This document shows, piece after piece, positions 1-38,909 of a DNA stretch of 38,909 bases. Both the position numbers and the translations under genes were made by a program. Origin of the DNA: a virus; IMG/VR virus record IMGVR_UViG_3300038701_001143, positions 1 through 38,909 of that record; one strand, written 5' to 3'. Positions within the stretch are counted from its first letter, which is position 1; every line of letters begins with the position of its first letter. The notes beneath the pieces were generated by a model. The model ran no database searches, was not told the origin of the DNA, and was given only the letters and a program-made list of their open reading frames with translations.

Positions 1-127
1 CAGCGAAAGTTTGACCATAACTTGAGCAAACTTTGAGAATTTCTTTGGAGAAAGTTGGGCAAAACTTCCCCATTTCTTGAGAGAAAATTCAGCGAAACAG
101 TCATTACTCGGCCCCATTTCATGGCCT
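1..127. repeat. Terminal direct repeat, exact copy of 38783..38909 (closure overlap of a circular or circularly permuted genome)
   Basis: Read directly: bases 1-127 (cagcgaaagtttgacc...catttcatggcct) are identical to the last 127 bases. Both copies lie inside the same minus-strand reading frame. Confidence 0.95.
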
Positions 128-240
128 ACAACTTCCAAAATAATCATGTAACAACCATAACCTTCAAGGCCAAGTTCGTCCATTAATTTAGATATTTTCT
201 GATCGTCTCTTGCAGTACAAGAGTGTTTAAACCATTTCAT
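1..240 (-). CDS. Replication organizer/initiator-like protein, N-terminal segment (DUF4373 / Lin1244-Lin1753-type); same gene as 38195..38909 across the junction
   Basis: ATG at 240 with GGAG at 253..250 (9-nt spacer). MKWFKHSCTARDDQKISKLMDELGLEGYGCYMIILEVVGHEMGPSNDCFAEF... runs in frame into the terminal repeat and so into ORF 38195..38899. The MKWFKH...D.K start is typical of DUF4373 phage replisome organizers (memory). Joined length is 828 nt, 275 aa. Confidence 0.6.
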   Translation of the reverse strand, partial: MKWFKHSCTARDDQKISKLMDELGLEGYGCYMIILEVVGHEMGPSNDCFAEFSLKKWGSFAQLSPKKFSKFAQVMVKLSL

Positions 241-282
241 TTGTTTGTGCTCCGATAAGTGTTTTCCATTTCCCCTTAAGCT

Positions 283-304
283 AGGCCCGCCGCTAAACGG
301 GCCT
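283..304 (-). terminator. GC-rich hairpin between the ParB-like gene and the replication gene (no clear U-tract)
   Basis: AGGCCCG-ccgctaaa-CGGGCCT: 7-bp GC stem with 8-nt loop. Only TTT follows on the plus strand and nothing T-rich on the minus strand. Confidence 0.25.
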
Positions 305-354
305 TTAACACTTAATGGAGAATTATATTCTAATTAAGATACTTAGCTGTAAAG

Positions 355-1146
355 TTACGGATTCCATTTAATTTCATAAGCAGCAGGAGAATCGACAGAA
401 CATCTAAAAGACTTTTCACCTCTTGAGAACTTAACAATTGATTTTGTGCTCATTTTGTAAATAAAACATCTGTCCCCTCCATACCTTCTGCCAATGCGTT
501 TTATTTTATTATTTAGAGATGTTGCGGCCCATTCAGATTCATTACGCGGCATCTCCATAGCCTCTATAAAGTTAATCGCCATTTCTCCATCTATCACGCC
601 ATTATTCATACCAACAACAAGAGCTGATCGAATTGGAGCAAGAATTTTTCTAGCACTATTATCATGTAAAAAATCTATTTCTTCTCTGTAATAATCGTGA
701 CAGCTCATAATATTAAATATATCTTGAGAAGTTTGTCGAGATATTAGATAAGCAATGAATCTAGCTACTTCAGTCTTTGCCTTTGTGGTGTCATAACCAA
801 TCATATTAAGCCTTTGAATATTCGTTCGCGCCTGATTTGTGTCCATGTATGTCATTGATTCGGATGGCATATTGAATTTAACAAAACTTTCGATTGTAGC
901 GCCTGATTTTATAACGGCGTTTAGTCTATGCTGTCCATTAATTAAATTATTATTAACATCGAAACATATATCATCATTTGACTCGCCCCATCTTCCATCG
1001 GCCATGATTTTGGCTAAATTCTCAACTCTTATTTTGTTGACTTTTCTTTGTCTGTCATGATTAGATTCCAGCCACGCCATCGCGATTGTTGGCGTAATTG
1101 TCATTCTCTCGGATTGTATTTTTTTTGGTAAAATCCGATCTACCAT
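355..1146 (-). CDS. ParB/sulfiredoxin-like nuclease domain protein (DGQHR-like motif)
   Basis: N-terminal pattern ...NHDRQRKVNKIRVENLAKIMADGRWGESNDDICFDVNNNLINGQHRLNAV matches the ParB-N / DGQHR type found in phage ParB-like nucleases. Confidence 0.55.
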   Translation of the reverse strand: MVDRILPKKIQSERMTITPTIAMAWLESNHDRQRKVNKIRVENLAKIMADGRWGESNDDICFDVNNNLINGQHRLNAVIKSGATIESFVKFNMPSESMTYMDTNQARTNIQRLNMIGYDTTKAKTEVARFIAYLISRQTSQDIFNIMSCHDYYREEIDFLHDNSARKILAPIRSALVVGMNNGVIDGEMAINFIEAMEMPRNESEWAATSLNNKIKRIGRRYGGDRCFIYKMSTKSIVKFSRGEKSFRCSVDSPAAYEIKWNP

Positions 1147-1220
1147 AATTGCTTATTGCATCTTATCATCTCCAAAATGCGTTTGAAACTATTGTTATTT
1201 GTTAATAATTTTATTTAATT

Positions 1221-1415
1221 TTAGCTGTAAAGCTTACTCATCAAGTTTTTATTAGCTTCTTTCAAAGCCTCGTTCTCCGCTTCAAGCTCGATAATGCGGT
1301 AGTCTTTAAAGCATGAGTCATGGACAGGTCTATGACCGCCATTTACAAGCCGATGGCTTACGCTCTCGCCTTCGCGTAGTGGAAGGCCGCACAAAAAGCA
1401 AGTTGAGTTCGTCAT
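1221..1415 (-). CDS. Hypothetical small protein (Cys/His cluster plus C-terminal coiled coil)
   Basis: 64-aa ORF. ATGA overlap with the RusA stop. CFLCG...HRPVHDSCF then LEAENEALKEANKNL. Confidence 0.5.
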   Translation of the reverse strand: MTNSTCFLCGLPLREGESVSHRLVNGGHRPVHDSCFKDYRIIELEAENEALKEANKNLMSKLYS

Positions 1416-1840
1416 AATTTCACTACTGTAATAATCGTATAAGGTTTCTCTGTCCAGACCTTCTCACAAACCAAGCTCACAACTTGCGCGTCATCGTGCC
1501 AGACTGTTTCAGCTTTATTCAAAGCATCCAAATATAGTTTACAAATGTTGTCGATGTCAGGAGTTTTGCAGCATGATGACTGCTCCATTTCTGCCCGTTT
1601 CTTTTTCGACCATGATTCAGGCATTTTAAAGCCAAACTCTGCTTCGACGTGTAATGGCTCGCCTTTCTCTGCTTTCGTCCAATCTGATTGAGATACGGCG
1701 CTTTTAGCTAGCTTTGCGATTATCTTCTCGCGGTCCATTGTTTTCTTTGGCGTGTAAACGATCCCGCGAACGTGGCGGGGGCGTTGTTTGGCTACTGGTT
1801 CGCCTTCGACTGTGAAGGTTAGTTCTTCTCTGAAGCTCAT
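1412..1840 (-). CDS. rusA: RusA-family Holliday junction resolvase
   Basis: FTVEGEPVAKQRPRH...KTPDIDNICKLYLDALNKAETVWHDDAQVV are RusA motifs. I prefer the ATG at 1840 (MSFREEL) because it forms an ATGA overlap with the upstream 46-aa ORF. The ORF track extends to 1885. Confidence 0.85.
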   Translation of the reverse strand: MSFREELTFTVEGEPVAKQRPRHVRGIVYTPKKTMDREKIIAKLAKSAVSQSDWTKAEKGEPLHVEAEFGFKMPESWSKKKRAEMEQSSCCKTPDIDNICKLYLDALNKAETVWHDDAQVVSLVCEKVWTEKPYTIITVVKL

Positions 1841-1977
1841 ATTCCCGCTATCCCTATCAAAGCGCCCAATCCAACAACCGCGCAACCAATCAGCACGGCC
1901 ATTGCAACGCCCACGATTATGCAGCCTTCAAAATTATCGAGGTCTTCAGTTCTCCATTCTTCAGTTTTATTTTTCAT
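1837..1977 (-). CDS. Small membrane protein (46 aa, one TM)
   Basis: Below the track cutoff. MKNKTEEWRTEDLDNFEGCIIVGVAMAVLIGCAVVGLGALIGIAGI. TAATG overlap with the upstream gene and ATGA overlap with rusA. Confidence 0.45.
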   Translation of the reverse strand: MKNKTEEWRTEDLDNFEGCIIVGVAMAVLIGCAVVGLGALIGIAGI

Positions 1978-2168
1978 TATTCAATCCTTCTTTTAAGTGT
2001 TTCAGTTATCAACTTTTCTAATGCTTCGCCATCCATTACGTCTTTGTTATATACATCAATCTCAAGGGCTGATTTGTACCATACACCACTCCCTAGTAAA
2101 GTTTCTAGAATGCCTTCTAACTCCTCAATTCGAGCTTTATAAAATACATTCGCGATTTCACTTTTCAT
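1977..2168 (-). CDS. Hypothetical protein
   Basis: 63-aa ORF in the tightly packed leftward early operon. Confidence 0.5.
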   Translation of the reverse strand: MKSEIANVFYKARIEELEGILETLLGSGVWYKSALEIDVYNKDVMDGEALEKLITETLKRRIE

Positions 2169-2370
2169 TTATCTGGCTTCTAATTAAAGCATGTTGTTCA
2201 TTCTCACATTCTGCGATTGCTATTTTCACAATCTTTCGCCTGAGCTCCTTGTCTTCCCTTGTGAGGTTGTGACCGATAAGGGCTTTTTGTACTTTGTACC
2301 GGCTCGCTAGCTTTCCCCATTTTTCGATGGGGCCTAGCATTGAGGGGCATTCTTGCAAAAGGTTATTCAT
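2158..2370 (-). CDS. Hypothetical protein
   Basis: 70-aa ORF with ATGA overlap to the upstream gene. Confidence 0.5.
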   Translation of the reverse strand: MNNLLQECPSMLGPIEKWGKLASRYKVQKALIGHNLTREDKELRRKIVKIAIAECENEQHALIRSQINEK

Positions 2371-2552
2371 TTACCAGCCCCATGTTTTTTATTGAAAAAG
2401 CGCACCGCTTCAAATGCAGGGCTAGCACCTTCGCCATTCTCGTAAAACTCGCGCTCGCCCATATAGACTGGCTCTACCTTGTTTTGAATGCAGAGAGCCC
2501 AGTAAAAATCGTTGGCTTTGTCCCATTTATCAACGTCTAGTGTTATTTCCAT
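2367..2552 (-). CDS. Hypothetical protein
   Basis: 61-aa acidic ORF, contiguous with its neighbours. Confidence 0.5.
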   Translation of the reverse strand: MEITLDVDKWDKANDFYWALCIQNKVEPVYMGEREFYENGEGASPAFEAVRFFNKKHGAGK

Positions 2553-2554
2553 GA

Positions 2555-2827
2555 TTAAACCTCTTCTAGTTGTAGTTCAATGGCTGCAAGCAGCTCTTGC
2601 TCATTAGTGATCTGGTCAATGATTTCTTTTTTAAGTTTGCCGGTCACATCTGTGTCATTGAAGTAAACCTTCGTTTCGCTCTCTTCAATGCCCCAATAAT
2701 ATGATTCAGTTCCGCCCACATCAAAGCCACCTTCACAAACACACTCTTGGAATGCTTGTATTTCGACTGTGAAGGTCAAGCCTGTGATTTCGTTGTCTTC
2801 TCGTTCAATGTAAAATGTTTCTGTCAT
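2555..2827 (-). CDS. Hypothetical acidic protein, first gene of the leftward early operon
   Basis: 90-aa ORF. GAGAGA lies upstream of the ATG at 2827. Confidence 0.55.
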   Translation of the reverse strand: MTETFYIEREDNEITGLTFTVEIQAFQECVCEGGFDVGGTESYYWGIEESETKVYFNDTDVTGKLKKEIIDQITNEQELLAAIELQLEEV

Positions 2828-2855
2828 TGTCGTCTCTCGGTTAAGGAATAAAAAG

Positions 2856-2882
2856 ATCTTATTCGTGCATTTGAGGTTGCAA
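2856..2882 (-). promoter_or_regulatory. Putative leftward early promoter (-35 TTGCAA, 15-nt spacer, -10 TAAGAT) containing the shared motif ATGCACGAATAAGAT
   Basis: Minus strand reads TTGCAAcctcaaATGCACGAATAAGAT. Same architecture as the rightward promoter. Confidence 0.4.
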
Positions 2883-2937
2883 GGATTGTTTTGAATTATT
2901 TTTAAAGATCTTTTTAAAATTATTTTAAATATATGTC

Positions 2938-2964
2938 TTGACCTATCTTATGCACGGATAAGAT
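2938..2964 (+). promoter_or_regulatory. Putative rightward early promoter (-35 TTGACC, 15-nt spacer, -10 TAAGAT) with palindrome ATCTTAT-gcacgg-ATAAGAT
   Basis: TTGACCtatcttATGCACGGATAAGAT, followed by AGGAG at 2979-2983 and the ATG at 2993. Confidence 0.4.
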
Positions 2965-2992
2965 TGAAAGGAACTTATAGGAGATAACAAAC

Positions 2993-3559
2993 ATGAGTCA
3001 AAAAAACATAGCCGAAGCCTTAGCAAAATCGCAAGGCCAAATGACAAGCGTAAGCAAGTCTAAAACAAACCCGCATTTCAAGTCAAAGTATGCAAGCCTT
3101 GACGATATTATTGAAATGTCTAAACCGATCCTATCAGAGAATGGATTGTCTGTTGTTCAAATGCCCATTATGAAAGATGGCATGTGTGGAGTCAGCACAA
3201 TTTTGTATCATTCAAGTGGTGAGTCTATCGATTGCGGTGAGGTCTTGTTACCTTTGGGCCGTGGTGGTGGAGCACAGGGAGCGGGATCAAGCATCACTTA
3301 TGCACGTCGCTATTCACTGGCTTCGATCCTCTGCATTGCTTGCGATGAAGACGACGACGGAAACCACGCACAAAAGGCGTATTCTGAGGATAAACAATCT
3401 GTACCCCAGAAGGCGACAAAGTTAGAGCTTGATCGATTTCTAACTGGATGCATTAATGAAAATCTAGTTCCACCTGATGACGCAAAGGATATGACTAGAC
3501 AACAATTAGTTGATACTTTTTTAAAGCTTCAGGCTGAAGCCAAAAAGGGGGCTGAATGA
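2993..3559 (+). CDS. erf: ERF-family single-strand annealing protein
   Basis: NPHFKSKYASLDDIIEMSKPILSENGL...HSSGE...GAGSSITYARRYSLASILCIACDEDDDGN is the ERF signature. Strong SD. Confidence 0.85.
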   Translation: MSQKNIAEALAKSQGQMTSVSKSKTNPHFKSKYASLDDIIEMSKPILSENGLSVVQMPIMKDGMCGVSTILYHSSGESIDCGEVLLPLGRGGGAQGAGSSITYARRYSLASILCIACDEDDDGNHAQKAYSEDKQSVPQKATKLELDRFLTGCINENLVPPDDAKDMTRQQLVDTFLKLQAEAKKGAE

Positions 3560-4251
3560 AAGACTTTAAAATCAGATGCAGCGCAATCGGTGAGATTATG
3601 GGGGGGCTGAAAACGGCCCTCCTAACCGACAAGCAAAAGGAAAGACTGGCAGAGCTTAGAGGCAAAGAAAAGCTGACAGAAAAGCAAACTGAAGAATTTG
3701 GAAAGCTTATCTCAAAGCGAGACAGTAAACCAGAGCTGACTAAGGGGGGCGTTTCATATTGCCAAAAATGGCTAAATCAGCAGATTTACGGGCATTATGA
3801 ATTCTGGAGCAAGGAAACTGAGAAGGGCAAACTGGTAGAACTTGACGCTATCAAATATCTAGACCCAAGCTTCGAAAGATACTGGGGCGATATGTTTGAA
3901 GATGATTACTTTACAGGGACTCCAGATGTCATACACGAGGACCGCATCATTGACATAAAAGCGCCATGGACGCACGACACTTTCCCGCGCTTTGATGAAA
4001 CTATACCCGATCTGAACTATATGTATCAAGTTCAAGGATATATGCACTTGACGGGTATAAAAAAGGGGACTGTGGCCTATGTCCTGATGAACACGCCCAA
4101 AGAGCTAGACAGAAAAGCGCTTGATTATGACTTTGTTCCGAGAAAACACAGGATCAAAGAGTTCCATTTTGAATATAATCCAAGCCTGATCGATACAATC
4201 AAAATGCGAGTGGATTTGTGTAGAGAATACATTTCTGGTTTAGATTTGTAA
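3556..4251 (+). CDS. YqaJ/lambda-Exo-like PD-(D/E)XK recombination exonuclease
   Basis: CSAIGEIMGG, ETEKGKLVELDA, GTPDVIHEDRIIDIKAP and YMYQVQGYMHLTG match YqaJ-type motifs. ATGA-coupled to erf. Confidence 0.7.
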   Translation: MKDFKIRCSAIGEIMGGLKTALLTDKQKERLAELRGKEKLTEKQTEEFGKLISKRDSKPELTKGGVSYCQKWLNQQIYGHYEFWSKETEKGKLVELDAIKYLDPSFERYWGDMFEDDYFTGTPDVIHEDRIIDIKAPWTHDTFPRFDETIPDLNYMYQVQGYMHLTGIKKGTVAYVLMNTPKELDRKALDYDFVPRKHRIKEFHFEYNPSLIDTIKMRVDLCREYISGLDL

Positions 4252-4296
4252 CTCGACACAATTTTGTAGAATTGTCGTTTCCAATGAGGGAACGGC

Positions 4297-4524
4297 ATGG
4301 CAAAAAAGTCGCGTGAGCAAATTCAGCTCGAAGAAGATATTAAGTGGCATGAAAAACTTTACGGTGGTGTTCAAAACCGCTTCTATAAAAAGCCAGATAA
4401 GAAAGTAAGAAACTGCTTGAGGTGTCGAAAGCCTTTTAAACTGAAGACAGAAAACAACTACACATGCTCAGTCTGCCAGAAGATCAACCAGAAACAAGGA
4501 CCTAATTCAATCTACCAGATATGA
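4297..4524 (+). CDS. Small Zn-ribbon protein
   Basis: CLRC...(14 aa)...CSVC four-cysteine motif in a basic 75-aa ORF. Confidence 0.5.
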   Translation: MAKKSREQIQLEEDIKWHEKLYGGVQNRFYKKPDKKVRNCLRCRKPFKLKTENNYTCSVCQKINQKQGPNSIYQI

Positions 4525-4703
4525 AACACTATTTTCAAGTAGTCAAAAAAGAGGGGCTTTTCTTTTGGAAATGCTTTTCCACAAACTTAAACGGAACACA
4601 ATTCAGGGGAGAATCAAGACTCTTCTCTGATAAAAAAGTCTGTGAAAAACACATGCGCACTATAATAAAAGCGATACAAGATAATGACTTTGAGATACTA
4701 TGA
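4521..4703 (+). CDS. DUF1508/YegP-like small protein (tentative)
   Basis: YFQVVKKEGLFFWKCFSTNLNGTQFRGESRLFSDKKVCEKHMRTI resembles one YegP repeat. ATGA overlaps on both sides. Confidence 0.4.
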   Translation: MKHYFQVVKKEGLFFWKCFSTNLNGTQFRGESRLFSDKKVCEKHMRTIIKAIQDNDFEIL

Positions 4704-5011
4704 CAAAAAGGGAAACTTATGCATTTACTAGAAAAGTTTATAAATGCCTTAAGAATCCTGATTTTACTTTGCGCCTTCGTACCATGCGTGATTTTCACGG
4801 TCTTTGCTTCATGGGCGACAATCGCATTCAGCTCAACCCGAGAGGAGAGATTTTAAGCACGCTTATTCATGAGTTTGTGCATGAGTTCAATCATAAATGG
4901 TCAGAAACAAAGGTCTTAAAGGCTGAGTCTGCAATAATGAGACAGCTATCTCACCGCCAAATGATTAATTTAATGCGTGCTATGGTTGATGCGCTTGATC
5001 GGTGTCATTAA
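4700..5011 (+). CDS. HExxH protein, SprT-like zinc metallopeptidase fold (tentative)
   Basis: GLCFMGDNRIQLNPRGEILSTLIHEFVHEFNH contains HEFVH in a SprT-like context. Confidence 0.35.
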   Translation: MTKRETYAFTRKVYKCLKNPDFTLRLRTMRDFHGLCFMGDNRIQLNPRGEILSTLIHEFVHEFNHKWSETKVLKAESAIMRQLSHRQMINLMRAMVDALDRCH

Positions 5012-5130
5012 CCTGATCGGGAACATTTTTGTTTAATCATCTAGATTTGATACAAATATGTGCGATCGGGATTATTTACTTATGAGTAAATTAAATTACA
5101 TTAGACGTATAATTTAACTCTATGAGTAAA

Positions 5131-5580
5131 TTATTTCCTTGAGGCGTTGATTCCTGTTATCACGCTTCCGATCTGAAAAGCTATCGGGTGAAGCAAAGAA
5201 TATCCAATCCCTGCTGTCGTTACTTCATAAACCTTTGTAAGTTTCCACTCATAATTAACCAGTCCCCAAAGGAACGAGAACTTTTTTGGCTCGTTTTCTG
5301 GGTTGAAGGTCCAGACGACGACTTCTGGGAATGTAAAACAGATAACGGCGCACGCGCAGTAGGTGAAGACAAGCATCCCGAAAGTGAAACCAAAAAAGGG
5401 CTTATCAGCAACAGTCCGAACATGCTCAAGGGTTTGCCCTGCTTCATTTGCTCTTCGTTTAATTTCAAGTTCTACCTCCAGTTTTTTACGTTCTGCACTT
5501 GCTTGCAGTTGATCAGATACGATTCCAAAGATGGACCCTGCCACGCCTGAACCGGCTAAACCTAGCATCTCTGTCAACAT
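5131..5580 (-). CDS. Putative holin, GTA-type 3-TM (DUF3154-like) membrane protein
   Basis: Gly-rich N-terminus LGLAGSGVAGSIFGIV, charged coil ERKKLEVELEIKRRANEAGQ, then TM segments FFGFTFGMLVFTYCACAVICFTF and GIGYSLLHPIAFQIGSVITGI. It is the last gene of the late operon. Confidence 0.4.
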   Translation of the reverse strand: MLTEMLGLAGSGVAGSIFGIVSDQLQASAERKKLEVELEIKRRANEAGQTLEHVRTVADKPFFGFTFGMLVFTYCACAVICFTFPEVVVWTFNPENEPKKFSFLWGLVNYEWKLTKVYEVTTAGIGYSLLHPIAFQIGSVITGINASRK

Positions 5581-5581
5581 C

Positions 5582-5680
5582 TTAAACGCTCCCGCATAAC
5601 GCAGCGATTATAAGAACGAGCAAGAGAAAAGCTATTGAGAGAGAAATGAAGTTCTCAAACCTTTTTGGGCGTGTTCGCAT
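5582..5680 (-). CDS. Mini single-pass membrane peptide (32 aa)
   Basis: MRTRPKRFENFISLSIAFLLLVLIIAALCGSV. TAATG overlap upstream and stop 1 nt before the putative holin ATG. Similar TM core to the peptide at 7322..7411. Confidence 0.4.
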   Translation of the reverse strand: MRTRPKRFENFISLSIAFLLLVLIIAALCGSV

Positions 5681-5994
5681 TATGGCGTTTCTGGTGGAGG
5701 TGGAAAGTCTTCAATATCTAAAGCTCTGATGTCTTGACCAAATGCAGCCATAAAAGCGTCCCGGTTTTCTTGTGGAACACCTAATTCATCGAGTCTTGAT
5801 TGTGGTATCCTTGAGACAGCCCATTCTCCAGAGGCCATCTCTCTAGGTTTGCTTACCCATCTAACAGTTTTTTGAGCGCTTGGATTTGGTGTTCCTAGTT
5901 TATCGCCGATTATTGGGAACCATTCAGAGCCACTAATAAAATTAATGCAATTGATTGCCTGTTCTTCAGTTTTGAAAATATAATATTCTTTCAT
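5680..5994 (-). CDS. Hypothetical protein (104 aa)
   Basis: I prefer the ATG at 5994 (MKEYYIFKTEEQA...), which avoids overlap with the LamG-like gene. The track start is 6042. Pro-rich C-terminus. Confidence 0.5.
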   Translation of the reverse strand: MKEYYIFKTEEQAINCINFISGSEWFPIIGDKLGTPNPSAQKTVRWVSKPREMASGEWAVSRIPQSRLDELGVPQENRDAFMAAFGQDIRALDIEDFPPPPETP

Positions 5995-5998
5995 AAAA

Positions 5999-6970
5999 TT
6001 AATCAAGAACAGTTGGAGCAGCGTTTTTATATGGGTGGTCACTTGGTAAATTCGCCTGAAGGCCCCACTTCCAAGCTAAGTATCCTTCTATTTTTTGCCT
6101 TATGTCTGTTGTTGGTGTTCCATCAATTAAAACTATCTCGGCAATATTACCATCTAAAAAATCGGCTGAATCTGTGTAGTTTGTACCAATATTTATACCC
6201 TTGGTTAAGTTTCCGTTTGTGCTTGCTGCAACTGTTTCTCTGTCAGCGTCTATTCCAATAACACTACTATTTCCTTCGTAGTGACATTCAAAAACGTGAT
6301 AGTTCGCATCTGTTGAATTAGAATGTGAACCCCATGTTCCGGCCCAAATACTCGGCCTGTCATTGTTTGGACCATCTAAAGCAAATAGATTTCTGTATTG
6401 ATTAAATCCCTCGGCACCATCAAAGACATAATTTCTGCCGCTTAATCCGGTGGCTCTTACTTTGGCAACTGTGAAAATAGTTGTTGGCTGACTTGAGAGA
6501 TTAACGTCTCCGGTTGTCATCCATTCAACCCCGCTAAATCTCAAAACGTTTTTGCTGTTCTGAGTATCAAGTCCAGTGTCTGGTTGTTCGCTTTCTGCGC
6601 CTTGAGTGGCGTGAAAGTCATTTGTGCTTTTATCATCCCACTGGAGTGTATTGCTTCCAACGTTTGTGATAGTTGTGGCGTCGTCTGCATCAAGCCAAAG
6701 TTTAGTGGTTGTCAATGCGGGTGTCCATTCGTTAGGTGGTGCAACATCAACTTTTTGCGTCAGAATAAGACCGCTCAAACCTTCCTGAGTCACAGATTTG
6801 GCCGCTGTGTCCGTTACAGTCACCGACAAAGATGTTTGTGTCACAGAGGAAGAGCTACCGCCTTCAGATACAACAACAGAGTTCTCAGTTAATACTTCGC
6901 TAGCTTTCTTTGGCTCTGCGTCAACTGTGACAGTGTTAGCGGCTAGCGTCTCGCTTGCTGTAATGCTCAT
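5999..6970 (-). CDS. Tail-fibre-like protein with LamG/concanavalin-A-like lectin domain
   Basis: Ser/Thr-rich N-terminus, then LWLDADDATTI...WDDKS...VLRFSG...YHVFE...GNIAEIVLI and the C-terminal IEGYLAWKWGLQANLPSDHPYK motif typical of LamG-type phage fibre proteins. Confidence 0.55.
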   Translation of the reverse strand: MSITASETLAANTVTVDAEPKKASEVLTENSVVVSEGGSSSSVTQTSLSVTVTDTAAKSVTQEGLSGLILTQKVDVAPPNEWTPALTTTKLWLDADDATTITNVGSNTLQWDDKSTNDFHATQGAESEQPDTGLDTQNSKNVLRFSGVEWMTTGDVNLSSQPTTIFTVAKVRATGLSGRNYVFDGAEGFNQYRNLFALDGPNNDRPSIWAGTWGSHSNSTDANYHVFECHYEGNSSVIGIDADRETVAASTNGNLTKGINIGTNYTDSADFLDGNIAEIVLIDGTPTTDIRQKIEGYLAWKWGLQANLPSDHPYKNAAPTVLD

Positions 6971-7320
6971 TACTCAGTCGCTTGAGGTTGGATCGTAAAC
7001 GTTCCCTTCAAAAGAGTTGTTACAACACCGGCCCCGCTTGTCACTTCAAGGTCATAAATATATGTGTCGGCTGTGATTGCGTCAGTTTGTGCAGCACTCA
7101 AAAGCAAATCAAGCACTCCATCTGTGCCGGTCGCGATTGTTATTGTAGAGTCGGCAGTTGTAAGAGCCTGAACAACTGTCCCACCTATTTGTTTTTTAAT
7201 ATCCATCGCGGCAGAATAGCCGGTTATGTCGTAGGCATTGCCGTTTGAATCTTTCCAAGTTACTGGAACGCTGAAGGTGTCGCCCTCGATTACTTTAAAG
7301 TGATATGTTCCAGCAGCCAT
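6970..7320 (-). CDS. Virion structural protein, Ig-like/BppU-N-like beta domain (tentative)
   Basis: GDTFSVPVTWKDSNGNAYDITGYSAAMDIK...LLLSAAQTDAI...YIYDLEV...LLKGTFTIQP pattern. ATGA-type coupling to the next gene. Confidence 0.35.
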   Translation of the reverse strand: MAAGTYHFKVIEGDTFSVPVTWKDSNGNAYDITGYSAAMDIKKQIGGTVVQALTTADSTITIATGTDGVLDLLLSAAQTDAITADTYIYDLEVTSGAGVVTTLLKGTFTIQPQATE

Positions 7321-7321
7321 T

Positions 7322-7411
7322 TTAAACCTGATAATACTTTATTAACAAAGCGATTATAAAGAAGACCGCTAAAAAGGCCATTGAATACAAAATGTGCTCG
7401 TCCTTTATCAT
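7322..7411 (-). CDS. Mini single-pass membrane peptide (29 aa)
   Basis: MIKDEHILYSMAFLAVFFIIALLIKYYQV. Stop is 1 nt before the ATG at 7320. The TM core aligns with the peptide at 5582..5680. Confidence 0.35.
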   Translation of the reverse strand: MIKDEHILYSMAFLAVFFIIALLIKYYQV

Positions 7412-7415
7412 CTCA

Positions 7416-7700
7416 TTACTCTTTTATAAGATCGATAAACTGAGCGAATACTAGGACAATTCCAAAAGCAGTTCCAACACATGCAAAGATTTTCATGTTC
7501 TTATCTTGTGTTTTTTGAGCCCCTTCATGCTCGCGGTGTTTTGCGTGACACTCGTTTATGTCGCGCTCGTGGTCTCTGTCAGCTTGCTCTAGCCTTACGA
7601 TTCTTTCGCCTTGCGACACAACTGTAGCGCTCATGCCGGAGAGTTGGCCGATCATTGTTTTGATGTCGCCTTGGATTTCTTTAAGAATCTCATCATTCAT
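7416..7700 (-). CDS. Tail-anchored membrane protein (coiled coil plus C-terminal TM)
   Basis: 94 aa. C-terminal IFACVGTAFGIVLVFAQFI. Confidence 0.45.
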   Translation of the reverse strand: MNDEILKEIQGDIKTMIGQLSGMSATVVSQGERIVRLEQADRDHERDINECHAKHREHEGAQKTQDKNMKIFACVGTAFGIVLVFAQFIDLIKE

Positions 7701-7701
7701 T

Positions 7702-7899
7702 TTAGGAGTCCTCTAATCCAAGCTGAATAATGCGAGTTTCCATATCTAATTCGGTGTCGAAATATTCGATTGTGTGTGGCGTTATTCCATGACCACATTG
7801 ACCTTTAAACAAGACCTTTGAGTCATCATGCAATACCATCCAATGGTCTCCATTGCAGAATATCTCAGATATGCCGTTCTCTTGTGGCGTAACTATCAT
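7702..7899 (-). CDS. Hypothetical protein (65 aa)
   Basis: The ATG at 7899 forms an ATGA overlap with the stop of the LRR gene. The track start is 7926. Confidence 0.45.
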   Translation of the reverse strand: MIVTPQENGISEIFCNGDHWMVLHDDSKVLFKGQCGHGITPHTIEYFDTELDMETRIIQLGLEDS

Positions 7900-9131
7900 A
7901 CTGCACCCCCATCTGCAATAGACCAAGCTGGGCTTCTAGTGACCGTCAAATCAGTATAAGCTGTAGCTGTTGCGCCGCTATTTGTGTATTTAGAGCCACC
8001 CGCACCAACAGGAACATTCGTGTTTACATTGTTATTAGACCAGTCTTGAATCATCTGGTCATAAACTGAGGTTAGCAACGTCAAGCCAGTCCAAGTCTCA
8101 CCCATATCATCAGCTGAGCTGTAATCGAATGCACTGAAGTCAAAACTGTTTAGAGAGGTTGAGTCTCTAAAGGCACTAGACCAATCCTCAACATTGCCAT
8201 AACCCAAGTCTGGAATAGTTGTTAAGGCTGTATTTCTGAATGTGCTATCTAATTTAACACATGAAGCCGGTAGAGACCCAGAGAACGTAACAGTTGTGAG
8301 GCTTGAACAGTTCGCGAATATATAATTAAATGAGGCAAATGATGCACCTGTTAGAGTTATAGTCCCAACAGTTTCTAGTGATGAGCAATTTATAAAAATA
8401 TTACCAGCGGTGTTAACCCCACCTGTGGTACTGGATAAATTTATATCCCCACCTGTTACAAGACTTGAGCAATTCTGAAAAATCGCAAACATTCCCGTGG
8501 CTGATGCGGTTGAAGTGATAGGCCATGTTTCTAGACTCGAACAACCATTAAAAGAACCTTGAAAATTAGTTACTAATTCAGTGCTCATTTGAGAAACTGT
8601 AGTCAAAGAAGAACAACCAGTATAAATATCCTTCATAGATACAGCGCCAATATTGACAAGATTTGCTCCCGTAGTGATTGAAGTACATCCACGAAAACCA
8701 GCATTTAAGCTTGTCATTTCAGTACAATCTAGCTCATCTGTCGCCTCTATATCCATTGCAGAGCAACCGAAAAATGCATCGTCAAAGTTATGCCAAGTAA
8801 AGCCGGTACCCCATTGTTTAATTTTCTTCAGCTTGGTTTTATCACCGCCATTATCGAACCTAATCTGACCAAAGTTTTGTTGATTATTTGTAAGCGTAAC
8901 TGTATAGGTGCCAGCGTCTGCATATACATGTGCTAAATCAGCGTCGTTGTATGTTGTGATCGTATCGCTTGAGTTATCACCCCAATCAATATTGAAATTA
9001 TAAGTTGAGGTGTTACCAAGGGGAAGAGTGAAAGTCTCACTTGCACCCGTGGTTTGAACTTCCAAAATCATTGATTCAGTGTCGGCAAAAACCCCGCCGC
9101 CAACTACGTCAATGCCTATTGCAATCTTCAA
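7896..9131 (-). CDS. BspA-type leucine-rich-repeat (LRR_5/DUF285-like) virion fibre / receptor-binding candidate
   Basis: About 9 repeats of roughly 23-26 aa: FFGCSAM, FRGCTSIT, YTGCSSLTT, FNGCSSLET, FQNCSSLVT, FINCSSLET, FANCSSLTT, FRNTALTT, FRDSTSLNS. PKD-like N-terminus FNIDWGDNS...HVYADAGTYTVTL. Confidence 0.65.
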   Translation of the reverse strand: MKIAIGIDVVGGGVFADTESMILEVQTTGASETFTLPLGNTSTYNFNIDWGDNSSDTITTYNDADLAHVYADAGTYTVTLTNNQQNFGQIRFDNGGDKTKLKKIKQWGTGFTWHNFDDAFFGCSAMDIEATDELDCTEMTSLNAGFRGCTSITTGANLVNIGAVSMKDIYTGCSSLTTVSQMSTELVTNFQGSFNGCSSLETWPITSTASATGMFAIFQNCSSLVTGGDINLSSTTGGVNTAGNIFINCSSLETVGTITLTGASFASFNYIFANCSSLTTVTFSGSLPASCVKLDSTFRNTALTTIPDLGYGNVEDWSSAFRDSTSLNSFDFSAFDYSSADDMGETWTGLTLLTSVYDQMIQDWSNNNVNTNVPVGAGGSKYTNSGATATAYTDLTVTRSPAWSIADGGAV

Positions 9132-9140
9132 TGGATTGCC

Positions 9141-9407
9141 CTAGTAAAGAGAAACCATATCTGTTGCGGTCGTGCCTGTGCTGTTCACTCTGATGATTCT
9201 GATCGGAAGGATTGAACCTGCTAGGACACCCGTGAATACAATGGCTGTGCCTGTCTCGGCCATTTCAACAGAAACATTTCCCGCAACACCAACAAAAAGT
9301 CCTCGGCTTGTATTGTCCAAGTTAACGGAATCGCTTGGAGTTACTTCTTCAGCGCTTGGTGCAGGACTGTCTAGCCCTGTTTGATATTTGTCGAATTCGT
9401 CAGCCAT
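9141..9407 (-). CDS. Small spike-base-like structural protein (RcGTA Rcc01079-like, tentative)
   Basis: LDSPAPSAEEVTPSDSVNLDNTSRGLFVGVAGNVSV...AIVFTGVLAGSILPIRIIRVNSTGTTATDMVSLY resembles the roughly 90-aa family I recall from GTA and alphaproteobacterial phages. Confidence 0.35.
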   Translation of the reverse strand: MADEFDKYQTGLDSPAPSAEEVTPSDSVNLDNTSRGLFVGVAGNVSVEMAETGTAIVFTGVLAGSILPIRIIRVNSTGTTATDMVSLY

Positions 9408-9442
9408 GTTGATATTTTATTCCTTTTGAGTTAGTTGTCTAT

Positions 9443-9997
9443 TTAGAGCCAAATGTATAGGATAGCGTCAGCTTTTGAACTTGCTGTTTGACTAAAATCA
9501 TAATCAGAGCCGCTTTTTAAAACTTGTATTCCGTGAGTCGAACCAGTTGATCCAGACGGCAAAATCAAAGAATTTGACCCTGTAATAGTTCCGCTAACTG
9601 TGTGACCACCTCCAGAACTATCTTCACCAATGCCGACAAACGTATCATCTGAAGCATCAATTATTGCCATTGGTGGATATGTTGAAGATGCCCCTTGAGC
9701 ATAAATCAAAAGGTATCGATTTGTTTGAATAGCAACAGATGTTGCAGGAGTTACAGAAACGCCGGCTACTCCTTTTGTTCCATTTACTCCAAAAGAGCTA
9801 GAAAGAGTCCACTGCAAAACACCAGAGCCGGCAGTCTCCAAAACCTTGTTCGCTGTTGTCTCGCTTGTCTTCTGCGTTCCCGCATTGACCCAATAAGCAT
9901 TATCTCTTAATCGAGTCATTAAAGACTCAGTGATTGGACTCTCTGCATCGACTTCAGCGTCGTTGATTGCTGTAAAATTGCCTATTGTTGTTGCCAT
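9443..9997 (-). CDS. Tail fibre/structural protein (tentative)
   Basis: N-terminal INDAEVDAESPITESLMTRLRDNAYW motif common in phage fibre N-termini, followed by a Ser/Gly/Thr-rich beta region. Confidence 0.4.
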   Translation of the reverse strand: MATTIGNFTAINDAEVDAESPITESLMTRLRDNAYWVNAGTQKTSETTANKVLETAGSGVLQWTLSSSFGVNGTKGVAGVSVTPATSVAIQTNRYLLIYAQGASSTYPPMAIIDASDDTFVGIGEDSSGGGHTVSGTITGSNSLILPSGSTGSTHGIQVLKSGSDYDFSQTASSKADAILYIWL

Positions 9998-10194
9998 TGT
10001 GTGACTCTCTTAATTGGAAAACGCTTTCTTGCTTGGATTAGCTTTTCTATCACATCACCAACCGAGTCGGGGCAAATGCGGTGTCCTTTTGTGTACTTCT
10101 CTGAGGTGCCGGCATAGTCTTTTTGCATTTCAATGCAAGCCTCAATAACCTCCCAATATTGGTCAAGGATGACTCTGTAATCTTTGTCGGTCAT
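9982..10194 (-). CDS. Hypothetical protein
   Basis: 70-aa ORF with ATGA overlap to the hub gene stop. Confidence 0.45.
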   Translation of the reverse strand: MTDKDYRVILDQYWEVIEACIEMQKDYAGTSEKYTKGHRICPDSVGDVIEKLIQARKRFPIKRVTQWQQQ

Positions 10195-12062
10195 ATAATA
10201 ACGTATGGTCTCTCGTTTGGTGAAAACCCGGGGTTGCTGTCGCCCCTATCGGTCTCAGCGATAAAGGCATATTTAGATTTTAATTCAACTGACGCGCTTG
10301 AATAGTCCGGAAAATCACTCACCCCATCATCTGGGTCTAAATCAGGAGTTATTAGGCCGTAAATGCTTGGCTCTGACCCGTCATAAATACCACCGATCGA
10401 TTGGAAAACATATTCATAAGAAGGCATGTTTTTATTAAGCTTTTCAGTCACCTTTAAACATCGATAGTTTCTCTCAACTGGTGCGCCGAATCTATCTTGC
10501 ACTTGGCGAGTTGTCAAAGAAACCTTGTCACCTGTCCAAGCGTCGTCATCTTTGGGGTCTAGCGTTGCGCTTATGATGTGCTTTGTGTCTCGATAATCGT
10601 TTACATATCTGTTTGATATTTCAGAGGCGACCGCTTTATTATCTAAACTTAACCATCTAGAAAATACTTTTTTAATTCTTGATTGGCCATACTCCAGAGA
10701 CAATTCAGCGTCAAGGTCCGCGCTAACTTTCACAACTGAAAAGTTCTTGATTTCATCCATTTCTAAAACTGGACTGCGCAAACCATAGTGAAGCCAGAAC
10801 TGTGAAACCCTGCTTTTGTCATCTCTAGCAACTGCAACCGAACCGGCTATTAAATGAGAGTCATCATCAAAAGGTCCATAGTCGTTAGCCCTTCTAATGA
10901 TTGAATCCATCTTAACTTTTTGATCCCGCTCATCCCACCAAATCAAAATCGTGTGTTGGGTTATTTCTTCAAGTAGTTCTTTTACTGCCGTCGGTTCAGT
11001 TATTAACGCTGTGAATGTATAACTTTGAAGACCAAAATCAATCACATCCTGCCATCCTGACAAGTCTAGATAGCTTGAGCTAATCCCCGCAACATCTTCA
11101 AGAAGGTTTTGAACAATGTTATCAACCTCAAGGCCATCATAGAAATAGCAGTGCTGCACACTTGCATCCTCGCTGTGTTCTTCCTCTGTGACAGTCCCAG
11201 AATAGGCCGCCGGCATAGTTGCCCTCGTGACTGTCAGCGTGTAGGCTCCCGCCGATCCTGTGAGGTTTGTGCATAGCATTAACTCGTCATCTATTCTTAT
11301 GTAAACCTGTGAGGCTCCAACATTTGCTGCGTCATCATAAGCGTCTTTTATGTCATCGTTCGGATCAGTTATATCAAATGTTGATACGCCTGTTCCAAGG
11401 TCAGCGTCAAGAGTTGCCTGTGATTGTGTGGGCTGATTCGCCTTTTCACCATCTGCAAATTTTAAGATGTCTTTCGCAACTAAAGTGACCTTCCCATTAT
11501 CGGACGGGCCTTTGATTGTGTCCAGAAAATATGTTCGAGTGACAAAATTAGCAGCGTCATAGGTGCCATCATCAGCTAAGTATCCAGTTTTTACACGCAC
11601 CTCATTATTCTCATAAAAAGGCCATCTAGTTATCATCTTTCCCCAGAATGAGCCTTGTTCTTGTGGCGTGTAGCTTCTGTTTGCCACATAGCTATCGATC
11701 CCCTCATCGGTGTATGGATGATCCGTCAGAGTGATTGATACGCTTGAACGTATGCCCAACCCCTTAGATGGGGTCAAAACTGTCGGTGCTGTGTTTAAAC
11801 TAACCACTGTAGGGAATGTTGGAGTTTCCCCCGCGCCTTGAATACCGTCAATTCTGACTGATGAGAACCGAAATGTTTTTGTTGTTGATGCGTAATTTGG
11901 TTGGTCTTGGCATGTGGCGAATGAATTAAAGCACTCTGTGCCTGATGCCCCTGAAGCGGTGCAAGGTGATGAGCCGTAAGTCAGAGAACAGGCTTTGTAA
12001 TCGATCTCAACTAAAACTATAGGCTGCCGCCCTGATAAAATCTTTACGTCGTCGTATGCCAT
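10191..12062 (-). CDS. Tail hub / tip protein (gpJ- or Tal-like), assigned by position
   Basis: 623 aa, two genes after the tape measure. N-terminal IVLVEIDYKACSLTYGSSPCTASGASGTECFNSFATCQDQPNY Cys motif, as seen in siphovirus tail-tip proteins. Confidence 0.5.
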   Translation of the reverse strand: MAYDDVKILSGRQPIVLVEIDYKACSLTYGSSPCTASGASGTECFNSFATCQDQPNYASTTKTFRFSSVRIDGIQGAGETPTFPTVVSLNTAPTVLTPSKGLGIRSSVSITLTDHPYTDEGIDSYVANRSYTPQEQGSFWGKMITRWPFYENNEVRVKTGYLADDGTYDAANFVTRTYFLDTIKGPSDNGKVTLVAKDILKFADGEKANQPTQSQATLDADLGTGVSTFDITDPNDDIKDAYDDAANVGASQVYIRIDDELMLCTNLTGSAGAYTLTVTRATMPAAYSGTVTEEEHSEDASVQHCYFYDGLEVDNIVQNLLEDVAGISSSYLDLSGWQDVIDFGLQSYTFTALITEPTAVKELLEEITQHTILIWWDERDQKVKMDSIIRRANDYGPFDDDSHLIAGSVAVARDDKSRVSQFWLHYGLRSPVLEMDEIKNFSVVKVSADLDAELSLEYGQSRIKKVFSRWLSLDNKAVASEISNRYVNDYRDTKHIISATLDPKDDDAWTGDKVSLTTRQVQDRFGAPVERNYRCLKVTEKLNKNMPSYEYVFQSIGGIYDGSEPSIYGLITPDLDPDDGVSDFPDYSSASVELKSKYAFIAETDRGDSNPGFSPNERPYVII

Positions 12063-12839
12063 CTAGATTGCGTTCTCGTCTGCCGTTAAGAATCTACAAT
12101 CCATTGAAGCAGATAAGAGCCCCGCGCTTGAATGAGATGGTGCTTTTATTCCGGTAGCAATAGCGAAAGCCGTTTCATCTGTGTAGTCTCGATTATTCCA
12201 TTGATAAATAAAGGCGTATCGTGCCGCGTGTTGTGAGAATGGTTCCCATGTAGAGCGAACCCAAGCCGCACTCAAATGGTCTAGGTCAATCTTGCCTTTC
12301 TTCTCAATTCGTTTTATTGATCGACCTAGAATGCTTCCATTCTGACTTATTGAATTAGACACTTGAATACCTTGATGGAATGTTGGCACTGTTGCGCTAG
12401 CCCATTGCCCCCGCTCTGCCGTCATCACTTCACCAACAACAAGCTGTCTAATCAATAGCGTTCCAGTTCCTACAGTTATTACAAATCTTATTTTCCTTCC
12501 ACTTGAAACAGTGACACCTGTAAATTCATCAAAAATAAGCTTACCGCTTGTCGTTGATTGTGTTGATAAAGTTGTGAACGTGGAAGGGCTTGACTCATAT
12601 TGAAGGACAATTGAATGTGAGCCTGTGCCGGTGAAGGTTGCGACGTATAAAGCTACTGAATCAATATCCGTGTCTGTCGTCATGGTGTAATCTAGTGACC
12701 CGCTATCGCTAGAAAAATAACTATAATCGAGCCAATCCGTCGCGTTTGCAGGTCCAGAACCGCTTACAGTAGTTCCGGACCATGTTGGAGTTATGCCACG
12801 AAGAACATTTGAATAAAGAAACTTAGGCGTTATGGCCAT
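12063..12839 (-). CDS. Distal tail protein-like structural protein, assigned by position
   Basis: 258-aa beta-rich ORF immediately upstream of the hub gene. Confidence 0.4.
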   Translation of the reverse strand: MAITPKFLYSNVLRGITPTWSGTTVSGSGPANATDWLDYSYFSSDSGSLDYTMTTDTDIDSVALYVATFTGTGSHSIVLQYESSPSTFTTLSTQSTTSGKLIFDEFTGVTVSSGRKIRFVITVGTGTLLIRQLVVGEVMTAERGQWASATVPTFHQGIQVSNSISQNGSILGRSIKRIEKKGKIDLDHLSAAWVRSTWEPFSQHAARYAFIYQWNNRDYTDETAFAIATGIKAPSHSSAGLLSASMDCRFLTADENAI

Positions 12840-13527
12840 TTTTCGTCAACTCAATATTGTTAAGTGCTATATTTCTTTCACTTGCTGCCTCGTCCTCTGT
12901 TTGGTAGGTTCCGACATTTATGAATTTTCCATCAATCCTTAAATAAGCTTGGTAGTTCCCTGCTGCATTAACCCTGACGCCTTCATATTTAGATGTCTTC
13001 TTTCTTAAACATTTACTTCTTACATATTCAACGCCTAACCTAAGAGCCTCTTTATATTTATCAGAAGCTTCGGCAATTGTCTTAAATGTTCCAACTCTAT
13101 ATTTCTTTCCAGTTCTGGGGCACCTAAGAGTCGCGGCATAACCCCTTTGGGTTTTGCTTACCCCAGTAGGGAGCCCATTTTTCAAATTCCTTAACTGCAA
13201 TGATGTGTTTTCTCGATGAGTTAAATATGTTAAATTATCTATTTGATTATTTTCTTTATTACTATCTATGTGATGAACATGAACTTTATCTCCTTGCTCG
13301 CCTATAAAAGACCATGCAACAAGCCTATGAATGCCAAGTGTTCTAGGATGCTTTAGTGGATGATATAAATTAACTTGAAGATAGCCATTTGTAGACCTAT
13401 CTTTTTTTAAATTCTTCCCCCTCAAGCCTCTTCCATCTCTTCCAATTCTATCAACTGACCTGACATTTCCAAGATTACTGACTTGATAACAGCCCTCATA
13501 ACTTGGCACGTCTTTCCAAATTTCCAT
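12823..13527 (-). CDS. Free-standing homing endonuclease: NUMOD4 - HNH - 2x AP2 DNA-binding domains
   Basis: MEIWKDVPSYEGCYQVSNLGNVRS (NUMOD4). HRLVAWSFIG...VHHIDSNKENNQIDNLTYLTHRENT (HNH_3). GVSKTQRGYAATL...VGTFKTIAEASDKY and YEGVRVNAAGNYQAYL...VGTYQTEDEAA (AP2). I prefer the ATG at 13527 (GAGG upstream); the track extends to 13644. Confidence 0.8.
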   Translation of the reverse strand: MEIWKDVPSYEGCYQVSNLGNVRSVDRIGRDGRGLRGKNLKKDRSTNGYLQVNLYHPLKHPRTLGIHRLVAWSFIGEQGDKVHVHHIDSNKENNQIDNLTYLTHRENTSLQLRNLKNGLPTGVSKTQRGYAATLRCPRTGKKYRVGTFKTIAEASDKYKEALRLGVEYVRSKCLRKKTSKYEGVRVNAAGNYQAYLRIDGKFINVGTYQTEDEAASERNIALNNIELTKNGHNA

Positions 13528-13646
13528 TTTACTGACCTCTTGACCCCTGTTAAAAAATGAGGGGCTGCTCGGGGTCAGTAAAGAGCATACGATGGTAGCT
13601 AACCAAATCGCTGCCCCTCCAATGACATTATAGTTCAATAACATAT

Positions 13647-15398
13647 TTATACAGTCATCACCGCGTTAAGTTTTACGTTATCTGATGTAGCCTCGTTGAT
13701 ACTTCCAATCAAGCCGCGTATTTGTTCACCGCTGAATGAGTCGCCTTGTAGGGTTACGTCTACGTTTGTGGTTTGAGAAGTTCCAACTCCTGCATCTTGC
13801 AAAGCCTCTGATGAAGCTGATGCTGGTGATGATGCGCCACCTCCGGCCCCGCCACCTCCGCCGCCAAACTGCACAGACTGTATCTTTGAAACTTGAGCAA
13901 GACCTGTTCCAACCACTTGGGCCATTGCAATAAGATTGTACGGATAAGGAAGCTCAAGAGCTTTTGCCCCACCCTTGAATGTTGAGATTGTCGCTTCGGC
14001 GATCCCTAATGCCTTAGTAAACTCAAACATCTTTCTACTTCTTCCCTGCGTCATTGTCAGCAAGTTATTAAAGAAATCGCTAGCTATTTTAAGTTTTCCT
14101 TGGTATCCACTATCCCACAACCATTGCATTTTTCTAAATTGCTCTTCATGGTCCCCGAGCTCCCTGTCTAAAAAAGCCTTTCTTTGCTCTTCTAGTCTAG
14201 CAAATTGCTCGAAGTTCCTTGACATTAAGTCTTCAAATTCTTCTGGCCCATAAACACCATATCCCATATCAAGATTTTTTTTCTTTTCTTCCTCGTCCTC
14301 TTCTTCATCACCATATTTTTTATTGTATTCTTCTTGCATATTAAATGATGATGGAGTATCGTCTTCAGACTGAAACGGACCAAACATTTTCCCTGTATCC
14401 ATCATCTTGTCTTTCTCATCATTTATTTGACGCGTAAGCTCTAATATTTCCTCTTCAATTTTCTTTTCTTGCTGAATAGCTATCAGTCTAAGTCTACCGA
14501 CCCCCTCTTTATCCTTTGCATACTTGGCCTGCAATGCCTGTAACTCCACAAGTTTAGCTTCCTTATCTTCTAGCGTCACCAAGATACCAAGCATCTTATT
14601 TACTTGCTTAATACCTTCAATTGCTCCATCAAGAACTTTCTCAAGCAATGGAGCCATGTGAATAAGCACTTCATTCATAAGTCCCTCAAATCCCATCTTG
14701 AGCTTTTCGACTGACTTAGCAGCCTCCTCCATAGCTCTTAAATCTGTCTCGCTTAAAACTTGATTCAATTCTCTAGCTTCTCCGGCCATATCCTCCAAGC
14801 CAAGAGATCCATTTTTAAGGACATTAATCATTCTTATGCCGGGATCAGAAACTAATTCATCTAGTGAAAGCCTAGCTAATCCATCCTCTGACTTCTTGAC
14901 CGCATCAGCCAAAGCATAAAACTGATCCTCTGGGCTTAATCTTATCAACTCTTCAGCAGATAAACCAATCCTATCAAGTGCCGTGACCATGCTTTCAGAA
15001 CCTTCAGCCGCTTCACCAACTCTAATCCCAAAATCCTTTATCACATCATAAACATCTTCTGAGTTAGCTCCAAAGTTCCTAGCTGCAAATGTAAATTCTT
15101 GAAACTTCTGAGTTGAAACACCTAAGTTTTTAGCTGTTCTTAATATTCCTGCATTTGAATTTAACCTTTCAAGCATTGCCTCGAATGGAGCTAGAGCCGC
15201 CTTTGCACCATCAACCGCTAGGCCATAAGTCCCTAATGCTTTTGTTGCTGCGCCTATCCCACTAGACAAAGCCCCAAAAGAAGCTTTCATTCTTTCTGTA
15301 GTTGACTTCGTAGAGTCTTGAGCTATGCCTAATTTCTTTAAAAGATCAGATACATCAGCCTTGACTTCTACTAAAAGATCATCTACCTTACTGGCCAT
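13647..15398 (-). CDS. Tail tape measure protein
   Basis: 583-aa helical/coiled-coil protein after the G/GT chaperones. Gly-run FGGGGGGAGGGASS near the C-terminus. Confidence 0.75.
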   Translation of the reverse strand: MASKVDDLLVEVKADVSDLLKKLGIAQDSTKSTTERMKASFGALSSGIGAATKALGTYGLAVDGAKAALAPFEAMLERLNSNAGILRTAKNLGVSTQKFQEFTFAARNFGANSEDVYDVIKDFGIRVGEAAEGSESMVTALDRIGLSAEELIRLSPEDQFYALADAVKKSEDGLARLSLDELVSDPGIRMINVLKNGSLGLEDMAGEARELNQVLSETDLRAMEEAAKSVEKLKMGFEGLMNEVLIHMAPLLEKVLDGAIEGIKQVNKMLGILVTLEDKEAKLVELQALQAKYAKDKEGVGRLRLIAIQQEKKIEEEILELTRQINDEKDKMMDTGKMFGPFQSEDDTPSSFNMQEEYNKKYGDEEEDEEEKKKNLDMGYGVYGPEEFEDLMSRNFEQFARLEEQRKAFLDRELGDHEEQFRKMQWLWDSGYQGKLKIASDFFNNLLTMTQGRSRKMFEFTKALGIAEATISTFKGGAKALELPYPYNLIAMAQVVGTGLAQVSKIQSVQFGGGGGGAGGGASSPASASSEALQDAGVGTSQTTNVDVTLQGDSFSGEQIRGLIGSINEATSDNVKLNAVMTV

Positions 15399-16016
15399 CT
15401 ATTTTATCACTTTTCTTATGTAGTAATTTGGCTCTGTTATCGCTATGCCTAGCTTCAAAGTCCTCAATAGCTTCGATGCTAAAACATGACTCATCAGCGC
15501 TATCGAATGGATTGTCTTCGTCACATTCCGCAATAAGAATGTATTCAGACAAAGTAAAGTTCCAAGCGTCTTTCGGGCTAATATGCAAACTCTTGATGAG
15601 TCGTGACGGATAACGCCACCAACTAACATCTTCTACAGCTCCGCTTCGGTCGGGGGAAGCTCCCCTTCTATCTTTTTTAAATCATTATCACTTGCGACTG
15701 ATTTAGATAGAAATGAAATAGCGGCAGGAAGACAAGATGCATACCCGTGTTTTTGGCACTCGTTACCTATTTTCTTGAAGCTTGGACAATCCAAGCCCCT
15801 GCCCTGAAATTCATACTCTCCCTTGATTCCTGCCCATATACACGAAACAATAACCTTGATACTTAGCTTTTGATGCTGTGCCATTTCTTGCAGTGCATCA
15901 AAAACGTCCTTCCCTGCCTTGTCGTTAAACTCCATTATAGCCTCAAAAGAAGGGCGAAGAGTGTACTCCACGCCGTTCAATTTGATTTCAAATGAGGATC
16001 TAAATTTGTTACCCAT
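15388..16016 (-). CDS. Tail assembly chaperone GT fusion made by programmed -1 frameshift (about 209 aa)
   Basis: Slippery A_AAA_AAG at 15678..15672, in frame as ttA-AAA-AAG. The -1 frame is open from the slip site to the stop at 15388 (...KKDRRGSFPDRSGAVEDVSWWRYPSRLIKSLHISPKDAWNFTLSEY...). Confidence 0.65.
15633..16016 (-). CDS. Tail assembly chaperone G (GTA gp10-like)
   Basis: FEIKLNGVEYTLRPSFEAIMEFNDKAG...VIVSCIWAGIKG pattern. Sits between the major tail and tape measure genes. Confidence 0.65.
   Translation of the reverse strand: MGNKFRSSFEIKLNGVEYTLRPSFEAIMEFNDKAGKDVFDALQEMAQHQKLSIKVIVSCIWAGIKGEYEFQGRGLDCPSFKKIGNECQKHGYASCLPAAISFLSKSVASDNDLKKIEGELPPTEAEL
15653..15678 (-). promoter_or_regulatory. 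-1 ribosomal frameshift signal: heptamer AAAAAAG, 6-nt spacer, GGGGA-gct-TCCCC hairpin
   Basis: Read directly from the minus strand: ttAAAAAAGatagaaGGGGAGCTTCCCC. Confidence 0.6.
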
Positions 16017-16031
16017 TCCTAATCTTCCTTA

Positions 16032-16439
16032 TTAACCAGTGAAAGTTGGTGTTCCGTCGTTAGACAGAGTACAAGAAAACGTTTGAGCGTTGTTATACTC
16101 GCCGCCACGTTCCAAGCTATCCACATGAAAATCGCATTCACATGTTTTGCTGTTTCCGTAAAGAAATTGATAAGACAAAATGGAATCATTGTCTGCTGCA
16201 TCAGCAAGAAGCTCATAGTTTGCATCGTCAGAGATCCAACCATTCAAACTGATCTGCAAAGAGCGTTGACCTGCATTAAGCATATCACGCCATCGAGAAG
16301 AGTCCTTGTCTGAAACATCAATTGCTTCATTATTCAATGTCATTGTGTGCGAGATAACCCCGCCAATGGTGCTGTAAGAAGATGAGCCCGGTGATGATTC
16401 AACTTTTAGTACAGCGTCTACGCCGTTATATTTAGCCAT
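16032..16439 (-). CDS. Major tail protein (TP901-1 / GTA phi13-type family)
   Basis: GVDAVLKVE...TIGGVISHTMTLNNEAIDVSDKDSSRWRDMLNAGQRSLQISLNGW...FHVDSLERGGEYNNAQTFSCTL matches the family pattern. Confidence 0.8.
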   Translation of the reverse strand: MAKYNGVDAVLKVESSPGSSSYSTIGGVISHTMTLNNEAIDVSDKDSSRWRDMLNAGQRSLQISLNGWISDDANYELLADAADNDSILSYQFLYGNSKTCECDFHVDSLERGGEYNNAQTFSCTLSNDGTPTFTG

Positions 16440-16455
16440 GAGTGAAACTCCTTAT

Positions 16456-16884
16456 TTAGTCCTCAATAAGTAAATTAAATGTTATCACTCCATGTCTTGA
16501 AAGCCCGTCGCCCTCAAGAAAAGTATTGTATCCTTCTCGCGTTATTAGTAAATTCGTAGAGCCTTGCGTTAACGTGAGTGGGCTTAGATGAAATTCATCT
16601 GTTAAATGGTTCATCATATCCAAGACGTCTTTGTCTCCAAAATTCTCTGTCCAAAAGTCAAAAGAAAGCGTTCCAGATATAAACTGAGAGTTTGCCGTCT
16701 TGTCTTCCATGTCCTGAGCTTCAGACCATTGCACACGCAAATATGGCGGCGAAGTGTTTTTTGGCACGTTGTTGTAAATCTTAGTACCTACAATAGAGGC
16801 AATATTAGCATCAGCCTTTGCTCTGGTTATTGCTACGCCTAAAATATCATAATGCACGACGAACCCCCGCAGCGATGATTGCAC
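16456..16884 (-). CDS. Tail terminator / tail completion protein (DUF3168-like)
   Basis: ASIVGTKIYNNVPKNTSPPYLRV...SGTLSFDFWTENFGDKDVLDMMNHL. An alternative GTG start at 16857 would shorten the overlap with the upstream gene. Confidence 0.55.
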   Translation of the reverse strand: MQSSLRGFVVHYDILGVAITRAKADANIASIVGTKIYNNVPKNTSPPYLRVQWSEAQDMEDKTANSQFISGTLSFDFWTENFGDKDVLDMMNHLTDEFHLSPLTLTQGSTNLLITREGYNTFLEGDGLSRHGVITFNLLIED

Positions 16885-17290
16885 GTATCTTTTTCCTGTT
16901 TGCTTTTAGTGTTGGTCGCATGTATGGACGAGCGGCCATTTTTGTTGTACCAAATTCAAGATCGAGAGCATAAGGGGCCTTCGATTGGAATTGAAGCTGA
17001 TATTTACCCTTTCCCTTTTTCTTTTTAAATGCTCGAATCCCTCTGATTAATCCCCCAAGGTCATCATTTGGATAGGCTTTAGGGTTAGAAACATTAACCG
17101 ATCTTGTTGGATTGTATCTAGTGGCGGGCCTTCCAGTTTGCTTTTTTATCTGCTTAGTGACATAAGCTTTTAACATCTTGCCGATTTCAGTTAAATCTCT
17201 ACTTGTAGCCTTTCCAATTAAGATGCCGCGATTCAAGTATTTCTTCTTTAGCTCCTCATGGCCTTTGATTTCTAGTTTTATGCTAGCCAT
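16847..17290 (-). CDS. HK97 gp10-family neck/tail component
   Basis: SKAPYALDLEFGTTKMAARPYMRPT motif. I prefer the ATG at 17290 (MASIKLEIKG), 1 nt after the upstream stop. The track start is 17326. Confidence 0.75.
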   Translation of the reverse strand: MASIKLEIKGHEELKKKYLNRGILIGKATSRDLTEIGKMLKAYVTKQIKKQTGRPATRYNPTRSVNVSNPKAYPNDDLGGLIRGIRAFKKKKGKGKYQLQFQSKAPYALDLEFGTTKMAARPYMRPTLKANRKKIRAIIAAGVRRAL

Positions 17291-17291
17291 C

Positions 17292-17645
17292 TTAAATGCC
17301 GAACCAATCCGAGACATCTGTATCAATTCTTAAGAACTTGCCGCGATATTCTGACCGCGCTTTGTCGTTCACTCTTGTGATGGATGTGATGTTGTAGTTC
17401 TTTGAATCAAGAGTGATTCTATCCTTGGTCTGTATATCCGTCCTGTACTGTGTGTATAACACAACGCGCCTTTGTGTCTCAAGGCCGTCTCTATCCAAGT
17501 TTTCAGCTGCGTTTGACTCGGTAACGAGAACGTACATGTTCCCGCGACTGGTCCAAGTTATAGTTTGACCGCCTGCTCCGTCATCGGCTTCAACACGCTC
17601 GAAGACTTCACAATAAGCGTCGAATTGAGAGGAACATATTTTCAT
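17292..17645 (-). CDS. Head-tail adaptor / head closure protein (SPP1 gp16-like, Phage_H_T_join)
   Basis: DDGAGGQTITWTSRGNMYVLVTESNAAE...VVLYTQYRTDIQTKDRITLDSKNYNITSI pattern. ATGA overlap upstream. Confidence 0.6.
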   Translation of the reverse strand: MKICSSQFDAYCEVFERVEADDGAGGQTITWTSRGNMYVLVTESNAAENLDRDGLETQRRVVLYTQYRTDIQTKDRITLDSKNYNITSITRVNDKARSEYRGKFLRIDTDVSDWFGI

Positions 17646-18283
17646 ACTCTCTCTATTTTATAGCTAGTCAGTATTGGGAGCTGTCCTGAACTCATAGCGC
17701 AATCGTCACAGTCGCCACGTTTATTGTATAGCTCTGCGGCCATCATTTTGATAGCGTGCCTAAGCTTCATCGGAACACTTGTTCTGGTTGATCCATAGCC
17801 CGCTACATAAGTAACCTTGATTCCGTTCCTATCTCGGATGTTGGATGGAATAGAGGCGTTATCATTCAAATGAACTCTTGCCGGCATGTCATTGTCGTAG
17901 TTCTCAAGATAATAATTTGTGGAAGCATAAACAGTCTCAGCATTGTCGCGGTCTACTGTGTCAATCTGAGTGATGCTTGATGCCGGTGTTTTATCTAATT
18001 CAATGAATCCTTTTCCGTTCAGGATATGGCTGAAATAAGTGCCCTCTCTTTGACCCGTCCACCAATTACCATGAATTCCACCGCCTCCAAAATCATCGAC
18101 GTATCCAGTCAATGTTTGGGTGATAAACTTGCGGCCTGTAATGTCTTCAGCTAGTTCTCTAGCGGCTTGAATGTAAGTATTTAAAAGCCCGTCTTCATTT
18201 GTTGCAGTTATGCGAAGATGTGCTTTTACTTCCTCAAGCGTTACCGGCTCAATCGATGGGGCTGTCGTTACTTTGCTTTTCAA
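17642..18283 (-). CDS. gp6-like head-tail connector protein
   Basis: VTLEEVKAHLRITATNEDGLLNTYIQAARELAEDITGRKFITQT is the gp6-like signature. The only upstream in-frame start is the TTG at 18283, one codon after an in-frame TAA, giving a 35-nt overlap with the preceding gene. Confidence 0.7.
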   Translation of the reverse strand: MKSKVTTAPSIEPVTLEEVKAHLRITATNEDGLLNTYIQAARELAEDITGRKFITQTLTGYVDDFGGGGIHGNWWTGQREGTYFSHILNGKGFIELDKTPASSITQIDTVDRDNAETVYASTNYYLENYDNDMPARVHLNDNASIPSNIRDRNGIKVTYVAGYGSTRTSVPMKLRHAIKMMAAELYNKRGDCDDCAMSSGQLPILTSYKIERV

Positions 18284-18575
18284 CTGTTACCCTTTTTGAT
18301 GCCGATTTTTTTGCCGATGTTTTAGACTTGGCTTTTGTCTTTACTTTCGCCTTTGGAGTAGGCTTTTTCTCTTTTAACAAAGGGGCGGGCTTTGTTTCGC
18401 GCGTCTCAAAGCTCTTTGGCTTCTCTAGCGGTTCACACCAACCGGCCCCCAGTGCAAGATCGGCGAAACCCTTCTCGAAAGAATAGGTCTCGCCTTTCTT
18501 ATATTCTGACTTAGTAAACCCGTCATGATAATAGACGAGGTCTTGCAACATAACGAATTTACTAATATCACTCAT
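18249..18575 (-). CDS. Hypothetical protein with Lys-rich histone-H1-like C-terminal tail
   Basis: 108 aa. C-terminal half is KEKKPTPKAKVKTKAKSKTSAKKSASKR. Confidence 0.5.
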   Translation of the reverse strand: MSDISKFVMLQDLVYYHDGFTKSEYKKGETYSFEKGFADLALGAGWCEPLEKPKSFETRETKPAPLLKEKKPTPKAKVKTKAKSKTSAKKSASKRVTVEKQSNDSPID

Positions 18576-18959
18576 CTAGCTATTAGCGCCAGTCTCAGCA
18601 ACGTGAGCATGTCCAAGAATAGCGTCGGCAGAGATAACACCGTCAGCACTGTGAGTAAACACAGCTTTGATGAAACCTTTATTTCCGATATATCCAAGTG
18701 AAACAGTGTCGTCCTCAACTACAGCAACGCCTTGAGTTCCAATGATGTCAGCAGCAGCTACATCAGTATAGGCACCGCCAGAAGTATCAGATTCAGTCAA
18801 TTTAAATGTTCCACCTACAGAGGCAGTCGTTGCAGTCAAAGTGACTGTGCAGCTTTCGAAACCGGCCAAAGCAACGGCGGCTCCAGTCTTATCAGCGGTT
18901 ACAGCTTCGGGTAAGATTGAGGGTACAACCTTGATATTGTTTTTTGAGTCTTTAGTCAT
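18576..18959 (-). CDS. Putative head decoration / capsid accessory protein
   Basis: 127-aa beta-rich ORF directly after the major capsid gene. Assignment is by position only. Confidence 0.3.
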   Translation of the reverse strand: MTKDSKNNIKVVPSILPEAVTADKTGAAVALAGFESCTVTLTATTASVGGTFKLTESDTSGGAYTDVAAADIIGTQGVAVVEDDTVSLGYIGNKGFIKAVFTHSADGVISADAILGHAHVAETGANS

Positions 18960-18972
18960 TTTCTTATACCTC

Positions 18973-20214
18973 TTATGATGCAGCTTGTTTTAAGTATTTC
19001 ATTGAATCATAATTAACGATTCCAGCACCAACACGCTTTCTCATGTGAAAGTAAACTTTCCCACTTGAAGCAGCAGTGTAAGGATCTTTAAGAATGCTCA
19101 TTCCAACGCGGTCAACAATCAAGTAAGAGCTTCGCAAGTCACCCAAACCGACAGAGATAGCATTTGCGGCACGATCAGCCATGTCTTCGAAAACAACAGT
19201 TCTTTGACCCAACAATTGATCTGCTTCACCTGCTTGAAAAGAAGGTTGCCAGATGTAGTTACCTTGTCCGTCTGTTAATTTACGAATGTAAGCTTCTGTG
19301 TCTCTGTTGTAGAAAAAGTAAGAGTTTCCTCTGTATCCATGTTTCAACAAAGCACGCAAGTCGACAAGCTCATCAGTAGTGATGGCAGTTGTAGAAGCAG
19401 CCAATTTAGCGCCAATTTGGTCACGAGTATAAACGTCACCGTTTGAAGTTTTAGCTGTGGCAGTTGCAAGACCTTCAGGTTGATTAGGACCAGAACCAGT
19501 TACAAAGCCAGTGGCTTCTAAACGAGCAAACTTATCAGCAACGTGCTCTTGTGCCCATGCTTCAAGGTTCCAATCAGAGTCTTCAAGAAGTCTTTCAGTG
19601 ATAGTAAAACGTGCATACATTTCACGGACTGGGATTCTTTTTTGACCAAGATCGGCTGTTGAAGTATCTGAACGAGTTTCGATTTCACCAATCCAACCTG
19701 CACCAACTTCATTGTCATCTAAAAAACCAACATACTCATCAGTCCCGATTGAAGCAGTACGAGCTAAAGAGCGAACTGGAGAAGTATCAAACAATCTTTT
19801 TTCGATAGCGCCCATGAATGGATTAACAGTGTAACCACCTTGAGGATCGATATTAGATTGAAGGGCTTTAACTTCTTTGTCGTTCAAGTCTAAGCTGCGA
19901 ACATCTTGTGGCATTCCTTTAGAGAGCCATTTTTTGAAAGCAGTGTTGAAAGATTTAGTGTCTTTTTGCTCTTCTTTGGCTTCGTGAGAATTAGCAAGAC
20001 GCGCAACAGCGGCTTGTGTTTCTTCTAAAGACTTTTTGACTTCAAGAGCTTCATTCAAAGCAGAGTCAACTTTGTCTTGTTTTTCTTTCAATTCAGCGAT
20101 TCCGCCTTCTTGTTTTTCTTGTTTTGCAAGAATTTCATCATTGGTTTTTTTAGAAGCTTCCCACGCTTCCCCGATCTTGTCGATCTGGCTTTTGATTTCG
20201 AGTTCTGCACTCAT
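18973..20214 (-). CDS. HK97-family major capsid protein
   Basis: Coiled-coil delta-like N-terminus, then QGGYTVNPF...SPVRSLARTASIGTDEY...RIPVREMYARFTITERLLEDS...ADKFARLEATGFVTGSGPNQPEGL. Confidence 0.9.
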   Translation of the reverse strand: MSAELEIKSQIDKIGEAWEASKKTNDEILAKQEKQEGGIAELKEKQDKVDSALNEALEVKKSLEETQAAVARLANSHEAKEEQKDTKSFNTAFKKWLSKGMPQDVRSLDLNDKEVKALQSNIDPQGGYTVNPFMGAIEKRLFDTSPVRSLARTASIGTDEYVGFLDDNEVGAGWIGEIETRSDTSTADLGQKRIPVREMYARFTITERLLEDSDWNLEAWAQEHVADKFARLEATGFVTGSGPNQPEGLATATAKTSNGDVYTRDQIGAKLAASTTAITTDELVDLRALLKHGYRGNSYFFYNRDTEAYIRKLTDGQGNYIWQPSFQAGEADQLLGQRTVVFEDMADRAANAISVGLGDLRSSYLIVDRVGMSILKDPYTAASSGKVYFHMRKRVGAGIVNYDSMKYLKQAAS

Positions 20215-20218
20215 AATA

Positions 20219-20938
20219 TTAACCTTTAACAGTAGAAAGTAATTTTGAAAGTGATGCCGATACGCCGTTCAAGTCTAAAGAATCATCTCGATCCTTGGCT
20301 TCAAATTGGTTCTTATCATCATCGACAAGTGCCTCATATCCACCGGCTATAAAAGCCTTTGCCTGTCTGCGTGAAAGTTTGGCATCTCGCAAAACCTTCT
20401 CTACGTCTCGTTTTGATAGGATACGCCCATCGTCGTCCGTCATTGATTTAACCCCAGTGACGAAAGCCTGAGTATTCATCGAATAGCCAACTACGCTAAC
20501 TTCAAAGAGTTCGATCTCTTTTAGTTCGCGCACCATGCCGCCGTTAAATTCCAATAAGTCTTGATCCTTTACATAATACCCAATAGACAAACCCTTTGGT
20601 CCTGTCCCTCTTAAAATGTTGTGAGCTTTTACAGCTTCCTCGATTCTTTTATCACCTTTAACCCATAATTGACCTTTGACATATAGGCCCTTTTCATCTT
20701 CTCGCATTTCCAACCAATCGCCGATAACATTGCCGTCTTGATGAAAGCCAAGCATTTGTGGAAGTTGACCTTTAGAAGACCATTCAGTTAAAGTGTTATT
20801 AAACGCGCCACCTTTAACAATGTCGCCGCCTAAGTCAATGTTTCCAAAGATAGAACCATAGCCTTCAAACAAACCCATTTCATTACTAGGGTCCTCATTT
20901 TTGACCTCAAATGGGATTATAGCGCGCTTTATTTCCAT
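20219..20938 (-). CDS. HK97-family prohead protease (S78/U35)
   Basis: FEGYGSIFGNIDLGGDIVKGGAF...QMLGFHQDGNVIG...GLSIGYYV...IELFEVSVVGYSMN. Confidence 0.85.
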   Translation of the reverse strand: MEIKRAIIPFEVKNEDPSNEMGLFEGYGSIFGNIDLGGDIVKGGAFNNTLTEWSSKGQLPQMLGFHQDGNVIGDWLEMREDEKGLYVKGQLWVKGDKRIEEAVKAHNILRGTGPKGLSIGYYVKDQDLLEFNGGMVRELKEIELFEVSVVGYSMNTQAFVTGVKSMTDDDGRILSKRDVEKVLRDAKLSRRQAKAFIAGGYEALVDDDKNQFEAKDRDDSLDLNGVSASLSKLLSTVKG

Positions 20939-20974
20939 GAATGTAATTTTCGAGAGTTTGAATTATTTGTCAAT

Positions 20975-22294
20975 TTATGCGTCAGCGTCACGGATAAGCT
21001 TTCCAGAGAACCTGCCTCGAACGCTAGTATTGTTTGCTGATGTACTAGCCTCAATCCAGAAGATAGACTTTTCACCCACCACAAAAGGTTCAGCAGGATT
21101 CAATTCTATGCGGTCACCATTTGAACCAGATAAATCGATGCTATCTCGATAAACCTCAAACCTAGCACCCACTACATCAGAATAAACCCAAGCTTTAAAA
21201 GTTACTTCTGGGGAGCCACCACCAGAAGACTTGATTACATTAAGCTTTAACCATGTCGCTAAAAACTGGTGATTTTGAGGAATGTAAAAAATACATTGTT
21301 GAGTTGTTCCCTGACCTGCCGGCATCTCTGCCATAGTGTTTCCGCTTGTGGTTGCCGTTACTGTAATCGTTCCAACGTTTGAGTCTGCCGAACCAGATGT
21401 AAAAATGGTCATACGATTAACGCCAATAAAACTATTTGATGTTGTGACTGTAGTAGTTCCATTCATGGCAATCACTTCGGTAACCTCATCCCAATTTGAA
21501 TCGACTCCAAAGATTACAGCTTGCCTTACACCTGTTCCGCTTGAGTTTGTATCGTTTACTGAATCTGAAACAATATCAAGAGTCTCGCCCGCTGCTAACT
21601 GTTGATTGAAAGCTGCACCAAATGACGCGATAACCTCGCTTGATGCTGTATCTATGTCTGAATTATAGCCAAATTTGTTCCAAGTTGTATCTCCCTGCCT
21701 TCTGCCCAATGCTACCTCTGTCGTGTAATCTGTTGGCCTTACACTGATAGCATCAAAGTCTTGGGCTAAAGTTGAATCAGTTGGGGCGTTTAAGTCTGAT
21801 TTATCCCCGACAGTCGTTTGCAATCTTAGGAAGGTCTGATCTGATCCAGAGTTGTTATAAAATATAACCCTAAAGTATTGTCTTGTGATTGTAAACCTGT
21901 GCGGCGCTTCTATTTGGCCCGTTCTATAATATCGAGTAAGTGTGCTATCAACATTTGAGCCATCTGGAGAGAATTGAATCTCAAAATATCCGTTTTGATC
22001 TGTTTTGACTGCAACAACGACAGAATCGTATTTTGTTACGTCTTCCCAAGTCCCTGTAAAATTATTACCATTTGTGATGAGCGTTGTGCTACTGTTGTCT
22101 GTTGAAATGTATGTTTGCGCATCTTTAAGCAAACCAGTATCGACTTTTATTGTGTCCAAGACTGTATCAATCTCGGTCAGTTTTGTTTCTACACCCTCAC
22201 GCCATGCAGGTACATCAAACTGACTGCCATCTGATTTGTGCTCAAGTCCTTCGTCTGGGTGTTGAAAGCCTCGATCTGTTGCCGGTCCACTCAT
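20975..22294 (-). CDS. Unknown 439-aa beta-rich protein inside the head-morphogenesis block
   Basis: Long clean ORF with no motif I recognise. Two jelly-roll-like Ser/Thr/Asn-rich halves, e.g. YFEIQFSPDGSNVDSTLTRYY...YFRVIFYNNSGSDQTFLRLQT. Confidence 0.55.
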   Translation of the reverse strand: MSGPATDRGFQHPDEGLEHKSDGSQFDVPAWREGVETKLTEIDTVLDTIKVDTGLLKDAQTYISTDNSSTTLITNGNNFTGTWEDVTKYDSVVVAVKTDQNGYFEIQFSPDGSNVDSTLTRYYRTGQIEAPHRFTITRQYFRVIFYNNSGSDQTFLRLQTTVGDKSDLNAPTDSTLAQDFDAISVRPTDYTTEVALGRRQGDTTWNKFGYNSDIDTASSEVIASFGAAFNQQLAAGETLDIVSDSVNDTNSSGTGVRQAVIFGVDSNWDEVTEVIAMNGTTTVTTSNSFIGVNRMTIFTSGSADSNVGTITVTATTSGNTMAEMPAGQGTTQQCIFYIPQNHQFLATWLKLNVIKSSGGGSPEVTFKAWVYSDVVGARFEVYRDSIDLSGSNGDRIELNPAEPFVVGEKSIFWIEASTSANNTSVRGRFSGKLIRDADA

Positions 22295-22295
22295 G

Positions 22296-23069
22296 TTAAT
22301 CCTTCAGGTAAATCGCTTTGCATCTACAGTTTACTCGCTGACCTGCACTCAATCCCCTATAGCGTGGATATGGTGCGCGCTCTGTTCTCTTACCTCTCAA
22401 GATAAAATTCTTATTAATGTCAACAGTTTGACCCTCCGCATGTTGGTGAGGATCTCTCACCTTGCTATCTCTAGCAGTCACCCACACTTTGCGCGTTGCT
22501 TTCTCTAAAGTCTTTCTGGATAGCTTGTCTCGACCCTCTGCCGTGACGCTGCCGATCTCCACTTCACTAATGACTTGAGCGCGACGGCTATTTGTGCCGA
22601 TCTTCTTTTTCAGTTTCTTTTCGATTTCTGCGTCGGTCAATTCATTCTTTCGCCCGCTTTCAATCACTCGGCTCATTTGTCTTTTAGTGCTGTCGCTGAT
22701 TTGTTTAGCTGCCCTCTCTGCTTGCTTTTTAAAGTTGCGTTCAAGTTCGCGCCTGACCTGTGCCACCTTCTTTTTGTCATCGGGGTAAAGGTCTTTTAAA
22801 AGCTTCTCACTCTTTTTGATGGTGTTGCTGTAAACCTTTTCAATGGTTTCTTGCAGTTTGAATTGACCGCCATCGATAACCATGTCAGCGTTTGGCTGTC
22901 CACCAATGCGAAGAGCTTGGATTGCATCTTTTCCGATAATGTTTAGTTCTCGTCTTATCTTCGGCATGGCTGAACGTTCAAGTCGTTTCTCAAGGGCATC
23001 GATTTGACTTATTTCCCTGAGTTGTCGCCTTCTACTCCTCGCCTGTTGTCTCTTCGCCATCGTCGTCAT
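22296..23069 (-). CDS. Minor head protein, SPP1 gp7 / Mu F-like
   Basis: C-terminal VWVTARDSKVRDPHQHAEGQTVDINKNF...PRYRGLSAGQRVNCRCKAIY matches the gp7/MuF signature. Follows the portal gene. Confidence 0.65.
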   Translation of the reverse strand: MTTMAKRQQARSRRRQLREISQIDALEKRLERSAMPKIRRELNIIGKDAIQALRIGGQPNADMVIDGGQFKLQETIEKVYSNTIKKSEKLLKDLYPDDKKKVAQVRRELERNFKKQAERAAKQISDSTKRQMSRVIESGRKNELTDAEIEKKLKKKIGTNSRRAQVISEVEIGSVTAEGRDKLSRKTLEKATRKVWVTARDSKVRDPHQHAEGQTVDINKNFILRGKRTERAPYPRYRGLSAGQRVNCRCKAIYLKD

Positions 23070-24309
23070 CCTCGTCTATCTCTTCCTCATCCATATCGCT
23101 GAATGTTTCATCCAGTGGTATGTCATTCGGCTGAACAAATACTTGATCGGCCTCTTCACTATCGATTGGCTCAAATCCAAGTATCGCGCGCTTTTCATTA
23201 ATCGTTAAAACATCAGAGCTAACTAATTCTGCTCTCTTCTCGCGCCTCAATGGCTCAAGTGCGGGTATGTCGTCTTCACAATAAACAATCTCTACATTTT
23301 CCCCAAAATCAGGAGTAAGCCATCTATTCAGCTCGGAAACGTAAAGGTCTAAAAGAGGCATGATGGTCTGAACAAAGAAAGCAACCTTAGCCTCTTCATA
23401 ATTCGCGTAAGTTTGTGACCCTTCAATACTGATTAACTGAGTAGGAACACCAAAGGCAGAGCATATCTCTTGGGCGTTTAACTTCAGCCCCTCTAACCAA
23501 TCCATGTCTTGAGGCGTCATTGAGATGGTGTCGATCTTTGACGCTGACCCCATGTATTTCACCTTTCTCGCATTTTCTGGACCTTCCCATTTTTCCTTAA
23601 TGTCCTGCAGGATAGTTTTTTCTTGGTCTCCTGTTGGTGGCGTGTCTGAAGTCACCACCAAAGAATAAGACCCAGAGTTTTGTAATGCGCTATAATTCCA
23701 CAATCTAGCAGCGTTCGAACTATCAACACAAGAGGCCGCCGCTTTCAATGGAGCTTGGCCAAATTCAGCACCAGTCGCAGAAGGGTTAAATGTTCGCCAT
23801 TGCATCAAATCGCTTTTGCCTGTGAACTGGTCTACTTCAAAAATGCGCTCGTATCTTTGGTTTTTTCCATAGATGTATCTCAATGGCACCATGTTGCCGA
23901 CAAGCCTATCAATCGAAAACTCGTATGGTTGCCAGTGAATCAACTCGCTAGGTAATCCTGAAGCTTTTAATTTCTGCTGAAAGTTGTTACCAGTTATCAT
24001 AAGCCAACTGCACGCAGCCTGTCTGTATTCAACTCCGCCCTCATCTGGGTTTGGTTGATCGATAAGCTTTTGCAATGGGTGTTCTGTTAAATGCTCCGGC
24101 TTGTCTCCCTTCGTCATAACCTTCAAAGGAACACGAGCAAAACTCTTTGAGATCAGGTCGATACATGCAAATACTGTTGGGTTTAGGCCATACCCTTCAT
24201 CTGCATACGCCTTTAAATTATCAGTTGGAAAAGCGTGTTTCTGTGTCAGAATTTGCGTACTTACCGAGGTCTTGACGCTTTTCGGGCGATTAAATGGCCA
24301 AATATTCAT
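23032..24309 (-). CDS. Portal protein (HK97-type, Phage_portal)
   Basis: LNPTVFACIDLISKSFARVPLKV...LIDQPNP...MITGNNF...RLWNYSALQNSG...DMDWLEGLKLNAQEICSAFGVPTQLI. Acidic C-terminus. Confidence 0.85.
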   Translation of the reverse strand: MNIWPFNRPKSVKTSVSTQILTQKHAFPTDNLKAYADEGYGLNPTVFACIDLISKSFARVPLKVMTKGDKPEHLTEHPLQKLIDQPNPDEGGVEYRQAACSWLMITGNNFQQKLKASGLPSELIHWQPYEFSIDRLVGNMVPLRYIYGKNQRYERIFEVDQFTGKSDLMQWRTFNPSATGAEFGQAPLKAAASCVDSSNAARLWNYSALQNSGSYSLVVTSDTPPTGDQEKTILQDIKEKWEGPENARKVKYMGSASKIDTISMTPQDMDWLEGLKLNAQEICSAFGVPTQLISIEGSQTYANYEEAKVAFFVQTIMPLLDLYVSELNRWLTPDFGENVEIVYCEDDIPALEPLRREKRAELVSSDVLTINEKRAILGFEPIDSEEADQVFVQPNDIPLDETFSDMDEEEIDEDDDDGEETTGEE

Positions 24310-24338
24310 TCATTTTTTTCTTGTGAACGTTCTATCTA

Positions 24339-24366
24339 ATTTTATGAACGTGCGATTATTTGGGAA
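24339..24366 (-). promoter_or_regulatory. Possible late promoter upstream of portal (-35 TTCCCA, 16 nt, -10 TAAAAT) flanked by ACGTTCA direct repeats
   Basis: Minus strand reads TTCCCAaataatcgcACGTTCATAAAATtagatagaACGTTCA. The repeats lie at 24324-24330 and 24345-24351, 21 bp apart. Confidence 0.3.
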
Positions 24367-24432
24367 GCTTGATACAAATTAGGACAACTTGTTCATAAGT
24401 TGAGTAAAAACGTATCACGCGAAAAATGGCCT

Positions 24433-24469
24433 ATAAAAAAAGATCCAATCACTAGCAGCAATTAGATCT
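24433..24469 (-). terminator. Intrinsic terminator (9-bp stem, 11-nt loop, T7 tract)
   Basis: Minus strand reads AGATCTAAT-tgctgctagtg-ATTGGATCT followed by TTTTTTTA. Confidence 0.55.
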
Positions 24470-24542
24470 CTTATTCTCAGTTTTGGTCGGCCGAGAATAA
24501 GATTTTAAGTTGAGTCTGGTTTTATCAAGTTATTTTAGCGCA

Positions 24543-24570
24543 TAAAAAAAAGGCCGGTTTTGCCCGACCT
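24543..24570 (-). terminator. Intrinsic terminator (7-bp GC-rich stem, T8 tract)
   Basis: Minus strand reads AGGTCGG-gcaaaa-CCGGCCT followed by TTTTTTTT, about 55 nt after the stop of the repeat-protein gene. Confidence 0.7.
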
Positions 24571-24624
24571 TAAACGCGCTGTTAGTATTTAGAGCCCCCA
24601 CGCGCAGGGCTTAACTATAAAATA

Positions 24625-24918
24625 TCAGCCATCGCCATCGCCATAGCCATCGCCATAGCCAGAACCATAGCCATCGCCATAGCCATCGCCATCGCCATAG
24701 CCAGAGCCATAGCCAGTGCCATAGCCATAGCCATAGCCATAGCCATAGCCAGAGCCAGAGCCATAGCCATCGCCATAGCCAGAGCCATAGCCAGAGCCAG
24801 AGCCAGAGCCATAGCCATCGCCATAGCCAGAGCCAGAGCCATAGCCAGAGCCAGAGCCATAGCCATTATCTTCTAAAGAATTTAACTCTGATGCATTCAA
24901 AACATATCGACTACTCAT
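24625..24918 (-). CDS. (X-Gly)40 Gly/Tyr/Ser/Asp repeat protein, 97 aa, unknown function
   Basis: The ATG at 24918 overlaps the upstream TAG (ATGAGTAG). Product is MSSRYVLNASELNSLED followed by 40 strict X-G dipeptides (18 Y, 12 S, 8 D, 1 N, 1 T). The track ORF extends to 24990. Confidence 0.55.
   Translation of the reverse strand: MSSRYVLNASELNSLEDNGYGSGSGYGSGSGYGDGYGSGSGSGYGSGYGDGYGSGSGYGYGYGYGYGTGYGSGYGDGDGYGDGYGSGYGDGYGDGDG
24628..24867. repeat. 240-bp hexanucleotide tandem repeat (GCCATA/GCCAGA/GCCATC units on the plus strand)
   Basis: 40 consecutive 6-nt units read directly. This keeps both the Gly-X frame and an Ala/Met/Leu frame open on the minus strand. Confidence 0.95.
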
Positions 24919-25285
24919 TATCCTGAGCCTCAACTGACCTAATAGACTTAGCTGCCTTTTTCGTACATACCAAAATTCCGCAAGCCTCAAGCATCACAGC
25001 ATCTTGACTCATTTCACAAGAAAACTTACAATCCTCTGCATTCCTTACGCCATATTCAGCCATGTCAGTCAAAACAAATCTAGAGTCATAGCGCCAAATC
25101 TGCCTAGCTTTTTTTAATGTCACAGTCTGTCCGCTAAATGAATGTAGGTAACCACTCATCACGCCTTGATTTCTACTTCTAACAATGACATATTTCAGCC
25201 CGTCTAGCTCATCAGGCTCACTACAAGCCGCGTCTTCTCGGATGTATTTCACATCGTCGATCATTAATGTTTCTGGTTTACTCAT
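24911..25285 (-). CDS. Hypothetical protein (terminase-adjacent family, possibly DUF6948-like)
   Basis: 124 aa. YVIVRSRNQGVMSGYLHSFSGQTVTLKKARQIWRYDS pattern that I recall next to terminases. Confidence 0.5.
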   Translation of the reverse strand: MSKPETLMIDDVKYIREDAACSEPDELDGLKYVIVRSRNQGVMSGYLHSFSGQTVTLKKARQIWRYDSRFVLTDMAEYGVRNAEDCKFSCEMSQDAVMLEACGILVCTKKAAKSIRSVEAQDNE

Positions 25286-25342
25286 TATTTCTCCTTGTTA
25301 AAACAGTATATTATTGTGCTCTTTTGGTGTGCAAGAATTAAT

Positions 25343-26626
25343 TTACGCGAAAAACAACGGCTTACCTTTCGGAAAAGCTAACTCAGTCAATCCATAAACT
25401 AAAGCGTCTAATCTATCGGGTGATTTCTGCTTGGGGTCACCTGTGAAATTGCACATTTGATATTCAAGGTCTTTAAAATTCCCAACATGATGCACCCGCC
25501 CATCTTCATACAATGAGCTAACCGGCTCGGCTCTCGTCATCTTTCCCTTTTTTGCCACAACACTATCAACCGGAGCATTTGGCAGAATCGTCTTGATTGT
25601 TAACTCCACAAGCTTATGACCCTGATTCACTTCAGCCACAATCTTATCGGCCTGATATTCATTGTAACAACCCACAATCGTCTTGGCCCATTCTAACGGG
25701 CTTAAATGGTCGCTTGCATCCTTGAGCACATAAAAGTGATTATCGAACCCTTCAGCCACAACCACAATTCCACACTCATCATTCTTTGCTTCACCTTCTG
25801 ACACTGACGGATCAACCGCAACGACGACGCGCCTTATCTCTGGCAATGAAAGCACTCGATAAGGTGATATCATTGTGTCCATTTTCCAAAGAGCGTTTTC
25901 GTTCTGGCTTGTCGGCAAACCCAGATAAATATGGTCGTATCTCGCGGGGTTTGCTGCTTTGACTCGCTCGGCCTTTTCTATGAATGAGGGGTGAAGGTTA
26001 TCAATGTTGTCTAGGTACGTTGTGTAGATGTAGAGCACATCGTCTTTTATTCCGTTAAAGGTTATATCAACGCCGGCATCTTGAAAGAATCGCTTATACA
26101 CGAAAGCGTCAATACTCGTAGGATTCCAAAGGAGAATATCGCGCAAATCCTTACCCTTTGTTCTGACTGAGTTTGATATTTTATCATAGGTTGATTCGTG
26201 CATCTCTGTGCCATCATCCGGCAACTCTTCACTTTCCTCTAACAAAAATGTGGTCAGACCATTGATTGATTTAAGACTTGCCGTTTGTATTCCGCTAGAT
26301 GTTTTAAGTCCAATAAAAAACATTTCTGATTGAGATTGTTTATTTAAATAAGTGTTATCAACAAGCTCAAAATCATCATACATCAACCAGTCACCAAATG
26401 GAGAGCTTGACATTTCCAACTTTTCAGAGAACTCTGGAATAATACTTTTTCTCGCGCTCGCCATCGTGTAGCGTGTGTTCGCTATTTTGTGCCCTGCTTG
26501 ATAACTTAAATCTCTCAGAAATGTTTGGGCTGCAAATGACTTACCAGAACCACGACCACCGGAAAGAATTGCAACTCTATATTCTTCACCCCATAAAGGC
26601 TTATATTTACTGCTTATCTTCATCAC
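25343..26626 (-). CDS. terL: Terminase large subunit (PBSX/Terminase_3 type)
   Basis: Walker A AILSGGRGSGKSF, Walker B-like FLLEESEE, and a C-terminal nuclease region VVVAVDPS...DECGIVVV...DRLDALVY. Confidence 0.9.
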   Translation of the reverse strand: MMKISSKYKPLWGEEYRVAILSGGRGSGKSFAAQTFLRDLSYQAGHKIANTRYTMASARKSIIPEFSEKLEMSSSPFGDWLMYDDFELVDNTYLNKQSQSEMFFIGLKTSSGIQTASLKSINGLTTFLLEESEELPDDGTEMHESTYDKISNSVRTKGKDLRDILLWNPTSIDAFVYKRFFQDAGVDITFNGIKDDVLYIYTTYLDNIDNLHPSFIEKAERVKAANPARYDHIYLGLPTSQNENALWKMDTMISPYRVLSLPEIRRVVVAVDPSVSEGEAKNDECGIVVVAEGFDNHFYVLKDASDHLSPLEWAKTIVGCYNEYQADKIVAEVNQGHKLVELTIKTILPNAPVDSVVAKKGKMTRAEPVSSLYEDGRVHHVGNFKDLEYQMCNFTGDPKQKSPDRLDALVYGLTELAFPKGKPLFFA

Positions 26627-26993
26627 TTATAAACTGATGAGGGGCGATAGATTTTATCTTGTCGCCTTTAGTGGTATGGTCAACTTCCTGCTTTTCACTG
26701 TACCCATGTTTCGCCAACATCAGCTTAGCAATCGACGCATTAAACTCGCCCATAATCCCGCCATTAACCAAAACCTTCTCCTGCATGGCACAAATTTGTG
26801 CTACGATGTCAGAAAAATCCTTTTTTGTATCGTCCTTAATCCAGTCATAAATCGTCTCTCTACTGATCCCCAAAAACACCGCAAGCCCCGCCACTTGGGG
26901 AAAAACGTCACCTTCAGACTCATAGTTGTGAAGGTAGTCATGAGCCTTTCGAATCAGCTCCTCGTTGTATTTTGTTGGTCGTCCTGTTCTCAT
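26607..26993 (-). CDS. terS: Terminase small subunit
   Basis: MRTGRPTKYNEELIRKA...VAGLAVFLGISRETIYDWIKDD...KLMLAKHGYSEKQ is a typical HTH TerS. Confidence 0.8.
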   Translation of the reverse strand: MRTGRPTKYNEELIRKAHDYLHNYESEGDVFPQVAGLAVFLGISRETIYDWIKDDTKKDFSDIVAQICAMQEKVLVNGGIMGEFNASIAKLMLAKHGYSEKQEVDHTTKGDKIKSIAPHQFISDEDKQ

Positions 26994-27358
26994 TCGTCTA
27001 TTCTATCACAATCTGTACTAAAACAATCATTTAATGAAAATGTACGAATCGGTTTTCTCTTAGATAGCGCATAAATCAACTCTTTTCTAACTCCGCTAGA
27101 CTCATCAACTCCATCAATATCAAGTATCCATAATTCGTCACACATATCAATCATGGCATAATCAATATTTTCCCATGTATCAAAACTCAATCCCATATCA
27201 TGCTTATTTGCGACTGGATGGGACTGAGCTATTGGCGATATGGGGCAGAACCCCATACCGATCAATTTTGAGCACCCGTCTAGGGCTAACTGGTACCTAG
27301 TTTCCATGACTGTCTTATCTGAATGGGTGTAAGGGCTAGCCATATATATAGTTTTCAT
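26990..27358 (-). CDS. DUF1937 / nucleoside 2-deoxyribosyltransferase-like fold protein
   Basis: IYMASPYTHSD...GFCPISPIAQSH...WENIDYAMIDMCDELWILDIDGVDESSGVRKELIYA pattern. TAATG and ATGA coupling to both neighbours. Confidence 0.5.
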   Translation of the reverse strand: MKTIYMASPYTHSDKTVMETRYQLALDGCSKLIGMGFCPISPIAQSHPVANKHDMGLSFDTWENIDYAMIDMCDELWILDIDGVDESSGVRKELIYALSKRKPIRTFSLNDCFSTDCDRIDE

Positions 27359-29733
27359 TACATAACTCCCATAATTTCAAATAAATCATCATGTTTGTCA
27401 TTTTGATTAATCTCAATAATATTTTTATTTTCAACTGGCTTTTTCTTCAATTTATTCGATTCAGTTTTATCATAAATTGGATCATCGCAAGGCCATAGCC
27501 TTTTCACATCACCGCTTGCTTCTTTTAGGTGCTCGTGAGCTGCATTGAAATAACTTGGCTTTAATTCACTTCCTTTAAATTTCCTACCCATTTCAAGAGA
27601 GACAACCCCCTCTGACCCAATGCCAGTAAATGGACTCAGTATAGTGTCATTCGGCAACGTCCACAATTCCAAGCATCTCTCTATCAAATCTAACTGAAGA
27701 GGGCAAATATGCCTTTCGTCTCTATCATCTCTTGCATGCTTAAAATTAAGAGTGTTTGACTGCCTTATGTTTTGCCATGTTGGTTGTGCTAAATTCTGCC
27801 ATCGGTCAACTGGGAATTGCTCTGGAGTATGAGACACAGGCTTTTTGTTAATTCCATCCTTTCTAAACGTCATTAGATAATCTGGTATACCTTGTCTATT
27901 CATAGCGCTATCCTTTTTTATCTGCTTCCATAATAGACCTAGAGCTTTGGTTCTTTGCATAGCCACTACTGGGCATTTCCATATAGTCACCTCTGACGCA
28001 TATATAAATCCATGTGACTGCATCATTTTGATTATTTCCCCCCTAAAGTCCCTAATGCCTATGAATCCATGCCTAGCTTTGGAAGTCGGCAAATTCATGC
28101 AATGAATTGATACTAGCCTACCTTCAGCCATTACTCTATAAAGCTCTTTTAGCATGAAGTCAAAATGTGTATAAAATTCGTTCTCAGATCTAGAATTTCC
28201 CATATCTCTATCATCATCAGAGTAAGTATATAGTGATGCGAAAGGTGGACTAAATATAGTGTAATCAATTGAGTTACTTTCTAAAGATGATACATAATCT
28301 ACACAATCACCATTATAAATTTCAAAATTATTATCTTTTTCAACTCTGCCGTTGCTTCTTGAGTCAATATTTAATTTTCTATCTTTCAATCCACCAGACT
28401 GAAAGCATCTCATGTGATCAATAATATTATCATACATAGACTTCATTTTATCATCTTTCACATTTATATTTTCAAGAACTGCTTCCTCAATATCGGCAGT
28501 GATAATATTTGCTGTGACTGATCTTTTTTGACCAAATCTATAACATCTTCTAACAGCTTGATAAAGCTGTTCATAAGAGTCATTTAAACCTACAAAAATC
28601 ATATTCGCGCATTGCTGCCAGTTCATGCCAAATCCCGCTATCTTTGGCTTAGTAATCAATATAGAATACTTACCAGAAGTAAATCCTAACAATCCATCCT
28701 TTTTGACACTATCCTTTTGTTGGCCAGATACCTCTACAACATCACTATATTTTTCACTTATGGCCTTGTGAATCATAGAACTCTCATCATTTAAATGACA
28801 CCAAATAAGTATGGGCTCATCTTCGCTATTAGATCTTATGTTATCAACTATATCTAGGCATCTATTAACTCTCTTTTCTATAGTATCTCGTCTAGCCCTA
28901 TTTCTACCAAGCAAACCCATTCCATTTTTTTCTAAATAGTCATTAATATCTAGTCCAGAATCAACTACATGATTTTTATAATTTAACTCTGGTAATTCAA
29001 AGTCGTTTTCAGGATGCCCAATATCCGATGGCCTTCTAAATATAACTGCCCAACTAGATACCCATGCCCAAAAATCCTCTTCACTATGTTTTTTAAGTCT
29101 CCATTTAGCACTCTCTTTGACATCATTTATAAAAAAAGTCGCCCACATTGACTCCTGAGACATGACCCCTAAAAATTCAGATTGACTTCCGAACTCCATA
29201 TAGTCATTTGGCGCAGGCGTAGCAGTCAAAGATAACCTATAATTAATATGGCTTATTTTTTCCATTACCATCATTCTGGTCTTGCTATCGCGGTGTTTAA
29301 GTATGCTCGATTCATCAAGAACTATCCCTGAAAACTCAGAAAAATCAATATTTTTTATCTGCTCATAATTCGTAACATAAACCCCATCTAAATTATCACA
29401 ATCTGAATCATAACGTTTAACATTAAGATTAAGCACTTCATTTGCTTCTCTCTGTGTTTGTTCAGCAATGCACAAAGGAGCCAATATAAGAACAGGCTTA
29501 CATGTCTCTATTCTTACGCGCTCTGCCCATTCGCATTGCATGATAGTCTTGCCCAATCCAGTATCTGCGAAAATCGCAGCTCTACCCTTTTTTAAAGCCC
29601 ATATAACAACATCTTTTTGATACCCAAATAATGATTCATGAACATTATCAACATTGAATCCAATGTCTTCCTGCACAACTCTCTTAGATTCTATAAAATC
29701 TCTGTATTCTGTGTTTAACATGTATCTCTCCAT
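27358..29733 (-). CDS. SNF2/SF2 helicase fused to a beta-class N4/N6 DNA methyltransferase
   Basis: Helicase motifs ADTGLGKT (aa 56-63), VLDESS (138-143), LTATPAPN, QAVRRCYRFGQ (392-402). MTase motifs SPPF (495-498), HICPLQ, LSPFTGIGSEG (699-709). The likely start is M5 at 29721 (GGAGAG 4 nt upstream). Confidence 0.8.
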   Translation of the reverse strand: MERYMLNTEYRDFIESKRVVQEDIGFNVDNVHESLFGYQKDVVIWALKKGRAAIFADTGLGKTIMQCEWAERVRIETCKPVLILAPLCIAEQTQREANEVLNLNVKRYDSDCDNLDGVYVTNYEQIKNIDFSEFSGIVLDESSILKHRDSKTRMMVMEKISHINYRLSLTATPAPNDYMEFGSQSEFLGVMSQESMWATFFINDVKESAKWRLKKHSEEDFWAWVSSWAVIFRRPSDIGHPENDFELPELNYKNHVVDSGLDINDYLEKNGMGLLGRNRARRDTIEKRVNRCLDIVDNIRSNSEDEPILIWCHLNDESSMIHKAISEKYSDVVEVSGQQKDSVKKDGLLGFTSGKYSILITKPKIAGFGMNWQQCANMIFVGLNDSYEQLYQAVRRCYRFGQKRSVTANIITADIEEAVLENINVKDDKMKSMYDNIIDHMRCFQSGGLKDRKLNIDSRSNGRVEKDNNFEIYNGDCVDYVSSLESNSIDYTIFSPPFASLYTYSDDDRDMGNSRSENEFYTHFDFMLKELYRVMAEGRLVSIHCMNLPTSKARHGFIGIRDFRGEIIKMMQSHGFIYASEVTIWKCPVVAMQRTKALGLLWKQIKKDSAMNRQGIPDYLMTFRKDGINKKPVSHTPEQFPVDRWQNLAQPTWQNIRQSNTLNFKHARDDRDERHICPLQLDLIERCLELWTLPNDTILSPFTGIGSEGVVSLEMGRKFKGSELKPSYFNAAHEHLKEASGDVKRLWPCDDPIYDKTESNKLKKKPVENKNIIEINQNDKHDDLFEIMGVM

Positions 29734-29747
29734 TCATGTTTAAAAAA

Positions 29748-29777
29748 AATATATTACAGTCAATCAAGCTCAATCAA
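29748..29777 (-). promoter_or_regulatory. Putative promoter for the helicase-MTase/terminase operon, with tandem CTTGATTGA repeats
   Basis: Minus strand reads cCTTGATTGAgCTTGATTGActgTAATATATT. -35 TTGATT pairs with -10 TAATAT (15 nt) or TATATT (18 nt). Confidence 0.35.
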
Positions 29778-29803
29778 GGGTTATTTTTAAAATATTTTAA
29801 AAA

Positions 29804-29884
29804 TCAATCACTAATCCACAATACCCCAAACATAAACCCAAAAACGCCGCCCATGATAACAGCGTACTCGTAGAATCCATACAT
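29804..29884 (-). CDS. Mini membrane peptide (26 aa)
   Basis: MYGFYEYAVIMGGVFGFMFGVLWISD. TAATG overlap with the preceding mini-ORF. Confidence 0.3.
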   Translation of the reverse strand: MYGFYEYAVIMGGVFGFMFGVLWISD

Positions 29885-29952
29885 TATTCTAATCCACGAG
29901 CTAAAAATATCAAAGCGACCGCTAGCATCAAGTTGACCAAAGCTAATATCAT
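29884..29952 (-). CDS. Mini membrane peptide (22 aa)
   Basis: MILALVNLMLAVALIFLARGLE. ATGA overlap with the stop of 29949..30131. Confidence 0.3.
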   Translation of the reverse strand: MILALVNLMLAVALIFLARGLE

Positions 29953-30131
29953 TTCAAATCCTTAACAGCATCCCTATAGCCATTTCTAAACCCCACCTTA
30001 TACCCATTAACCCTAACCACCTCCAGAGACAAATACAGCCAATTTGGCATCGTTTCAAGCGTCGCCTCGTCATGATAGCAAGATATTTGATTTAAAAGCC
30101 AGTCAATTTGCTCTTTGTTTAGTTCGCTCAT
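29949..30131 (-). CDS. Hypothetical protein
   Basis: 60-aa ORF in the coupled chain. Confidence 0.5.
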   Translation of the reverse strand: MSELNKEQIDWLLNQISCYHDEATLETMPNWLYLSLEVVRVNGYKVGFRNGYRDAVKDLK

Positions 30132-30298
30132 TTCAAAACCCTTATCCCTTCACTACTCTTATCCGCTTCAAACTCATTCGACCAAACATTAAGCAATTCT
30201 TGAATCATAGCGCAGCCCTCGCACTCTTCCGAATGCCCCTCGCTAATCTCGTCAATGGTGCCGATTAATTCCGCTAATTCGTCAAGTCTGTCTTTCAT
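30128..30298 (-). CDS. Hypothetical acidic protein (56 aa)
   Basis: Below the track cutoff. MKDRLDELAELIGTIDEISEGHSEECEGCAMIQELLNVWSNEFEADKSSEGIRVLK. AAGGAAGG SD upstream and ATGA overlap downstream. Confidence 0.5.
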   Translation of the reverse strand: MKDRLDELAELIGTIDEISEGHSEECEGCAMIQELLNVWSNEFEADKSSEGIRVLK

Positions 30299-30301
30299 AT
30301 C

Positions 30302-30454
30302 TCAACCTTCCTTTTTAGGATCAACAGATAAACCAATCCATAGTAACACCAAACTGGCAGCAAAAAGTGTATCTGGATCTTTTCCCATATATATACTTGC
30401 CATATATAAAAGGTAGCAGCAAGCCGATCCTACCCATAAAGTTCCTCTATTCAT
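30302..30454 (-). CDS. Small membrane protein (50 aa, two hydrophobic segments)
   Basis: MNRGTLWVGSACCYLLYMASIYMGKDPDTLFAASLVLLWIGLSVDPKKEG. ATGA overlap with the Lar-like gene. Confidence 0.4.
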   Translation of the reverse strand: MNRGTLWVGSACCYLLYMASIYMGKDPDTLFAASLVLLWIGLSVDPKKEG

Positions 30455-30627
30455 CTCTCCCTATTCCAACTCTTCCAAGCCTCTATCTCATTCGCTTCAA
30501 GTGGACCAGTAGCACCACAATCATCACAAATGACAGAGAAGTGGAAATTAATAAATCCTGCGTCATTTACAAACAGCTTAGTGGATGAACAAAAGGGGCA
30601 AGGTTTTCTTTCATTTTTTACCACCAC
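30451..30627 (-). CDS. Lar-family-like Zn-ribbon protein (restriction-alleviation family), GTG/TTG start
   Basis: ...KPCPFCSSTKLFVNDAGFINFHFSVICDDCGATGPLEANEIEAWKSWNRER matches CPFCG...C..CGA.GP....A...WN.R. There is no in-frame ATG; candidates are GTG at 30627 or 30624, or TTG at 30630. Confidence 0.5.
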   Translation of the reverse strand: MVVKNERKPCPFCSSTKLFVNDAGFINFHFSVICDDCGATGPLEANEIEAWKSWNRER

Positions 30628-30773
30628 CAACCTTTATAACGTCCATAAGTATCAACCGGATCTTCTCCGTTTTTCAATTCCTGCTTGAGCTTTGCCCGCT
30701 CCTCCTTGTGCTTCATTTTCTTCAAAAGCTTGGATGTTTGCGGGCCATCATGCTTGTCTAATTGCTCAGCCAA
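30618..30773 (-). CDS. Possible small basic protein ending in WWW (TTG start, or the ATG at 30714 giving 31 aa)
   Basis: Open frame LAEQLDKHDGPQTSKLLKKMKHKEERAKLKQELKNGEDPVDTYGRYKGWWW directly after the upstream TAA. Confidence 0.3.
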   Translation of the reverse strand: MAEQLDKHDGPQTSKLLKKMKHKEERAKLKQELKNGEDPVDTYGRYKGWWW

Positions 30774-31100
30774 TTAACCCCTATCTCCAACAACAACAAT
30801 CGACCTAAACAGCTCGTCGTGTTCTTCGCATAATATCAACTGGACTAAGCTTCCAAGCTTCCAATCGATTGATTTAATATGCTTAATAAACTCATCAAGA
30901 TTTAAATTCTTGTAAGCGCCACAGTAAAGATTAGCCTGAAGGTACTTGTCTCCACCATACCAACAACAATCATCAACATCATCAAAGCTAGCTAAACCAA
31001 TTTTACTGCAACTGAAGTATTCATTTATTTCGACAATCTTCTCATCTTCGTCATGCTCCACCGAGTTCATATTCAACATTAAACTTGTTACATTACTCAA
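30774..31100 (-). CDS. Hypothetical protein
   Basis: 108-aa acidic, Cys-containing ORF. ATGA overlap with the metallophosphoesterase stop. Confidence 0.55.
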   Translation of the reverse strand: MSNVTSLMLNMNSVEHDEDEKIVEINEYFSCSKIGLASFDDVDDCCWYGGDKYLQANLYCGAYKNLNLDEFIKHIKSIDWKLGSLVQLILCEEHDELFRSIVVVGDRG

Positions 31101-32470
31101 ACCTGAACCTCAAAACCCAACCTTTTAGAATATCCCTTCTCGTCCCATTTTGCCTGCCAAAGCTTACCATCAAGCAAAACTTTCCCTTGCTCGATATGGT
31201 GAAGATTGACATTAAAAAGCCCGTCACCCTCTTCATAAGCCACAGTAGAAAACCCCTGCTGCCAGTTCTGCCTAGTTCCGGCTTGAGGCACAAAATCACC
31301 CAATCGGCAAATCGTACCACAAGAAAACGCGCTGTTTGTCATCGGTTCACCCTTCTTATAAGTCGTTTTTGTGGCCTGTTCACACCTATGAATGTGACCA
31401 ACCATGCGCGAAACATGTGGGTCTTTTTGAATTATTCCCCCAACAGTGCCCCCACTTTTGCTGTTTGCTGTGTCACCATGAGAAAAGGCGAGATGGTCAT
31501 TTAAATAAAACTCATCTTGTGGATAGTTCTTGAAGTATTTCACCCCAATATCATCAAGGCCCAAGAAATACTCAAGTGAATAAGTGTACGGCGCTGACTC
31601 TTCAAAGTCCACCTTCCTAAGCCTCGACCCTTCAACATTAACCTCTTCCATGAAGTTCTTGAACCTCGCCTCATGATTCCCATAAATATAAACCATTTCC
31701 GGCGTATGGGCTCTCAAGTCATCAATAAACATTCTCAAAGTCTGAAGCGATGGCTGTACAGTGAAAAGCATTTCTGGGCTTTTAGCATATCGGCCAAAGT
31801 TTGGCAAATCAAGCATATCCCCGAGCATGATAATAACGTCAGGTTTAATCTCTGCCGCTATCTGAACAAGCAAATCCATCGCCCTAAAATCGTGATACGG
31901 CTGGAGAACGTTTTTATGTACGTCTATTCGATTATATCCAATCTGTGAATCAGGTACAACCAAGGCACGTTTGAGTTTTTTTCGCGATTTAGATACTTTT
32001 TTTATCGGTGCGCGATAATCCGGCCTGATTGCTTTGATCTCTGGGAACTTGCAAACCTGCGGAACTCTGGGCTTTGCCTCAATACGAACCTGAGCGTTTT
32101 GCTTTTCAGGTGGCCCCCATTTTCCAACTCGAAACCTTTCGATGATAATATCATCCTTATCAATCCCAAACTCTTTGAGCGTATCATCAACCGCTTTTTG
32201 TTTGTTCGTGGTGTCGATGATTGCGAGATTGTTGTCGCTTTGAATAAGCTCTGAAGTGTCCAAGCTTTTATCTCGGTTCTTCTCCATGACAATTATTCTA
32301 TCAAGCAGCTTTTTAGCATCCGCAGCATTCAGCTTGTAATGATCCATCAAAGCAGTCTTTCGACCTCCATTGGGACCATGTGGCAACTCACTGATGAATA
32401 GTAAAGCTTCTCGCGTTGATATTTTATTTTTCAAAGTACTAGCCTTGTTGTTGGAAGTCATTGAAAGCAT
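31097..32470 (-). CDS. Calcineurin-like metallophosphoesterase with a roughly 170-aa N-terminal extension
   Basis: Ordered motifs VVPDSQ (DxQ in place of DxH), LGDMLD, GNHEARF, SHGD, GHIHR. Confidence 0.65.
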   Translation of the reverse strand: MLSMTSNNKASTLKNKISTREALLFISELPHGPNGGRKTALMDHYKLNAADAKKLLDRIIVMEKNRDKSLDTSELIQSDNNLAIIDTTNKQKAVDDTLKEFGIDKDDIIIERFRVGKWGPPEKQNAQVRIEAKPRVPQVCKFPEIKAIRPDYRAPIKKVSKSRKKLKRALVVPDSQIGYNRIDVHKNVLQPYHDFRAMDLLVQIAAEIKPDVIIMLGDMLDLPNFGRYAKSPEMLFTVQPSLQTLRMFIDDLRAHTPEMVYIYGNHEARFKNFMEEVNVEGSRLRKVDFEESAPYTYSLEYFLGLDDIGVKYFKNYPQDEFYLNDHLAFSHGDTANSKSGGTVGGIIQKDPHVSRMVGHIHRCEQATKTTYKKGEPMTNSAFSCGTICRLGDFVPQAGTRQNWQQGFSTVAYEEGDGLFNVNLHHIEQGKVLLDGKLWQAKWDEKGYSKRLGFEVQV

Positions 32471-32792
32471 TGCCTGATTCTATCTTTCGCTTGCTTTCTC
32501 TTGCTAAATTAGTGTAGTTCTGCTCATCATCATAGTTGTCTTCGTGAAAAACACCTTTATTCACTGACCTTATTGCTTTCATCAAGACCATCATTTGTTG
32601 CGCTACATCTGCCGGAATGTCTGGGATGTGAATATTGAAATGCTGTGATAGTATAGCCCCCCAGGATCGCCCTATATTATTCCAGTTTGGCAGTGGGTCG
32701 CCATAGGTTTTTTGTCTATCTGCCAAAATCTCCTCTGGAGTCTTAATTTGATTGGCATTATAGGCCCCCTCTATATCATCATATTTACTCAT
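32439..32792 (-). CDS. DUF6378-type (MazG-like all-alpha NTP-pyrophosphohydrolase-related) protein
   Basis: ILADRQKTYGDPLPNWNNIGRSWGAIL...IPADVAQQMMVLMKAIRSVNKGVFHEDNYDDEQNYTNLA fits the R...YG...N...iA..w...dv...m..K..R....H.D...D pattern. I prefer the ATG at 32792; the track start is 32855. Confidence 0.45.
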   Translation of the reverse strand: MSKYDDIEGAYNANQIKTPEEILADRQKTYGDPLPNWNNIGRSWGAILSQHFNIHIPDIPADVAQQMMVLMKAIRSVNKGVFHEDNYDDEQNYTNLARESKRKIESGNAFNDFQQQG

Positions 32793-32808
32793 TAAATCCC
32801 CTAAAATG

Positions 32809-32955
32809 TTATTTCCAAAACTGCCACCATTTCTTTTTGGTAGCTTTCGATTCAAGTTTGTTCAATCTCAAGTCACGGCGACACATTGGGCAACCATGCT
32901 TCAAGTCAAATATTATGTCATGTCTTTCGCAGTATTTTTGCCTGTACGGATTCAT
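32809..32955 (-). CDS. Small Zn-binding protein (48 aa)
   Basis: MNPYRQKYCERHDIIFDLKHGCPMCRRD.... The ATG at 32955 forms an ATGA overlap with the upstream 54-aa ORF. The track start is 33018. Confidence 0.45.
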   Translation of the reverse strand: MNPYRQKYCERHDIIFDLKHGCPMCRRDLRLNKLESKATKKKWWQFWK

Positions 32956-33116
32956 CTTTGTTCCGTTATCTTTATAGTCGTGACGCTTTCCTCTTCCTGC
33001 ATATCCTGACCAACCCAAGTCAAATGAGTTTCAATACTTACTTTGACTGGATCGCCATTATTCAACTGATTAATGACATTTAAAAGAATCTCAATCGTGT
33101 CTTCTTGTTTACTCAT
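32952..33116 (-). CDS. Hypothetical acidic protein (54 aa)
   Basis: Below the track cutoff. GGAGAG lies 3 nt before the ATG at 33116. MSKQEDTIEILLNVINQLNNGDPVKVSIETHLTWVGQDMQEEESVTTIKITEQR. Confidence 0.5.
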   Translation of the reverse strand: MSKQEDTIEILLNVINQLNNGDPVKVSIETHLTWVGQDMQEEESVTTIKITEQR

Positions 33117-33139
33117 AATCTCTCCAAATTATAAAAACA

Positions 33140-33198
33140 GGGGCGCTAGATCGCTAAAAGTGCAATTTGCATAGTTCGATTGTGGTCGATCGCGCCCC
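33140..33198 (-). promoter_or_regulatory. Long-range hairpin followed by a T-tract in the leader of the 33116 operon (attenuator or terminator-like)
   Basis: Minus strand reads GGGGCGCGATCG...(31 nt, containing the TGCAAATTGCA palindrome)...CGATCTAGCGCCCC followed by TGTTTTTAT. Confidence 0.35.
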
Positions 33199-33233
33199 AT
33201 CCCTTGAGTATAATGCCAACGCCAACTTTGCCA

Positions 33234-33267
33234 CATAAAAAAAGGGATCTAACCGAAGCTAGACCCC
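33234..33267 (-). terminator. Strong intrinsic terminator (10-bp stem, UUCG tetraloop, T7 tract)
   Basis: Minus strand reads GGGGTCTAGC-TTCG-GTTAGATCCC followed by TTTTTTTAT. Confidence 0.75.
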
Positions 33268-33480
33268 CTAGGAGAGATAACTTAATCATTATACTCGTTA
33301 AACAATTATGCAAAACACTGAGCGGCAAAGGCTCCAACAAATTTGTTTCTTGTCGTGCATTCTCAGCAAATGCGATTGCCTTTGGTACTAGAGTGTTGCC
33401 GTCCACACCTTAAGCATGTTCGCTTTTTATACTTCTCGAAAGGTGTTACTAAACTAAAAAAATACTCCTCATCCATCGTG

Positions 33481-33963
33481 TTATCTCCTAAAATGAATTT
33501 TATAATCCCCGCTACCGTGCTCAATTTCAATACAAACCTCGGTCGCGTTGGTATCTCGTTTTGATATATTCTTAATAAATTCTTTAAATTGATCGCCTGT
33601 AAACTTAATGTAGGCTTTTCTATTTCTTGTCTTGTAGTCCTCTAATTCTTTCCTCATCACTTCAATTTCGCCTATCTTCTGGTTTCTCTTGAATGTTTGA
33701 TCAATCCGTCTCTTAAGCTTCTCTGCATCGCTCAAGGGCTCCACCATATCCCGAAACTTATTCTTTGCCTCTTCAAATTCCTTTGAGTCTGGATCATTAT
33801 AAATCAAGCCCATGCAGGTGCGCCCAAGTGTTGCGCACTCCGCATTCAATCCCTTGACCCAATCATTGAAGTGGCCCATGACGTAAGCGACGGCTTTATC
33901 CTTATCGATATAACCATGCCCAAACTCTTCAAGGGCCAACTCTACATGGTGTTTAATCTTCAA
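33481..33963 (-). CDS. Hypothetical protein
   Basis: 160-aa ORF whose first codon is TTG (track). The next in-frame ATG is at codon 29. Confidence 0.5.
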   Translation of the reverse strand: MKIKHHVELALEEFGHGYIDKDKAVAYVMGHFNDWVKGLNAECATLGRTCMGLIYNDPDSKEFEEAKNKFRDMVEPLSDAEKLKRRIDQTFKRNQKIGEIEVMRKELEDYKTRNRKAYIKFTGDQFKEFIKNISKRDTNATEVCIEIEHGSGDYKIHFRR

Positions 33964-34081
33964 CGGGCTCCGGCTCTTTTTTATTTTTAGGCTTTGGCAT
34001 CAAGCTTTCAATCGCTTCAGCGGCTAACCTGTGGAGCTTGTCGCCGTTTTTTAACTGTGGTAGTAATTTTTCTATTTGCAT
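33953..34081 (-). CDS. Hypothetical small protein (42 aa)
   Basis: Below the track cutoff. GAGGA lies 5 nt before the ATG at 34081. MQIEKLLPQLKNGDKLHRLAAEAIESLMPKPKNKKEPEPVED. Confidence 0.45.
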   Translation of the reverse strand: MQIEKLLPQLKNGDKLHRLAAEAIESLMPKPKNKKEPEPVED

Positions 34082-34089
34082 TTTATTCC

Positions 34090-34473
34090 TCAGAATGGCA
34101 TTGAATCTTGATCGTCATTATCTGTAGGCGTAGCTCTCTGGCTAGTTTCTGGCGCAGCTTCACTATTCCCGCCCCTCACAAACTCAATCTCACTCACGCG
34201 AACATCTGGACTGATTTGCTCAACTCCGTCTTTGTTTGTGAACTTCTTCAAAGACAACTGACCTATAACAAAAATCTGTTGCCCTTTCTTTAAATGGTCG
34301 CTCAAGCTCTGCGCTCTCTTGCCCCACATCGTACACCTAAACCAGTTTGTAACCTGTCGGTCTCCAAACCCTACATTATTGGCACAATTAAACTCTAACA
34401 CAGAGTTTTCTCCTACCTGTTTTAATTCTGGGTCTCTTACGATATTACCCAGAAAGTTTATTGAATTGCTCAT
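34090..34473 (-). CDS. ssb: Single-stranded DNA-binding protein
   Basis: OB-fold pattern INFLGNIVRDPELKQVGENSVLEFNCANN...WFRCTMWGKRAQSL...GQQIFVIGQL and the acidic tail DNDDQDSMPF. Confidence 0.9.
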   Translation of the reverse strand: MSNSINFLGNIVRDPELKQVGENSVLEFNCANNVGFGDRQVTNWFRCTMWGKRAQSLSDHLKKGQQIFVIGQLSLKKFTNKDGVEQISPDVRVSEIEFVRGGNSEAAPETSQRATPTDNDDQDSMPF

Positions 34474-34475
34474 TT

Positions 34476-34667
34476 TTAGCCTCTCCTGTTAAAAGCTTTT
34501 ACTGCTAAACCCGATTTCCTTAAACTCGTCTTTTCATGCCGTGGTTCTTCTCGAAGCTGATCGGGTCGCAGCTCAGAAGATGGGAATAGTCTCGCTATCC
34601 AGACAAGCCCCAATGGCGTATGAATAAATTTACCTGCCTCGTTTGGCTTGATTAATATTTGCTTCAT
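34476..34667 (-). CDS. Hypothetical protein
   Basis: 63-aa ORF coupled on both sides. Confidence 0.4.
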   Translation of the reverse strand: MKQILIKPNEAGKFIHTPLGLVWIARLFPSSELRPDQLREEPRHEKTSLRKSGLAVKAFNRRG

Positions 34668-34843
34668 TTTTCAAATTCCTCCACAAACTCAAGTGCACCC
34701 TTTGGGTTATAACCACAAGCGCGAATAAACCTCTCAACAACCTCGAGAACATCATCGAGGTTTTGATGGTTTGAGTCTAGCTCAACAAACTCTTTTATCT
34801 TGTCGTCATCGTATTCATACATAAATTTAAACTTGCTACTCAT
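34664..34843 (-). CDS. Hypothetical acidic protein (59 aa)
   Basis: One codon below the track cutoff. ATGA overlaps at both ends. MSSKFKFMYEYDDDKIKEFVELDSNHQNLDDVLEVVERFIRACGYNPKGALEFVEEFEK. Confidence 0.5.
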   Translation of the reverse strand: MSSKFKFMYEYDDDKIKEFVELDSNHQNLDDVLEVVERFIRACGYNPKGALEFVEEFEK

Positions 34844-35202
34844 TTTGAACCCATCCTATTTAAGTGTTTTTTCCATGCCTTCGTTGCCCCTTTCCATTGC
34901 GACAACTCTTTTCCTAAGAATTTCAAGCTTTGCTCAAGTCGGTTCAGCCTGTTGCCTTTGCCCGTTATCTTTGAAAGCTTTGTCTCTGCGGCGTGTGCGT
35001 CTTGTTTATATCCTTCTAGTTCTTTTTCTAAAGACTTTATTTTATTATCCCTGATGTAAAGCAAGTCATCACTCCTAAGCAAATCATCTTTAAGACGTTT
35101 GATCTCATCATGCCTACGACACATCTTATCGAGGTGCATAGCCTCAAGGTCAAGGTAGTCTTTTAGCGGCACTAGATCAAGCCGACTAAGTAGTTTTCTC
35201 AT
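34840..35202 (-). CDS. Coiled-coil protein
   Basis: 120-aa ORF with an AGGAGA SD. Confidence 0.55.
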   Translation of the reverse strand: MRKLLSRLDLVPLKDYLDLEAMHLDKMCRRHDEIKRLKDDLLRSDDLLYIRDNKIKSLEKELEGYKQDAHAAETKLSKITGKGNRLNRLEQSLKFLGKELSQWKGATKAWKKHLNRMGSK

Positions 35203-35270
35203 TGTGTTCTCTCCTGTTTTTGTTGATTATTATGGGCGCTTTGTGTGCGCAAGTGTTTTTTTGCTTTGAT

Positions 35271-35516
35271 TTACTCATCCCTCGTCACCTTCCTTTCAAT
35301 ATCATCAAGATAATGCTGCAATACAATTCCACCACCTCGATAGTTATAGTTTCTAGCCATGTCAAATAGGTCTTTAAACTTTTCCTTCAGCTCTGCGATC
35401 TCTTTCTTTAAATCAACTTTTTCACCAAACTGATTCTCAACTTTCTTCATCGCTACGTCATACCCTTTATACCACGCATTGCATCTTGGGTCACTTGTGT
35501 CGTATGGGTTACTCAT
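35271..35516 (-). CDS. Coiled-coil paralog D (shares its N-terminal 46 aa with paralog B)
   Basis: MSNPYDTSDPRCNAWYKGYDVAMKKVENQFGEKVDLKKEIAELKEK.... Starts and ends in a junction cassette. Confidence 0.6.
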   Translation of the reverse strand: MSNPYDTSDPRCNAWYKGYDVAMKKVENQFGEKVDLKKEIAELKEKFKDLFDMARNYNYRGGGIVLQHYLDDIERKVTRDE

Positions 35517-35527
35517 CCCTCGTCACC
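35380..35527. repeat. 148-bp direct repeat, copy 1 (4 mismatches to 36191..36338)
   Basis: Aligned by eye: differences only at gcgAtCtc/gcgTtTtc, accaCgc/accaAgc and gcaTctt/gcaCctt. Confidence 0.9.
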
Positions 35528-36010
35528 TCTAAATCTCAAACCAACTCTAGCGTTTCGCTCTTGCTCCATATTCTCCTTGAACTTCTCAAAAGAAATTTTA
35601 TCTCTATAAGACCTTGGTCTCATAATGTAGTTTCGTTTATAAATCCATTCAAGTTTATTCTTCAGCTCTGCGTTTTCTTCCTGCAAAGCGTTTCTTTCCC
35701 TGACTGCTCTTCCATTTCTAAGAATTAAATCTACATCTTTTCCGATCAAACAAGATGCTTTGGCTACTTCATCAGACTCATCACGCCATTTATTAAACGC
35801 ATCTCTTTGAATTTGGGCTGGTGCGCAATTATTAACGGTTGCAAACCATGAAAACATTAGGTCTATAACGTTCTCAAGCTCATTTTCCCTAAAATCATAC
35901 TCTTCTTTAGCATACCTTACTTGACCCTCCAAGGCTTTGACCTCTTTTTCTAGCTCATGGACTCTGTCGGTTGGTTGCATTGTTAATCTAACTCCGTTTG
36001 GTTCACTCAT
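35513..36010 (-). CDS. Coiled-coil paralog C
   Basis: 165 aa. Contains QEENAELKNK and ends ...RGDEG in a junction cassette. Confidence 0.6.
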   Translation of the reverse strand: MSEPNGVRLTMQPTDRVHELEKEVKALEGQVRYAKEEYDFRENELENVIDLMFSWFATVNNCAPAQIQRDAFNKWRDESDEVAKASCLIGKDVDLILRNGRAVRERNALQEENAELKNKLEWIYKRNYIMRPRSYRDKISFEKFKENMEQERNARVGLRFRGDEG

Positions 36011-36327
36011 CCCTCGTCACCTCCATTACTCTCCATTTCATCCATGATATTTTTAGTTCTAAACCCATAATCTAAAGCCTCAAAGATTCGATGCTTATAA
36101 ACTTGATCTATCTCACCATTTGAATCACGTTCGACCATAGTAGGTCTGGCATGAAGTAAAATAAAGCATTGCTCTTTTAACCAGTCTTCCTTTTCCTTCA
36201 GCTCTGCGTTTTCTTTCTTTAAATCAACTTTTTCACCAAACTGATTCTCAACTTTCTTCATCGCTACGTCATACCCTTTATACCAAGCATTGCACCTTGG
36301 GTCACTTGTGTCGTATGGGTTACTCAT
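36007..36327 (-). CDS. Coiled-coil paralog B
   Basis: 106 aa. N-terminus nearly identical to paralog D, then diverges after KKENAELKEK. Confidence 0.6.
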   Translation of the reverse strand: MSNPYDTSDPRCNAWYKGYDVAMKKVENQFGEKVDLKKENAELKEKEDWLKEQCFILLHARPTMVERDSNGEIDQVYKHRIFEALDYGFRTKNIMDEMESNGGDEG

Positions 36328-36338
36328 CCCTCGTCACC
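36191..36338. repeat. 148-bp direct repeat, copy 2
   Basis: See copy 1 at 35380..35527. Confidence 0.9.
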
Positions 36339-36586
36339 CTCCATTTATTTCTAAAGTCAATAATAACCTGTGCAACATTCATCATCCCTTCGAAAGTTTT
36401 ATCTTCTTTAAGAATCTTTTCTACTTCTTTTAGAACTTCTTTCAGCTCTGCGTTTTCTTTTTCTAGTTCTAAAAACTGAATCATCAAAGAATTGTTCTGT
36501 TCCTCAGTGATAACAACATGACGCTGTTGAATCGCATTAGACTCCAACTCAGCTCTAAGACTATTTAAATCTTCTCTTAAACTCAT
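36320..36586 (-). CDS. Coiled-coil paralog A
   Basis: 88 aa. Contains EKENAELKEV and ends ...VTRDE in a junction cassette. Confidence 0.6.
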   Translation of the reverse strand: MSLREDLNSLRAELESNAIQQRHVVITEEQNNSLMIQFLELEKENAELKEVLKEVEKILKEDKTFEGMMNVAQVIIDFRNKWRVTRDE

Positions 36587-37020
36587 TCCCCACCCTCCAA
36601 GTCATAACATGCCGAACCATCTCGCTGTTCCCATTCGTCAGCTAGTTGTTGCCATCCTATTAGTGTATTAGGTGCATTATCTGGAACTTCCAAACCTTCT
36701 GAATATATAGCAGAGACACTATAACAAACACCTTCAACCCATTCAGACTGTCTTATCTCAAGATTCGACGGGCAACTAACAGCATCCCACAACTTGCGCT
36801 TTGGTTTGGGTTTTAGGCGGCAGAATTGAAATGGCATTCCACCTGAATGGTAAAATAATATCCCGCCTTCTTTAACCCTAATTCCGCTAATAGGTCCGGG
36901 AGTTTCTGTGCATCTACTACTGTCTCCAAAGCGACACTCTTCCCCAATATGCTCAGCCAGAAAAGCAGCCGCTTCTTTTGGTGGTGTGTCGGGTCCGTAG
37001 GTTTTATTTTCCATTTTCAA
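36583..37020 (-). CDS. Hypothetical protein
   Basis: 145-aa ORF. Its end (EGGE, ATGA overlap) is a diverged junction cassette. Confidence 0.55.
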   Translation of the reverse strand: MKMENKTYGPDTPPKEAAAFLAEHIGEECRFGDSSRCTETPGPISGIRVKEGGILFYHSGGMPFQFCRLKPKPKRKLWDAVSCPSNLEIRQSEWVEGVCYSVSAIYSEGLEVPDNAPNTLIGWQQLADEWEQRDGSACYDLEGGE

Positions 37021-37204
37021 TCACCTCATATTCAAGTCCATACTCGTCACAGAATCGTTTCGCTGCTCCTAGAGCACCGCGTGGGGTTTTGTAGTCTTTT
37101 GTGACTACACAATCTACTGCGTTTTCAAGGGGTCTCGACTTAAAGCATATTATTGCATATGACCCAAAGGGGCGCTCTTTAATTTTTATATTAACCTTCT
37201 TCAT
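37004..37204 (-). CDS. Hypothetical protein
   Basis: 66-aa ORF. GGAGAG SD 6 nt upstream of the ATG. Confidence 0.5.
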   Translation of the reverse strand: MKKVNIKIKERPFGSYAIICFKSRPLENAVDCVVTKDYKTPRGALGAAKRFCDEYGLEYEVIENGK

Positions 37205-37264
37205 TTTACTCTCTCCAAAGTTATCTCGTTTTTTATATTATCGTGCCCCTGCCACCTGCAAGGA

Positions 37265-37693
37265 TTAATATTGATAAAGTTTAGGTTTTTTTGCAGCAAA
37301 CGCTTTACTCTTCGCAACTGCCAAAGTCTCCTTGATTTGCCCCATACATTCCTTGATCTTATCATCACTCGCAAGCGGTGGACTGATGTTCTGTCGCTGC
37401 TTACAATCAAAGCTGAAGCCTTTAAAGCTAGCTCTGAGATGTGGGCACGATTGAAACTTCTTCACAAAGAGCGGGTCAGAGAATGCGATGGGTAAACCTA
37501 TCGGGATCGCACATAGGTCTGTACCCGTATTTGTGTACACTGAATTATCACCATTTCTTGGAAACATCTGTTTGCCGCCAAAATTGTACTCTTCCCACTC
37601 CTGAAGAATGCCTTGATTCAATGCGAATGTACCGGCGCTTTCTTTGCGTTTTTCTTCGTCGTCCTGTTCTTGCTTGTTCCAGTTTTTACTCAT
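37265..37693 (-). CDS. Hypothetical protein
   Basis: 142-aa ORF overlapping the upstream stop by 8 nt. Confidence 0.55.
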   Translation of the reverse strand: MSKNWNKQEQDDEEKRKESAGTFALNQGILQEWEEYNFGGKQMFPRNGDNSVYTNTGTDLCAIPIGLPIAFSDPLFVKKFQSCPHLRASFKGFSFDCKQRQNISPPLASDDKIKECMGQIKETLAVAKSKAFAAKKPKLYQY

Positions 37694-38198
37694 AAAGCGC
37701 AGCCCTCTCTTTTTTCTCTTGCGCTTCCTGCAAAGCCAAACGGCTCTGATTTTCTGGGGCTGTTAAAATGTTCTTTAAGTTCCTTCGCATAGCTGGCCTA
37801 AAAAAGCGCGAGAATTGCTCAGAATCCTCCCCCCAGTCATTTTCGAGCAATGTAGCGTCGAACGCTGCCTGCGTGCTCTCATCGTCAAATTTGGGCAGTT
37901 TACCTTGGCATTCGCGTAGCTTTGTATCAAACTCCCAGTAAGCATCATTCGCTTTTTGGTTTATTTCCATCTCGGTTAGCTCATCAGATTTCTTTAAATA
38001 CTTCAAAATGTCCGATGGTTGAATGCCGTAAGTCTCATCCTTTGCGCAAAGCTTGATTGCTTCTAGAACATCTTCAGAATCGTATTCAGAAAGCGTTCCC
38101 AAAAAAAGCTCAACCATGTCTGGATCAAACTCCTTTTTGGTTTTTATCTTGATTAAAGCCCTCAATTTTCTAGTTATTTCTTTTGCAATCTCGTTCAT
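37686..38198 (-). CDS. Hypothetical protein downstream of the replication organizer (possible replication accessory protein)
   Basis: 170-aa ORF with ATGA overlap to the replication gene. Function inferred from position only. Confidence 0.5.
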   Translation of the reverse strand: MNEIAKEITRKLRALIKIKTKKEFDPDMVELFLGTLSEYDSEDVLEAIKLCAKDETYGIQPSDILKYLKKSDELTEMEINQKANDAYWEFDTKLRECQGKLPKFDDESTQAAFDATLLENDWGEDSEQFSRFFRPAMRRNLKNILTAPENQSRLALQEAQEKKERAALYE

Positions 38199-38909
38199 GA
38201 TTCTAGCTCCTTAAATGTTTGTGTTGGTGTGTTATCTTCATGTGAATCCATAGCGTCAATCAGGTCATCCCATGCGTCACGCTTTGGCCCTGTTGGTTTA
38301 CTCGTCTGGTGAACAATGTCAACCGGCTTTGTTTTCTGCCAAGATTTGAGGTTTCCGATTGTACAAGCCTTATAAAACTGCAAGACAAATTGTTTATCGT
38401 CTGCGGTCTTGATGTGTTGCTCGTAGTAAAACCTTTTAATATCATCCATTGAAAAACCTGCCCGTCTAGCTGAGACGTATCGGCCTTGTGCGGTGTCGTG
38501 GTTTTTGTTGTGGGGGAATCCTGCAAGGTAATTCCAGAAGGTATCAAATTCAGCGTTTAGCTTTTTTGTTTCAGCAGCTTTTGCTGCGGCCTCCTCTCTC
38601 GACTTTGAATCGTCGTCAATTTCTTTTATACTTTTCTTTTCTTTATCTATATCTTTCTCTTTCTCTTTATCTAGGGAAACTTTCTTGTTAGTAACTTGCA
38701 AGTTATTTGTATGGTTATCCCTGAATTTCAGTAAGTTAGGTATTTCAATTCGACAGTTTTTTTCAGAAATATCGGCATGAAACAGCGAAAGTTTGACCAT
38801 AACTTGAGCAAACTTTGAGAATTTCTTTGGAGAAAGTTGGGCAAAACTTCCCCATTTCTTGAGAGAAAATTCAGCGAAACAGTCATTACTCGGCCCCATT
38901 TCATGGCCT
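38195..38909 (-). CDS. Replication organizer/initiator-like protein, C-terminal segment (continues from 240..128 across the junction)
   Basis: The frame is open to the window end. The track start at 38899 is an internal Met. KE-rich linker, then FDTFWNYLAGFPHNK...RAGFSMDDIKRFYYEQ. Confidence 0.6.
   Translation of the reverse strand, partial: GHEMGPSNDCFAEFSLKKWGSFAQLSPKKFSKFAQVMVKLSLFHADISEKNCRIEIPNLLKFRDNHTNNLQVTNKKVSLDKEKEKDIDKEKKSIKEIDDDSKSREEAAAKAAETKKLNAEFDTFWNYLAGFPHNKNHDTAQGRYVSARRAGFSMDDIKRFYYEQHIKTADDKQFVLQFYKACTIGNLKSWQKTKPVDIVHQTSKPTGPKRDAWDDLIDAMDSHEDNTPTQTFKELES
38783..38909. repeat. Terminal direct repeat, exact copy of 1..127
   Basis: Read directly; see the first feature. Confidence 0.95.

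Follow-up and report, generated by a model that had tools for sequence, protein, structure and literature searches.

The tandem repeat described here lies within a 38,909-nucleotide stretch of viral DNA (positions 1 to 38,909 of IMG/VR record IMGVR_UViG_3300038701_001143; termed here the window) and is almost certainly the second gene of a mobile phage cassette, in which a gene for a DUF6948 protein (a predicted beta-barrel of about 120 residues) is followed by an overlapping gene encoding a short leader and a (Gly-X)n chain. Comparison across phages indicates that the repeat is a genuine gene, coding for protein in the Gly-X frame and widely conserved; the family to which it belongs is apparently undescribed, and a literature search on DUF6948, DUF7666 or a phage Gly-X repeat family found nothing. 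It is proposed, more tentatively, that the Gly-X chain acts with DUF6948 as a disordered, polyanionic, aromatic-studded tail. Taken as a whole--that is, cassette identity together with tail mechanism--this is the best explanation, held at somewhat less than even confidence.

Within the window the Gly-X open reading frame occupies positions 24625-24918 on the minus strand (ATG at 24918-24916, TGA at 24627-24625) and specifies 97 residues: a 17-codon leader, MSSRYVLNASELNSLED (24868-24918, minus strand), and (X-Gly)40, which is encoded by 40 hexanucleotide units at 24628-24867 (minus strand) and is reported by Tandem Repeats Finder as 40.0 copies of period 6 (score 319) at 24627-24866. The X positions comprise 18 Tyr, 12 Ser, 8 Asp, 1 Asn and 1 Thr, with no basic or aliphatic residue and no site for trypsin; the alternate position is Gly in 40 of 40 units, and every Tyr is flanked by Gly, giving 18 GYG triplets within the 80-residue repeat. 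The units themselves are TATGGC (17), TCTGGC (12), GATGGC (8) and one each of AATGGC, ACTGGC and TATGGT, and GGC accounts for 39 of the 40 repeat Gly codons, versus 21% of Gly codons in nine further genes from this phage. In these particulars--40 uninterrupted units, a 97-residue frame and the composition at X--the original prediction was exactly right. Compared with its counterparts at five loci (L004, L005, L086, L088 and L096), the leader keeps a close-clade pattern, h-x-x-L-N-x-x-[ED]-[FLW]-x-x-[LI]-x-D-N-G. The start codon lies inside ATGAGTAG, so that the gene overlaps by 8 nt the 3' end of the DUF6948 gene (stop codon TAG at 24913-24911), and a Shine-Dalgarno motif, GAGG, is located within that 3' end, 9 nt before the ATG (24928-24931, minus strand). 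As for the translational coupling to the upstream gene that had been proposed, the overlap stands and coupling itself is compatible with it. A programmed frameshift joining the two ORFs was rejected, inasmuch as the overlap contains no slippery heptamer and the Shine-Dalgarno motif and ATG are conserved; Pfam 'TrAA12-like' matches to the repeat fell below the cutoff and were taken as low-complexity noise.

All three coding-strand frames of the repeat are open in the window, and a second ORF of 83 residues, (AM/AL)n, also with an ATG start, spans 24615-24866. Because the frames are open by construction, the window alone cannot decide between them, and it is the comparative data that do. These derive from 80 IMG/VR loci with DUF6948 homologues that are 29-60% identical, where a downstream array was counted if it contained at least 5 uninterrupted Gly-X units: a (Gly-X)n ORF lies directly downstream, on the same strand, in 78 of the 80 contigs. 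Related phages do keep the Gly-X frame open (79 of 79 loci); the two other sense frames are open in 69 and 48, being interrupted by stops in 10 and 31, respectively. The dominant Gly codon varies by locus (GGC in 57, GGT in 10, GGA in 8 and GGG in 4), TAT and TAC are used at a ratio of about 1:1 across the family, and Gly-[S/Y/D] stays constant while the dipeptides of the alternative frames vary (AM, AT, AL, AP, among others). Since codons vary between phages in this way, it is the amino-acid pattern, and not the DNA, that is conserved. There is, moreover, an in-frame ATG in 76 of 77 loci, the start overlaps the 3' end of DUF6948 in 73 of 77, 57 of 77 have an SD-like motif ahead of the start (74%, versus 18% at random positions), and a stop codon directly follows the repeat across the family. 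Thus the frame, codon and start evidence together bear out the prediction that the Gly-X frame is coding.

The contrary view, namely that the repeat is non-coding, is an assembly artefact or is translated in the Ala-Met/Ala-Leu frame, could appeal to the three open frames, to the 83-residue ORF and to the Chlorobiaceae phage CV-1-33, for which GenBank annotates the Ala-Met/Ala-Leu frame. In CV-1-33, however, as in the family generally, the Gly-X frame has the conserved Shine-Dalgarno motif and start (GAGGTGG and an ATG overlapping the DUF6948 stop). Concern over an assembly artefact is answered by the presence of the array in at least 5 independently sequenced cultured phages (the identified hosts of which are mostly Proteobacteria). 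Together with the divergence of codons under a constant Gly-X pattern and the stops in the other frames, this makes the contrary view the least credible of the readings considered here. In reference genomes the gene is unannotated, annotated in the wrong frame or called 'fibroin-like' by composition (one record bears the composition-driven name 'fibroin heavy chain-like protein'); each of two pattern scans for Gly-X arrays yielded at least 120 matches.

The upstream gene is not a terminase gene but encodes a DUF6948 protein of 124 residues (24911-25285, minus strand; Pfam PF22253, 80.8 bits versus a cutoff of 27, E = 8e-23). It is preceded by a Shine-Dalgarno motif, AGGAG, 5 nt before its ATG (25291-25295, minus strand) and is separated by a 57-nt gap from the TerL gene, which ends at 25343; within this gap a consensus scan finds a putative sigma-70-like promoter, a pattern match of the form TGCACA-17 nt-TATACT (25305-25333, minus strand). 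The tandem intrinsic terminators foreseen beyond the Gly-X gene are indeed found, as two elements each consisting of a hairpin and a U-run. Terminator 1, AAGGUCGGGCAAAACCGGCCUU + U8 (24542-24571, minus strand; terminator scan and RNA fold), also occurs 3' of the Gly-X gene in the P0003 group of contigs described below; terminator 2, a 13-bp hairpin AGAUCUAAUUGCU...GGAUCU + U7 (about 24434-24469, minus strand), failed the G-C criterion of the simple scan and was found by RNA fold, which gives a z-score of -4.9 for positions 24420-24630. An Rfam search of the whole window and a megablast search of positions 23000-27000 against 50,697 phage records returned no match.

Although the window's cassette sits between terL and the portal gene, most of the relatives examined carry the pair among early recombination/replication genes, far from the packaging genes: the recognisable neighbours are AAA_24, SSB, RecT, ERF, YqaJ, RusA, DnaB and methylases, along with one Acb2/Tad1, and no third conserved neighbour accompanies the pair in the relatives' flanks. 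Hence the description of the repeat as the end of the terminase operon gives way to that of the downstream member of an autonomous cassette, DUF6948 + Gly-X, and, because this cassette mostly lies far from packaging genes, the associated ideas of a capsid or portal glue and of abundant late expression are weakened. That the cassette is mobile is suggested by an 87%-identical DUF6948 that, with its own Gly-X gene, adjoins different genes; the placement between terL and portal is thus a putative moron-like insertion. Phage morons are autonomous promoter-gene-terminator insertions in late operons, and the window's cassette resembles them in its promoter-like site, its own Shine-Dalgarno motif, its two terminators, its terL-portal position and its variable location--a likeness of genomic behaviour only, not of function. 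A TerL-based search for close cassette-free relatives found none in IMG/VR, and against GenBank phages TerL has matches only at 47% identity or less, so that the insertion is not demonstrable through a cassette-free sibling.

Linkage holds in the reverse direction as well. Among the matches listed for an IMG/VR scan with the pattern (GGNKMY)12, 58 have an upstream flank; DUF6948 lies directly upstream in 36 of these and is fused to the array in 1, and 5 have a divergent DUF6948-like gene; a further 14 consist purely of (GA)n, (GS)n or (GD)n, and the last 2 are of another Y/S/D type. Judged from sequence, then, the Gly-X gene almost always stands directly behind its DUF6948 partner. Fusions of the two occur at four loci (L023, L123, P0152 and P0319), a fifth (P0211) appears, by reading of the sequence, to have the reverse order (Gly-X followed by a DUF6948-like domain), and tandem multiplication has produced five Gly-X genes in L149 and the order GX-DUF-GX-DUF-GX in L040. 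The module is also found on other heads, namely DUF7666 and an unnamed domain of about 65 residues with a conserved Gly-Ala-Cys motif, and some Gly-X proteins carry an extra C-terminal domain with a WHxxLTGSC motif, which has no match in Pfam, PHROGs, NCBIfam or PDB. Pairing that is nearly obligate with one small fold, together with fusions to several others, argues for a specific, selectable function.

DUF6948 itself is represented in public data by 2617 representatives at 50% identity, and PF22253 is matched by 37 of 37 aligned homologues. The protein is confidently predicted to be a small beta-barrel (AF2 model, pLDDT 92.8), of which the approximately 50 best PDB matches found by Foldseek are nearly all Sm/LSm proteins (TM(target) 0.6-0.67, rmsd 2.1-2.8 A over about 78 columns), with E values of 0.05-0.3, none of them as low as 1e-3. 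The likeness to the Sm family comes from Foldseek alone: hhalign comparison of the DUF6948 alignment with four archaeal Sm proteins falls short of significance (probability 0.3, E = 0.22), its sole local match being to an Sm1-like stretch; Pfam LSM has no match in DUF6948 at E up to 10; and searching PDB sequences with the profile of DUF6948 gave nothing meaningful. PHROGs offers only phrog_18306 ('unknown function'), PADLOC matches neither protein at E up to 1, NCBIfam matches neither cassette protein, and nothing was found when bacterial genomes were scanned, by pattern, for the window's DUF6948 protein.

The product of the repeat is predicted to be polyanionic, Tyr-rich and disordered. Over the family as a whole, Ser makes up about 34% of the X residues, Tyr 28% and Asp 24%, while Ala and Lys+Arg each contribute less than 1%; the median net charge is -9 and the median pI 4.05, and the window's protein has a charge of about -10 (roughly -0.1 per residue). 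AlphaFold (AF2), applied to the Gly-X protein alone, gives a pLDDT of 40 and no secondary structure, although a value this low also fits an unmodellable fold or fibril. Tyr is present in 77 of 79 members, and Phe or Trp stands in its place at about 5 of the 79 loci, so that what counts may be the aromatic ring more than the hydroxyl; Cys occurs at X in L074 and the P0003 group. Leaders are typically 6-13 residues long (median 8) and arrays 10-50 units. That the number of repeats should vary, as was predicted from the 6-nt periodicity, is confirmed in short-read assemblies by differences of whole units between near-identical phages. An identical 124-aa DUF6948 protein (P0003) is found on 8 contigs, whose six complete Gly-X ORFs encode 44, 56, 56, 76, 82 and 82 residues with identical leader and C-terminus; likewise, the relative with an 87%-identical DUF6948 has 12 units versus 40 in the window. 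The array is therefore a hypervariable coding tandem repeat of the contingency type, in which number drifts by whole-unit slippage, changing the length of the tail and never the reading frame.

How such a protein might work is suggested by analogy. Some Sm-fold proteins have disordered C-terminal tails: E. coli Hfq has an acidic C-terminal domain, Acinetobacter Hfq a Gly-rich tail of the GGFGGQ type, and SmD1, SmD3 and LSm4 have RG/RGG tails; the acidic tail is believed to act as a nucleic-acid mimic that adjusts what the core binds. SSB-type proteins similarly bear acidic, aromatic-tipped C-terminal tails (E. coli SSB, ending in DDDIPF, T7 gp2.5 and T4 gp32), which are short, non-repetitive and attached to OB folds. 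In the proposed mechanism the Gly-X chain would be a tail of this general kind, usually supplied as a separate chain and sometimes fused in cis to DUF6948, the globular partner that would provide specificity or oligomerisation. The tail would present a flexible surface, multivalent in carboxylates and Tyr rings, that resembles a single-stranded nucleic-acid backbone, and during infection it might thereby tie up or sequester basic host proteins, nucleic-acid-binding ones among them, the outcome being host takeover, anti-defence or control of recombination rather than virion structure. The pair resembles the Sm-fold systems in combining a small, predicted Sm-like barrel with a Gly-rich, flexible, low-complexity tail, in some cases as a cis-fusion DUF6948-(GX)n; it differs from them in that the tail is normally encoded by a separate overlapping gene and is a strict dipeptide repeat, far longer at 10-50 units, Tyr-rich and hypervariable. 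With SSB-type tails it shares acidity, aromatic residues, predicted disorder and a recombination/replication gene context, and one DUF6948 fusion (P0203) ends ...SEDDDGF. This mechanism, in which nucleic-acid mimicry is argued from composition and analogy, is best regarded as possible and rather doubtful. Against the tail model, DUF6948 is nearly neutral (median pI 6.3), whereas a protein that clasps a polyanion would be expected to have a basic surface; the Sm-like assignment of the partner is tentative on the fold and profile statistics given above; and the position of the window's cassette in the late packaging module makes early expression there less than sure. Moreover, because Gly-X tails also occur on unrelated heads, a tail model specific to DUF6948 is incomplete.

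Other readings start from the same composition. In one, the Gly-X chain, with its 10-50 aromatic 'stickers', and an oligomeric DUF6948 would form a multivalent intracellular network, a condensate or gel scaffold amounting to a phase-separated compartment, or else a coacervate formed with basic partners, comparable to FUS-type domains or to P-bodies driven by LSm4/Edc3. The chain resembles the [G/S]Y[G/S] low-complexity (prion-like) domains of FUS, EWS and TAF15: it is Gly/Ser/Tyr-rich and predicted disordered, its Tyr residues are flanked by Gly or Ser (invariably Gly in the window), it is paired with a putative RNA-binding-type fold whose top matches are Sm/LSm, and the module is portable between heads and occurs in tandem copies (L149, L040). 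FUS-type domains, however, are nearly uncharged; the Gly-X chain is about 25% Asp, a charge density that should oppose homotypic condensation, mostly lacks Gln/Asn-rich stretches, keeps a strict period of two and belongs to a bacterial virus, and the cassette encodes no Arg-rich partner, DUF6948 being neutral. A scaffold of this kind is accordingly thought improbable, if the most plausible of the rivals. Somewhat less probable still is a Tyr-cluster decoy, which would mimic the C-terminal Y-cluster of BY-kinases (Wzc/CapB type), acting as a competing substrate or inhibitor of the kinase or phosphatase and so perturbing capsule or exopolysaccharide export, or would itself be poly-phosphorylated. 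The Y-cluster concept is documented (PMC9245664, PMC11206214, PMC2422856). A Tyr-anchored Gly-X scan of bacterial genomes returned mostly Bacteroidota proteins of about 800 residues ending in (YG)8-20, one of them a polysaccharide-biosynthesis tyrosine autokinase (TIGR01007, 138 bits versus a cutoff of 108); these tails, too, are (Tyr-Gly)n with Ser, Asp and Asn interspersed, and Tyr is nearly universal in the phage family. On the other side, BY-kinases with (YG)n tails were found only in bacterial chromosomes, whereas the phage-encoded 97-residue protein stands alone without a kinase domain, has a much longer run and is linked to DUF6948; Ser and Asp are as abundant in it as Tyr, the Phe or Trp that sometimes replaces Tyr is not phosphorylatable, cultured hosts are mostly Proteobacteria, and the literature search found no such phage decoy. 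Nor would a decoy explain the obligate partner or the recombination-module context.

A silk- or amyloid-like beta polymer (serving as capsid or portal glue, ejected polymer or dityrosine fibre, and made abundantly late) corresponds to the structural reading of the original prediction. Like silk fibroin (GAGAGS/GAGAGY), the chain has Gly strictly at every second position and some Tyr and Ser, its gene in the window lies between terL and portal with strong terminators after it, and a homologue has been named for fibroin, by composition only. In the family, however, X is Tyr and Asp in the proportions given above and is not Ala/Ser-dominated, the strong negative charge disfavours stacking of sheets, the AF2 model contains no strands, there is no secretion signal, the fusions are to small cytoplasmic-type domains and most relatives keep the pair among early genes; a beta polymer is thus very unlikely. 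A toxin-antitoxin-like or exclusion moron, with DUF6948 as toxic effector and the labile, acidic Gly-X protein as its neutraliser, fares scarcely better: an overlapping, mobile two-gene cassette bearing a promoter-like site and terminators of its own, and a predicted disordered acidic partner, would suit it, but the parts form stable in-frame fusions and multi-copy GX arrays, PADLOC and NCBIfam give no match, and antitoxins are not known to recognise their toxins through low-complexity sequence of hypervariable length. Finally, the secreted Gly-rich peptide suggested by the leader, a class II microcin or RiPP precursor, is less credible than either. The close-clade leader L-N-x-x-E-L-x-x-L-x-D-N-G does resemble the double-glycine-type LSxxELxxIxGG, and some members have Cys at X (L074, P0003 group). 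There is, however, no GG/GA cleavage site (the window's leader ends D-N-G), leaders across the family have a median of only 8 residues where a double-glycine leader has 15-30 and ends in GG, GA or GS, globular domains are fused on either side, and among the scanned window ORFs and the relatives' 131 flanking ORFs there is no C39 peptidase/ABC exporter, cyclodehydratase, radical-SAM protein or immunity gene.

What emerges is a gene family present in very many phage genomes and essentially unnoticed. Its product is unusual among prokaryotic and viral low-complexity sequences in combining a strict two-residue period, Tyr-richness, polyanionic character and hypervariable length; in a survey of such sequences in prokaryotes and phages, aromatic residues were strongly depleted (PMC6821194). 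A broader, speculative suggestion is that (Gly-[Tyr/Ser/Asp])n might be a portable, length-tunable polyanionic aromatic module that, with an Sm-like barrel or other heads, mimics single-stranded nucleic acid or nucleates a condensate; if true, this would be the first phage equivalent of a combination found in eukaryotes, that of Sm/RNA-binding domains with [G/S]Y[G/S] low-complexity sequence. Cultured phages on tractable hosts (Pectobacterium, Ralstonia, Vibrio and Iodobacter), such as Pectobacterium phage Ymer, Ralstonia phage NK-7 and Iodobacter phage PhiPLPE, allow direct testing. The likely arena of Gly-X function is host takeover or anti-defence, and should the tail prove to mimic nucleic acid or to scaffold a condensate, it would represent a new molecular principle in phage-host conflict as well as a compact, tunable polymer for biotechnology.

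Tandem Repeats Finder delimits the repeat as a single array at 24627-24866 (period 6, 40.0 copies, score 319), which lies within a minus-strand open reading frame (ORF) running from an ATG at 24918 to a TGA at 24627-24625; the product consists of MSSRYVLNASELNSLED followed by exactly 40 X-Gly units, X being Tyr (18), Ser (12), Asp (8), Asn (1) or Thr (1). The ATG is located within ATGAGTAG, where the ORF overlaps the stop of the upstream gene by 8 nt, and GAGG lies 9 nt 5' of it; on recount, the countable details of the original prediction (repeat, ORF, composition and overlap) were all correct. By construction, the repeat is open in each of the three sense frames--a second ATG ORF of 83 aa, for instance, encodes (Ala-Met/Ala-Leu)n--so the window alone cannot settle which frame is used. 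Of the 40 Gly codons in the repeat, 39 are GGC and one is GGT, versus 21% GGC in nine other genes of the same phage (a background compared in this window only); this excess agrees with the array having recently expanded through duplication of units. Near the window end lies another short tandem repeat (38625-38673; period 6 and 24, TTTATC-type, about 8 copies).

The reading frame is settled by comparison with relatives. A first IMG/VR scan with the DUF6948 protein encoded directly upstream found three loci (33-43% identity), each with a period-6 repeat directly downstream. An alignment-driven scan was then evaluated for the best 80 of at least 178 confirmed DUF6948 relatives (29-60% identity), 78 of which have five or more uninterrupted Gly-X units just after DUF6948 on the same strand; the two exceptions are an in-frame DUF6948-(GX)n fusion (locus L023) and a degenerate Gly-rich ORF (L065). 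Relatives that keep the DNA repeat with the Gly-X frame closed, which the original prediction named as counter-evidence, were not seen: the Gly-X frame is stop-free in all 79 distinct loci, versus 69 and 48 for the other sense frames. Gly is encoded mainly by GGC in 57 of these loci, by GGT in 10, by GGA in 8 and by GGG in 4, and TAT and TAC are used about equally for Tyr. Because codons vary in this way, the alternative frames read AM, AT, AL, AP or TV in different phages, while Gly-[Ser/Tyr/Asp] stays constant. An in-frame ATG occurs within 30 codons of the repeat in 76 of 77 loci, Shine-Dalgarno-like motifs precede 74% of Gly-X starts (versus 18% of random positions), the start overlaps the 3' end of DUF6948 in 73 of 77 loci (most commonly by 13 nt), and the stop usually comes immediately after the last unit.

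These sequence patterns show that the repeat is a protein-coding gene in the Gly-X frame, whose overlap with the DUF6948 gene is compatible with translational coupling. That it is a real gene, belonging to a DUF6948 + Gly-X pair, is nearly certain; that it is no gene at all, or is translated in another frame, is hardly credible. Ser is almost always encoded by TCY (89%) and nearly all codons are NNY across the 79 loci; candidate explanations for this bias are tRNA choice, avoidance of G-runs or of alternative-frame stops, and shared descent with homogenisation. Protein P0076 (164 aa), in which a DUF6948 ORF continues into a Gly-Met/Gly-Leu reading of the repeat, is probably an artefact of gene calling, since with GGG codons a different frame appears rich in Gly.

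Linkage to DUF6948 was also examined in reverse, using a degenerate DNA pattern of twelve G-[Y/S/D/A] units, which matched at least 120 IMG/VR stretches; 79 of these were analysed, 58 of them with sufficient upstream sequence. Among the 58, the Gly-X run is preceded by a DUF6948 ORF ending just before it in 36, by a DUF6948-GX fusion in one and by a divergent DUF6948-like gene (..INGVEYAP..RAVVVVDRGWIFAGDV..) in five; 14 are pure (GA)n, (GS)n or (GD)n runs outside the family, and two are other Y/S/D-type cases. Hence about 42 of 44 genuine Y/S/D-type arrays among the matches analysed have the partner: the Gly-X gene is almost obligately tied to DUF6948, with overlapping reading frames. No third conserved neighbour emerged from 131 flanking ORFs of relatives. 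Recognisable ones include AAA_24, SSB, RecT, ERF, YqaJ, RusA, DnaB, Gp157, several methylases, thymidylate synthase and one Acb2/Tad1; given the recombination and replication genes among them, the pair sits in the early recombination, replication and accessory region of these relatives. The cassette is mobile and accessory: a DUF6948 protein 78% identical to the window's is encoded at the same terL-portal position, whereas the gene for one 87% identical, followed by a 12-unit Gly-X gene, adjoins small ORFs and a SNF2 helicase, not the portal. Cassettes also multiply, as GX-DUF-GX-DUF-GX (L040, 3718-5156), as a row of five Gly-X genes behind a PcfJ-like gene (L149, 1720-2929) and as two Gly-X genes per DUF6948 (L021, 2188-2853; L030, 150-1116).

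The gene was originally placed at the end of a terminase operon; its upstream neighbour is not a terminase gene but encodes the 124-aa DUF6948 protein (24911-25285; Pfam E = 8e-23). By Pfam, the surrounding genes, all on the minus strand, specify a SNF2-helicase/N6_N4-methylase fusion (27358-29733), DUF1937 (26990-27358), gp3-type TerS (26607-26993), TerL (25343-26626), portal (23032-24309), a MuF-like protein (22296-23069), prohead protease (20219-20938) and an HK97-type capsid protein (18973-20214). The fusion is one 791-aa ORF joining a SNF2/ResIII helicase to an N6/N4 DNA methylase, which are separate genes in a relative (L086); the DUF1937 gene after it, nucleoside 2-deoxyribosyltransferase-like by PHROG, overlaps the TerS start; and a 439-aa minus-strand ORF (20975-22294; PHROG 8198) between the MuF-like and protease genes has no Pfam family and is unusual in that slot of an HK97-type head module. 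The 57-nt gap between terL and DUF6948 contains a sigma-70-like match (TGCACA-17-TATACT) and an AGGAG Shine-Dalgarno. The 315-nt Gly-X-portal intergenic region (24310-24624) folds far better than shuffles (z = -4.9), forming four hairpins 3' of the Gly-X stop, two with U7-U8 after them, one of which a terminator scan also picked up. Rfam has no match for this region; its hairpin 1 and terminator 1 are conserved in the P0003 group, eight contigs that share one DUF6948 protein (P0003). With its promoter-like match and two U-tract hairpins, the pair looks like an autonomous promoter-genes-terminator insertion (a moron) within the packaging/head module.

The Gly-X segment is a portable module, fused in both orders. 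In-frame DUF6948-(GX)n fusions occur in L023, L123, P0152 and P0319, and the reverse order, GX then a DUF6948-like domain, was read by eye in P0211. A search with the window protein yielded 217 proteins, of which the best 120 were examined for heads: a similarity cluster of 13 carries DUF7666 (PF24703; Pfam match confirmed in P0204, P0207 and P0255), and clusters of 29 and 28 carry a head of about 65 aa with a conserved Gly-Ala-Cys motif. The Gly-[Y/D/N/S] tail is at the DUF7666 C-terminus in L340 and L341 (each 4001-4477) and in P0204, P0207, P0237 and P0255; P0223 looks like the reverse arrangement, GX then a DUF7666-like domain. In temperate-phage early regions, DUF7666-GX fusions are flanked by YqaJ and RecT or are close to Lar, Sak and DnaB. 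A further subfamily, still behind DUF6948, adds to leader-(GX)n a conserved C-terminal domain of about 160 aa (motif WH[HN]xLTGSCExGR; L069 5207-5983, L242 3410-4144, L330 3201-3926 minus strand, L296 254-1414 minus strand) without match in Pfam, PHROGs, NCBIfam or PDB. Genomic context was examined for four head-bearing Gly-X genes, and each directly follows a short DUF6948 gene (75-103 aa; L343 1372-1599, L344 2247-2516, L345 2244-2525, L342 3693-4004). Short DUF6948 versions, presumably lacking the N-terminal hairpin, pair with the ~65-aa-head proteins and long ones with short-leader proteins; a structural element may be traded between the two genes. One 216-aa protein (P0099) has two tandem DUF6948 domains.

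Family-wide, X is Ser (34%), Tyr (28.5%), Asp (24.5%) or Asn (3%), with Thr and Phe at about 1.5% each, Cys at 1.2%, Lys plus Arg below 1% and aliphatics rare; median length is 80 aa, net charge -9 and pI 4.05. Of 79 loci, 77 contain Tyr, at a median of 29% of X; Phe/Trp outnumber it in about five, and Asn replaces Ser in a few. A survey of low-complexity regions in prokaryotes and phages reports a strong depletion of aromatic residues (PMC6821194), which makes such a Tyr-rich array atypical. In its AlphaFold model the window protein has no secondary structure (pLDDT 40). The product is predicted to be disordered, in addition to being aromatic and polyanionic. The length polymorphism anticipated for the repeat was found on the eight contigs, drawn from several samples and from two assembly pipelines, that encode one and the same 124-aa DUF6948 protein (P0003). 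The Gly-X ORF is complete on six of them and measures 44, 56, 56, 76, 82 and 82 aa; leader and C-terminal GDGYGYGDGCG are shared, and the differences are internal deletions of whole units, located between short internal repeats and always in frame. A caveat is that the assemblies are from short reads, but the same variants recur in independent ones.

The partner is about neutral (median pI 6.3) and belongs to a large family: with clustering at 50% identity there are 2617 representatives at E <= 1e-3 (1394 at E <= 1e-10). Its AlphaFold model (pLDDT 92.8; 37-sequence alignment) begins with a hairpin at the N-terminus; three long bent strands and a helix come next, then two short strands and a second helix. 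Foldseek against the PDB gave no match at E <= 1e-3; the top 50 or so matches, none significant, are almost exclusively Sm/LSm proteins (4m75_D, 1i81_F, 1i8f; target-normalised TM 0.6-0.67, rmsd 2.1-2.8 A over about 78 columns), and matches in BFVD are other DUF6948 proteins. Against four archaeal Sm proteins hhalign gave a probability of 0.3, aligning only the Sm1-like stretch KYVIVRSRNQGVMSGYLHSF; Pfam LSM did not match, and a PDB sequence search was empty. Because the fold matches lack sequence-level support, DUF6948 is labelled Sm-like by predicted fold, Sm family membership being unproven.

A tentative mechanism is that the two products, on a Rosetta-stone argument, would work together as a single unit; that the Gly-X chain would be a flexible, multivalent tail in which carboxylates and aromatic rings would resemble a single-stranded nucleic-acid backbone, by analogy with the acidic tails of Hfq, SSB and T7 gp2.5; and that the cassette would serve host interference during infection rather than virion structure; this is possible, with the odds against it. 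A condensate scaffold is rather unlikely. Likenesses were seen only to FUS-type domains and to Sm-like proteins with low-complexity tails, and both are analogies. Silk and microcins, each raised in the original prediction, failed membership tests; a silk-like virion polymer is scarcely plausible and a microcin or RiPP a shade less so; a toxin-antitoxin-like moron is very improbable, if slightly less than these.

A scan of bacterial genomes with a Tyr-anchored Gly-X pattern returned, among the matches listed, mostly Bacteroidota proteins of about 800 aa ending in (YG)8-20. One is a polysaccharide-biosynthesis tyrosine autokinase (NCBIfam TIGR01007, above cutoff); hence the 'Y-clusters' of Bacteroidota BY-kinases are literal Tyr-Gly repeats. 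Such (Tyr-Gly)8-20 C-termini occur in L226 (5154-7532, minus strand) and about 90 others among L220-L339, some non-Bacteroidota; repeat number differs between species, which suggests slippage-tuned phospho-acceptor tails. Eight of the 109 bacterial matches listed are DUF6948 + GX cassettes, presumably in prophages. That the phage protein is a BY-kinase Y-cluster decoy is unlikely, more so than a condensate scaffold. Membership tests for the Gly-X protein as itself a BY-kinase or a defence system failed. The remaining probability belongs to something not yet imagined.

Among named phages, the Gly-X gene is a 'hypothetical protein' in Pectobacterium phage Ymer (a DUF6948 homologue also occurs in seven other Pectobacterium/Dickeya phages, the Gly-X gene having been looked at in Ymer alone) and a 'fibroin heavy chain-like protein' in Ralstonia phage NK-7; the Vibrio phage IKEMa6-1 record is unannotated. 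In Chlorobiaceae phage CV-1-33 (MT192033, gene_25/QOE32032; L219 2837-3082) GenBank calls it in the wrong frame, Ala-Met/Ala-Leu (MAMAMAMALAM...); the true product is very likely that of the Gly-X frame, MDGINYGYGDGDGSG..., where GAGGTGG and an ATG overlap the stop of DUF6948. In Iodobacter phage PhiPLPE (NC_011142; L084 1173-1409) it is unannotated: the gap between gp84, a DUF6948 gene, and gp83 holds a 78-aa ORF, MSRLVNNKN(GX)n, then a terminator. Literature searches, within the papers that could be searched, found no mention of DUF6948, DUF7666 or their accessions and, by motif and topic, no account of such phage proteins. Rather than a curiosity closing a terminase operon, the gene is a copy of a phage gene pair that is widespread and apparently undescribed and has a strict dipeptide polymer as its second member--a stranger finding than first thought. 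PhiPLPE, a cultured myovirus, could be an experimental model.

Follow-up and report, generated by a model that had tools for sequence, protein, structure and literature searches.

The window analysed here is a stretch of viral DNA of 38,909 nucleotides (IMG/VR record IMGVR_UViG_3300038701_001143). Upstream of its terminase genes lies a long ORF, which the initial annotation described as a SNF2-type helicase fused to a DNA methyltransferase and linked to DNA packaging. The questions raised by this locus are whether both modules belong to one protein, what such a protein would do for the phage, and whether its position beside the terminase genes is informative about the time of its action.

Domain Architecture of the Fusion Protein

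The longest form of the ORF comprises 791 amino acids, the length adopted in the initial annotation. The true start is, however, probably the second ATG (29721), giving a 787-aa product, since a GGAGAG Shine-Dalgarno sequence (29730–29725) is located 7 nt upstream of this codon and gene callers assign 787 aa to an identical protein (P0001). In the AlphaFold model of the 787-aa form (mean pLDDT 81.6), two modules are folded and the linker between them is disordered. In relatives with split genes, the end of the helicase ORF and the start of the methylase ORF coincide with the position of this linker.

The two-domain assignment made earlier is supported by Pfam, Foldseek, motif searches and the AlphaFold model. 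All motifs named at that stage are present: GLGKT (aa 59), DESS (aa 140), TATP (aa 170), QAVRRCYRFGQ (aa 392), SPPF (aa 495), and SPFTGIGSEG (aa 700). The profile models SNF2-rel_dom, ResIII, Helicase_C and N6_N4_Mtase score above their curated Pfam cut-offs. As judged from its sequence, the gene encodes a single polypeptide comprising a SNF2-type motor and a DNA methyltransferase. Single ORFs of this kind are found in independent contigs at 68–100% identity, and the helicase region is also present in 85 of the best 150 cluster representatives of the methylase domain; together these observations rule out an assembly artefact. The features of the locus are listed in Table 1.

Table 1. Coordinates of the helicase-methyltransferase gene, its modules and motifs, and the adjoining elements in the window.
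Feature	Position	Strand	Evidence or remark
terL	25343..26626	-	Pfam Terminase_3, Terminase_6C; PHROGs 979 and 2
terS	26607..26993	-	Pfam GP3_package, 1.8e-28
DUF1937 gene	26990..27358	-	Pfam DUF1937, 4.8e-17; PHROG 355; PDB 1T1J; nucleoside 2-deoxyribosyltransferase-like fold
Helicase-methyltransferase fusion gene	27358..29733	-	ORF list; PHROG 16 over aa 29-772, E = 2e-74
Beta-class amino-methyltransferase module, aa ~466-745	27499..28338	-	Pfam N6_N4_Mtase; TTHA0409 alignment
AdoMet motif I, FTGIGSEG	27607-27636	-	Motif search
Motif IV, SPPF	28240-28251	-	Motif search
Disordered interdomain linker	28360..28395	-	pLDDT < 50; residues 443-454 of the 787-aa model
SWI2/SNF2-type ATPase module, aa ~1-442	28408..29733	-	Pfam, motifs, Foldseek
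Motif VI, QAVRRCYRFGQ	28528-28560	-	Motif search
Motif II, DESS	29305-29316	-	Motif search
Motif I, GLGKT	29545-29559	-	Motif search
Sigma-70-like promoter candidate, TTGATT-18-TATATT	29748..29777	-	9/12 match; A/T-rich tract 5'
Terminator-like hairpin followed by T run	29844..29865	-	Scan; upstream of promoter candidate

The SWI2/SNF2 Motor Module

The N-terminal module carries the traits of SWI2/SNF2 enzymes of superfamily 2: two RecA-like lobes, motifs I, II, III, and VI, and a Snf2-type fold. The SNF2-rel_dom match covers aa 38–206 (33.5 bits versus a cut-off of 24.9), Helicase_C is located at aa 296–401, and ResIII was also matched. The best structural matches found by Foldseek are Mot1, CSB, Chd1, ISWI, and Snf2 (E ~1e-17). 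Motif I (GxGK[TS]) and motif VI are present in all 120 homologues compared and motif II reads DESS in 119 of them. The canonical DExH form of motif II (DEGH or DEAH) was not found; DESS keeps the acidic Walker B pair but loses the histidine. The sequence pattern is indicative of a distinct subfamily rather than of the loss of the SNF2 fold.

The Methyltransferase Module and the Modified Base

The N6_N4_Mtase domain (PF01555) was identified at aa 489–733 (E = 5e-18), with positions 1–220 of the 221 profile positions covered. The order of conserved elements, motifs IV to VIII followed by the target-recognition domain and then motifs X and I–III, is that of beta-class enzymes, and the location of SPPF (aa 495) ahead of FxGxG (aa 702) agrees with the class proposed previously.

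The SPPY motif is common to most bacterial N4-cytosine methyltransferases, while N6-adenine enzymes carry DPPY (PMC8885841, PMC10406627), in agreement with the earlier statement that S-P-P-[FY] is more typical of the former. Since SPPF is invariant in all 120 homologues, the product of the methylase is probably N4-methylcytosine, the relation between SPP[FY] and m4C holding for “most” m4C enzymes but not for all. In the helicase/methylase family itself, SPPF is replaced by SIPF in a distant branch found in actinophages.

The region between motifs VIII and X, which occupies the position of the target-recognition domain, shows hardly any variation when this phage is compared with a cyanophage and with a virus labelled in its record as having a Methanosarcinales host. 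Such conservation suggests one common specificity, probably short or relaxed, which would suit a general tool against restriction.

Relatives and the Fused and Split Forms

The fusion already has an annotated family: by sequence homology it is part of the very large phage and prophage family PHROG 16. Full-length matches (at least 80% of the protein) were found in 283 GenBank phage records, some of them annotated as “DNA helicase/methylase,” and none exceeds 50% identity. A nucleotide search with positions 20000–38909 of the window (18.9 kb including the gene) gave no match among GenBank phages, indicating that there is no close cultured relative there. The search of metagenomic proteins with the fusion returned at least 8000 matches. 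The best 120 of these have E ≤ 1e-242, and all except one consist of a SNF2-type ATPase followed by a PF01555 methylase. With the methylase domain alone, 401 clusters at 50% identity were obtained at E ≤ 1e-30. Among 185,579 reference genomes, only relatives with about 43–61% identity (best segment) were detected, in prophages of Firmicutes, Coriobacteriia, Leptotrichia, and others. The hosts of the family include actinobacteria, cyanobacteria, Bacteroidota and Firmicutes, and for one virus the record gives Methanosarcinales as the host.

In 115 related loci the helicase and the methylase are fused (26 loci), encoded by adjacent ORFs (66 loci) or separated by one small ORF (23 loci). This arrangement suggests functional coupling of the two halves. 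Such pairings have been annotated as separate “DNA helicase” and “DNA methylase” genes in mycobacteriophages and as “DNA helicase/methylase” in Cerasum and Auxilium; gp40 of S-CBS3 is another annotated case. Some relatives contain helicase and methylase ORFs in the same frame with one stop codon between them. Stop-codon recoding was considered for these genes and rejected, because the stop codon between the ORFs is TAA, which the long ORFs of those contigs use more often than any other stop, and because an ATG is encountered a few codons further on. The literature search revealed no experimental, biochemical or methylome study of the helicase/methylase family.

Genomic Context and Linkage to the Terminase Genes

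The gene overlaps described initially are present: TAATG comprises the stop codon of the fusion gene and the start of the DUF1937 gene, and ATGA the stop of the latter and the start of terS. The terS and terL genes overlap by 17–20 nt. In this phage the fusion is probably co-transcribed with the packaging genes.

The order fusion, DUF1937, terS, terL is found only in the window, its 100% copy and a relative with 84% identity. In a 78% relative the fusion is located 1.3 kb 5' of terS-like and terL genes, and in a 74% relative it lies between terL and the portal gene. In relatives with 72–77% and about 52% identity, as well as in S-CBS3, Cerasum, Auxilium, and RR1-A, the fusion resides amid early, recombination or replication genes; neighbours in these modules include, for example, genes for SSB, YqaJ, RecA-like and DnaB proteins and cro/cI-like HTH regulators. 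The proposal that the protein acts at the time of packaging therefore does not hold as a property of the family, since most relatives carry the gene in an early or replication module. We regard the placement beside terS and terL as a chance outcome of how this particular genome is organised and not as a family feature.

The promoter candidate sits in a 215-nt gap 5' of the fusion gene. An A/T tract with −35- and −10-like hexamers is also present 5' of the homologues in two relatives with differing neighbours (L090 and L088), which lends some weight to the promoter suggested before; no such element occurs upstream of the homologue in L084. The site is not significant on its own, because 28 sites of this kind occur in the region versus 20.2 ± 3.6 expected by chance. 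The terminator-like hairpin may fall within a 26-codon hydrophobic ORF.

The GC content of the fusion gene (0.354 versus 0.414 ± 0.019) is the lowest among the 2.4-kb stretches of the window, and its genomic position varies among relatives with 72–84% identity. The fusion looks like a compositionally foreign cassette with its own weak promoter and the DUF1937 gene. A homologue of the restriction-alleviation protein Lar is encoded 0.7 kb 5' of the fusion, an anti-restriction setting.

The DUF1937 Gene as a Probable Partner of the Module

The product of the gene downstream of the fusion has, besides DUF1937, weaker Pfam matches to DUF7768, DUF4406, and Nuc_deoxyrib_tr. Single-sequence searches with the DUF1937, terS and terL products of the window in 80 viral loci gave almost no matches, and the deoxyribosyltransferase-like partners were found with a small profile and by inspection of the ORFs between split halves. 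Proteins of the DUF1937/DUF4406/DUF7768/Nuc_deoxyrib_tr group are encoded between the helicase and the methylase in 23 loci and directly 3' of the pair or fusion in six more, so that such a gene occurs beside or inside the pair in about a quarter (~26%) of the related loci, a redundant sample. These 29 loci, many of them near-duplicates, cover three arrangements and at least eight types of sequence. The related loci add up to about 1 Mb, in which only one match to the group lies away from the module.

Invariant in the DUF1937 group are Y, P, P, and the motif S-x-G-x3-E, the glutamate of which presumably occupies the position of the catalytic glutamate of deoxyribosyltransferases. From its pattern of occurrence, the DUF1937 gene probably serves the helicase-methylase module as a third, non-obligatory partner, and this is the new point of the present analysis. 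Plain methylation does not account for the recurrence of this partner.

Proposed Function

We infer that the protein consists of an ATP-driven SWI2/SNF2-type translocase acting on double-stranded DNA, a flexible linker and a beta-class exocyclic-amino DNA methyltransferase. The motor would move the methylase along phage DNA that has just been synthesised, enabling fast and full modification of the target sites, and the modified genome would resist host restriction enzymes, so that self-protection is the most likely role. DNA carrying m4C can, however, become sensitive to Type IV restriction enzymes. This reading, in which the fusion is a translocase-tethered methylase that protects phage DNA from restriction and its placement on the terminase side is accidental, is given a probability of roughly 55%. 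Motif II, in which DESS takes the place of the DExH of canonical Snf2 enzymes, counts against this reading, as do the recombination or replication neighbours of most relatives, the SIPF branch and the recurrent deoxyribosyltransferase-like partner.

The gene order in the window suggests another timing, in which the protein would be a late product, made together with the terminase and marking concatemeric DNA in a processive manner during packaging or shortly before it. Both in the window and in L090 (84%) overlapping start and stop codons connect the gene to DUF1937, terS and terL, and no terminator-like site interrupts this series; the hairpin and the promoter-like site just 5' of the fusion could make it the first gene of a packaging operon, and the L088 homologue lies between terL and portal. 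However, the terminase linkage is lost at 72–78% identity and absent from all more distant relatives examined, in which the gene often follows soon after cro/cI-like genes. Unless it is regulated, a promoter of the sigma-70-like kind would be active early, and no sequence feature ties the protein to terminase or portal, making a late function unlikely. The same distribution brings up the possibility that the SNF2 module works chiefly in replication or recombination, for instance by remodelling forks or branches or as an annealing helicase, with the methylase as a passenger marking new DNA. The motor could serve in these processes because most relatives adjoin such genes, including those for SSB, YqaJ exonuclease, RecA-like recombinase, DnaB and Pol III beta, and because SNF2 helicases without a methylase are encoded in replication modules of Staphylococcus, Streptococcus, and Liberibacter phages. 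These helicase-only homologues are, however, only ~22–24% identical; within the subfamily the helicase almost never occurs without an adjoining methylase, both being present in 115 of 115 loci, and their repeated fusion argues for a joint activity. A role of the motor chiefly in replication is considered improbable.

The deoxyribosyltransferase-like gene raises the possibility of a three-part machine of helicase, methylase and this protein that would go beyond plain methylation, for instance by ATP-dependent base exchange or hypermodification, or by removing modified nucleotides from the pool in parallel with methylation. The recurrence of the gene in 29 loci of at least eight types, its invariant S-x-G-x3-E motif and its near-confinement to the module in ~1 Mb of related loci are consistent with such a machine. 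The partner is, however, missing from ~74% of the loci, including most fused forms, which indicates that it is dispensable for the core function, and its domain is not fused to the helicase or the methylase in any of 150 representatives. In addition, genes of this fold are common in nucleotide-metabolism modules of phages and many of the 29 loci are near-duplicates, so a machine of this kind appears quite doubtful. In a more specific form, a three-component ATP-driven module would perform either m4C hypermethylation nearly independent of sequence or N-glycosidic exchange or removal of bases in DNA or in the nucleotide pool; processive hypermethylation would fit the almost invariant region in the target-recognition position, and a slim chance is assigned to this version. 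Finally, motor and methylase could belong to a phage-borne restriction-like or superinfection-exclusion system of the Type III, Type ISP, DISARM or BREX kind. The combination of a motor with a methylase is the principle on which DISARM and the enzymes of Type I, Type III and Type ISP operate, and Type III Mod subunits are beta-class methylases (PMC7544214). It is nevertheless very improbable: no nuclease domain was found by Pfam and PHROG searches in the fusion or the adjoining genes, the neighbours are terminase and structural genes, and the best 25 of 46 PADLOC matches comprise only generic Type II methylase models (MTase_II and oMTase) and partial matches to the helicases ZorD and DpdE.

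The helicase/methylase family is among the commonest multidomain DNA-modification proteins of phages. If the motor does make the methylase processive or relaxes its specificity, a protein such as the translocase-tethered methylase proposed here would be a general anti-restriction device and could become a tool with which DNA is marked by m4C in an ATP-driven way. What the window gains is an improved annotation, in which the gene counts as an ordinary member of its family and not too much is read into its adjacency to the terminase genes. The association with the nucleoside-deoxyribosyltransferase-like gene is the sole new lead.

Comparison with Known Systems

The initial annotation compared the architecture with P1 DarB, DISARM, and BREX. 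These are analogies only and not relatives. DISARM (DrmD with DrmMI/MII) and BREX (PglX), like the fusion, unite a SNF2-type helicase and a methylase in one unit; they are, however, host defence systems composed of several genes, in which others besides these two are obligatory. None of these partner genes is located nearby, the neighbours being the Lar, DUF1937, terminase and structural genes, and no Drm or Pgl model, hence none of DISARM or BREX, is among the 25 PADLOC matches mentioned above. In Type III restriction-modification (Mod and Res), a beta-class amino-methyltransferase likewise works with a superfamily 2 ATPase on the same DNA. The Res ATPase, however, does not belong to the Snf2 type and includes a nuclease, which the fusion lacks, and Mod contains DPPY and methylates adenine.

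DarB and the methylase-helicase dyad of polyvalent proteins, like the fusion, combine a SNF2-related ATPase and a DNA amino-methyltransferase in one phage protein. The methylase of DarB is of the gamma class (N6_Mtase/Eco57I, aa 145–290) and precedes SNF2-rel_dom (aa 849–911), so both the domain order and the methylase class differ. DarB comprises 2255 aa, is packaged in the virion and has a proven anti-restriction role, whereas nothing suggests packaging of the fusion protein. Membership in a common family with DarB was rejected: the best BLASTP match has E = 0.38 and is confined to the surroundings of the Walker A motif, and the domain order is reversed.

The closest solved structure to the methylase half is TTHA0409, a putative DNA methylase of Thermus thermophilus HB8 (PDB 2ZIE/2ZIF) and a beta-class dimer (PMC7544214). 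It aligns over the whole methylase domain, including the variable region (E = 8e-15), the Foldseek match has a TM-score of 0.81, and its SPPY at motif IV is of the same SPP[FY] form. TTHA0409 differs in its low identity (18–19%) and in being a stand-alone protein of 297 aa without a motor.

Coupling of SWI2/SNF2 ATPases to DNA methylases is widespread in phages and plasmids, and such proteins were proposed to translocate along DNA, methylating it against restriction (Iyer et al., 2017, PMC5512222). Full-length homology is shared with the members of PHROG 16, such as gp40 of Synechococcus phage S-CBS3, gene 7 of Caudoviricetes sp. vir525, gp63 of Mycobacterium phage Cerasum, and gp73 of Arthrobacter phage Auxilium (28–50% identity). 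They have the same domain order, a SNF2-type ATPase followed by a beta-class methylase, and the same linker position, with SPPF in the closer branch; in the actinophage and rhizobiophage branch, unlike in this phage, motif IV reads SIPF and the target-recognition region is extended by an insertion of ~70 aa. Unlike in these named relatives, the fusion gene of the window is chained to the DUF1937 and terminase genes.

Architecture of the Helicase-Methyltransferase Protein

The initial annotation correctly recognized a Snf2-type helicase fused to a DNA methyltransferase. All the motifs it quoted are present in a single uninterrupted reading frame: GLGKT (aa 59), DESS (aa 140), TATP (aa 170), QAVRRCYRFGQ (aa 392), SPPF (aa 495), and SPFTGIGSEG (aa 700), and Pfam profiles support both halves (see table). 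The position of motif IV ahead of motif I assigns the methylase to the beta class. Translation probably starts at the second ATG (29721), since a GGAGAG Shine-Dalgarno sequence lies 7 nt upstream and the identical protein in another sample is predicted by gene callers to have 787 aa.

An AlphaFold2 model obtained with an alignment of 60 homologues (mean pLDDT 81.6, pTM 0.73) shows two folded modules with a disordered linker, residues 443–454, between them. According to Foldseek searches against the PDB, the N-terminal module resembles the Snf2-family ATPases Mot1, CSB, Chd1, ISWI, Snf2/Sth1, and Ino80 (E ~1e-17), and the C-terminal module the putative methylase TTHA0409 of Thermus thermophilus (target-normalised TM-score 0.81), which is also the top sequence match among solved structures (E = 8e-15, entire methylase domain).

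The motif SPP[YF] is common to most bacterial N4-cytosine methyltransferases, while N6-adenine enzymes carry DPPY (PMC8885841); SPPY and DPPY have been compared structurally (PMC10406627), and the alternatives in beta-class enzymes are listed in PMC2890505. By this rule m4C, as proposed initially, is the standard and reasonable inference, strengthened by the invariance of SPPF in the best 120 homologues. No assigned specificity was found in the literature for TTHA0409, the nearest structure, which carries SPPY. On these grounds, N4-methylcytosine is the fairly likely product.

Features of the fusion gene and its surroundings in the window
Feature	Position	Strand	Details
Gly-Tyr-Gly-Ser/Asp repeat ORF	24625–24990	-	GYGSGSGYGDGYG...
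DUF1937 gene	26990–27358	-	122 aa; GC 0.382
Helicase-methyltransferase fusion	27358–29733	-	791 codons
SNF2-rel_dom	fusion aa 38–206		Pfam, above curated cut-off
ResIII	fusion		Pfam, above curated cut-off
Helicase_C	fusion aa 296–401		Pfam, above curated cut-off
N6_N4_Mtase	fusion aa 489–733		Pfam, E = 5e-18, above curated cut-off
Promoter-like site	29777–29748	-	TTGATT-18-TATATT; 9/12 positions matched
Tandem direct repeat	29756–29775	-	CTTGATTGA-G-CTTGATTGA
Possible 26-codon ORF	29801–29881	-	hydrophobic peptide MYGFYEYAVIMGGVFGFMFGVLWISD
Terminator-like hairpin	29865–29844	-	scan
Lar homologue	30451–30630	-	59-aa zinc-ribbon protein; Pfam Lar_restr_allev, E = 2.5e-10, above cut-off
Metallophosphoesterase	31097–32470	-	457 aa; PHROG 20266, E = 1.8e-47; Pfam Metallophos

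Distribution and Conservation of the Family

The phage family PHROG 16 ("DNA helicase") spans residues 29–772 of the fusion (E = 2e-74). Matches were detected by tblastn in 514 of 50,697 GenBank phage records; at least 80% of the protein is covered in 283 of them, always at less than 60% identity. The matched records include about 85 Flavobacterium phages, about 147 mycobacteriophages and 27 Arthrobacter phages, with "DNA helicase | DNA methylase", "DNA methylase N-4", and "DNA helicase/methylase" among the annotations of the mycobacteriophage and Arthrobacter records listed. A Caudoviricetes virus (host in the record: Methanosarcinales) matches at 50% identity, and gp40 ("DNA methylase") of Synechococcus phage S-CBS3 at 46%. 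Metagenomes contain at least 8000 homologous proteins. Nearly all of the best 120 are 730–800 aa long with unchanged Pfam architecture; none of the 120 departs from SPPF, motif I (GxGK[TS]) or motif VI, and DESS occurs in 119. With the methylase domain as sole query, an exhaustive HMMER search yielded 401 cluster representatives (50% identity, E <= 1e-30), and the helicase region is also present in 85 of the best 150. The recurrence of one architecture across phage, metagenome and cluster matches rules out an assembly artefact; the fusion is genuine. This architecture is already catalogued; the fusion is of low novelty, adding a divergent new member to a large, annotated family.

Viral contigs, reference genomes and metagenomes supplied 115 related loci. 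The halves lie on a single ORF in 26 and on adjacent ORFs, mostly with overlapping ends, in 66; in the remaining 23, one ORF of about 110 codons parts helicase from methylase. Two-gene relatives are split at the position of the disordered linker in the model. A homing-endonuclease gene separates the halves in Flavobacterium phage snusmum6-2, Alteromonas phage XX1924 has them in reverse order with a gene in between, and some mycobacteriophages carry kilobase-scale insertions in the locus. The recurrent fused, adjacent or near-adjacent arrangement, with the split at the linker, argues strongly, on comparative grounds, for joint action of motor and methylase.

In several IMG/VR contigs (L007–L013, L014, L015, L018, and L019; several numbered like human-microbiome samples) the halves are in frame, with a single TAA between them and an ATG within a few codons of it, an arrangement more suggestive of a fused gene that was split recently than of recoding. 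In Mycobacterium phages Pacc40 (H65, 41158–45069), Tootsieroll, and Clifton, the 791-aa query matches over a span of 3.4–3.9 kb, which points to an intein or another sizeable insert and a misleading annotation of the Pacc40 gene ("anaerobic ribonucleoside reductase large subunit").

The region enclosed by motifs VIII and X, where a target-recognition domain would lie, hardly varies between viruses of hosts as far apart as cyanobacteria and (per one record) Methanosarcinales, for example in the stretch IWKxPVxAMQRTKALGLLWKQIKKDS...RQGIPDY. Such near-invariance across distant hosts suggests that the methylases may share one specificity, probably short or relaxed. Motif IV reads SIPF rather than SPPF in a distant actinophage/rhizobiophage branch (Cerasum gp63, Auxilium gp73, and RR1-A gene 56), which also has about 70 extra aa in the target-recognition region; the substrate or specificity of this branch may differ.

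Genomic Context

The window is a siphovirus-type genome, in which genes for SSB, metallophosphoesterase and the Lar homologue lie upstream of the fusion; those for terminase, portal, head and tail proteins follow it on the same strand. The stop codon of the fusion overlaps the start of the DUF1937 gene (TAATG), whose stop overlaps the terS start (ATGA); terS and terL overlap as well, and a scan of the window revealed no terminator-like site between these four genes. The operon-like chaining reported initially is therefore real, and co-transcription with the terminase appears plausible in this phage.

The gap of 215 nt upstream of the fusion contains a terminator-like hairpin and the site initially proposed as the gene's own promoter-like element. 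This site is present; with 9/12 matched positions and 28 such matches in its region against 20.2 +/- 3.6 expected, it lacks significance when taken by itself. Relatives make it somewhat more credible: the homologue is likewise preceded by an A/T tract and then -35/-10-like hexamers, which align, in L090 (84% identity) and in L088 (74%), where a terminase gene lies upstream. The 78% relative (L084) has a strong hairpin there instead. The tandem repeat overlapping the -35 region could be a regulator binding site, and the window hairpin falls within a possible short ORF.

The Lar homologue, about 0.7 kb upstream, is a second candidate anti-restriction gene. The metallophosphoesterase gene belongs to the early region; in L086, the identical contig, the DUF6378-like gene before it extends over its start. 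Between the DUF6948 and portal genes lies a repeat ORF with only sub-threshold, low-complexity Pfam matches and an overlapping frame reading MAMALALAMA...; it may encode an unusually repetitive phage protein or else represent non-coding repeat DNA.

The order fusion-DUF1937-terS-terL is confined to the window, the identical L086 and L090. In the 78% relative the gene lies 1.3 kb upstream of terS-like and terL genes, with an intergenic gap on each side, and in the 74% relative between terL and portal. In the 72–77% relatives it adjoins SSB or YqaJ exonuclease genes, or lies 5 kb from terL; in the ~52% relatives it is found in early operons directly after cro/cI-like genes, or beside sigma factor, ParB or DnaB genes. 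S-CBS3, Cerasum, Auxilium, and RR1-A carry it amid replication and recombination genes. The GC content of the fusion (0.354) is the lowest of any 2.4-kb stretch in the window (mean 0.414, sd 0.019). The shifting positions and low GC fit a mobile cassette that enters at module boundaries. Action at packaging time, read initially from the terminase linkage, is thus not supported as a family property and was an over-reading.

A Probable Deoxyribosyltransferase-Like Partner

The DUF1937 neighbor does not appear incidental. In the virus vir525 (50% identical fusion) a PHROG 355 gene follows with a 4-nt overlap, and the same holds for L090. The small ORFs between the halves in all 23 insert loci match Pfam DUF4406, DUF7768, DUF1937, and Nuc_deoxyrib_tr, as does the window protein. 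A profile made from these proteins detected such genes next to or within the module in 29 of the 115 loci. Elsewhere in this ~1 Mb of sequence the only one found was in L023, where it lies 2.6 kb downstream of helicase and methylase. The genes represent at least eight types of sequence and three arrangements; the share of 26% is a rough figure, as many loci are near-duplicates. The alignment has invariant Y, P, P and S-x-G-x3-E, the glutamate of the latter probably corresponding to the catalytic Glu of nucleoside deoxyribosyltransferases. The sole solved relative, 1T1J, is a protein of unknown function. The partner is optional, since about three quarters of loci, including four fused relatives at ~52% identity, lack it. 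A 71–73-aa DUF7220 protein overlaps the fusion 3' end in its place in two 72–77% relatives (L083, 12336–12557; L089, 5095–5310), and the downstream slot appears exchangeable. This recurrent partner and the dearth of experiments on so common a family (none were found in the literature) are worth follow-up.

Proposed Function

The favored reading, with a probability of about 0.55, is a dimeric, ATP-driven, DNA-tracking m4C methylase that protects phage DNA from restriction. As solved beta-class enzymes dimerise (PMC7544214, PMC10406627), the protein would probably dimerise through its methylase domain. It would bind phage dsDNA, track along it, perhaps processively, by ATP hydrolysis in the Snf2-type lobes, and, at frequent sites, methylate cytosine at N4. 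This would shield DNA after replication from host restriction, both before packaging and on entering the next host. The nearby Lar homologue fits an anti-restriction neighborhood. The analysis establishes the identity of the domains, the integrity of their motifs, the coupling of the halves and the gene order, from which translocation, processivity, the modified base, the anti-restriction role and the timing are inferred.

A late, packaging-coupled version of this action would agree with the gene chain of the window and is unlikely, given the other positions of the gene in relatives. A replication or recombination role of the motor, to which the neighbors in S-CBS3 and the actinophages could point, is just as doubtful; the repeated fusion of motor and methylase speaks for a joint activity. 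A three-component modification machine including the deoxyribosyltransferase-like protein would account for the recurrence of that partner and is less probable still, the partner being optional. Least probable is a defence or exclusion system: helicase similarity to ZorD and DpdE is partial, no nuclease domain was found, and the fusion gene is therefore no restriction system.

Comparison with Known Systems

The likeness to DarB, DISARM, and BREX suggested initially holds as analogy, not as relationship. The best BLASTP match to P1 DarB (E = 0.38) is confined to the Walker A surroundings, and in the 2255-aa DarB a gamma-class N6_Mtase/Eco57I region (aa 145–290) precedes SNF2-rel_dom (aa 849–911); the theme is common, and DarB family membership is rejected. 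The best 25 of 46 PADLOC matches comprise generic Type II or orphan methylase models, with only partial similarity to the helicases ZorD and DpdE, and no DISARM or BREX components; NCBIfam matches were all sub-threshold. Wide coupling of SWI2/SNF2 ATPases to DNA methylases, by fusion or by gene neighborhood, is already on record for phages and plasmids, and translocation-coupled protective methylation has been proposed for such pairs (Iyer et al., PMC5512222).

Follow-up and report, generated by a model that had tools for sequence, protein, structure and literature searches.

In an uncultured phage, four small early genes with helical products are joined by an exact 17-nt repeat, GGTGACGAGGGATGAGT, that brings together stop codons, a Shine-Dalgarno (SD) sequence and a start codon. 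The array combines this cassette with a second, intragenic repeat. Similarity among the genes breaks off exactly at the repeats, the junction is conserved as nucleotide sequence whatever the frame of the gene upstream, and relatives carry varied cargo beside it. The explanation that we favour, and to which we give an even chance, is that the cassette is a strong translation-coupling junction doubling as a short-homology crossover point.

Copies and frames of the junction cassette

The window, that is, the whole stretch of 38,909 nt analysed here, contains exactly four copies of GGTGACGAGGGATGAGT on its minus strand, as the first-pass annotation had reported. The chance expectation from shuffles is 0.01, four matches were reached in 0/100 shuffled windows, and no site beyond the four exact copies was identified in the window at three or fewer mismatches. 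All four copies lie within 1.1 kb of one array and share the same orientation (coding strand). A genome-wide comparison of junctions led us to reject the cassette as the general junction of this genome, its copies being confined to that array. The junctions are as follows.

36581–36599 (approximate), minus strand: diverged junction ggagggtggggaATGAgt between a 145-aa gene and gene D, resembling GGTGGGGTAGAATG, which precedes a methylase gene in a relative, L002
36322–36338, minus strand: cassette at the D/C junction, with the TAA of D just 3' of the copy and the ATG of C inside it
36005–36021, minus strand: cassette at the C/B junction, with an ATGA overlap of C stop and B start
35511–35527, minus strand: cassette at the B/A junction, with an ATGA overlap of B stop and A start
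35273–35289, minus strand: cassette at the end of A, which stops at TAA; the cassette ATG opens only a 30-codon ORF
35186–35278, minus strand: that 30-codon ORF (ORF call), which overlaps the following gene at its start and is of doubtful coding status

In context the repeats exceed 17 nt, reaching about 23–31 nt, and the genes after the junctions begin MSN, MSE, MSN and MSK. The SD core reads AGGTGA in three copies, whereas the D/C copy has GGGTGA in place of the single form given in the first-pass annotation. That annotation also counted a diverged fifth copy at about 36580–36599. This is a genuine junction, but it is 3 nt shorter than the cassette, carries two further differences and has stops in one frame only.

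The upstream genes enter the cassette in two frames, B and C ending GDEG-TGA and A and D ending VTRDE-TAA; the ORF calls agree with the earlier reading of these ends and with the 30-codon ORF described behind the last copy, which the first-pass annotation took for a possible scar of a lost module. With two reading frames in use across it, the cassette is conserved as DNA and not as a peptide. Stops in all three frames were likewise confirmed in 4/4 cassettes (GG-TGA-CG, GGA-TGA, and GAG-TAA or GAG-TGA), with only two of these frames used by upstream genes. The proposal of a frame-independent linker is consequently borne out for nucleotide conservation across two frames, but the third was not seen in use. 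Three-frame stops also occur at 4/43 other junctions of the genome and are largely a by-product of the extended SD GGAGGTGA and the preferred start ATGAGTAA, both common in the genome.

Half-gene modules and two relatives

A second in-frame repeat that the first-pass annotation had not noted, the 18-mer AGAAAACGCAGAGCTGAA encoding ENAELK, lies mid-gene in all four array genes. The genes, from ORF calls and alignment, and their repeats are as follows.

36320–36586, minus strand: gene D, 88 aa, helical, ending RVTRDE*
36441–36458, minus strand: mid-gene motif AGAAAACGCAGAGCTGAA (ENAELK) in D, exact
36007–36327, minus strand: gene C, 106 aa, with the N1 module, the ENAELK motif and a unique C-half ending GGDEG*
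36190–36338, minus strand: 149-nt segment (cassette, N1 and motif) in C, 97% identical to that of A
36197–36214, minus strand: mid-gene motif in C, also exact, where similarity to A and L002 stops
35513–36010, minus strand: gene B, 165 aa, predicted all-helical, ending RGDEG*
35661–35678, minus strand: mid-gene motif in B, exact
35271–35516, minus strand: gene A, 81 aa, with N1, the motif and a C-half homologous to the C-terminus of protein P0006 of a second relative, L099; ending KVTRDE*
35379–35527, minus strand: 149-nt segment (cassette, N1 and motif) in A, duplicate of that in C
35386–35403, minus strand: mid-gene motif in A, with two mismatches (EIAELK)

Pfam and PHROGs gave no credible family for the array genes, and a PDB sequence search with their products returned only spurious matches to designed repeat proteins. 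The source annotations call D RNase H-like and B nucleic-acid binding, labels that seem to reflect coiled-coil noise. AlphaFold2 modelled B as all-helical, with a pLDDT of 61 that was too low to support a fold search. In IMG/VR the ENAELK 18-mer was found in nine unrelated coiled-coil genes, in frame in all, and for this reason is not diagnostic by itself; its identity in the array is therefore partly a matter of a common peptide and codon choice.

Relatives in public data comprise only two fragments, 1.1 kb and 2.7 kb in size, so that few independent events are available; they are L002 (sample ERR12177243) and L099. INPHARED phages gave no match to the window in near and distant DNA searches. 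The 17-mer had one chance match in IMG/VR, to a giant-virus MAG, and 78 single-copy matches in metagenome contigs, all of them chance by context and tblastn; the 19-mer had six single chance matches in GTDB genomes. Three protein queries against IMG/VR (B, the 145-aa gene upstream, and an alignment of B and P0006) yielded nothing or one uninformative match of 29% identity, and the 19-mers of L099 described below had zero matches and one chance match there. 

In L002, the closer of the two relatives, the identical junction flanks different cargo on either side, including a C5 DNA methylase without a counterpart in the window. This is the variable cargo between constant linkers that the first-pass annotation had predicted. 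One copy is read as ...LIKEVTRDE* at the end of the unrelated methylase. The other, 5' copy equals the C/B junction of the window (36005–36021) over 23 nt, but precedes N1 where the window has B. A stop of the L002 upstream gene in the third frame (KWR-TGA) was considered and is less likely given this 23-nt identity to the end of C (NGGDEG*).

Alignment of A, C and the L002 gene places the start of identity at the cassette and its end at GCAGAGCT of the motif, with unrelated outer flanks on both sides. Because identity runs only from cassette to motif, one N-half (N1) has been joined to three C-halves and placed after three upstream gene ends. Across the window and L002 the cassette copies are identical in 6/6 cases, whereas the adjoining N1 differs at 9/107 nt; six identical cassettes would have P of about 0.012 if the copies evolve independently, which the statistic assumes. 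The earlier suggestion that ORF modules are shuffled by short homology fits the onset of similarity exactly at the cassette, but the units include half-genes, and recombination is read here from the anatomy of the locus.

One ORF of L099 contains both a region homologous to B (40% identity, E 5e-22), whose sole homologue is this P0006, and one homologous to the A C-half (38%, E 3e-8); neither the cassette nor N1 separates the B-like part from the A-like part. L099 has exact 19-nt pairs of its own, GATGAGCAATAACAGCGAT at the gene start and AAAGAACTCGAACAGGTGA at the position of the mid-gene motif. Paralogous repeat copies are thus identical within the window and within L099, whereas orthologous positions differ between the genomes, which is the signature of concerted evolution. 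From sequence comparison, this pattern indicates homogenisation within each genome and gives indirect evidence of recombination within the repeats.

The same data bear on the idea that the repeats passively persist from recent serial tandem duplication, as parts that have not yet diverged and have no role of their own. The layout common to all four genes, the 97% identity of the A and C segments and the weak similarity of the A and D C-halves (34% over 50 aa) are in its favour. Yet B, C and D are unalignable as DNA outside the repeats, while their 17-mer and 18-mer are exact even at synonymous sites. Duplication also sits poorly with a cassette read in two frames, with its identical occurrence after the unrelated methylase gene of L002, and with the contrast between differing orthologous positions and identical paralogous copies. 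We regard this explanation as unlikely.

The order and copy number of the array might instead reflect mis-joining at repeats during assembly, which we consider very improbable. An independent Logan assembly was 100% identical to the window where the two overlap, with no variant seen, and breaks at the 149-nt repeat; its unitigs break at this A/C repeat, and B and C are absent from the Logan gene index. The same phage is also represented in read set SRR15330770. The breaks fall exactly k-1 (30 nt) into the 149-nt segment, however, as a k=31 graph predicts, and D-N1-Cc-B-N1-Ca is the sole path that uses each segment once, given one two-copy repeat. The segment spans exactly the stretch from junction to mid-gene 18-mer and its two N1 copies differ at four positions, and L002, from another sample, has two cassette copies on one contig.

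Translation signals and proposed exchange at the repeats

The cassette is laid out as an extended SD, (A/G)GGTGA, a 6-nt spacer, CGAGGG, which is invariant among the copies, and ATG-AGT. Among 46 genes, predicted duplexes between SD and anti-SD are strongest at the cassette genes, where they range from -11 to -15 kcal/mol; the median lies near -6.5. The upstream stop either overlaps the cassette start as ATGA (C/B, B/A) or lies 4 nt past the ATG, in ATGAGTAA (D/C, A and the 30-codon ORF). Stop-start overlap of the ATGA type is a known route of translational coupling in bacterial and phage operons. The overlap at the cassette and the position of the SD inside the upstream coding sequence are those expected of coupled genes, and suggest coupling here. 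Ordinary coupled junctions, unlike the cassette, are not identical over 17–23 nt and do not lie at recombination breakpoints.

As RNA, the junctions appear unstructured, folding no better than shuffles (z -0.4 to +1.5), and the idea of a conserved hairpin there was rejected. No promoter-like sites were found at the cassettes, the counts in the array being equal to shuffle background. No terminator above background was found in the array, and an Rfam search gave no match.

These observations could also be met by a purely translational element, an optimal coupled initiation region or a translation-factor site, with illegitimate recombinants surviving only if broken at gene boundaries. The strength of SD pairing, the unstructured junction RNA and the occurrence of ATGAGT and ATGAGTAAA starts elsewhere in the genome all agree with such an element. 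The start-associated sequences (SASs) of cluster K mycobacteriophages, conserved start-proximal repeats with no shown role in recombination, are a precedent (PMC3203893). SD function does not, however, need the invariant CGAGGG spacer, and illegitimate joints would not recreate an identical 17–23-mer every time. The mid-gene repeat, the breakpoints at that repeat and the identical pairs specific to L099 are also left unexplained. We consider this account possible but on the unlikely side.

An operator on RNA or DNA, at which a phage or host factor binds or cleaves and so co-regulates the array, seems to us quite unlikely. The repeat is asymmetric, occurs in one orientation, spans SD and AUG, and includes invariant positions without a pairing partner in rRNA, all of which would suit such a site. 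T4 RegA or RegB and the stoperators of phage L5 are analogues of this type; stoperators are also mentioned in PMC3203893. Stoperators of cluster A have a cognate repressor and many genome-wide sites, whereas only four sites are present here, all in one array, and the genome yielded no repressor or integrase and nothing recognisable as an RNA-binding regulator. The mid-gene repeat and the mosaic breakpoints are not explained by an operator either.

Under our preferred explanation, a coupling junction that is also a crossover point, the 17-mer would form the core of a longer junction, about 23 nt, with two jobs, one on mRNA and one on DNA. Because the SD is strong, the spacer is in place and the upstream stop overlaps or lies near the start, the array would behave as an early operon whose genes are tightly coupled in translation and highly expressed. 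Since stops are present in every frame of the junction, any sequence landing upstream would meet a stop after no more than a few codons, and the gene downstream would restart. On DNA, the identical cassettes and ENAELK 18-mers may serve as short-homology crossover or conversion points, in the module order cassette, N-half, motif, C-half, cassette, with exchangeable half-genes. The mid-gene repeat and the duplicated N-module imply that such exchange would work on half-genes and not on whole ORFs alone. Exchange or conversion between copies at replication would reassort modules and keep the repeats identical, plausibly through enzymes of the phage itself.

2993–4251, plus strand: Erf-family annealase (2993–3559) and exonuclease (3556–4251), candidate exchange enzymes by inference

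Pairs of the Erf and exonuclease type recombine short or diverged homology efficiently (PMC3945230), and this pair may act at the repeats, a mechanism that we infer from sequence. Against a crossover role, no recombinant molecules or variants at read level were seen, the independent Logan assembly matching the window fully where they overlap; 17–23 nt is short for efficient annealase-mediated exchange, and selection for a strong initiation region alone could account for part of the conservation.

A bolder version, which we hold to be doubtful, takes cassette and motif as paired crossover sites of the phage annealase. The highly expressed early array would then be a combinatorial device making, in every infection cycle, a phage population with varied mixes of N-half, C-half and cargo such as a methylase. 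It would be a 'shufflon' that works by homologous recombination and serves host takeover or anti-defence, with all-frame stops selected so that insertions terminate and restart safely.

Known linkers and the significance of the locus

The first-pass annotation knew of no description of this linker; close precedents are nevertheless found in three systems. Boundary or 'linker' sequences were proposed for lambdoid mosaicism (Susskind & Botstein 1978; Clark et al. 2001, HK620; both as cited in PMC3029335). These are, like the cassette, short, conserved between unrelated genes, located at gene boundaries and mosaic joints, and proposed to serve general or phage recombination. The cassette and the motif are likewise short conserved sequences at mosaic joints between dissimilar genes. 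By comparison with those linkers, however, the cassette is an exact multi-copy repeat in one tandem array, doubles as stop, SD and start, and is paired with an intragenic repeat that makes half-genes the units of exchange. The present phage is unrelated to the lambdoid phages.

The PeSL cassettes of T4-type phages (Arbiol et al. 2010, PMC2839356; Comeau et al. 2014, PMC4122927) similarly recur between small early ORFans of a plastic region, bound indels and replacements between relatives, and supply expression signals to the following gene. Gene gain, loss or replacement bounded by repeats was also seen here, in the small sample of L002 and L099. PeSLs consist of sigma-70 promoters and stem-loop terminators over tens of nt, whereas inside the cassette we found neither a sigma-70-type promoter (counts at shuffle background) nor a stem-loop or terminator (z within the range given above), and it would act, if at all, in translation. 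There are about 50 PeSLs against four cassettes, and no mini-circles have been shown for the cassette.

The SASs (Pope et al. 2011, PMC3203893), with the 13-bp consensus 5'-GGGATAGGAGCCC, are asymmetric, occur in one orientation just upstream of the ATG of non-structural genes of different families, combine an SD core with conserved positions unable to pair with 16S rRNA, and sometimes include the upstream stop. The cassette shares the single orientation, the proximity to ATG (AGGTGA lies 6 nt before it) and the SD core with non-pairing positions, but GGTGACGAGGGATGAGT does not match the SAS consensus. SASs number 11–19 dispersed copies in the non-structural half, against four cassettes in one array. 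They end 3–7 bp before the start and were not linked to mosaic joints, whereas the cassette takes in the ATG and the second codon and lies at joints.

Opinion has long been divided on the origin of phage mosaicism, with homologous exchange at short conserved linkers on one side and random illegitimate joining, filtered by selection, on the other; convincing linkers are seldom seen at mosaic joints (PMC3029335). Here, within 1.3 kb, the joints fall exactly on two short perfect repeats, one a full stop/SD/start unit and the other intragenic, with signs that the repeats are homogenised within genomes, as judged from one genome and two fragments. If the proposed mechanism holds, the locus would also suggest a natural design for plug-in junctions that join genes regardless of frame.

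The cassette array and its genome

Bases 1–127 of the window are repeated exactly at 38783–38909 as a terminal direct repeat, and an independent Logan contig (L097, SRR15330770) is 100% identical and crosses the joint between the window's end and start. The window therefore represents a complete phage genome, 38,782 bp in size and either circular or circularly permuted. This siphovirus-type genome carries nearly all of its genes on the minus strand. Among its products are terminase, portal, protease, capsid, tape measure, tail fibre, RusA and a helicase-methyltransferase fusion; an Erf annealase gene and an exonuclease gene lie on the plus strand. An INPHARED DNA search returned zero similar phages, and the capsid and SSB proteins share at most 36% identity with those of cultured phages. 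Three minus-strand features were also recorded:

24573–24914, minus: long repeat of 6/12-nt period, situated between the portal and terminase-side genes and encoding a low-complexity tail (GYGSGS/GYGDGY) about 85 residues long
12823–13644, minus: free-standing HNH endonuclease gene, between the tape-measure and downstream tail genes
27358–29733, minus: 791-aa fusion of SNF2/helicase and N6/N4 DNA methyltransferase domains, with a 30% identical homologue on IMG/VR contig L100

The array lies in the early/replication region, with the SSB gene immediately downstream. Motif scanning and ORF calls confirmed the four exact copies of the 17-nt cassette GGTGACGAGGGATGAGT and the ORF layout described in the first-pass annotation (minus strand, 35273–35289, 35511–35527, 36005–36021 and 36322–36338). 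No fifth site was found across the 38.9-kb window with up to 3 mismatches allowed; 0.01 matches are expected by chance, and four were reached in 0 of 100 dinucleotide shuffles. The proposed fifth copy at about 36581–36599 (ggagggtggggaATGAgt) is a similar junction, but it is clearly diverged and has stops in one frame only.

Genes of the array
36320–36586, minus: gene D, 88 aa, C-terminus RVTRDE-TAA
36007–36327, minus: gene C, 106 aa, C-terminus GGDEG-TGA
35513–36010, minus: gene B, 165 aa, C-terminus RGDEG-TGA
35271–35516, minus: gene A, 81 aa, C-terminus KVTRDE-TAA

The ATG within the cassette is the start of each next gene (MSN, MSE, MSN), and the final copy opens only a 30-codon ORF (35186–35278). 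Because the upstream genes read the same nucleotides in two different frames, the cassette is conserved as DNA or RNA and not as a peptide tail. The array proteins matched zero Pfam or PHROG families and are singletons among 15 billion proteins; the product of gene B is predicted, with low confidence, to be all-helical. The source annotations of D ("RNase H-like nuclease (RuvC/YqgF)") and B ("nucleic acid-binding protein") are without Pfam or PHROG support and look like coiled-coil noise.

Predicted initiation strength and stop codons at the cassette

Of 46 genes examined, the cassette genes are predicted to form the most stable SD:anti-SD duplexes (−11 to −15 kcal/mol, versus a median near −6.5), and the cassette differs from the ordinary junctions of the genome. 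This ranking, together with the anatomy of the junction, supports the cassette as a putative strong coupled initiation site. All three frames are stopped in every copy, the third stop (GG-TGA-CG) having no observed use; three-frame stops also occur in 4 of 43 other junctions. One TGA comes from the extended SD GGAGGTGA and the other two stops come from ATGAGTAA; both ATGAGT and ATGAGTAAA are found again at other gene starts of the genome. The all-frame stop property thus largely follows from a strong SD joined to a favoured start.

Among other gene starts, the ATGAGTAAA (MSK) context follows AGGAGA-like SDs at 25277–25295, 32784–32802, 33108–33126, 37685–37693 and 35270–35278, and ATGAGT or ATGAGC opens about 12 of the roughly 65 genes. 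RGGxTTTGAAA-ATGA junctions recur at 29949–30131, 30128, 34667 and 34843.

Folding of the junctions revealed no RNA structure (z −0.4 to +1.5), no promoter or terminator signals above background were detected in the array, and an Rfam scan of the array gave zero matches. That the cassette is an operator for a regulatory factor we consider very unlikely.

A second repeat and two relatives

A second repeat, AGAAAACGCAGAGCTGAA (encoding ENAELK), was overlooked in the first-pass annotation. It lies in frame in the middle of all four array genes, with 2 mismatches in A and none in the other three, and is absent elsewhere in the window; four matches were reached in 0 of 100 shuffles. A and C have in common a 149-nt segment of 97% identity that spans exactly from cassette through motif, and their sequences are unrelated beyond either end. 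These boundaries define a gene layout of cassette, N-half, motif, C-half, cassette. Once the motif region and the N-half module common to A and C (N1) are set aside, similarity among the array proteins is weak or nil.

Logan unitigs end exactly 30 nt inside the 149-nt repeat because a k=31 graph must break there. The idea that the array is an assembly artefact is at odds with breaks so placed, and we regard it as extremely improbable. The Logan gene index of SRR15330770 contains D, a 145-aa gene and a 120-aa gene of the same phage and is missing B, which is expected whole on the unitig separating the two N1 copies; the gap could stem from a filter against short contigs or from genuine heterogeneity of the sample.

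Public data contain almost nothing of this lineage. IMG/VR gave one match, metagenome contigs 78 single-copy matches and GTDB genomes 6 matches, all due to chance, and protein-based scans gave no useful match. Two fragments were informative, L002 (Logan ERR12177243, 1137 nt) and L099 (JGI 3300041084, 2706 nt).

L002 carries the cassette twice, identical to the window copies over 20–23 nt. Upstream of the first copy, 6 extra nt match the end of window C (AATGGA...); downstream lies an N1 gene, not B, differing from window N1 at 9 of 107 nt. The similarity ends at the motif, where a third, distinct C-half begins. N1 is thus known with three different C-halves, and it also follows three different upstream ends. 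The gene after it encodes a C5 cytosine methylase (PF00145) without counterpart in the window and terminates as ...LIKEVTRDE-TAA within the second cassette copy; the cassette therefore also terminates an unrelated enzyme gene. This second copy starts another gene (MSND...). The anticipated "variable cargo between constant linkers" is thus borne out in L002, with N1 after the first cassette and the methylase before the second. The first-pass interpretation is partly supported: frame-independent nucleotide conservation and variable cargo stand, whereas a selective value of the all-frame stops, a recombination mechanism and the 30-codon ORF as the scar of a lost module are proposals. A second junction type, GGTGGGG(TAG)AATG with overlapping stop, is common to window 36581–36599 (before D) and L002 249–272 (before the methylase); it may represent either a cassette that has diverged or another family of linkers.

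In 1.84 billion representatives, B has a single homologue, the 215-aa ORF P0006 of L099. Residues 41–162 match B (40% identity, E 5e-22) and residues 171–209 match the C-half of A (38% identity, E 3e-8), leaving the cassette between window B and A, and N1, without counterpart. P0006 seems to have arisen by fusion of a B-like with an A-like part. It also has a 15-aa insertion beginning with a copy of its own gene start (MSNNSD). The 17-mer was not found in L099, which has its own two pairs of exact 19-nt direct repeats, within P0006 and at positions equivalent to the window repeats:

L099 1238–1256 and 1586–1604: GATGAGCAATAACAGCGAT, one copy at the gene start, the other immediately behind the first motif
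L099 1554–1572 and 1758–1776: AAAGAACTCGAACAGGTGA (KELEQV), at the two motif positions

The ORF continues across the internal start-repeat, which contains no stop in frame.

Proposed exchange at short repeats

Orthologous modules of the window and L099 share 38–50% protein identity. The short repeats are identical within each genome, synonymous sites included, and different between genomes. This is the pattern of concerted evolution, which points to repeated exchange or conversion inside a genome and not to simple descent or protein-level constraint; that the repeats are passive duplication remnants is quite unlikely. All six cassette copies of the window and L002 are unchanged while the adjoining N1 diverged by 8.4% (P about 0.012, assuming independent copies), which is no more than suggestive. 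The most economical mechanism would be homologous exchange at two short repeats during replication, with the genome's Erf/exonuclease pair as candidate enzymes; in experiments, enzymes of this class greatly outperform RecA at recombining short or diverged homology (PMC3945230). A dual role of the cassette, as strong coupled initiation site and short-homology exchange site, has in our judgement about an even chance of being correct; a purely translational element is unlikely.

The idea that mosaic joints carry short conserved boundary or linker sequences was put forward by Susskind and Botstein and by Clark et al.; it is usually dismissed because such sequences are seldom found (PMC3029335). 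The cassette fits this linker concept. The PeSLs of T4-type phages, repeated regulatory cassettes on either side of ORFan genes, bring about modular shuffling (PMC2839356), but they are promoters with stem-loops and the present cassette has neither; it resembles a translational-level counterpart of a PeSL. The SASs of cluster K phages are asymmetric gene-start repeats that combine an SD core with further conserved positions, yet they differ in sequence and distribution and were not connected with mosaic joints (PMC3203893). The cassette belongs to neither family. On the basis of one genome and two short fragments, the array offers a clean, testable example for an old question.
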